In this document: piece by piece, positions 1 through 15,844 of the stretch
How the letters are laid out: the number at the start of each line of letters is the position of its first letter
How positions within the stretch are numbered: the first letter of the stretch is position 1
Source of the DNA: Candidatus Electronema aureum
GTDB lineage: Bacteria > Desulfobacterota > Desulfobulbia > Desulfobulbales > Desulfobulbaceae
Direction: 5' to 3'
Length of the DNA: 15,844 nt
Assembly: GCA_004284765.1 (NCBI GenBank)
Contig: NQJD01000045.1
Location: 1-15,844 of the forward strand
Notes under the pieces: generated by a model
Told to the model about the DNA's origin: nothing
What the model saw: the letters and a program-made list of their open reading frames with translations, nothing else
The model's database searches: none
Made by a program: the position numbers and the translations under genes

Positions 1-101
1 TAACCCAAGTTGTGACCTATAACTCTTGAAAAATCCATGCTTCCCCGCGTATGGTATACTTCTGCTGTCTGGCACGAATATAACCGCACACGGAGGAGAG
101 C

Positions 102-338
102 ATGGAACTCAAGATTACAACATTTTACTGTTTATGCGATGATTTTTTAATTTCCAAGGGCTGGCACGATGACCCGCAATGCACGATGAGCACGGCTGAG
201 GTCATGACCGCAGCTTTGACTGCCGCCGCTTTCTTTTCCGGCAGTTATGAAAAAAGCTGCGTATTTCTTGAGCAGCATGAATATATGCCTGCCTCGGTAT
301 GCTTCAACGTATCATCTGGTATGGTTGAAGCATACTAG
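102..338 (+). pseudogene. N-terminal fragment of an IS982-like (IS4/IS5-superfamily DDE) transposase; no catalytic domain present
   Basis: The first ~63 aa (MELKITTFYCLCDDFL...MSTAEVMTAALTAAAFFSGSYEKSCVFLEQHEYMP) match, from memory, the N-terminal region upstream of the DDE domain in IS982-type transposases (xYCxxDDFL ... S.AEV.T.AL.AA.FF.G...). A GGAGGAG Shine-Dalgarno sits just upstream of the ATG. The expected continuation (..MLSKSRFNRRL.. and the ~200-aa DDE domain) is absent, and the ORF runs into repeat DNA and stops at 338. Family assignment is by eye only. Confidence 0.5.
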
Positions 339-427
339 GTGATACGTTTTTCCTATTGTCAGGTATGGTTTGACCATACCAATGGTATGCTTCAAGCTAT
401 TGCTGGGTATGGTTCAGCTAGTCTGTC
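296..427. repeat. Phased array of GGTATG(C/G)TT motifs with 22-bp register, plus inverted copies
   Basis: GGTATG starts at 296, 318, 362, 384 and 406, giving spacings of 22, 44, 22 and 22 bp. The 340 slot is degenerate (GGTGATAC at 338). Two subtypes occur: GGTATGCTTCAA at 296 and 384, and GGTATGGTT at 318, 362 and 406. Inverted copies are GCATAC at 330-335 and ACCATACC at 373-380. These form the palindrome GGTATGGT-ttg-ACCATACC (362-380) and the inverted repeat GTATGCTTCAA (297-307) / TTGAAGCATAC (325-335). A related GTATGGTATAC lies at 49-59. Confidence 0.6.
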
Positions 428-472
428 GATGCGTTTTGCGTGTTCCGGGAGTGGTTCTGCGGCAAAGACAGC

Positions 473-1111
473 CTATTGAAAGGGTGAAACCCTGTGTTCG
501 CCCGTCTCTATCTGCGGGCTGATATCTTGTCCAGTCGACCAAGCTCTTCCTTCCTCAGAATCAAAGAATTCAAGAAGCATCTTTCCTGCCTCTTGGATAG
601 CTTGCATCCTCTTTTGCAGTTCATCAAGCTCAGGCAGTATTTTCTCTCGCTGTAGATCGAGGTGTTTTTCTACTTCCTTCCAGCTTTCAAGAGACAACGG
701 ATTTAAACGAGGCAGCAAGTGATGAACTAATTCGTTCCGTTCATTCTTTAGAGCCTGCAAGGATTCCTTCTTTCTCTCGAAATATGCAGGATCATCACTC
801 TCCAGCCATGTTTCAACTTTCAGATAGCACTTTTTTAAACGATCATGGGATTCTTCAGCTCCTTCTACATCAGCTTTCGGCTTCATTTCTTCAACGTAAT
901 TGCATATCAACTGCCCTAATGTCCTCTGGTGAATCGCTTTTTTCTGTCGGTCAAATGAAGTTTGGAATTCGCTGCTATACCCCTCGATTTTTGCGCGAGC
1001 TAACAGCCATTTGATAATATGTTCAATCTGTTGGAACAGAATTAAATTCCTTCCAATTTTGCGTTGAACTTCATTCTTGATTGGTTCTAATTCAACAGGA
1101 AATTCCATCAT
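473..1111 (-). CDS. Hypothetical all-helical protein with a HEPN-like RNxxxH motif (possible RNase/toxin-type domain)
   Basis: A 212-aa ORF with no competing long ORF. AGAAGGA lies upstream of the ATGATG start. The sequence is rich in charged residues and predicted helices. It contains ...LKNERNELVHHLLPR..., which fits the R-[N/D/H]-x3-H (Rx4-6H) signature of HEPN nucleases. Local GC is about 42% (hand count), below the backbone. No family could be named by eye. Confidence 0.65.
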   Translation of the reverse strand: MMEFPVELEPIKNEVQRKIGRNLILFQQIEHIIKWLLARAKIEGYSSEFQTSFDRQKKAIHQRTLGQLICNYVEEMKPKADVEGAEESHDRLKKCYLKVETWLESDDPAYFERKKESLQALKNERNELVHHLLPRLNPLSLESWKEVEKHLDLQREKILPELDELQKRMQAIQEAGKMLLEFFDSEEGRAWSTGQDISPQIETGEHRVSPFQ

Positions 1112-1156
1112 CCTTCATATCCTTCTCAAACTGACCTCGAACACTTCCAAAACATC

Positions 1157-1264
1157 TTACGCCGCTTGGCGAGTCAGCTCCAGCGTTTCCCGGTCAATCT
1201 GCTGCAACGCCCGCTGGATGTGGTTGACTTCATTCTCCGCAAAAAGCGGCTCGCCGCATTGCGT
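1157..1264 (-). pseudogene. Start-less 35-codon C-terminal relic of an unidentified gene
   Basis: Minus-strand frame reads TGA|TQCGEPLFAENEVNHIQRALQQIDRETLELTRQAA|TAA. It is bounded upstream by an in-frame stop (1265-1267) and has no plausible start codon. Its composition is GC-rich and backbone-like, and it sits exactly between the adaptor stop codon (1276) and the AT-rich patch. Its identity is unknown. Confidence 0.3.
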
Positions 1265-1275
1265 TCAGACTTAAA

Positions 1276-2658
1276 TCACTTCGGCGGCTGATTAACTGGC
1301 GGAGCAGCTACCGCCTTTTCTCCAAACGGCGCAGCCTTCACATCAGCACCAGGCCGGAGCATCAGCAGGCCCTCGACAATCACCTTGTCGCCAGACGCAA
1401 GCCCCTTCGAGACTAACCACTTGTCGCCCAAGGCCCGCTCAAGGACGAGCAGTCGCATCTCAGCTTTGTTTTCGGCATTAACGAGCAAGGCAAAGGGATT
1501 GCCCTTAGAGTTGCGTGACACACCTTGCTGCGGCACCAGCACAGCCGCTTCTCGCTCGCCCTCTTTGATTGCTGTGCGGACAAACATACCCGGCAGCAGC
1601 ACACCATCAGGATTGGGGAACACCGCCCGCAGCGTAACCGAGCCAGTGCTTGGGTCAACGGTCACATCGCTGAACTGGAGCGTGCCTTCGAGCGGATACG
1701 CGGCACCGTCTTCCAGCATCAGGCTGACTTTGCTCTTGTCCGCCGCCGCTTGACCGCTTTTCCGCAACTGAAGTAGCTTGGCAGTTGACTGAGGCACATC
1801 CGCATAAATGGGATCAAGCTGCTGAATAACGGCCAGCGCAGCAGGCTGATAGGCAGTCACTACCGCGCCCTCGGTCACATTGCTTTTGCCGATGCGACCA
1901 GAGATCGGAGCCGTGACTTTGGTGTAACTCATGTTGATACGGGCGGTTTTCACTGCTGCTTCCGCCTGCTGAATCGTCGCCTGAGCAGCAGCAACCGCGC
2001 TGCGGCTGCTTTCCACCTGCGCCTCAGCTGCGGCTAATGTCGCCTCAGCCACAGCCACCTCAGTAGCGGCCTGATCACGTTGGACAGCAGAATTCACCTT
2101 GCTCTTGAACAGCTCCTCAGCGCGGTTGCTGTTGGTGCGGGCAAGGGTCAGCGTAGCCTGAAGCCGGGCTAAATCAGCAATACCAGCTTTCAGCGCAGCC
2201 TGTGCCCGATCAGCAGCCTTCTGCGCGGCAAGGTGACTGGCTGAGGCGTTGTCGAGCGCAGCTTGGAAGGAAGCAGGATCAATCTGATACAGCATATCAC
2301 CGGCCTTCACGTCTGCGCCTTCAGTAAACAACCGCTTCTGGATGATGCCGCTGACTTGAGGCCGAATCTCTGCCGTGCGGAAGGCAGCAGTGCGGCCCGG
2401 CAGCTCGGTAGTCAGTACCACCTTTTCTGCCTGCACCGTGACAAAGGAGACCTCTGGTATGGGTTTGCCGCCCGGAGGCCCTCCCGGTCCCCCGCTTGGA
2501 CCGCCTGCCTGCTTCGGGCCACCCCCGCTAACCAAAGCGACTAACTTGCCTGTCCAGCCTTGTTGACCGTCGCAGCCTGCACTGGCAAACAGCACAGCCA
2601 ACAGCGCAGTCCAGTGCAGCATTTTATATACAGTGGGTTGATTCATAACAAACTCCAA
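1276..2658 (-). CDS. Efflux RND-type periplasmic adaptor (membrane fusion protein, AcrA/MexA family) lipoprotein
   Basis: Signal peptide with lipobox (LLAVLFASAGC). A Gly/Pro-rich tether follows (GGGPKQAGGPSGGPGGPPGGKP). The biotinyl/lipoyl-like motifs (VKAGDMLYQIDP ... YTKVTAPISGRIG) flank an Ala-rich coiled-coil hairpin, followed by a beta-barrel/MP-proximal region. This is the typical HlyD_D23/MFP layout. It lies directly downstream of a TetR regulator. Confidence 0.9.
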   Translation of the reverse strand: MEFVMNQPTVYKMLHWTALLAVLFASAGCDGQQGWTGKLVALVSGGGPKQAGGPSGGPGGPPGGKPIPEVSFVTVQAEKVVLTTELPGRTAAFRTAEIRPQVSGIIQKRLFTEGADVKAGDMLYQIDPASFQAALDNASASHLAAQKAADRAQAALKAGIADLARLQATLTLARTNSNRAEELFKSKVNSAVQRDQAATEVAVAEATLAAAEAQVESSRSAVAAAQATIQQAEAAVKTARINMSYTKVTAPISGRIGKSNVTEGAVVTAYQPAALAVIQQLDPIYADVPQSTAKLLQLRKSGQAAADKSKVSLMLEDGAAYPLEGTLQFSDVTVDPSTGSVTLRAVFPNPDGVLLPGMFVRTAIKEGEREAAVLVPQQGVSRNSKGNPFALLVNAENKAEMRLLVLERALGDKWLVSKGLASGDKVIVEGLLMLRPGADVKAAPFGEKAVAAPPVNQPPK

Positions 2659-2676
2659 GGCACAAAGGAAGGCCGA

Positions 2677-3291
2677 TCAGTCCATCAGCCCGTGGAAGAA
2701 GACGTTGAGGATGATATCAGGAGATTCAGGATACGGATGCCGTCCTTCCAACCAGTGGAAAAGGAAGGCGTTGCAGAGACTGTCCAAGGCTAAGGCTACG
2801 TGATACGGCTCGGCAGTGCGGCGAAAGAGACCACTGTTCATGCCGTGAATAAAGACCGCTTCCAAGCGGCGCAGCACTAACTCGCAGCGTTCGCGTATCT
2901 CGCTGTCTAACCCGGCCTTGATGTTGAAACTCGCGCCCCGGTTCTCAGCAAAATACAGGCGGACGCAGGCGGCGTTGTCCATGAAGACCTGGCCTTTAGC
3001 TTGGACGTAGTTACGCAGTTGGGCAAGCTCGTCCTCGCCGGTTGACAAGGCGTTCATCAGAGCCTCGTGAAAGCGGTCTGCCTGCTCAGAGATCAGGGCC
3101 TTGTAGAGGTCTTCCTTGTTGCGAAAGAACTTATAGAGCGTGCCGACCGCAAACTCAGCCTTTTCAGCGATCTCCTGCATAGAGACGTTGTGATAGCCTT
3201 TTTCTGAGAACAGGGCAAGGGCCGCAGCCAGCATGTCGTGCCGCTGCCTGATTCTCTCCCTCTCCCGGCGCGGGAGGCTCAGTTCGTCCAT
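2677..3291 (-). CDS. TetR/AcrR-family transcriptional regulator
   Basis: N-terminal TetR helix-turn-helix (AALALFSEKGYHNVSMQEIAEKAEFAVGTLYKFFRNKEDLY) followed by a helical ligand-binding domain of about 140 aa. Its stop lies 18 bp upstream of the adaptor gene. Confidence 0.9.
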   Translation of the reverse strand: MDELSLPRRERERIRQRHDMLAAALALFSEKGYHNVSMQEIAEKAEFAVGTLYKFFRNKEDLYKALISEQADRFHEALMNALSTGEDELAQLRNYVQAKGQVFMDNAACVRLYFAENRGASFNIKAGLDSEIRERCELVLRRLEAVFIHGMNSGLFRRTAEPYHVALALDSLCNAFLFHWLEGRHPYPESPDIILNVFFHGLMD

Positions 3292-3355
3292 GTGTTGATA
3301 AGCAGTCTTGATCTGGTTAGTGATGCTGTCATGCAGAAGATGATACGCGGTTCAT

Positions 3356-3387
3356 ATTTTAAACTGAAGTATCTGCTTGTCAAGCAG
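3356..3387 (-). promoter_or_regulatory. Sigma70-like promoter with overlapping palindromic operator for the tetR-adaptor operon
   Basis: Minus strand reads TTGACA (3383-3378), 16 nt spacer, TAAAAT (3361-3356). The -35 lies inside a perfect 15-bp palindrome CTGCTTG-t-CAAGCAG (3373-3387). A 1-nt centre rules out a hairpin, so a dimeric-regulator (TetR-type) operator is more likely. Confidence 0.45.
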
Positions 3388-3390
3388 GAA

Positions 3391-3423
3391 AATAAAAAAT
3401 CCCCGCACTACACGCCGGGGATT
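3391..3423 (-). terminator. Rho-independent terminator after the HD-GYP regulator gene
   Basis: On the minus strand the stem AATCCCCG (3423-3416) pairs with CGGGGATT (3405-3398) around a 10-nt loop. TTTTTATT follows immediately. It lies 28 nt downstream of the stop at 3451. Confidence 0.7.
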
Positions 3424-3450
3424 ATCATAGTACCTACACAGTTCAGCAGA

Positions 3451-4539
3451 TCAGCACATCGCTTCATCCTTGTTTCGCTGGGCAATAGTTTCAAACTCCT
3501 TCTCTACTCGAATCAGGGCATCATAGACATCTGGGTCAAAATGACGGCTGCGCCCTTCTTCATGAATAATAATCTGCATAGTCTGCTCATGACTGAGAGC
3601 GGGTTTGTAGGCTCTTTTGGTACGCAGAGCATCATAGACATCAGCTATCGCCATGATCCGGCCTGCCAAGGGGATGCTACGTCCTGCTAATCCTCTGGGA
3701 TACCCACTGCCGTCAAACTTTTCGTGATGACTTCCCACCAAATCCTTGGCGCATTGGAGAAAGGTCATCGGCTCGCCCGCCATCTTGGTGAGCTTATCGA
3801 TGACTTCTTCGCCGTAGATGGCGTGCTTCTTCATGATTTCAAACTCATCCCGGTCCAGACGACCTTGTTTGAGCAAAATTACGTCCGGGATACCCACTTT
3901 GCCAATGTCGTGCAGCGGTGCGGTTTTGTACAGCAGAGTGATGTATTCTGGGGTAAGAATGTCGAGAAACTTGCCTGAGTGGAAGAGATTTTCCGCTAAC
4001 GAGCGGACAAAGGCCCGAGTGCGTTGGATGTGGCCACCGGTGTCTGTGTCGCGATGCTCGGCCAGCTCACCCATCGCCACAATAGTGATGTCTTTGAGCA
4101 GCACAGTCTCTCTGGTGCGGGCTTCCACCGTTTGCTCTAAATACATCTTGTAACGGTGCAGCTCCAGATGATTACGGACGCGAGAACGTAGCTCAACTCC
4201 GTGAAAGGGCTTGGTGATATAATCAACTCCACCCAGCTCGAAACCCTTAGCCACATCCTCTGGCTCTGATCGAGCAGTAAGGAAAATCACTGGGATGGAC
4301 TGTGTTGCTTGGATTTTACGAATTTCCTGCAAGGTCTCAAAGCCGTCCATGCCCGGCATCATCACATCTAAAAGCACCAAGTCAGGTGTGCGGCTGCGTA
4401 TCCGCTCTAAAGCCTGCTCGCCAGAGGTGGCATAGGCAAACTCCATGTCCAAGCTCTTCAGATGAGCAAGGGCAATCTGAATATTTTCCGGCACATCGTC
4501 AACAATAAAGACTAACGGCTTGGTTGCGCGACTTCTCAT
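3451..4539 (-). CDS. Response regulator with REC receiver and HD-GYP domain (RpfG-type c-di-GMP phosphodiesterase)
   Basis: REC motifs are present (VFIVDDVPEN ... DLVLLDVMMPGMDGFE ... VIFLTA ... KPF). The C-terminal HD-GYP domain has LHDIGKVGIPD and HHEKFDGSGYPRGL. The start overlaps the kinase stop by 1 nt (TAATG). Confidence 0.9.
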   Translation of the reverse strand: MRSRATKPLVFIVDDVPENIQIALAHLKSLDMEFAYATSGEQALERIRSRTPDLVLLDVMMPGMDGFETLQEIRKIQATQSIPVIFLTARSEPEDVAKGFELGGVDYITKPFHGVELRSRVRNHLELHRYKMYLEQTVEARTRETVLLKDITIVAMGELAEHRDTDTGGHIQRTRAFVRSLAENLFHSGKFLDILTPEYITLLYKTAPLHDIGKVGIPDVILLKQGRLDRDEFEIMKKHAIYGEEVIDKLTKMAGEPMTFLQCAKDLVGSHHEKFDGSGYPRGLAGRSIPLAGRIMAIADVYDALRTKRAYKPALSHEQTMQIIIHEEGRSRHFDPDVYDALIRVEKEFETIAQRNKDEAMC

Positions 4540-6407
4540 TATTTCTCCTCCGCAACACTGCGGAGTGCGGTCAGCACCTGCTCCACCCCCCTGATGTCTA
4601 TATCCAGCGCGAAACGTTTCATATCCTTCCCCATTGCAGTCAGCTCTGTTGTCCCGGTTTTTCGTCCACAGTCCTCCATGCTTCGACCCAAGGCAAAGGC
4701 ATCTTCCAGATTGCCGCTCATCTGGGCTTGAGCGTAGGCGGCTTGCAGCCCGCTGTCCCAGACCGCCCGAATTGGGCTGAGATTAGGCACAAGTAAAGAA
4801 GGTGAATGCCACGGATGTACTGTTTCCACTGCACTGTTTTGGTCGATCTGAATATATCGATCAACGACCCGCTGCAATTCTTGCAGATGAAAGGGCTTGG
4901 CGAGTAGATCATCAAAGAGCGGCGTGAGACTGTCTTTGTCCAACATGAAGCCAGTCATGGCCACAATAGGAATCTGGGCCGTGCGCTGGTCTTCTTTGAG
5001 CTGCTGGGCAAGATCACGACCATCGGCTCCAGCCAGATTCAAATCCATCAAAATCAAATCAGGCTGTTCAGAGAGGGCCAGCGCAAGGCACTCATCCGGG
5101 CCAGCGGCTTCCAACACCTTAATCGGCGAATTAGTAAAATAAATCTTAACCAAATGAGACATCTCCGGCATATCATCAACCACCAGCATGACCGGATTTG
5201 TCCCTTTTTCCCGCGCTGCTAATAGACCGCAGCTCTGCCCTGCAAAGCCGTCTTCTGGTCTGCTTCCTGCCTTGTCCGCAGCTTGCACCGGCATGATGAA
5301 GGTAAAGGCAGTGCCTTGGCCCAAGATGCTTTCTAAGCGGATACTGCCGCCCATCATGCGGGCCAGCCGAGCGCAGAGGGTCAGGCCCAAGCGGGTGCCG
5401 TCATCAATGCTGACCTGCACGTCCTGCTGCTCGAACAGCTCGATCAGCCCCTGTTGCTCGCCTATCGACATACCGATGCCGGTATCCGCCACTTGGAAAG
5501 ACAGCTCCCAGCAGTCAGGCCCGGCCTCAGTCCCGGTCACGGTCAAGCAGACTTTACCCTTTTCGGTGAACTTAACGGCATTGCTAATTAAATTGATCAG
5601 CACTTGGCGGCAATGATCCGCATCCATGACGTACATCTCTGGCAAGCCCGGCTCGACAGCACAGAGGAATTCCAGCTTCTTGGCTCGGAGCTGGTCGGCA
5701 AACATGTCTGCGGCTTGCTCAATCACAGCATGAAGATTGGCAGCAGATTTCAGTACCTTGACATTGCCAGTCTCTAACTTAGACAGCTCCATCACATCAT
5801 TGATAATGGAGACTAAGGCAGTACCGTTCTTGCGGATCGTGCTGACAAAACGCTGCTGCTGCTCATTGAGGCCGGACTCAGCCAGAATTTCCGCATAGCC
5901 GATGATCGCATTCATTGGCGTGCGGATGGCGTGATTAATATTGGCGATGAATTTGCGTTTCAGGCGGTTGGCTGCCATAAGCTGCTGCTCGGTGCGGCGC
6001 AAGGCAGCCTCTTGACAGCCAGTCAATTTTTGGAGATTACGACCAATACAGACAACCAAGCTGCTGCCTTGTCTCTCTATTTGCACCAAAGTGAACTCAA
6101 CAAACAGAGCTTTGCCGTTTTTATCGGTCAGTCGGGCATGGAAGGTGCGGGAGTCGTCCCCGCGCAGTTCGGCAAGTTGCTCTTTAAGACCTGCTAAATA
6201 CGGTTCTAAGATTTCAGCGGGCTGGTTTTCAATCTCATCACTGCTCAGACCGACTGTATCAAGAAAAGTGCGGTTGGCTGCTCTGATTATGCCGCTACGG
6301 TCGAGAAGAAGCGCACAGGTGGAGAGTGCTGCAAAAATGTTCAGCACTGCGTCCCAGTCATGAAAGCTCTGTTCAGTTACACCGCTACGTTGGCTGTCTT
6401 CGCTCAT
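4539..6407 (-). CDS. Cytoplasmic hybrid sensor histidine kinase (PAS - HisKA - HATPase_c - REC - C-terminal helical tail)
   Basis: No obvious TM segment. There is an N-terminal PAS-like region. H-box: FIANINHAIRTPMNAIIGYAEIL. N-box: LINLISNAVKFT. G-boxes: VADTGIGM and GTRLGLTLC. Receiver: VMLVVDDMPE ... LILMDLNLAGADG ... IVAMTG ... KPF. Its ATG overlaps the aroK-like stop (ATGA). Confidence 0.9.
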   Translation of the reverse strand: MSEDSQRSGVTEQSFHDWDAVLNIFAALSTCALLLDRSGIIRAANRTFLDTVGLSSDEIENQPAEILEPYLAGLKEQLAELRGDDSRTFHARLTDKNGKALFVEFTLVQIERQGSSLVVCIGRNLQKLTGCQEAALRRTEQQLMAANRLKRKFIANINHAIRTPMNAIIGYAEILAESGLNEQQQRFVSTIRKNGTALVSIINDVMELSKLETGNVKVLKSAANLHAVIEQAADMFADQLRAKKLEFLCAVEPGLPEMYVMDADHCRQVLINLISNAVKFTEKGKVCLTVTGTEAGPDCWELSFQVADTGIGMSIGEQQGLIELFEQQDVQVSIDDGTRLGLTLCARLARMMGGSIRLESILGQGTAFTFIMPVQAADKAGSRPEDGFAGQSCGLLAAREKGTNPVMLVVDDMPEMSHLVKIYFTNSPIKVLEAAGPDECLALALSEQPDLILMDLNLAGADGRDLAQQLKEDQRTAQIPIVAMTGFMLDKDSLTPLFDDLLAKPFHLQELQRVVDRYIQIDQNSAVETVHPWHSPSLLVPNLSPIRAVWDSGLQAAYAQAQMSGNLEDAFALGRSMEDCGRKTGTTELTAMGKDMKRFALDIDIRGVEQVLTALRSVAEEK

Positions 6408-6916
6408 GAACGCAGCCGGGCAACAATTTCAGCGGCAATATCCGCGTTGGTTCTGCCTCGCACGGAAATTTCCAAGTCCGCAGCTTGGCGGTACTGCGGT
6501 AGCCGCTCGACAAACAAAGCCTCAGCTCGTGCTATATCCTGAAACAAAGGACGCTTTTTCATCTTTTGCTCGGCGTTGGGATGACTGCGTATGGCCTCCA
6601 GAATGCTATCTAAATCGGAATGGAGATAGATCACCTGCCCCAGCCGCTGGAGATTGTTAACCTTGAAGAAACCGCCGCCCGCTGAGACAATAGTGTGGCT
6701 CACCTGTCCCTCTAACCAGGTAGCGCACTGCTGCTCTAACTGCCGGAAATGGGCTTCGCCTTGTTCAGCAAAAATATCCCGAATTCTCATTTTGACCATG
6801 CTTTCAATCAGGTCATCGGTATCAATCGCGAAGCGGCCTGTCAGCGCGGCCAAAGCGCGGGCTGTCCTGCCTTTACCCACACCCATAAAGCCGATCAGTA
6901 TGATGTTGTCAGCCAT
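6404..6916 (-). CDS. aroK: Shikimate kinase-like protein (AroK family) with atypical P-loop
   Basis: By eye it aligns along its whole length with E. coli AroK. Shared motifs are NIILIGFMGVGKGRTARALA (P-loop region), IDTDDLIE (shikimate-binding DxD), SAGGG and KKRPLF. The P-loop reads GVGKGR instead of GxGKST. Confidence 0.8.
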   Translation of the reverse strand: MADNIILIGFMGVGKGRTARALAALTGRFAIDTDDLIESMVKMRIRDIFAEQGEAHFRQLEQQCATWLEGQVSHTIVSAGGGFFKVNNLQRLGQVIYLHSDLDSILEAIRSHPNAEQKMKKRPLFQDIARAEALFVERLPQYRQAADLEISVRGRTNADIAAEIVARLRS

Positions 6917-7172
6917 GATTTTCTATGTTCCCGCCCGACTGCCCGTCCGAGCCTAAATAATAATTATTGAACGTGGATTCTTCAAATTGTAAAACCTAAA
7001 AGGCAACCTGTAAAATGAATTTTCAGCAATGGCACTTGCGCTCCTTGTCTGTCTTTCGCGTAGTGAACTGATTTTCTCGGAAAAACTGCGTACTTTCACT
7101 GATCTGCCCCGACGTAATCATTCGAGAGCAATAGAGATGATCTTCGACAAAAACTTGAACCAAGCGTCAAGA

Positions 7173-9641
7173 CTATTTAACGCTTTTGCACTTCAGTGTT
7201 TCCCCATCGGTCACACAGCTCACCGTACCCTGTTCTCTGGTGATCTGCACTGGTATCTTTTTTTCCTGCCAGAGCGCACGATTTGCCGGAGCAGGAAAAT
7301 ATTGCTGCCTGCTGCCTCTTCCAGCGGAAACCACGATCAGCTTTGGCTGCACCGCCGCAAGAAAGTCTGGGCCAGTTGATGTGCGGCTGCCGTGATGTCC
7401 TGCTAACAGCACGTCAGCCTTCAGCTCTGCACCTTGACGCAGCAGGATGTCCTCGCTTTGCTTGCCGATATCACCGGGCAGGAGAAAGGCACGCCTGCCA
7501 TGCTGATACCGCAGCACTAAGGCGGCATCGTTGACCTCTTCAGAACGCACAGGCAGACCAGTCATGCCTACAACCGTCAGTGCGAAATCTTTGCCTTGTG
7601 CCAACCTGCGTCCGCGTTCAGGAATCAGCACCTGCATCCCCTGCTGCGCCGCCTGATCCAGTATCTGCTGATACTTGCCTTCTCGATGCGCATCGCCGTT
7701 AATCCACAGTAGTCTTGGTCTGAAATGGGCCAAGATGAAATCCATGCCACTGAAATGATCGTTGTGCGGATGGCTGATCACTGCCTGATCGAGCCGCCAG
7801 ATGCGCTGGCTCCACAAGTAGGGGGCGATAACTTGCTCACCGATGTTGAGGCCGCTTTCCTTACTGCCGCTGCCGCCATCAACCAGAATGCGTGAACCGT
7901 CAGGGAGCTGGAGGAAGACTGATGAACCTTGGCCGACATCAAGGACGGCTACCTTACTTGTTCCCGATTGCGCCGGAAACCATATCCCCCAGGTGAAATG
8001 TAGGGTCAGCAGCGCGGCACCAGCTAAGGCCATCTTGCGGAACTTGAGGCTCCAGAGAAGAAGAAGCAGGCCATAGAAAAGTATTTCCGCAACGGTTGGA
8101 CTGATCGTCCAGATTGAAACCCAAGGCAGCGCACTGGCAATTGCAGTACCGTGTAGACCTGCCCAGATACCAACACTGCCGATTTTGAGCAACAGCACAG
8201 CGACCTGCGGTTTCACAAAGATGTAGGGAATAGCCGCTAATCCCCAGGGCAAAGCCCAGAAGCAGAGCAGCGGCTCAAGCAGTAGGTTCGTCAGGGGGCC
8301 GACTATGGAAAAGCGGTGGAAATGGAGCAGCACCAGTGGCAGCGTACCTACGGTCGCGGCGATGGAAGCCAGCAGTGCCGAGCGGAGATAAACAACTCTT
8401 TTGCTGCCATCAGTAGTTGTGGGCGGCATGATCTGCGGCAGGAAGAGAACTAGAGCTGCCACCGCACTGAACGAGAGCTGAAACGAGGCAGTGAACAAGG
8501 CGAGCGGATGTAAGATCAGCACCAGCAGAGCCGCTGCCGCGAGCAGATGCAGCATATCGTGCCGGCGGCGGAGAATCACTGCGCCCAGCAAGGCAGCAGC
8601 CATGATTAGCGAGCGCAGCACCGGCGTGTTCATCCCGGCAATCAGGCTATAGAGAAGCAAGAGAGGCAGGGTGCCGAGCAAGGCCAGCGTCGGTATGTGC
8701 GTGTGCAAAAGCAGCCAGTGCGACCGCCGGAGCAGCTTATTGAGCAGCGCACTAACCATCAGGGCGAGCAGGCTGATGTGCAGACCAGAGATAGAGAGAA
8801 TATGCGTCGTGCCAGTGGCCTTGAACTGTTCCTGAATCTGCGGAGATATCGCTGCTTGGCTGCCGATCAGCAGGGCCTGATAGACACCAGCGACCTCTGG
8901 GCTGAGGTGCTGACGGATAAACAAGCCTGCCTCCTGCCGCACCTGTTCGGGAAGAGAGCGGAGCCTGTGCAGTCCGCTCTTAGTCTGATCGTTGAGGACA
9001 AGCATATCCTCTCGCCCACCCACCCAGCCGCTCACGTAGATACCTTTTGCCGCTAAATGACCCTGATAGTCAAAGCTGCCCGGCGTGTTGAAGCTGCCTG
9101 CTGGCCTTGCCTTGGCTAAGATCATCAGCGACATGCCGGGTCGCAGCCCATCTGCCCTACCCTGCATGGTCAGCCGCACCCTGCCGCGTACACTCTGCCA
9201 CCTGTGCCGCAGTAGCACCTCCTCTACTTCCAGCTCAAAACGGGAGATGATTTCCTCACCCTGCTCGGTCTGCACTGCGCTTTTTTCAATCATACTGGCC
9301 AAGGTGCCGACCAGCGTTACCTGCGTCTGCTCGTGAATCAGCGCAGCGAGCTGTCCGCCTGTTTTTGGCAACGCAAGCTGCTGGAGAAGATGCAGGTATC
9401 CAGCCAGAAAGAAAAGCGGCAAGCTGAGGAATAAGGCAAGCTGCTGGCGGCGGCGCGAGAAGATCAGGGTGGCGAGGAAGAGCAGGGCAAAGGCAATGCC
9501 TGCTGCGTATTCAGGTAAGGGATGTAAACGAGCGGTGCTGATACCGATGATGAAGCAGACCGTTACTGGCAGGAGGATGTTACGGTTGCACCAGCGGAGG
9601 GCGGCTGCCGGAAAGGGCATTTTTTGTTGGTGTTTATCCAA
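7173..9641 (-). CDS. comEC: DNA internalization-related competence protein ComEC/Rec2 (three-domain form)
   Basis: An 822-aa protein. The N-terminal TM plus OB-like region (DUF4131-type) is followed by a polytopic Competence domain with many hydrophobic helices. The C-terminus is a metallo-beta-lactamase fold with VISHPHNDHFSG (HxHxDH) and downstream GHHGS. Confidence 0.9.
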   Translation of the reverse strand: MDKHQQKMPFPAAALRWCNRNILLPVTVCFIIGISTARLHPLPEYAAGIAFALLFLATLIFSRRRQQLALFLSLPLFFLAGYLHLLQQLALPKTGGQLAALIHEQTQVTLVGTLASMIEKSAVQTEQGEEIISRFELEVEEVLLRHRWQSVRGRVRLTMQGRADGLRPGMSLMILAKARPAGSFNTPGSFDYQGHLAAKGIYVSGWVGGREDMLVLNDQTKSGLHRLRSLPEQVRQEAGLFIRQHLSPEVAGVYQALLIGSQAAISPQIQEQFKATGTTHILSISGLHISLLALMVSALLNKLLRRSHWLLLHTHIPTLALLGTLPLLLLYSLIAGMNTPVLRSLIMAAALLGAVILRRRHDMLHLLAAAALLVLILHPLALFTASFQLSFSAVAALVLFLPQIMPPTTTDGSKRVVYLRSALLASIAATVGTLPLVLLHFHRFSIVGPLTNLLLEPLLCFWALPWGLAAIPYIFVKPQVAVLLLKIGSVGIWAGLHGTAIASALPWVSIWTISPTVAEILFYGLLLLLWSLKFRKMALAGAALLTLHFTWGIWFPAQSGTSKVAVLDVGQGSSVFLQLPDGSRILVDGGSGSKESGLNIGEQVIAPYLWSQRIWRLDQAVISHPHNDHFSGMDFILAHFRPRLLWINGDAHREGKYQQILDQAAQQGMQVLIPERGRRLAQGKDFALTVVGMTGLPVRSEEVNDAALVLRYQHGRRAFLLPGDIGKQSEDILLRQGAELKADVLLAGHHGSRTSTGPDFLAAVQPKLIVVSAGRGSRQQYFPAPANRALWQEKKIPVQITREQGTVSCVTDGETLKCKSVK

Positions 9642-9712
9642 GCGAACCTGTTTAGATAGTAACTCTGCCTTTCCCGCCGAGCGTAATTTTTGTTAGCCTG
9701 CGCAGCCTATCT

Positions 9713-9740
9713 TTGTTATGATAAACTATCATACTATATT
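9713..9740 (+). promoter_or_regulatory. Sigma70-like promoter with embedded 17-bp palindrome upstream of the two-gene cassette
   Basis: TTGTTA (9713-9718), 16 nt spacer, TATATT (9735-9740). The spacer and -35 edge carry the perfect palindrome TATGATA-aac-TATCATA (9717-9733). This is the position expected for an autoregulatory operator in type II TA operons. The ATG at 9762 lies 22 nt downstream of the -10. Confidence 0.4.
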
Positions 9741-9761
9741 GTCGTGAGACCAAGTAAGAAT

Positions 9762-10535
9762 ATGAATACCAATCGAGTGATTGATTTAATTAGATATATC
9801 TTGGAAGAGGCCCGCCAGAATGAAGAATGGTCTTTCCGAGAACTTGGGCCTATACACCTCATTAAGTATGTGTACCTTGCTGATCTCTATTATGCTTCAC
9901 AAAACGATGGAAAGACATTCACAGACCTTTCTTGGCAATTTTATCATTTCGGCCCGTGGAATCCTTCCTTGTACAGTGAACTCCCTAATTTTATTAGGGA
10001 GATAGGTGCAAACATCAGAACATTTGAAAGTCGCTATACAAAAGATGGAGTGCGATATTCCTTAAATGATGACTATCACCACGATTCGCCTTGCAGCATA
10101 CCTCTTGCCATCAGTTCATTGCTGCGCCGCGATATAAGGAATTATGGTTCTGCAACTAACGATTTGCTGCATTATGTATATACTACTCCGCCTATGACAA
10201 ATGCTGTGCCAGGAGACTATCTTAATTTTGATCAGATTATTTTTATGCACAAGGAATCTGTTGCTACAGAAAATTTTGACAATTTAACTGACAGAGAGAA
10301 AAAGAAGAGAAAGCAACGCGTGTTGGATATTAGAAAAAAAATCGCAAAACAACGTGAAGAAAGTAAAAAAAAGCGGGTACGTCCAGCACCAAGATATGAT
10401 GAAGTATTTTTTAATGGAACCATGGAGATGAATCGAGATATTGAACTTCAAGAAATTGAAAACCATAAAGGTTTGTTGCAGGTTAACCAAAACACTTGGA
10501 TAGGAAACTGGAGAAGGAGTCATGAGTTACCCTGA
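9762..10535 (+). CDS. Panacea/DUF4065 (SocA-like) domain protein, putative antitoxin component, with Lys/Arg-rich C-terminal extension
   Basis: The ORF track opens at a TTG (9690), but the in-frame ATG at 9762 follows the predicted promoter. The N-terminal ~110 aa (VIDLIRYILEEA...FRELGPIHLIKYVYLADLYYASQNDGKTFTDLSWQFYHFGPWNPSLYSELPNFI) match, from memory, the DUF4065/Panacea pattern (L.K..L.KLLYLAD......G.P.T...Y.A...GPV...LY..L). The C-terminal half is highly basic (REKKKRKQRVLDIRKKIAKQREESKKKRVRP). GC is about 32-40%. Confidence 0.65.
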   Translation: MNTNRVIDLIRYILEEARQNEEWSFRELGPIHLIKYVYLADLYYASQNDGKTFTDLSWQFYHFGPWNPSLYSELPNFIREIGANIRTFESRYTKDGVRYSLNDDYHHDSPCSIPLAISSLLRRDIRNYGSATNDLLHYVYTTPPMTNAVPGDYLNFDQIIFMHKESVATENFDNLTDREKKKRKQRVLDIRKKIAKQREESKKKRVRPAPRYDEVFFNGTMEMNRDIELQEIENHKGLLQVNQNTWIGNWRRSHELP

Positions 10536-11241
10536 CGGCTCCTTGCAAAAATATTTTGATGATCATAGTTGGTGGGAGAAAACAACAGAAAAAAATCCAT
10601 TGATAGGGCGGTTGATATGGGCATTTATACCTCATGTTGATGTTATCCCTAAGTCTTTAATTTCAACTGGTCGCGCTGAAGACGAAGCATCTAATCATAG
10701 TAAAGCCAGTTACGAAATTGCAGACCTTCGTATAAAAAGTCATTTTCAAAAAAATACTCTTCCGGCGGCTATATTGCCTTACTATCCAGATGAATGCTAC
10801 ACTGTTCATCGGTCAAAAAAAAGACCGGCATTAATTATAGCGGATGGTGGTGTTGAAGTACCAAAACAGTTGCGATCAAGCATGAAACCAAGCTGGCAGA
10901 CAAATCCAACCATGCTTGCTGCGCCATATTATGGCGTGTTAAAAAACGGAACCAGCAAATGGTATGAACCCTTCGTCGATCGGATCAAAAAATGTGAATA
11001 TCCTCAATACCTATGGGATACTTTACCCGTATCATCATCTGAGACTAAATCTTCTATTTTAAGATTTGATCACATACAGCCAATAGGAAAACATGCCGAT
11101 TCTTACGAACTTACTGATTACACTCTGAAAGAAGCGGTGGTAGATTTTTTTCTCAAAGAGTGGCTCTGCTGGCTGACTACCGGCGAAATGGATGTAGACA
11201 GCATTCTTTATGATATACGAAGAGACTTCCTCAGTCTTTGA
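10522..11241 (+). CDS. Hypothetical protein, putative toxin partner; by-eye resemblance to a MazF/PemK (CcdB/MazF-fold) core with large insertions
   Basis: Strong SD (AAGGAG at 10514-10519) 2-3 nt... more precisely ending 2 nt before the ATG at 10522, which overlaps the upstream gene by 14 nt. Four segments line up in order with E. coli MazF (recalled sequence). GRLIWAFIPHV matches GDLIWVDFDPT. SKKRPALIIADG matches AGHRPAVVLSPF. MLAAPYYG matches LCVPCTTQ. SILRFDHIQPIG matches GVALADQVKSIA. An insert of about 50 aa follows the first strand, and a helical tail of about 40 aa ends the protein. The functional call is low confidence; the coding call is good. Confidence 0.6.
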   Translation: MSYPDGSLQKYFDDHSWWEKTTEKNPLIGRLIWAFIPHVDVIPKSLISTGRAEDEASNHSKASYEIADLRIKSHFQKNTLPAAILPYYPDECYTVHRSKKRPALIIADGGVEVPKQLRSSMKPSWQTNPTMLAAPYYGVLKNGTSKWYEPFVDRIKKCEYPQYLWDTLPVSSSETKSSILRFDHIQPIGKHADSYELTDYTLKEAVVDFFLKEWLCWLTTGEMDVDSILYDIRRDFLSL

Positions 11242-11245
11242 CACT

Positions 11246-12550
11246 TTATTTTTTCTTTCCCATCAATTCCCTCACCACCTGCACATGCCGCGCCACGCTG
11301 CCGCGCTGCTGCTCGACCAGTGTCTGCGCTGCTTGGGACATGGCCGCATGAAGCGCAGTATCAGCCAAGATACGAGAGGCAATCTCGGCAAGATTCTCTG
11401 CGGTGACGATGTGCGCTCCGCCGCAACGAAGTAAATCGCTGGCAATTTCAGCGAAATCATCCATGTGCGGACCAAAGAGGACAGGTACGCCCTGCACCGC
11501 TGCTTCGATGGGATTGTGGCCACCTTCAGCAACCATGCTACCGCCGATGAAGGCAAGCCGGGCCAAGCGATAGCAGGAGGCTAATTCGCCGATAGTATCT
11601 AAGATCAGCACGTTGCTGTTAGTTGCCGTGCCGCTGCTGCGGAGATCAGCAGTAAGGCCAAACTGATGAGCCAGCTTGACTAATTCGCTGCCTCGCTCGA
11701 TCTTGCGTGGGGCGATGATCAATTGCAGGGGTAGGTTATCAGGGCAGACACGCAGGTATGCCCCTACCTTTTTGAACGCAGCAAAGATCAGTTCCTCCTC
11801 GCCGGGATGGGTAGAGCCACAGACCCAGACATGACCCGTGTCGTCGTAGGGGCGATCCTTGCGGTCGCCCGATACACTGCCAAGGCGAATACAAGATTCG
11901 CCCCTCCCTACTTCGTATTTCAGATTGCCCAAGCAGATGACCCGCTCTGCCGGGTTGCCCAGTTCAATCATCAGGCGGCGGTCGTGCTCGGTCTGCATGG
12001 AAAGCAGGTCGAAGCAGCGGAACATTGGCTGGAAAAAGAAGGCAAAGCGGCGGTAGGCGGCAAATGATTTTGCCGAAATGCGCCCATTGACCAGCATAAC
12101 CGGAACCTGCCGCTTATGGAGCTGCTGCAACCAGTTCGGCCAGAAGTCGGTCTCAACCAAGATGAAGAGATTCGGCTGGATTGCGTCAAGGTATCGACGA
12201 ACAGCGCAAGTAATGTCCAGCGGACTGTAGAGAACGAGATCGGCGTGGGGTTTGATCAGTTTTTCTGCCAGCACTCTGCCGCTGCGGGTGGCCGCCGTGA
12301 AGACTATTCGCGCTGGGCAAATGTTCTCGCGGATTGCTTTGACCAAAGGCAGGGCTGAGGTGACTTCCCCGACAGACAGAGCGTGCAGCCAGATGACTGG
12401 CCCCGACTTGGCAGTAAATAAGATATCCCTGATATGTTGGGTCTGTAGGCCCAGCCGTTCTAAGGTGCGGCCTCGGTATTTGGTACGGAAGAGGACAAGG
12501 GGCAGCAGCGGTAGGAGGGCGGCGACGAGCAGATTGTAGAGGAAGATCAT
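11246..12550 (-). CDS. waaA: 3-deoxy-D-manno-octulosonic acid (Kdo) transferase
   Basis: Hallmark WaaA/KdtA motifs are VIWLHALSVGEV, LVETDFWPNW, LVNGRISAKSF and IGGSMVAEGGHNPIEAA, preceded by an N-terminal TM anchor. The start is set at M19 of the track ORF (12550, MIFLYNLLVAALLPLLPL...). The 12604 ATG would abut the tRNA and would translate through its terminator hairpin. Confidence 0.9.
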   Translation of the reverse strand: MIFLYNLLVAALLPLLPLVLFRTKYRGRTLERLGLQTQHIRDILFTAKSGPVIWLHALSVGEVTSALPLVKAIRENICPARIVFTAATRSGRVLAEKLIKPHADLVLYSPLDITCAVRRYLDAIQPNLFILVETDFWPNWLQQLHKRQVPVMLVNGRISAKSFAAYRRFAFFFQPMFRCFDLLSMQTEHDRRLMIELGNPAERVICLGNLKYEVGRGESCIRLGSVSGDRKDRPYDDTGHVWVCGSTHPGEEELIFAAFKKVGAYLRVCPDNLPLQLIIAPRKIERGSELVKLAHQFGLTADLRSSGTATNSNVLILDTIGELASCYRLARLAFIGGSMVAEGGHNPIEAAVQGVPVLFGPHMDDFAEIASDLLRCGGAHIVTAENLAEIASRILADTALHAAMSQAAQTLVEQQRGSVARHVQVVRELMGKKK

Positions 12551-12560
12551 CTCAACCAAC

Positions 12561-12597
12561 AAAAAACGGTTACGCTTGCTTGAAGCGTAACCGTTTC
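12561..12597 (-). terminator. Rho-independent terminator downstream of tRNA-Thr
   Basis: Perfect 14-bp stem AAACGGTTACGCTT (12564-12577) / AAGCGTAACCGTTT (12583-12596) with a 5-nt loop. On the minus strand it runs into TTTTTT (complement of 12561-12566). It begins 8 nt after the tRNA 3' end. Confidence 0.7.
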
Positions 12598-12604
12598 GTA
12601 TCAC

Positions 12605-12680
<76 letters not shown>

Positions 12681-12735
12681 GTGTTTTACATCGCAGGGCA
12701 GCGCAGTCTTCGCGCTGACTCACTCTGAACTTTAT

Positions 12736-12764
12736 TATGTAGCAGGTTCGTGCTATACTGTCAA
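12736..12764 (-). promoter_or_regulatory. Sigma70-like promoter for tRNA-Thr
   Basis: Minus strand reads TTGACA (12764-12759), 17 nt spacer, TACATA (12741-12736; alternatively CATAAT two nt further on). It lies about 55 nt upstream of the tRNA 5' end. Confidence 0.5.
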
Positions 12765-12768
12765 GTTT

Positions 12769-14256
12769 ATGAAGATGAAATTTATGCTGCTGACAGCTCT
12801 TTTGTTGCTGCCCTTAGCTGCTTGCCGCGAAGACCAGAAGCCTGCCGTTCCTGCGCCTCCTCCTACAGAACCGCAGAAGGTAGCAGCGCAGACTCTCCCG
12901 TTGCCACCCGGCTGCCGGGGCTGTCATACCGACATTCAGTTAGATGATCAGCATGATATTGCCTGCACAGATTGTCATGTAGGCAATAACGAGACCAATG
13001 ATAAGGAGCTTGCGCACAAGGGACTGATTGCCAAACCTGCTGCGATAGAGAATATGACTGCTGTTTGCGGCAGGTGTCATGCCAAGCAAATAGAAGGTTG
13101 TGCGCAGTCCACACATTTCACCCTGAAGAACGAAGTTAATCAGCTCCGCAGTCACTTTGGCCTTAAACCTGTCAATACGCTGACGGATATACCAGAGCGC
13201 AGCGGCCCGCCACAGGATAAAGAGCAGTTGGTTGATGACTTGCTCCGTCGCCGCTGCTTGCGTTGCCATGTGCAAACATCGGGTGATAGGTATCCCTCGG
13301 TGCAGCGAGGTACTGGTTGCGCGGCCTGTCATCTGCGTACAACCGAGGGCAAGTTAGAAAGTCACGCCTTCAGTATTCCCGGTGAGCGGCAGTGCCTGAG
13401 CTGCCATTATGGCAACCGGGTAGGCAGTGATTTCGCAGGCCTATATGAGCATGACTACGGCAGTGATTTCCGCTCGCCACAGACTGCGGCTACTCCGTAT
13501 CTCCGGCCTTACGGGGTGGAGACGCACGACCTCGCACAGGATATCCACCGGCAGCGCGGCCTCAGCTGTTTAGACTGTCACAGCGGCGCAGAGCTATCTG
13601 GTAAACAAGCAGCTGTGCACTGCGCGGACTGTCATGCCCCTGCATCAGGCAAGGTGCCGCCTCTAAAGCATGTCCGTGCAGAAGACGGCCAGCTGATTCT
13701 GACCGCAAGAACCAGTGGGAAGGAGCATCGGATTCCCAAGCTCCAGCATCCTGCCCATGCTCAATACAGCAGCAAGGTTGATTGCCAAGTTTGTCATGCC
13801 CAGTGGAGCTTCAATGATCAAGGCACTCACCTACTGCTCAGTTATTCTAACGAGAATAAGCCGTGGCGGTCGTTAGCCGTGCAGGGAAGTGCAGAGGTTG
13901 AAGCGTTTCTCACCGAAGAAGATGAGCCAGCTATGACCGACACGCTGACCGGGGAGAAGAAACCGGGCATCTGGCTGCAAGGCTACAGTTTGCGTCGCTG
14001 GGAGGACATGATCATTCGCCAAGACAAAGACGGCATGATTAAAGTTTTCCGTCCGCTGCTTGATCTACGGCTCTCTGCTGCTGATGCCAATGAACAAGTG
14101 ATTGCTGATTTAGACAACATCGCGGGAAATGGCGATGGTCTGCTTCCCTATACCCCACACACCACCGGCCCAGCAGGGCTGTTTTATGAGCAGCGTTTTC
14201 TTCATCTGCTGGAGAAGCAGCAAGCAGCCTCCTTGCCAGCGAGTCAGCCAAGGTAA
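12769..14256 (+). CDS. Multiheme c-type cytochrome lipoprotein (nine CXXCH motifs) with heme-free C-terminal domain
   Basis: Signal peptide with lipobox (LLLLPLAAC), then a Pro-rich tether. The nine CXXCH sites are CRGCH, CTDCH, CGRCH, CLRCH, CAACH, CLSCH, CLDCH, CADCH and CQVCH, all within roughly aa 48-345. The last ~150 aa have no heme motif. Confidence 0.9.
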   Translation: MKMKFMLLTALLLLPLAACREDQKPAVPAPPPTEPQKVAAQTLPLPPGCRGCHTDIQLDDQHDIACTDCHVGNNETNDKELAHKGLIAKPAAIENMTAVCGRCHAKQIEGCAQSTHFTLKNEVNQLRSHFGLKPVNTLTDIPERSGPPQDKEQLVDDLLRRRCLRCHVQTSGDRYPSVQRGTGCAACHLRTTEGKLESHAFSIPGERQCLSCHYGNRVGSDFAGLYEHDYGSDFRSPQTAATPYLRPYGVETHDLAQDIHRQRGLSCLDCHSGAELSGKQAAVHCADCHAPASGKVPPLKHVRAEDGQLILTARTSGKEHRIPKLQHPAHAQYSSKVDCQVCHAQWSFNDQGTHLLLSYSNENKPWRSLAVQGSAEVEAFLTEEDEPAMTDTLTGEKKPGIWLQGYSLRRWEDMIIRQDKDGMIKVFRPLLDLRLSAADANEQVIADLDNIAGNGDGLLPYTPHTTGPAGLFYEQRFLHLLEKQQAASLPASQPR

Positions 14257-14262
14257 GTACGC

Positions 14263-14646
14263 ATGGACTTCAAGCCAGGTTTTAGAATATCAAGAACAGA
14301 TAGTGCCGTGCTGGTGGTCGGCTTTCTCTGTGCTGCCTTCTGTTGGAGAATCTCTGCGCTTGCCAGCCTCCTGCTGCTCTTTGTCCTTGCCAACTTCTTT
14401 GCCTTCTGCAATGTCCTCAGGATGTCGCGTCCCTCAGAGCTGACTTGGGCAGCCGGATTTCTGCTCCTGTCCTGTTCGGCACTACGTACAGGCACACCAA
14501 GCTGGCTGCTTGTCTTGGCTATTGCATCAACGGCAACGATTGGCTTGGCCTTGCTTGAAATGCGCAAGCCAAGCTATCATGGGGTGTTTTGGCAACGCCT
14601 TAACCCGGAGTTGCCCGCTTGGTTCCAGCAGCACAGCACTGATTGA
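14263..14646 (+). CDS. Small integral membrane protein (about 4 TM segments), function unknown
   Basis: The ATG lies 6 nt after the cytochrome stop. Hydrophobic stretches include AVLVVGFLCAAFCW, LASLLLLFVLANFFAFCNVL, LTWAAGFLLLSCSAL and SWLLVLAIASTATIGLALL. The overlapping minus-strand ORF (14244-14567) is basic and low-complexity, as expected for an antisense shadow. Confidence 0.6.
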   Translation: MDFKPGFRISRTDSAVLVVGFLCAAFCWRISALASLLLLFVLANFFAFCNVLRMSRPSELTWAAGFLLLSCSALRTGTPSWLLVLAIASTATIGLALLEMRKPSYHGVFWQRLNPELPAWFQQHSTD

Positions 14647-14733
14647 CGAGAAGCCTTTTGCACGGTAAATATATCTGCAACTCTACCCATTAACCTTTTC
14701 CGTTTTTTTATAGCACAACAGGACAACGAGATT

Positions 14734-15717
14734 ATGAAAGTGCTTGTCACTGGCGGCACCGGTTTCACCGGCAAAGCCTTAGTTAAACGATTAGTCGATA
14801 CAGGCCACGAGGTAGTCAGCTTGGATTATCAGGAAGGGCTGAAGACCGACGAAATTCGCTCTTGGGGAGTGAAGGTAGTAATCGGCAGCGTCACTGATCG
14901 AGCTGCGGTGGAACGCTGTATGGAAGGTGTGGAAGTGGTACAGCATTTGGCTGCTGCTTTCCGCGAGTTAGACGTACCCAACAGCTATTATGATGAAGTA
15001 AACGTCAGCGGTACCAAGATCGTACTGGAAGTAGCCTTTGCCCATAAGGTAAAGAAGTTTGTTTATTGCTCCACCTGCGGTGTGCACGGCAATGTGGATC
15101 ATCCGCCTGCTGATGAGAACGCGCCTATCCAGCCGGGTGATTATTATCAGCAGACCAAATACAATGCAGAGCCGATTGTTCACGAATATTGTGCCAAGGG
15201 TATGGATGCAGTCATCCTTCGGCCTGCCGCTATCTATGGCCCCGGTGACCCAGAGCGCTTCCAGATGATCTTTCGGCGAGTGAGCAAGGGCGTGTTCCCG
15301 ATGTTTGGTGACGGTAAAACCTTCTATCATCCGCTCTACATCGACAACCTGATTGATGCCTTTATGCTGGCGATGGAGCCGGGCAAGGGGCGCGGCCAAG
15401 CCTATTTGATCGCTGACGAGGACTATGTGAGCATTGAAACCTTGGTGCAGAAAACTGCCAAGGCTCTGGGCGTAGAGGTGAAGATTCCCCATTATCCGAT
15501 TTTGCCGCTGATGATTGCCGGGCATATCTGCGAGAAAGTCTGCAAGCCTTTCAAGATCGCGCCGCCGATCTTCCCACGCCGCGTTGATTGGTTCCGACAG
15601 AATCGGGCCTTCAATATCAATAAGGCCAAGCGCGACCTTGGCTATCAGCCTAAGATTGGTTTAGACGAAGGGCTGAAGCGTACTGGTGCGTGGTATCGAC
15701 AGGAAGGATATATATAA
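14734..15717 (+). CDS. NAD-dependent epimerase/dehydratase (extended SDR family)
   Basis: N-terminal Rossmann motif VLVTGGTGFTGKAL. Catalytic YxxxK is present (YQQTK), with an upstream STCGVHG serine region. The length (327 aa) and overall pattern are typical of nucleotide-sugar epimerases/dehydratases. The substrate cannot be inferred. Confidence 0.85.
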   Translation: MKVLVTGGTGFTGKALVKRLVDTGHEVVSLDYQEGLKTDEIRSWGVKVVIGSVTDRAAVERCMEGVEVVQHLAAAFRELDVPNSYYDEVNVSGTKIVLEVAFAHKVKKFVYCSTCGVHGNVDHPPADENAPIQPGDYYQQTKYNAEPIVHEYCAKGMDAVILRPAAIYGPGDPERFQMIFRRVSKGVFPMFGDGKTFYHPLYIDNLIDAFMLAMEPGKGRGQAYLIADEDYVSIETLVQKTAKALGVEVKIPHYPILPLMIAGHICEKVCKPFKIAPPIFPRRVDWFRQNRAFNINKAKRDLGYQPKIGLDEGLKRTGAWYRQEGYI

Positions 15718-15844
15718 TACCTAATGTGCAACTCTTTTAAACTTGATTAGGCAGCAATCAAGCCATCCAAGTCAAGTGGAGGGCGGTTATAGACCAAATT
15801 AAGGAAGACACAAACAGTGTGCGCCAAAATTTTACGAATCAGAC

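What the first reader, a model, noticed from the sequence alone, without database searches (positions are those of the whole stretch)
9642..11245. AT-rich opposite-strand two-gene cassette between comEC and waaA: candidate undescribed Panacea-type toxin-antitoxin / defence module
Seen in sequence: hand counts of 60-nt lines give about 32-40% GC inside the cassette and about 52% or more in the flanks. The cassette is the only plus-strand coding DNA in a run of minus-strand housekeeping genes. It ends 4 bp from the waaA stop. The two ORFs overlap by 14 nt, and the second has a consensus AAGGAG. A TTGTTA-16-TATATT promoter carries a perfect 17-bp palindrome. Established knowledge: DUF4065/Panacea domains (SocA-like) act as hyperpromiscuous antitoxin domains paired with many unrelated toxin domains, usually as compact bicistrons. 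Inference: gene 1 is a PanA-type antitoxin and gene 2 is its cognate toxin. The pair looks horizontally acquired. Gene 2 matches no family I can name with confidence, so this pairing may be undescribed.
Basis: partly seen in the sequence, partly recalled or inferred. Interest (0 to 1): 0.8.

Follow-up and report, generated by a model that had tools for sequence, protein, structure and literature searches.

The report
Horizontally acquired Panacea-type toxin-antitoxin cassette
A 1.65-kb AT-rich two-gene insert between comEC and waaA of the cable bacterium Candidatus Electronema aureum looks like a mobile toxin-antitoxin pair: a Panacea-domain antitoxin coupled to an unannotated partner that probably has a much-enlarged MazF-like RNase fold. 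It is a new member of a known kind, not a new kind of system.

Summary
Two overlapping plus-strand genes (9762-10535 and 10522-11241) sit in a stretch of 39% GC between minus-strand comEC and waaA (56-57% GC).

A close relative (about 90% nt identity in both flanks) has waaA directly next to comEC. So window 9605-11258 is an insertion.

Gene 1 belongs to a divergent Panacea (PF13274) subfamily. The window protein scores just under Pfam's cut-off, but 30 of 42 relatives match.

Gene 2 matches nothing in Pfam, NCBIfam, PADLOC or PHROGs. It nevertheless defines a family of about 580 clusters at 50% identity across several phyla. A gene 1 homologue lies immediately upstream and overlapping in all 83 loci where this could be tested. 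No third gene is conserved.

A confident AlphaFold model of gene 2 has MazF as its top four PDB fold matches. A nearly invariant K-x-R-P motif aligns with MazF's catalytic Arg-Pro. This evidence is concordant but below significance.

Panacea antitoxins paired with MazF-like toxins have already been validated (Kurata 2022). I therefore read this as a new, unusually large member of a known kind.

Toxicity, neutralisation and any anti-phage role are untested. The proposed operator palindrome is only a 7+3+7 inverted repeat, and it is not conserved in the closest cassette-bearing relative.

The parts
9605..11258 (.). Inserted AT-rich segment. It replaces about 200 bp of GC-rich waaA-comEC spacer and remodels the first codons of comEC and the last codons of waaA.
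   Evidence: blastn of the window against the empty-site relative L089 gives 90.6% identity over 7201-9604 and 90.1% over 11259-12515, with nothing in between. GC is 0.39 in the segment and 0.53 in the rest of the window.
9713..9740 (+). Sigma-70-like promoter candidate, TTGTTA-16-TATATT.
   Evidence: 9 of 12 consensus positions; not more frequent than chance in this region. The -35 half is conserved in Electronema sp. VV; the -10 half is not.
9717..9733 (+). Inverted repeat TATGATA-AAC-TATCATA inside the promoter spacer. A possible operator, but weakly supported.
   Evidence: 7-nt arms, 100% complementary, 3-nt gap. The right arm is not conserved in L001.
9762..10535 (+). Gene 1: PanA-like putative antitoxin, 257 aa.
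   Evidence: PF13274 at E=9e-5. 30 of 42 family members hit PF13274. More than 512 homologues. Always immediately upstream of gene 2.
9762..10241 (+). Gene 1 N-terminal globular domain (residues 1-160), which contains the Panacea match (residues 33-93).
   Evidence: AlphaFold pLDDT is mostly 85-97 over residues 1-160. The Pfam match covers residues 33-93. Fold search finds only weak winged-helix-like matches.
10290..10370 (+). Gene 1 Lys/Arg-rich long helix (residues 177-203).
   Evidence: helix H177-203. A3 alignment consensus KKKxK.
10383..10532 (+). Gene 1 conserved acidic/aromatic C-terminal tail (PPRYDEVFFxG ... W246 ... R251). Proposed toxin-neutralising element.
   Evidence: Conserved columns P210, Y212, D213, G219, W246 and R251. 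pLDDT is low to medium (55-75), as for a segment that folds on binding. The neutralising function is inferred by analogy with the Phd-C and PAD1 extensions of other PanAs (PMC10440598).
10510..10519 (+). GGAGAAGGAG ribosome-binding region for gene 2, lying inside the 3' end of gene 1.
   Evidence: Gene 1 and gene 2 overlap by 8-23 nt in 78 of 80 loci, which fits translational coupling.
10522..11241 (+). Gene 2: putative toxin, 239 aa, member of an unannotated family with a probable enlarged MazF-like core.
   Evidence: No Pfam, NCBIfam, PADLOC or PHROGs hit. 583 clusters at 50% identity. AF2 model pLDDT 87. The top 4 Foldseek PDB hits are MazF. hhalign P=2.6e-4.
10639..10806 (+). Gene 2 insertion relative to MazF (residues 40-95): a beta-hairpin subdomain with conserved R51, H59, P81, A83 and E91.
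   Evidence: Secondary structure. Conservation. The hhalign register appears only when this segment is skipped.
10816..10827 (+). K99-K-R101-P102 motif, aligned with the catalytic Arg-Pro of MazF (E. coli H28-R29-P30).
   Evidence: R101 is 99%, K99 96% and P102 96% conserved in 148 sequences. Aligned to MazF HRP by hhalign. The catalytic role of MazF R29 comes from my own knowledge of the MazF literature.
7173..9641 (-). comEC (context; left flank).
   Evidence: Pfam Competence, DUF4131 and Lactamase_B.
11246..12466 (-). waaA, Kdo transferase (context; right flank).
   Evidence: Pfam Glycos_transf_N at 9e-58.

Best explanation
The cassette is a horizontally acquired, self-contained type II toxin-antitoxin module of the Panacea (PanAT) kind.

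Proposed working:
- Gene 1 and gene 2 are transcribed together from a promoter in the 120-bp leader and are translationally coupled through their conserved overlap.
- Gene 2 is the toxin. I infer a dimer-forming, much-enlarged MazF/PemK-fold endoribonuclease. Its nearly invariant Arg101 (K-x-R-P) would act like MazF Arg29 to cleave RNA and halt translation.
- Gene 1 is the antitoxin. Its N-terminal Panacea domain acts as a scaffold or sensor. Its family-specific C-terminal extension (a Lys/Arg-rich helix plus an acidic, aromatic PPRYDEVFF...W...R tail) wraps or occludes the toxin's substrate groove, much as the MazE tail does on MazF or the Phd-C extension of another PanA does on Doc.
- When the antitoxin is lost or triggered (proteolysis, or a phage or stress cue sensed by Panacea), the toxin is freed and growth stops.

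Shown here: the insertion, the Panacea membership of the gene 1 family, the strict pairing and overlap, and the patchy multi-phylum distribution in variable, often mobile or defence-rich neighbourhoods.

Inferred: toxicity, the MazF-like RNase chemistry, neutralisation by the C-terminal tail, and the trigger.

My probabilities: PanAT-type toxin-antitoxin or defence pair, about 0.8; MazF/CcdB-like fold for gene 2, about 0.65; RNase activity, about 0.5.
For: Insertion:
- L089 (90.6% and 90.1% nt identity in comEC and waaA) has waaA directly followed by comEC, with a 200-bp GC-rich spacer.
- About 45 more Desulfobulbales-like loci show waaA-comEC adjacency without the cassette.
- Cassette GC is 0.39 against 0.56-0.57 in the flanking genes.

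Mobility:
- The same pair lies at other sites in Electrothrix Rat3.
- In Desulfurivibrio alkaliphilus it sits next to a transposase and a BREX system.
- Between E. aureum and Electronema sp. VV the cassette is 83-89% nt identical, while the flanks are 71-72%.
- The cassette is AT-richer than its flanks in 65 of 79 loci.

Panacea:
- PF13274 at E=9e-5 for the window protein.
- 30 of 42 family members hit it.
- Public naming as a Panacea-domain protein.

Pairing:
- A gene 1 homologue is immediately upstream in 83 of 83 testable loci from at least 6 phyla.
- Two of three loci found by searching with gene 1 carry a full-length gene 2, and the third carries a truncated one.
- The overlap of 8-23 nt is conserved.
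- No third gene is conserved.

MazF-like fold:
- AF2 model with pLDDT 87 and pTM 0.83.
- The top four Foldseek PDB hits are all MazF, from M. tuberculosis and E. coli, with probability 0.84-0.97 and TM-score normalised to the target of about 0.5. Everything below them is noise.
- hhalign gives P=2.6e-4 and aligns KRPALII with HRPAVVL, LAAPYYG with LCVPCTT, and SILRFDHIQPIG with GVALADQVKSIA.
- R101 is 99% conserved.

Precedent:
- PanA paired with MazF-like PanT toxins (Pseudomonas moraviensis, Bifidobacterium ruminantium) are toxic, are neutralised and inhibit translation (PMC8832971).
- Accessory extensions of PanAs do the neutralising (PMC10440598).
Against: - There is no experimental evidence of toxicity or neutralisation.
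- The window's gene 1 scores below Pfam's gathering cut-off (23.8 against 25.7 bits).
- PF02452 (PemK) does not hit any of 33 gene 2 family members, even at E<=10.
- Profile searches against PDB sequences find no MazF.
- Foldseek E-values are only 0.04-0.12.
- hhalign scores depend on parameters: P=0.012 in some runs. A reversed-sequence control reaches P=0.005.
- The best hhalign result (P=7e-6) required post hoc removal of the insertions.
- MazF's catalytic Thr has no clear equivalent; Tyr137 or Gly138 sits in its place.
- The protein is twice the size of MazF.
- PADLOC has no model for either protein.
- The putative operator is not conserved.
Confidence: 0.55

Rival explanations
1. It is a PanAT-type toxin-antitoxin pair, but the toxin is not a MazF-like RNase. 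Either the barrel resemblance is only fold-level (for example CcdB-like gyrase poisoning or another target), or the fold match is spurious and gene 2 is an enzyme of a new kind that uses its conserved His/Arg/Glu set (H59, R51, E91, R181).
For: - No PemK HMM hit in any family member.
- Foldseek E-values are sub-threshold and the TM-score normalised to the query is only 0.25-0.28.
- The hhalign controls are not clean.
- About half of the protein lies outside the MazF-like core: the N-terminal Q9/W17/W18 motif, the insertion at residues 40-95 and the helix at 149-156. These parts carry many of the most conserved residues.
Against: - All four top structural hits are MazF proteins from two distant species.
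- The Arg-Pro motif, which CcdB lacks, is 96-99% conserved and aligns in register.
- The order of secondary-structure elements follows the MazF topology.
Confidence: 0.25
2. The pair is mainly an anti-phage abortive-infection system. The Panacea domain senses a phage cue and releases the effector. This does not exclude the best explanation; it concerns biological role.
For: - The neighbours include BREX in D. alkaliphilus.
- One locus has a XamI-type restriction enzyme and another toxin-antitoxin pair nearby.
- Type I, II and III restriction-modification genes, GmrSD, BrxL, integrases, resolvases and transposases occur among 141 immediate neighbours.
- Ernits 2023 proposes a sensor role for Panacea (PMC10440598).
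Against: - Neither protein hits PADLOC.
- Most neighbours are ordinary housekeeping genes: 116 different Pfam families, none in more than 3 loci.
- The Electronema insertion site itself is between housekeeping genes.
- No phage data exist.
Confidence: 0.25
3. It is a non-toxic accessory two-gene operon, for example a regulator or adaptor plus an enzyme with a conditional benefit. It would be mobile but not a toxin-antitoxin system.
For: - Toxicity is untested.
- In Kurata 2022 some predicted PanT proteins were not toxic in E. coli (PMC8832971).
- Both genes can be found disrupted: gene 1 is split in L017 and L061, and gene 2 is split or truncated in L049, L054 and L173.
Against: - The strict two-gene coupling with overlapping reading frames, small size, patchy distribution, AT-rich composition and Panacea domain all match the toxin-antitoxin pattern.
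- The cassette is better conserved than its flanks between two Electronema species.
Confidence: 0.1
4. It is a conserved housekeeping operon of the clade that merely happens to be AT-rich.
For: It is present at the same site in two Electronema species.
Against: - The site is empty in a closer relative (90% nt identity) and in about 45 other waaA-comEC junctions.
- The pair sits in different genomic locations elsewhere.
- It is found in only 128 of 185,579 species genomes.
Confidence: 0.01

Closest known systems
PanAT systems with MazF/PemK-like PanT toxins (Pseudomonas moraviensis and Bifidobacterium ruminantium PanAT; clusters T5/T6 of Kurata et al. 2022, PMC8832971)
   Same: - Antitoxin-first bicistron with overlapping or abutting genes.
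- A Panacea-domain antitoxin with no N-terminal HTH.
- A toxin annotated 'hypothetical' whose MazF relationship shows only by remote-homology or fold methods.
- Patchy, mobile distribution.
   Different: - Those toxins reach HHpred probabilities of about 99% to MazF/EndoA. Here the best values are hhalign 42% and Foldseek 0.97, with poor E-values.
- Gene 2 is about 239 aa and carries a conserved N-terminal WW motif and a 55-residue insertion.
- PanT of P. moraviensis begins MPGNIL (from its cloning primer), so it is not an evident close relative. I could not align full sequences.
- Gene 1 carries a conserved C-terminal extension of about 90 residues that is not among the described accessory domains PAD1, Phd-C and ZBD.
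- The accessions of the D. alkaliphilus pair were not found in the held (truncated) supplements.
MazEF / PemIK (Kis-Kid) / NdoAI-NdoA type II toxin-antitoxin systems
   Same: - Proposed toxin core fold (SH3-like barrel plus C-terminal helix).
- Conserved Arg-Pro after strand 2 and a D-x-Q-like strand motif.
- Antitoxin-first operon.
- Proposed neutralisation by an acidic, aromatic antitoxin tail.
   Different: - No PF02452 match.
- Twice the size of MazF.
- The antitoxin is a Panacea protein rather than an AbrB/SpoVT-type MazE or a RHH antitoxin.
- There is no clear equivalent of the catalytic Thr.
SocAB of Caulobacter (the founding Panacea/DUF4065 antitoxin)
   Same: The antitoxin carries a SocA-like Panacea domain.
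   Different: - SocA is a ClpXP adaptor that promotes degradation of SocB, which inhibits the DNA polymerase sliding clamp.
- Nothing here resembles SocB.
- Direct binding is the commoner PanA mechanism (PMC8832971).
Multidomain PanAs with dedicated neutralising extensions (Corynebacterium doosanense PanA with Phd-C; Bacillus subtilis PAD1-PanA; Ernits et al. 2023, PMC10440598)
   Same: A Panacea core plus an extra element that co-varies with one particular toxin family. This fits 'linear neutralisation', with Panacea acting as a sensor or scaffold.
   Different: The extension here (a Lys/Arg-rich helix plus a PPRYDEVFF...W...R tail) has no Pfam match. Its role is only inferred.

Membership tests
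Panacea / SocA-like antitoxin domain (Pfam PF13274, formerly DUF4065) | The protein matches the PF13274 HMM at or above the gathering score. | tested here: inconclusive
   The window protein scores 23.8 bits against a cut-off of 25.7, at E=9e-5. Only model positions 1-61 of 113 are matched.
Panacea / SocA-like antitoxin domain (Pfam PF13274, formerly DUF4065) | The homologous family as a whole is recognised as Panacea. | tested here: met
   - 30 of 42 aligned homologues hit PF13274 at E<=0.01, the best at 2.2e-6.
- Several homologues carry a precomputed PF13274 hit.
- UniRef and an NCBI record name the D. alkaliphilus and E. aureum proteins as 'Antitoxin SocA-like Panacea domain-containing'.
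PanAT two-gene system (operational criteria of Kurata 2022) | [quoted passage not shown] | tested here: met
   - The pair is adjacent and overlapping in 83 of 83 testable loci from many phyla.
- No third gene is conserved.
PanAT two-gene system (operational criteria of Kurata 2022) | The toxin inhibits growth, and the cognate PanA neutralises it and forms a complex with it. | not testable with these tools
   This needs expression assays and pull-downs.
PemK/MazF toxin family (Pfam PF02452) | Sequence match to the PemK_toxin HMM. | tested here: not met
   - 0 of 33 family members hit PF02452, even at E<=10.
- Control MazF, Kid and NdoA sequences hit it at 1e-24 to 5e-38.
- Profile searches of PDB sequences find no MazF.
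MazF/CcdB-like fold (SH3-like barrel toxins) | Three-dimensional fold similarity to solved MazF structures. | tested here: inconclusive
   - The top 4 of 350,542 PDB chains are MazF (5hjz_A, 5cqy_B, 5co7_B, 6kyt_G), with probability 0.84-0.97 and target-normalised TM-score 0.48-0.51. Their E-values are only 0.04-0.12.
MazF/CcdB-like fold (SH3-like barrel toxins) | Conserved catalytic Arg in the Arg-Pro motif after strand 2 (E. coli MazF R29). | tested here: met
   R101-P102 are 99% and 96% conserved and align with MazF R29-P30 in hhalign. The alignment itself is only marginally significant, and the role of R29 comes from my own knowledge.
Known anti-phage defence systems (PADLOC-DB v2) | Match to a PADLOC protein model. 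| tested here: not met
   No hit for either protein at E<=1.

The most novel reading that the evidence does not exclude
Gene 2 founds a toxin family that has not been described. It comprises about 580 clusters at 50% identity in Desulfobacterota, Acidobacteriota, Binatota, Gammaproteobacteria, Nitrospirota and others. On this reading it is a double-size derivative of the MazF barrel with its own conserved insertion subdomain and N-terminal WW motif. It is neutralised by a previously unnamed C-terminal Panacea-associated domain, and it is absent from the 88 PanT clusters and the NetFlax network, because the cognate PanA subfamily scores below Pfam's threshold and lives mostly in uncultured lineages. 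Its substrate or specificity could differ from that of canonical MazF, and it may work as a phage-triggered abortive-infection module.
Probability: 0.35. Interest if true: 0.5.

Novelty: new member of a known kind. Interest (0 to 1): 0.35.

Why it matters
The cassette adds a widespread, wholly unannotated protein family to the Panacea toxin-antitoxin repertoire. It also gives that family a testable functional hypothesis: a MazF-like RNase with Arg101 as the catalytic residue.

Panacea antitoxins just under Pfam's threshold, from uncultured sediment lineages, probably escaped the published surveys.

The cassette offers a clean natural example of insertion and exchange at one chromosomal site in cable bacteria. 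The empty and occupied alleles are 90% identical in their flanks. This could serve as a strain marker and as a test case for the role of toxin-antitoxin or defence modules in multicellular filaments.

None of this would surprise a toxin-antitoxin specialist.

Tried and rejected
- Direct family searches of gene 2 found nothing: Pfam, NCBIfam, PADLOC and PHROGs; Pfam on all 33 family members; phmmer and profile searches of PDB sequences.
- Foldseek against viral structures (BFVD) gave only noise.
- Gene 1's model gave only weak winged-helix/PadR-like and DarG hits in the PDB, with no solved Panacea relative recognised.
- I spent the last large protein search on MazF to deepen the comparison profile. 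It returned almost only Bacillaceae NdoA sequences and did not improve hhalign (P=0.012).
- A reversed-sequence control shows that hhalign P-values near 5e-3 arise by chance here. I therefore treat the profile-profile evidence as supportive only. Excising the insertions raised the match to P=7e-6, but that step was guided by the hypothesis.
- I looked for target-site duplications or terminal inverted repeats at the insertion borders and found none convincing.
- I looked for a conserved third gene and found none.
- I searched the supplements of Kurata 2022 and Ernits 2023 for the D. alkaliphilus accessions WP_013164354/5 and for related taxa. Nothing turned up, but both files are truncated in the library, so absence is not proven.
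- tblastn of gene 2 against GenBank phages and PLSDB plasmids gave no match.
- I rejected the housekeeping reading because of the empty site.
- I rejected the 'perfect palindrome operator' as evidence of autoregulation because it is not conserved in the nearest orthologous cassette.
Full report
**Source and observation.**
- The window is a 15,844-bp contig of the freshwater cable bacterium Candidatus Electronema aureum. Gene 1 is 100% identical to TAA73987.1, from a contig of exactly this length.
- Two plus-strand ORFs, 9762-10535 (257 aa) and 10522-11241 (239 aa), overlap by 14 nt.
- They lie between minus-strand comEC (7173-9641; Competence, DUF4131, Lactamase_B) and minus-strand waaA (11246-12466; Kdo transferase). 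The gene 2 stop is 4 bp from the waaA stop.
- Every other gene from 473 to 12604 is on the minus strand.
- GC is 0.34-0.41 inside the cassette and 0.55-0.60 beside it. This is the lowest-GC stretch of the contig.
- The promoter-like TTGTTA-16-TATATT (9713-9740) exists but is no better than chance: 6 such sites against 4.6 expected.
- The 'perfect 17-bp palindrome' is really TATGATA-AAC-TATCATA, with 7-nt arms.
- AAGGAG sits only 2 nt from the gene 2 ATG. A GGAG 8 nt upstream is better placed.

**The cassette is an insertion.**
- I scanned metagenome contigs with a WaaA alignment and screened the 80 loci found for ComEC, gene 1 and gene 2.
- L089 is 90.6% identical to the window across comEC and 90.1% across waaA at the nucleotide level. 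Yet its waaA is followed directly by comEC, across about 200 bp of GC-rich (0.57), repeat-rich spacer.
- Homology to the window stops at 9604 and resumes at 11259. The segment 9605-11258 is therefore inserted DNA that also rebuilt the first codons of comEC and the last codons of waaA.
- About 45 more distant loci also have waaA and comEC adjacent or overlapping. None of the 80 loci carries the cassette.
- Electronema sp. VV carries the cassette at the same site, again at 0.40 GC against 0.61-0.62 in its flanks.
- Between that genome and the window the cassette is 83% (gene 1) and 89% (gene 2) nt identical, while comEC and waaA are only 72% and 71%.
- So the cassette is younger than the host split, or has been exchanged by recombination through the flanks. 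The closer relative L089 either lost it or never received it.
- I found no target-site duplication or terminal repeats.

**Gene 1.**
- Pfam's SocA_Panacea model (PF13274) matches residues 33-93 at E=9e-5 and 23.8 bits, just under the 25.7-bit cut-off.
- The protein has more than 512 homologues. In an alignment of 42 of them (A3), 30 match PF13274 individually.
- A second public annotation of the E. aureum genome, and UniRef for the Desulfurivibrio homologue, already call it a SocA-like Panacea domain protein.
- The AlphaFold model (pLDDT 80) has a confident N-terminal globular domain (residues 1-160). A disordered linker follows, then a long Lys/Arg-rich helix (177-203), then a less confident but sequence-conserved tail: PPRYDEVFFxG, W246, R251.
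- The extension has no Pfam match. Fold search found only weak winged-helix-like hits.

**Gene 2.**
- It matches nothing in Pfam, NCBIfam, PADLOC or PHROGs, either singly or for 33 family members. Public records call it hypothetical.
- The word-indexed search found 37 relatives. The exhaustive profile search found 583 clusters at 50% identity, 197 of them below 1e-30, nearly all 230-250 aa.
- An AlphaFold model built on the family alignment is confident (pLDDT 87, pTM 0.83).
- Its top four Foldseek matches among 350,542 PDB chains are all MazF: M. tuberculosis MazF-mt1 with RNA, the MazEF-mt1 complex, and two E. coli MazF entries. Probabilities are 0.84-0.97 and the target-normalised TM-score is about 0.5, but E-values are only 0.04-0.12. 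Below them the list is noise.
- By eye, the family motifs follow the MazF strand order:

| Gene 2 family motif | MazF/Kid counterpart |
|---|---|
| GRLIWAFxPHV | GDLIWVDFDP |
| RAKKRPALxL | xGHRPAVVL |
| LVAPYYG | LCVPCTT |
| SILRLDHIQPIG | GVALADQVKSIA |
| C-terminal helix | C-terminal helix |

- hhalign against a three-sequence MazF/Kid/NdoA alignment (each sequence verified as PF02452) reproduces this register at P=5.9e-4 to 2.6e-4, probability 29-42%.
- These numbers are fragile. Other settings give P=0.012, and a reversed-sequence control reaches P=0.005.
- Removing the family-specific insertions gives P=7e-6 over MazF residues 7-82, but that step was guided by the hypothesis.
- The most conserved residues in 148 sequences include K99, R101 and P102, the counterpart of MazF's catalytic Arg-Pro. 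They also include Q9, W17, W18, R51, H59, P81, A83, P135, S178 and R181.
- I conclude that a MazF-like core with a 55-residue insertion and an N-terminal addition is the best-supported fold, at about 0.65. RNase activity is a reasonable but unproven inference.

**The two genes form one module.**
- Scanning one genome per species found relatives of gene 2 in 128 genomes. The hosts are Desulfobacterota, Acidobacteriota (Thermoanaerobaculia), Binatia, several Gammaproteobacteria, Nitrospirota, a Bacteroidales bin and a Polyangiaceae bin.
- In 83 of the 85 loci then held, a gene 1 homologue lies immediately upstream on the same strand. The other two loci end at the contig edge.
- The reading frames overlap by 8-23 nt in 78 of 80 loci.
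- Three loci reached from the gene 1 side all have gene 2 downstream, one of them truncated.
- No third gene is conserved.
- The 141 immediate neighbours fall into 116 Pfam families. Housekeeping genes are mixed with DNA methylases, restriction subunits, GmrSD, BrxL, Fic, PIN, integrases, resolvases and transposases.
- In D. alkaliphilus the pair sits between a transposase and a BREX system. Another locus has a XamI-type restriction enzyme and a further toxin-antitoxin pair nearby.
- The cassette is AT-richer than its flanks in 65 of 79 loci, with a median difference of -0.047. Its GC still tracks host GC (r=0.81), as expected of a mobile element undergoing amelioration.
- It is absent from GenBank phages and PLSDB plasmids and is present in only 4 of 2.9 million IMG/VR contigs.

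**Comparison with what is known.**
- Kurata et al. 2022 (PMC8832971) showed that Panacea antitoxins pair with 88 clusters of putative toxins, mostly 'hypothetical'.
- Two of these, from P. moraviensis and B. ruminantium, are MazF/PemK-like by HHpred only. Both are toxic, are neutralised by their PanA and block translation.
- Ernits et al. 2023 (PMC10440598) showed that when a PanA carries an extra domain (PAD1, Phd-C, ZBD), that domain does the neutralising. [quoted passage not shown]
- The present module fits this pattern: antitoxin first, overlapping genes, a hypothetical toxin with a remote MazF-like core, and a family-specific PanA extension.
- It differs in several ways. The toxin is twice the size of MazF. 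Its sequence is far more remote from PF02452. The C-terminal extension is unnamed.
- I could not show whether this family is one of the published clusters. The D. alkaliphilus accessions are not in the held parts of the supplements, but those files are truncated.

**Mechanism and verdict.**
- The most likely reading is a type II Panacea toxin-antitoxin module. The toxin would be a MazF-like endoribonuclease, held inactive by the antitoxin's C-terminal tail and released when the antitoxin is degraded or triggered.
- A defence role is possible but not supported beyond the neighbourhood anecdotes. PADLOC has no model for either protein.
- I rate it a new member of a known kind, with moderate interest (0.35).

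Noticed in passing
window 12605-12680 (-): A tRNA-Thr(CGT) gene lies directly upstream of waaA. The longest 'waaA' ORF (start at 12604) abuts it, so the true waaA start is probably near 12466. The tRNA is 1.3 kb from the insertion and does not appear to be the integration target.
   Followed up: partly
window 1-1250, ORF 473-1111 (-): A second low-GC stretch (0.43-0.46) at the contig edge holds a 212-aa ORF with no Pfam or PADLOC match. It may be another accessory gene.
   Followed up: partly
L089 reverse complement, 4456-4656 (the empty waaA-comEC spacer): The ancestral spacer is GC-rich (0.57) and packed with short inverted repeats (for example GATCTGGCAGGCC...GGCCTGCCAGATC). These could be terminator or REP-like structures, and might make the spot a recombination-prone target.
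   Followed up: no
L001 7184-8720 compared with window 9762-11241: Between two Electronema species the cassette is much more similar (83-89% nt) than the flanking comEC and waaA (71-72% nt), and a closer relative lacks it. This implies either exchange of the cassette through flank recombination or loss in one lineage.
   Followed up: partly
L173 3680-4096; L049, L054, L017, L061: Decayed copies exist. L173 keeps an intact gene 1 but only the C-terminal 100 residues of gene 2. In L049 and L054 gene 2 is split. In L017 and L061 gene 1 is split. Some of these may be assembly errors.
   Followed up: partly
window 9716-9726 and 11208-11218: The left arm of the promoter inverted repeat, TTATGATA(A/T)AC, recurs near the 3' end of gene 2 (10 of 11 bases match). 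This is possibly chance, possibly a second binding half-site.
   Followed up: no
window 9694-9709: A second near-palindrome, TAGCCTGCGCAGCCTA (core CTGCGCAG), lies just upstream of the -35 hexamer. It is partly conserved in Electronema sp. VV.
   Followed up: no
L085 8716-14789 (Desulfurivibrio alkaliphilus AHT2): Directly downstream of the homologous pair is a BREX-like cluster: HTH_17, BrxB, BrxC/PglY and an AlbA_2/HATPase protein. A Mutator-family transposase lies upstream.
   Followed up: partly
L169-L172 (IMG/VR contigs): Four putative viral or proviral contigs carry the pair. L170 is the same contig as the Desulfobulbus MAG locus L053, so some of these may be misclassified chromosomal DNA.
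   Followed up: no

Follow-up and report, generated by a model that had tools for sequence, protein, structure and literature searches.

The window, a 15,844-nt stretch of Candidatus Electronema aureum DNA, contains a forward-strand open reading frame (10522 to 11241) for a protein of 239 aa, and the question it raises is whether a protein of this size is built around a MazF/PemK core and, if so, how it would act beside a Panacea-like partner. An earlier note on this DNA had singled out the frame, which is present as described, and had proposed that four short segments of its product follow the order of the conserved strands of Escherichia coli MazF. All four occur in that order: GRLIWAFIPHV (residues 29 through 39; nucleotides 10606 to 10638), SKKRPALIIADG (residues 98 through 109; 10813 to 10848), MLAAPYYG (residues 131 through 138; 10912 to 10935), and SILRFDHIQPIG (residues 178 through 189; 11053 to 11088).

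The gene for this PanT-like protein follows one for a PanA-like protein of 257 aa on the same strand (9762 to 10535). The mechanical open reading frame of the upstream gene opens earlier, at TTG 9690; its start was set at ATG 9762 by the starts of its homologs. The last 14 nt of the upstream gene are also the first of the downstream gene, whose start is closely preceded by a strong ribosome-binding site, GGAGAAGGAG. A near-palindrome, TAGCCTGCGCAGCCTA (9694 to 9709), is followed by a promoter-like sequence at 9713 to 9740 (TTGTTA and TATATT separated by 16 nt). We assign 9694 to 9740 on the forward strand as a putative promoter/operator of the pair, and only tentatively, because promoter-like sites in the region (6 observed, 4.6 expected) are not above chance; the stretch is kept in the orthologous locus of Ca. 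Electronema sp. VV. The two genes are the only ones within an island of low GC content (9650 to 11245; 37 to 44% GC versus 53 to 61% in the flanks) that is bounded by comEC (7173 to 9641, reverse strand) on one side and a Kdo transferase gene (11246 to 12604, reverse strand) on the other; the slot between comEC and the Kdo transferase gene is also occupied in Ca. Electronema sp. VV. The 239-aa protein very probably serves as the toxin in a toxin–antitoxin module of two genes. For 9762 to 10535 and 10522 to 11241 together, the reading that we favor and hold to be reasonably probable is a type II PanA-PanT module gained by horizontal transfer, with a toxin of MazF/PemK fold that is predicted to be an endoribonuclease.

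The toxin belongs to a family of 334 clusters at 50% identity, nearly all of about 235 to 250 aa; among the matches listed, the median length is 236 aa for 150 family representatives (MazF homologs, 98 to 136 aa). Its hosts are Desulfobacterota (including cable bacteria), Acidobacteriota, Binatia, and several Gammaproteobacteria. In 85 of 88 loci, the gene directly before that of the toxin encodes an antitoxin homolog, and contig ends truncate the other three; the remaining neighbors vary between lineages and loci, and the comparison of loci revealed no further small open reading frame conserved beside the pair. A search for related loci with an alignment of 32 toxin sequences found 133 genome loci; a second alignment, of 61 sequences, is more diverse.

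The partner is a 257-aa Panacea-like protein and not a MazE/PemI antitoxin of the AbrB/SpoVT type. On its own, the antitoxin from the window falls just under the Pfam cut-off for SocA_Panacea (PF13274; E = 9e-5, 23.8 bits, cut-off 25.7 bits). The domain is matched by 34 of 48 antitoxin homologs at E ≤ 0.01 (best E = 5.4e-7), which bears out the earlier note's identification of a Panacea partner; precomputed PF13274 annotation is attached to 14 of 120 antitoxin homologs among the matches listed, and one source annotates the Desulfurivibrio alkaliphilus homolog as “Antitoxin SocA-like Panacea domain-containing”. The AlphaFold model of the antitoxin (pLDDT 81.9) has no significant match in a Foldseek search of the PDB, with only weak winged-helix-like ones, so the Panacea assignment has no structural support. 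Four parts can be distinguished along the chain: an N-terminal Panacea-like domain (residues about 1 through 160), a linker of low model confidence (161 through 176), a Lys/Arg-rich helix (177 through 203), and a conserved C-terminal module (207 through 257) that begins PRYDEVFF and contains the invariant residues W246 and R251. This C-terminal module is likely to be the toxin-binding part.

Gene neighborhoods bear on the role of the module, which may lie in addiction or in phage defense. The pair might be an abortive infection system and not a classical addiction or stress module, with the Panacea protein as the sensor and the MazF-like protein released on infection. The D. alkaliphilus copy adjoins a transposase gene and BREX genes (BrxB, BrxC/PglY), another copy follows a restriction-enzyme gene (RE_XamI) at a distance of ∼4 kb, and many toxin–antitoxin modules, Panacea-linked ones included, are reported to act in defense (PMC10440598). 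The modules of the window and of Ca. Electronema sp. VV, however, sit between housekeeping genes with no defense genes nearby, the toxin has no PADLOC match, and only three relatives were found in viral contigs; we consider a defense role very unlikely. It concerns the biological role of the pair and would be compatible with the endoribonuclease mechanism proposed below.

Sequence searches with the toxin returned little. There was no Pfam match at E ≤ 10, and NCBIfam, PADLOC, and PHROGs were equally empty; none of 32 toxin homologs matched PF02452 (PemK_toxin) at E ≤ 1. No PDB sequence was matched by phmmer or by the family profile, a BLASTP comparison with E. coli MazF was not significant (E = 6.5), and tblastn of plasmid and phage collections gave no match. 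The resemblance to MazF could accordingly be spurious, with the toxin adopting a new fold and the similarity created by the model or by an alignment trimmed of its inserts. Small β-barrels are common, full-length HHalign comparison with MazF is weak (P about 0.002, probability just 13 to 16%), and there is no match to a library profile. Even so, this weak full-length alignment joins the same segments in the same register as the alignment of the core described below.

Structure prediction gave a confident model of the toxin (AlphaFold; pLDDT 87.5, pTM 0.83) with no segment below 50. When the model was compared with 350,542 PDB chains using Foldseek, the top five matches were all MazF (5hjz_A, 5co7_D, 5cqy_B, 5ckd_B, and 5co7_B), with probabilities of 0.87 to 0.99 and TM-scores of 0.52 to 0.58 normalized to MazF. 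The E-values of these matches, only 0.02 to 0.11, are not significant alone, and the RMSD is high, at 5.5 to 6.4 Å in the three alignments of about 120 columns and about 10 Å in the two that are longer. In a library of viral structures, the sole confident match is a 122-aa “endoribonuclease” (probability 0.97, TM-score 0.62). Within the predicted model, an SH3-like β-barrel with a C-terminal helix can be superposed on MazF, and the order of secondary-structure elements is that of MazF from β1 through the C-terminal helix. No CcdB chain appears within the best 50 Foldseek matches, and a CcdB-like reading was rejected for this absence. A tandem duplication (pseudo-dimer) was also considered for the doubled length and rejected, since the order of strands is that of a single MazF core with interspersed insertions; two Foldseek alignments covering about 200 columns likewise speak against it.

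An independent comparison was made at the level of profiles. With the inserts removed, the core profile of the toxin family aligns with a MazF/PemK profile over 90 columns (HHalign score 38.8, probability 89.8%, E = 1.8e-6), in a register that agrees with the order of the four segments. A reversed MazF profile reached a score of 24.9 and P = 0.0008 against the core profile, about equal to the full-length comparison, a result that counts toward a spurious resemblance; HHalign P-values are thus poorly calibrated here, and we therefore used empirical controls. All remained below 38.8: 60 column shuffles gave a maximum of 22.6, the reversed profile 24.9, and 80 random four-segment “cores” 34.8, the best-scoring random cores being those that happened to include true segments. 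The signal requires removal of inserts picked from the model and also a diverse set of PemK, Kid, and EndoA sequences; when the MazF profile is shallow and made from E. coli-like sequences only, the core scores 21.3, within the null range. The informative profile comprised Kid, ChpBK, EndoA, S. aureus MazF, MazF9, and MazF6; comparison with the PDB chains of EndoA, Kid, MazF6, and MazF9 confirmed that it represents the true family.

The earlier note had named structure prediction and profile comparison as the test on which its proposal should stand or fall, and the proposal stood, by the predicted fold and by the insert-free core profile. Independent lines agree on family and register, from the top five PDB chains and the MazF-like endoribonuclease of the viral library to the core profile, which exceeds 60 shuffles and 80 random cores; the conserved positions of MazF fall on invariant or near-invariant positions of the toxin family, and the order of secondary structure matches. 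A chance resemblance is quite improbable on this evidence. As judged from the predicted model and the profiles, the core of the toxin very probably has the MazF/PemK fold, enlarged by conserved insertions.

The arrangement along the chain can be followed residue by residue, with all features on the forward strand. The toxin opens with an N-terminal extension that has no counterpart in MazF (residues 1 through 28; 10522 to 10605; pLDDT 86 to 94). This extension, absent from the earlier note, is conserved, with Q9 invariant and W17 and W18 nearly so. HHalign of the core profile places strand β1 at residues 29 through 37 (GRLIWAFIP; 10606 to 10632), aligned with MazF G10-D18 (GDLIWVDFD); G29 is invariant. 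A first insertion of 60 residues (38 through 97; 10633 to 10812) then replaces the short β1-β2 loop of MazF. The earlier note had seen an acidic, polar insert of about 50 residues after the first strand and had quoted residues 48 through 76; an insert is indeed present at this point, but it is longer and is not a mere acidic loop, since the AlphaFold model predicts strands at 44 through 50, 63 through 68, and 93 through 95, and R51, H59, P81, A83, and E91 are near-invariant.

Strand β2 (SKKRPALIIA, residues 98 through 107; 10813 to 10842) and strand β3 (TMLAAPYYG, residues 130 through 138; 10909 to 10935) are likewise placed by HHalign, and the loop between them is longer than in MazF. A second insertion (residues 139 through 159; 10936 to 10998), unaligned in HHalign, contains a helix in the model (FVDRIKKC, 149 through 156). 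Strands β4 through β7 follow at residues 160 through 202 (10999 to 11127; HHalign). The “extra segment” of the earlier note (residues 146 through 166) is additional only in part; its YPQYLWD aligns with YPFEVVL of MazF strand β4. The C-terminal helices (11131 to 11238) comprise residues 204 through 220, with a near-invariant W217, and an extra helix at 228 through 238. From the order of secondary-structure elements, helix 204 through 220 would sit where MazF has its C-terminal helix; of the helical tail that the earlier note had taken as an addition (209 through 236), the last helix can thus be kept as extra and the first probably belongs to the fold.

The conserved residues of the family fall on those of MazF. 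G10, R29, P30, P50, and P59 of MazF correspond to the invariant or near-invariant G29, R101, P102, P135, and P161 of the toxin. R101, invariant in 61 sequences, aligns with the catalytic Arg29 of E. coli MazF. The segment SILRFDHIQPIG aligns with GVVRCDQPRTID of Kid, such that R181 and D183, each at least 90% conserved, fall on the catalytic Arg73 and Asp75 of Kid. At the position of the stabilizing Thr52 of MazF (a Thr or Ser after β3), the toxin has Y137; Tyr is found here in 80% of the 61 sequences and in every one of the 32 closer sequences. The β1-β2 loop that bears Glu24 in MazF and His17 in Kid is wholly replaced by the first insertion; H38 and H59 are conserved in the toxin family. The roles of MazF Arg29 (Arg25 in Bacillus subtilis) and of Kid Arg73 and Asp75 in the RNase site have been described (PMC8887465).

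These substitutions may leave room for another activity on the same scaffold. The CcdB/MazF superfamily also holds toxins that are not RNases, such as CcdB, which targets DNA gyrase. The toxin might accordingly share the fold and act on another target (e.g., DNA gyrase) or bind nucleic acid without cleaving it, with the insertion carrying the activity: the Thr52 equivalent is lost, the loop with Glu24/His17 is replaced, and the near-invariant R51, H59, and E91 of the insertion could make a different site. Set against this, the closest structures are MazF RNases with CcdB missing from the best 50, the position of the catalytic Arg of MazF is invariant and the Arg and Asp positions of Kid are conserved, and both validated MazF-like toxins paired with Panacea proteins inhibit translation (PMC8832971). 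We regard a non-RNase toxin as unlikely.

The mechanism that we propose is that of an endoribonuclease. The core would be an SH3-like barrel made of β1 (29 through 37), β2 (98 through 107), β3 (130 through 138), β4 through β7 (160 through 202), and helix 204 through 220, and the toxin would most likely cleave RNA independently of the ribosome. Catalysis would rest chiefly on R101, the equivalent of MazF Arg29, with R181 and D183 possibly assisting. The inserted subdomain probably sets substrate specificity, because it takes the place of the MazF loop that closes over RNA. To neutralize the toxin, the upstream Panacea protein would bind it directly, and the probable point of contact on the antitoxin is the conserved C-terminal module.

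Canonical MazF is an obligate dimer, and its two subunits share both the RNA groove and the β1-β2 loops. A more speculative extension of the endoribonuclease reading, which we think unlikely, is that the 60-residue subdomain (R51, H59, E91) and the N-terminal extension (Q9, W17, W18) together reconstruct the MazF-fold substrate site within one chain, giving a monomeric nuclease or one specific for structured RNA (a tRNA or rRNA loop). If so, the C-terminal module of the Panacea protein (PRYDEVFF, W246, R251) would bind this new surface and not the classical MazE groove. More generally, the analysis defines a sizeable toxin family, for which “MazF-fold toxins of Panacea modules” is a fitting description, and it suggests that a MazF scaffold can double in size and accommodate a conserved subdomain at the loop on which RNA access and antitoxin binding depend.

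The pairing itself has precedents. Kurata et al. (2022) validated by experiment two pairs in which PanA neutralizes a MazF-like, translation-inhibiting PanT, one from Pseudomonas moraviensis (cluster T6, WP_083201923.1) and one from Bifidobacterium ruminantium (cluster T25, WP_026646888.1; PMC8832971). The earlier note had called a MazF-like toxin neutralized by a Panacea antitoxin unusual; with these pairs known, it is less so. The published modules resemble the present one in the order of antitoxin then toxin, in their overlapping genes, and in a Panacea antitoxin without an N-terminal DNA-binding domain; their toxins were also missed by conserved-domain searches and recognized as EndoA/PemK/MazF-like only by remote-homology methods (PMC8832971). 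The termini of the P. moraviensis PanT, MPGNIL...IRQNNF as read from the cloning primers, occur on no protein retrieved for the present family. As far as these termini of the T6 toxin allow a comparison, the present family does not appear to be the published one. Searching by organism name (Desulfurivibrio, Methylomicrobium, and others) did not find it in the accessible parts of the supplements to Kurata 2022 and Ernits 2023. Surveys that apply the Pfam Panacea cut-off have probably largely missed it, since that cut-off lies just above the scores of most of its antitoxins. What is new is a toxin family unnamed in annotation libraries, of double size and with a conserved 60-residue insertion between β1 and β2; the combination of Panacea with a MazF-like toxin is already known, and since such pairs have been validated, the family is an incremental extension of toxin–antitoxin biology rather than a new principle.

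Comparison with toxins outside the Panacea modules places the family more closely. The gyrase poison CcdB is likewise a type II module toxin of the SH3-like barrel superfamily; unlike CcdB, the toxin has conserved Arg positions that match the RNase members, and the partner of CcdB is CcdA and not a Panacea protein. In MazF-mt1, -mt3, and -mt9 of Mycobacterium tuberculosis, the β1-β2 loop is also the element that varies in length; the “long” loops of these proteins affect antitoxin binding and add only a short stretch, either disordered or interlocked between the subunits. In them, as in other known MazF toxins, the loop is far shorter than in the present toxin (PMC11394972), whose insertion of ∼60 residues has a predicted structure and includes Arg, His, and Glu residues that are nearly invariant. 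With MazF, PemK (Kid), and EndoA (PF02452), the toxin shares the predicted barrel, the order of elements, a Gly before β1, the Arg that starts β2, prolines at the positions of P30, P50, and P59, the Arg-x-Asp of β5 (Arg73/Asp75 in Kid), and the C-terminal helix. It departs from them in its length (239 aa versus about 110 aa), in lacking a PF02452 match, and in having Tyr for Thr52; it adds the 60-residue subdomain at β1-β2, the N-terminal extension, the helix between β3 and β4, and the extra C-terminal helix; and its antitoxin is a Panacea protein in place of the AbrB-type MazE/PemI.

The toxin gene (window 10522..11241, +; 239 aa) is directly preceded by GGAGAAGGAG, and its start overlaps the antitoxin stop by 14 nt. 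The start of the upstream antitoxin gene (9762..10535, +; 257 aa) was set at ATG 9762 because its homologs begin there, and the antitoxin family alignment favors this codon. The mechanical ORF runs to 281 aa from TTG 9690 (extra stretch 9690-9761, +), the gene call in Ca. Electronema sp. VV is 276 aa, and antitoxin calls in databases may carry an overlong N terminus. Ahead of the gene, a near-palindrome, TAGCCTGCGCAGCCTA (9694-9709, +), is followed by a promoter-like site (9713-9740, +); both are kept in Ca. Electronema sp. VV with few substitutions. They make up a candidate autoregulatory operator; the antitoxin has no recognized DNA-binding domain.

Together the pair takes up a low-GC island (37-44% GC vs. 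53-61% in the flanks) bordered by comEC (7173-9641, -) and a Kdo transferase gene (11246-12604, -). A tRNA-Thr gene (anticodon CGT; 12605-12680, -) lies directly upstream of the latter, ∼1.4 kb from the island. Beyond it, a 495-aa ORF (12769-14256, +) with a signal-peptide-like N terminus, nine CxxCH heme-binding motifs, and a Cytochrome_C7 match encodes a multiheme cytochrome. In Ca. Electronema sp. VV the pair occupies the same comEC/Kdo-transferase slot, and a MutY-like gene, not a multiheme cytochrome gene, adjoins the Kdo transferase gene.

A word-indexed search returned 37 full-length toxin relatives (38-88% identity), of which the named ones are “hypothetical protein” entries of Ca. Electronema and Ca. 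Electrothrix; these cable bacteria supply the toxin's closest relatives. An exhaustive search of 50%-identity representatives yielded 334 clusters at E ≤ 0.001. Complete representatives are nearly all 230 to 250 aa long (the 150 listed have a median of 236 aa). A few lie far above the 235- to 250-aa norm, such as P0181 (370 aa; match confined to toxin residues 86 through 181, 55% identity) and P0044 (294 aa), and may reflect fusions, frameshifts, or errors in gene calling. Scanning one genome per species gave 133 loci, mostly in Desulfobacterota, Thermoanaerobaculia and other Acidobacteriota, Binatia, Geobacteraceae, Methylococcales, Sulfuricaulis, and Colwellia. Viral contigs held only three relatives, and the plasmid and phage collections none.

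The earlier note had proposed a MazF/PemK core expanded by insertions. The peptides it quoted all occur in the toxin in the order claimed: GRLIWAFIPHV (residues 29 through 39), SKKRPALIIADG (98 through 109), MLAAPYYG (131 through 138), and SILRFDHIQPIG (178 through 189), with its three “extra” stretches at 48 through 76, 146 through 166, and 209 through 236. The toxin matched nothing in Pfam, NCBIfam, PADLOC, or PHROGs; none of 32 homologs matched any relevant Pfam family; PDB sequence searches with the toxin and the family profile gave noise only; and BLASTP against E. coli MazF gave E = 6.5. At the level of plain sequence the resemblance is thus not above chance, and these searches, having come up empty, could not verify the four-segment match.

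An AlphaFold2 model built on a 32-sequence alignment is confident (pLDDT 87.5, pTM 0.83, no segment below 50). Searched with Foldseek against 350,542 PDB chains, it returned MazF at ranks 1 through 5 (one chain from M. tuberculosis, 5hjz_A, and four from E. coli), with probabilities of 0.87 to 0.99 and TM-scores normalized to MazF of 0.52 to 0.58; CcdB chains are absent from the 50 best matches. The E-values are modest (0.02 to 0.11) and the rmsd is high (5.5 to 6.4 Å in three shorter alignments, ∼10 Å in two longer ones), as expected because half of the toxin has no MazF counterpart. In a viral structure library just one match is confident, to an “endoribonuclease” of 122 aa (probability 0.97, TM-score 0.62).

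The predicted elements (β1, 30 through 37; β2, 98 through 107; β3, 130 through 138; β4, 163 through 166; β5, 178 through 181; β6, 186 through 189; β7, 195 through 202; helix, 204 through 220) follow the MazF order, with extra elements interspersed and at both ends. A tandem duplication was rejected: the toxin comprises one MazF core and five additions, namely an N-terminal extension (1 through 28), a structured 60-residue insertion (38 through 97) in place of a ∼10-residue loop, a lengthened β2-β3 loop (108 through 129), a helix between β3 and β4 (139 through 159), and one extra C-terminal helix (228 through 238). The “acidic/polar insert of about 50 aa” of the earlier note is therefore present, but it is no acidic spacer: its 60 structured residues, near-invariant R51, H59, and E91 among them, make it a conserved subdomain. 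It is located where MazF closes over RNA and antitoxins compete; the loops of “long-loop” M. tuberculosis MazFs are far shorter (PMC11394972).

Aligning the full-length family to a MazF/PemK profile with HHalign exactly reproduced the proposed segment register (KRPALI/HRPAVVL, LAAPYYG/LCVPCTT, and SILRFDHIQPIG/GVALADQVKSIA), though at a probability of 13 to 16% (P ∼0.002). When only the core was kept (residues 24 through 41, 92 through 110, 127 through 141, and 160 through 222, the insertions having been picked from the model's secondary structure), the probability rose to 89.8% (E = 1.8e-6, score 38.8; 90 aligned columns spanning MazF 7 through 100). Controls scored lower: at most 22.6 for 60 column-shuffled MazF profiles, 24.9 for the reversed profile, 13.7 for the antitoxin alignment, and at most 34.8 for 80 random ordered four-segment “cores,” the top-scoring of which by chance contained true segments. 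The reversed profile nevertheless received P = 0.0008 against the core, so HHalign's analytic P-values are unreliable for such short, low-diversity profiles and empirical shuffles are needed. The signal comes from the diverse members (Kid, ChpBK, EndoA, S. aureus MazF, MazF9, and MazF6; score 36.1 alone); close E. coli MazF relatives alone score 21.3. The profile of these six sequences matched the corresponding PDB chains over the full length (E = 1e-42 to 1e-50), which shows them to be genuine family sequences.

An alignment of 61 sequences, down to 29% identity, shows Q9, G29, R101, P135, and P169 to be invariant and W17, W18, L31, R51, H59, P81, A83, E91, K99, P102, A134, P161, S178, R181, D183, L202, and W217 to be at least 90% conserved. 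The general acid/base of E. coli MazF is Arg29, with Thr52 stabilizing the transition state; Kid uses Arg73 and His17 as acids and Asp75 as base (PMC8887465, PMC11394972). R101 aligns to MazF Arg29, R181 and D183 to Kid Arg73 and Asp75, and G29, P102, P135, and P161 to MazF G10, P30, P50, and P59. Thr52 aligns to Y137 and is not conserved, and the β1-β2 loop bearing MazF Glu24 and Kid His17 is swapped for the insertion.

The antitoxin matches Pfam SocA_Panacea at E = 9e-5 and 23.8 bits (cut-off 25.7 bits), as do 34 of 48 homologs at E ≤ 0.01; a precomputed PF13274 hit exists for 14 among the 120 homologs listed, and one source calls the Desulfurivibrio alkaliphilus homolog a Panacea-domain protein. 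Its model (pLDDT 81.9) has no significant PDB match. Alignment and model delineate a conserved N-terminal domain (residues ∼1 through 160), a poorly conserved linker, and a conserved C-terminal module (PRYDEVFF, W246, R251). Between the Panacea-like domain and this module they place a long Lys/Arg-rich helix, DREKKKRKQRVLDIRKKIAKQREESKK (177 through 203; window 10290-10370, +); its charge is kept across the family, its sequence is not, and nucleic-acid binding and a spacer role are both conceivable.

By tblastn, the antitoxin lies directly upstream in 85 of 88 toxin-encoding loci, the other three being cut by contig ends. Genomic contexts vary by lineage: the pair sits in a different slot in Ca. 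Electrothrix, and transposase and BREX genes adjoin it in D. alkaliphilus. There (L087; CP001940.1, 1440-6789) the pair (262 aa and 241 aa) has a Transposase_mut gene on one side and a run of HTH_17, BrxB, and BrxC/PglY-match genes on the other, surroundings that look like a BREX defense island.

Foldseek, core-only HHalign, and the R101 alignment support the MazF/PemK core with insertions, and the first two both see the CcdB/MazF-fold similarity that the earlier note had called for. The toxin fits best as a Panacea-module toxin that has the MazF/PemK fold and owes its larger size to conserved insertions; by the tests run, it is in the fold superfamily but outside the narrow Pfam family. We infer the pair's toxicity, RNase chemistry, and binding mode: the toxin would most likely act as an endoribonuclease centered on R101, with R181/D183, and the antitoxin C-terminal module would block it by direct binding.

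Panacea antitoxins (PanA) neutralize toxins (PanT) of many folds (Kurata et al. 2022, PMC8832971), and Ernits et al. 2023 (PMC10440598) count MazF/PemK among the folds most often predicted for toxins of the wider network. Both surveys called Panacea at the Pfam cut-off, and the present family was probably largely missed because most of its antitoxins score below it. Kurata et al. validated two PanT: one of P. moraviensis, in cluster T6, and one of B. ruminantium, in cluster T25. Compared through organism names, unmatched in the accessible parts of both papers' supplements, and through the P. moraviensis termini read from cloning primers, which differ, our family could not be matched to either cluster. 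The text of PMC8832971 describes both PanT as lacking conserved-domain hits, although PemK/MazF annotations for T25 stand in its supplementary table. The pairing of a MazF fold with a Panacea antitoxin, which the earlier note considered unusual, was already established in that study: both PanT are EndoA/PemK/MazF-like by HHpred, and both inhibit translation.
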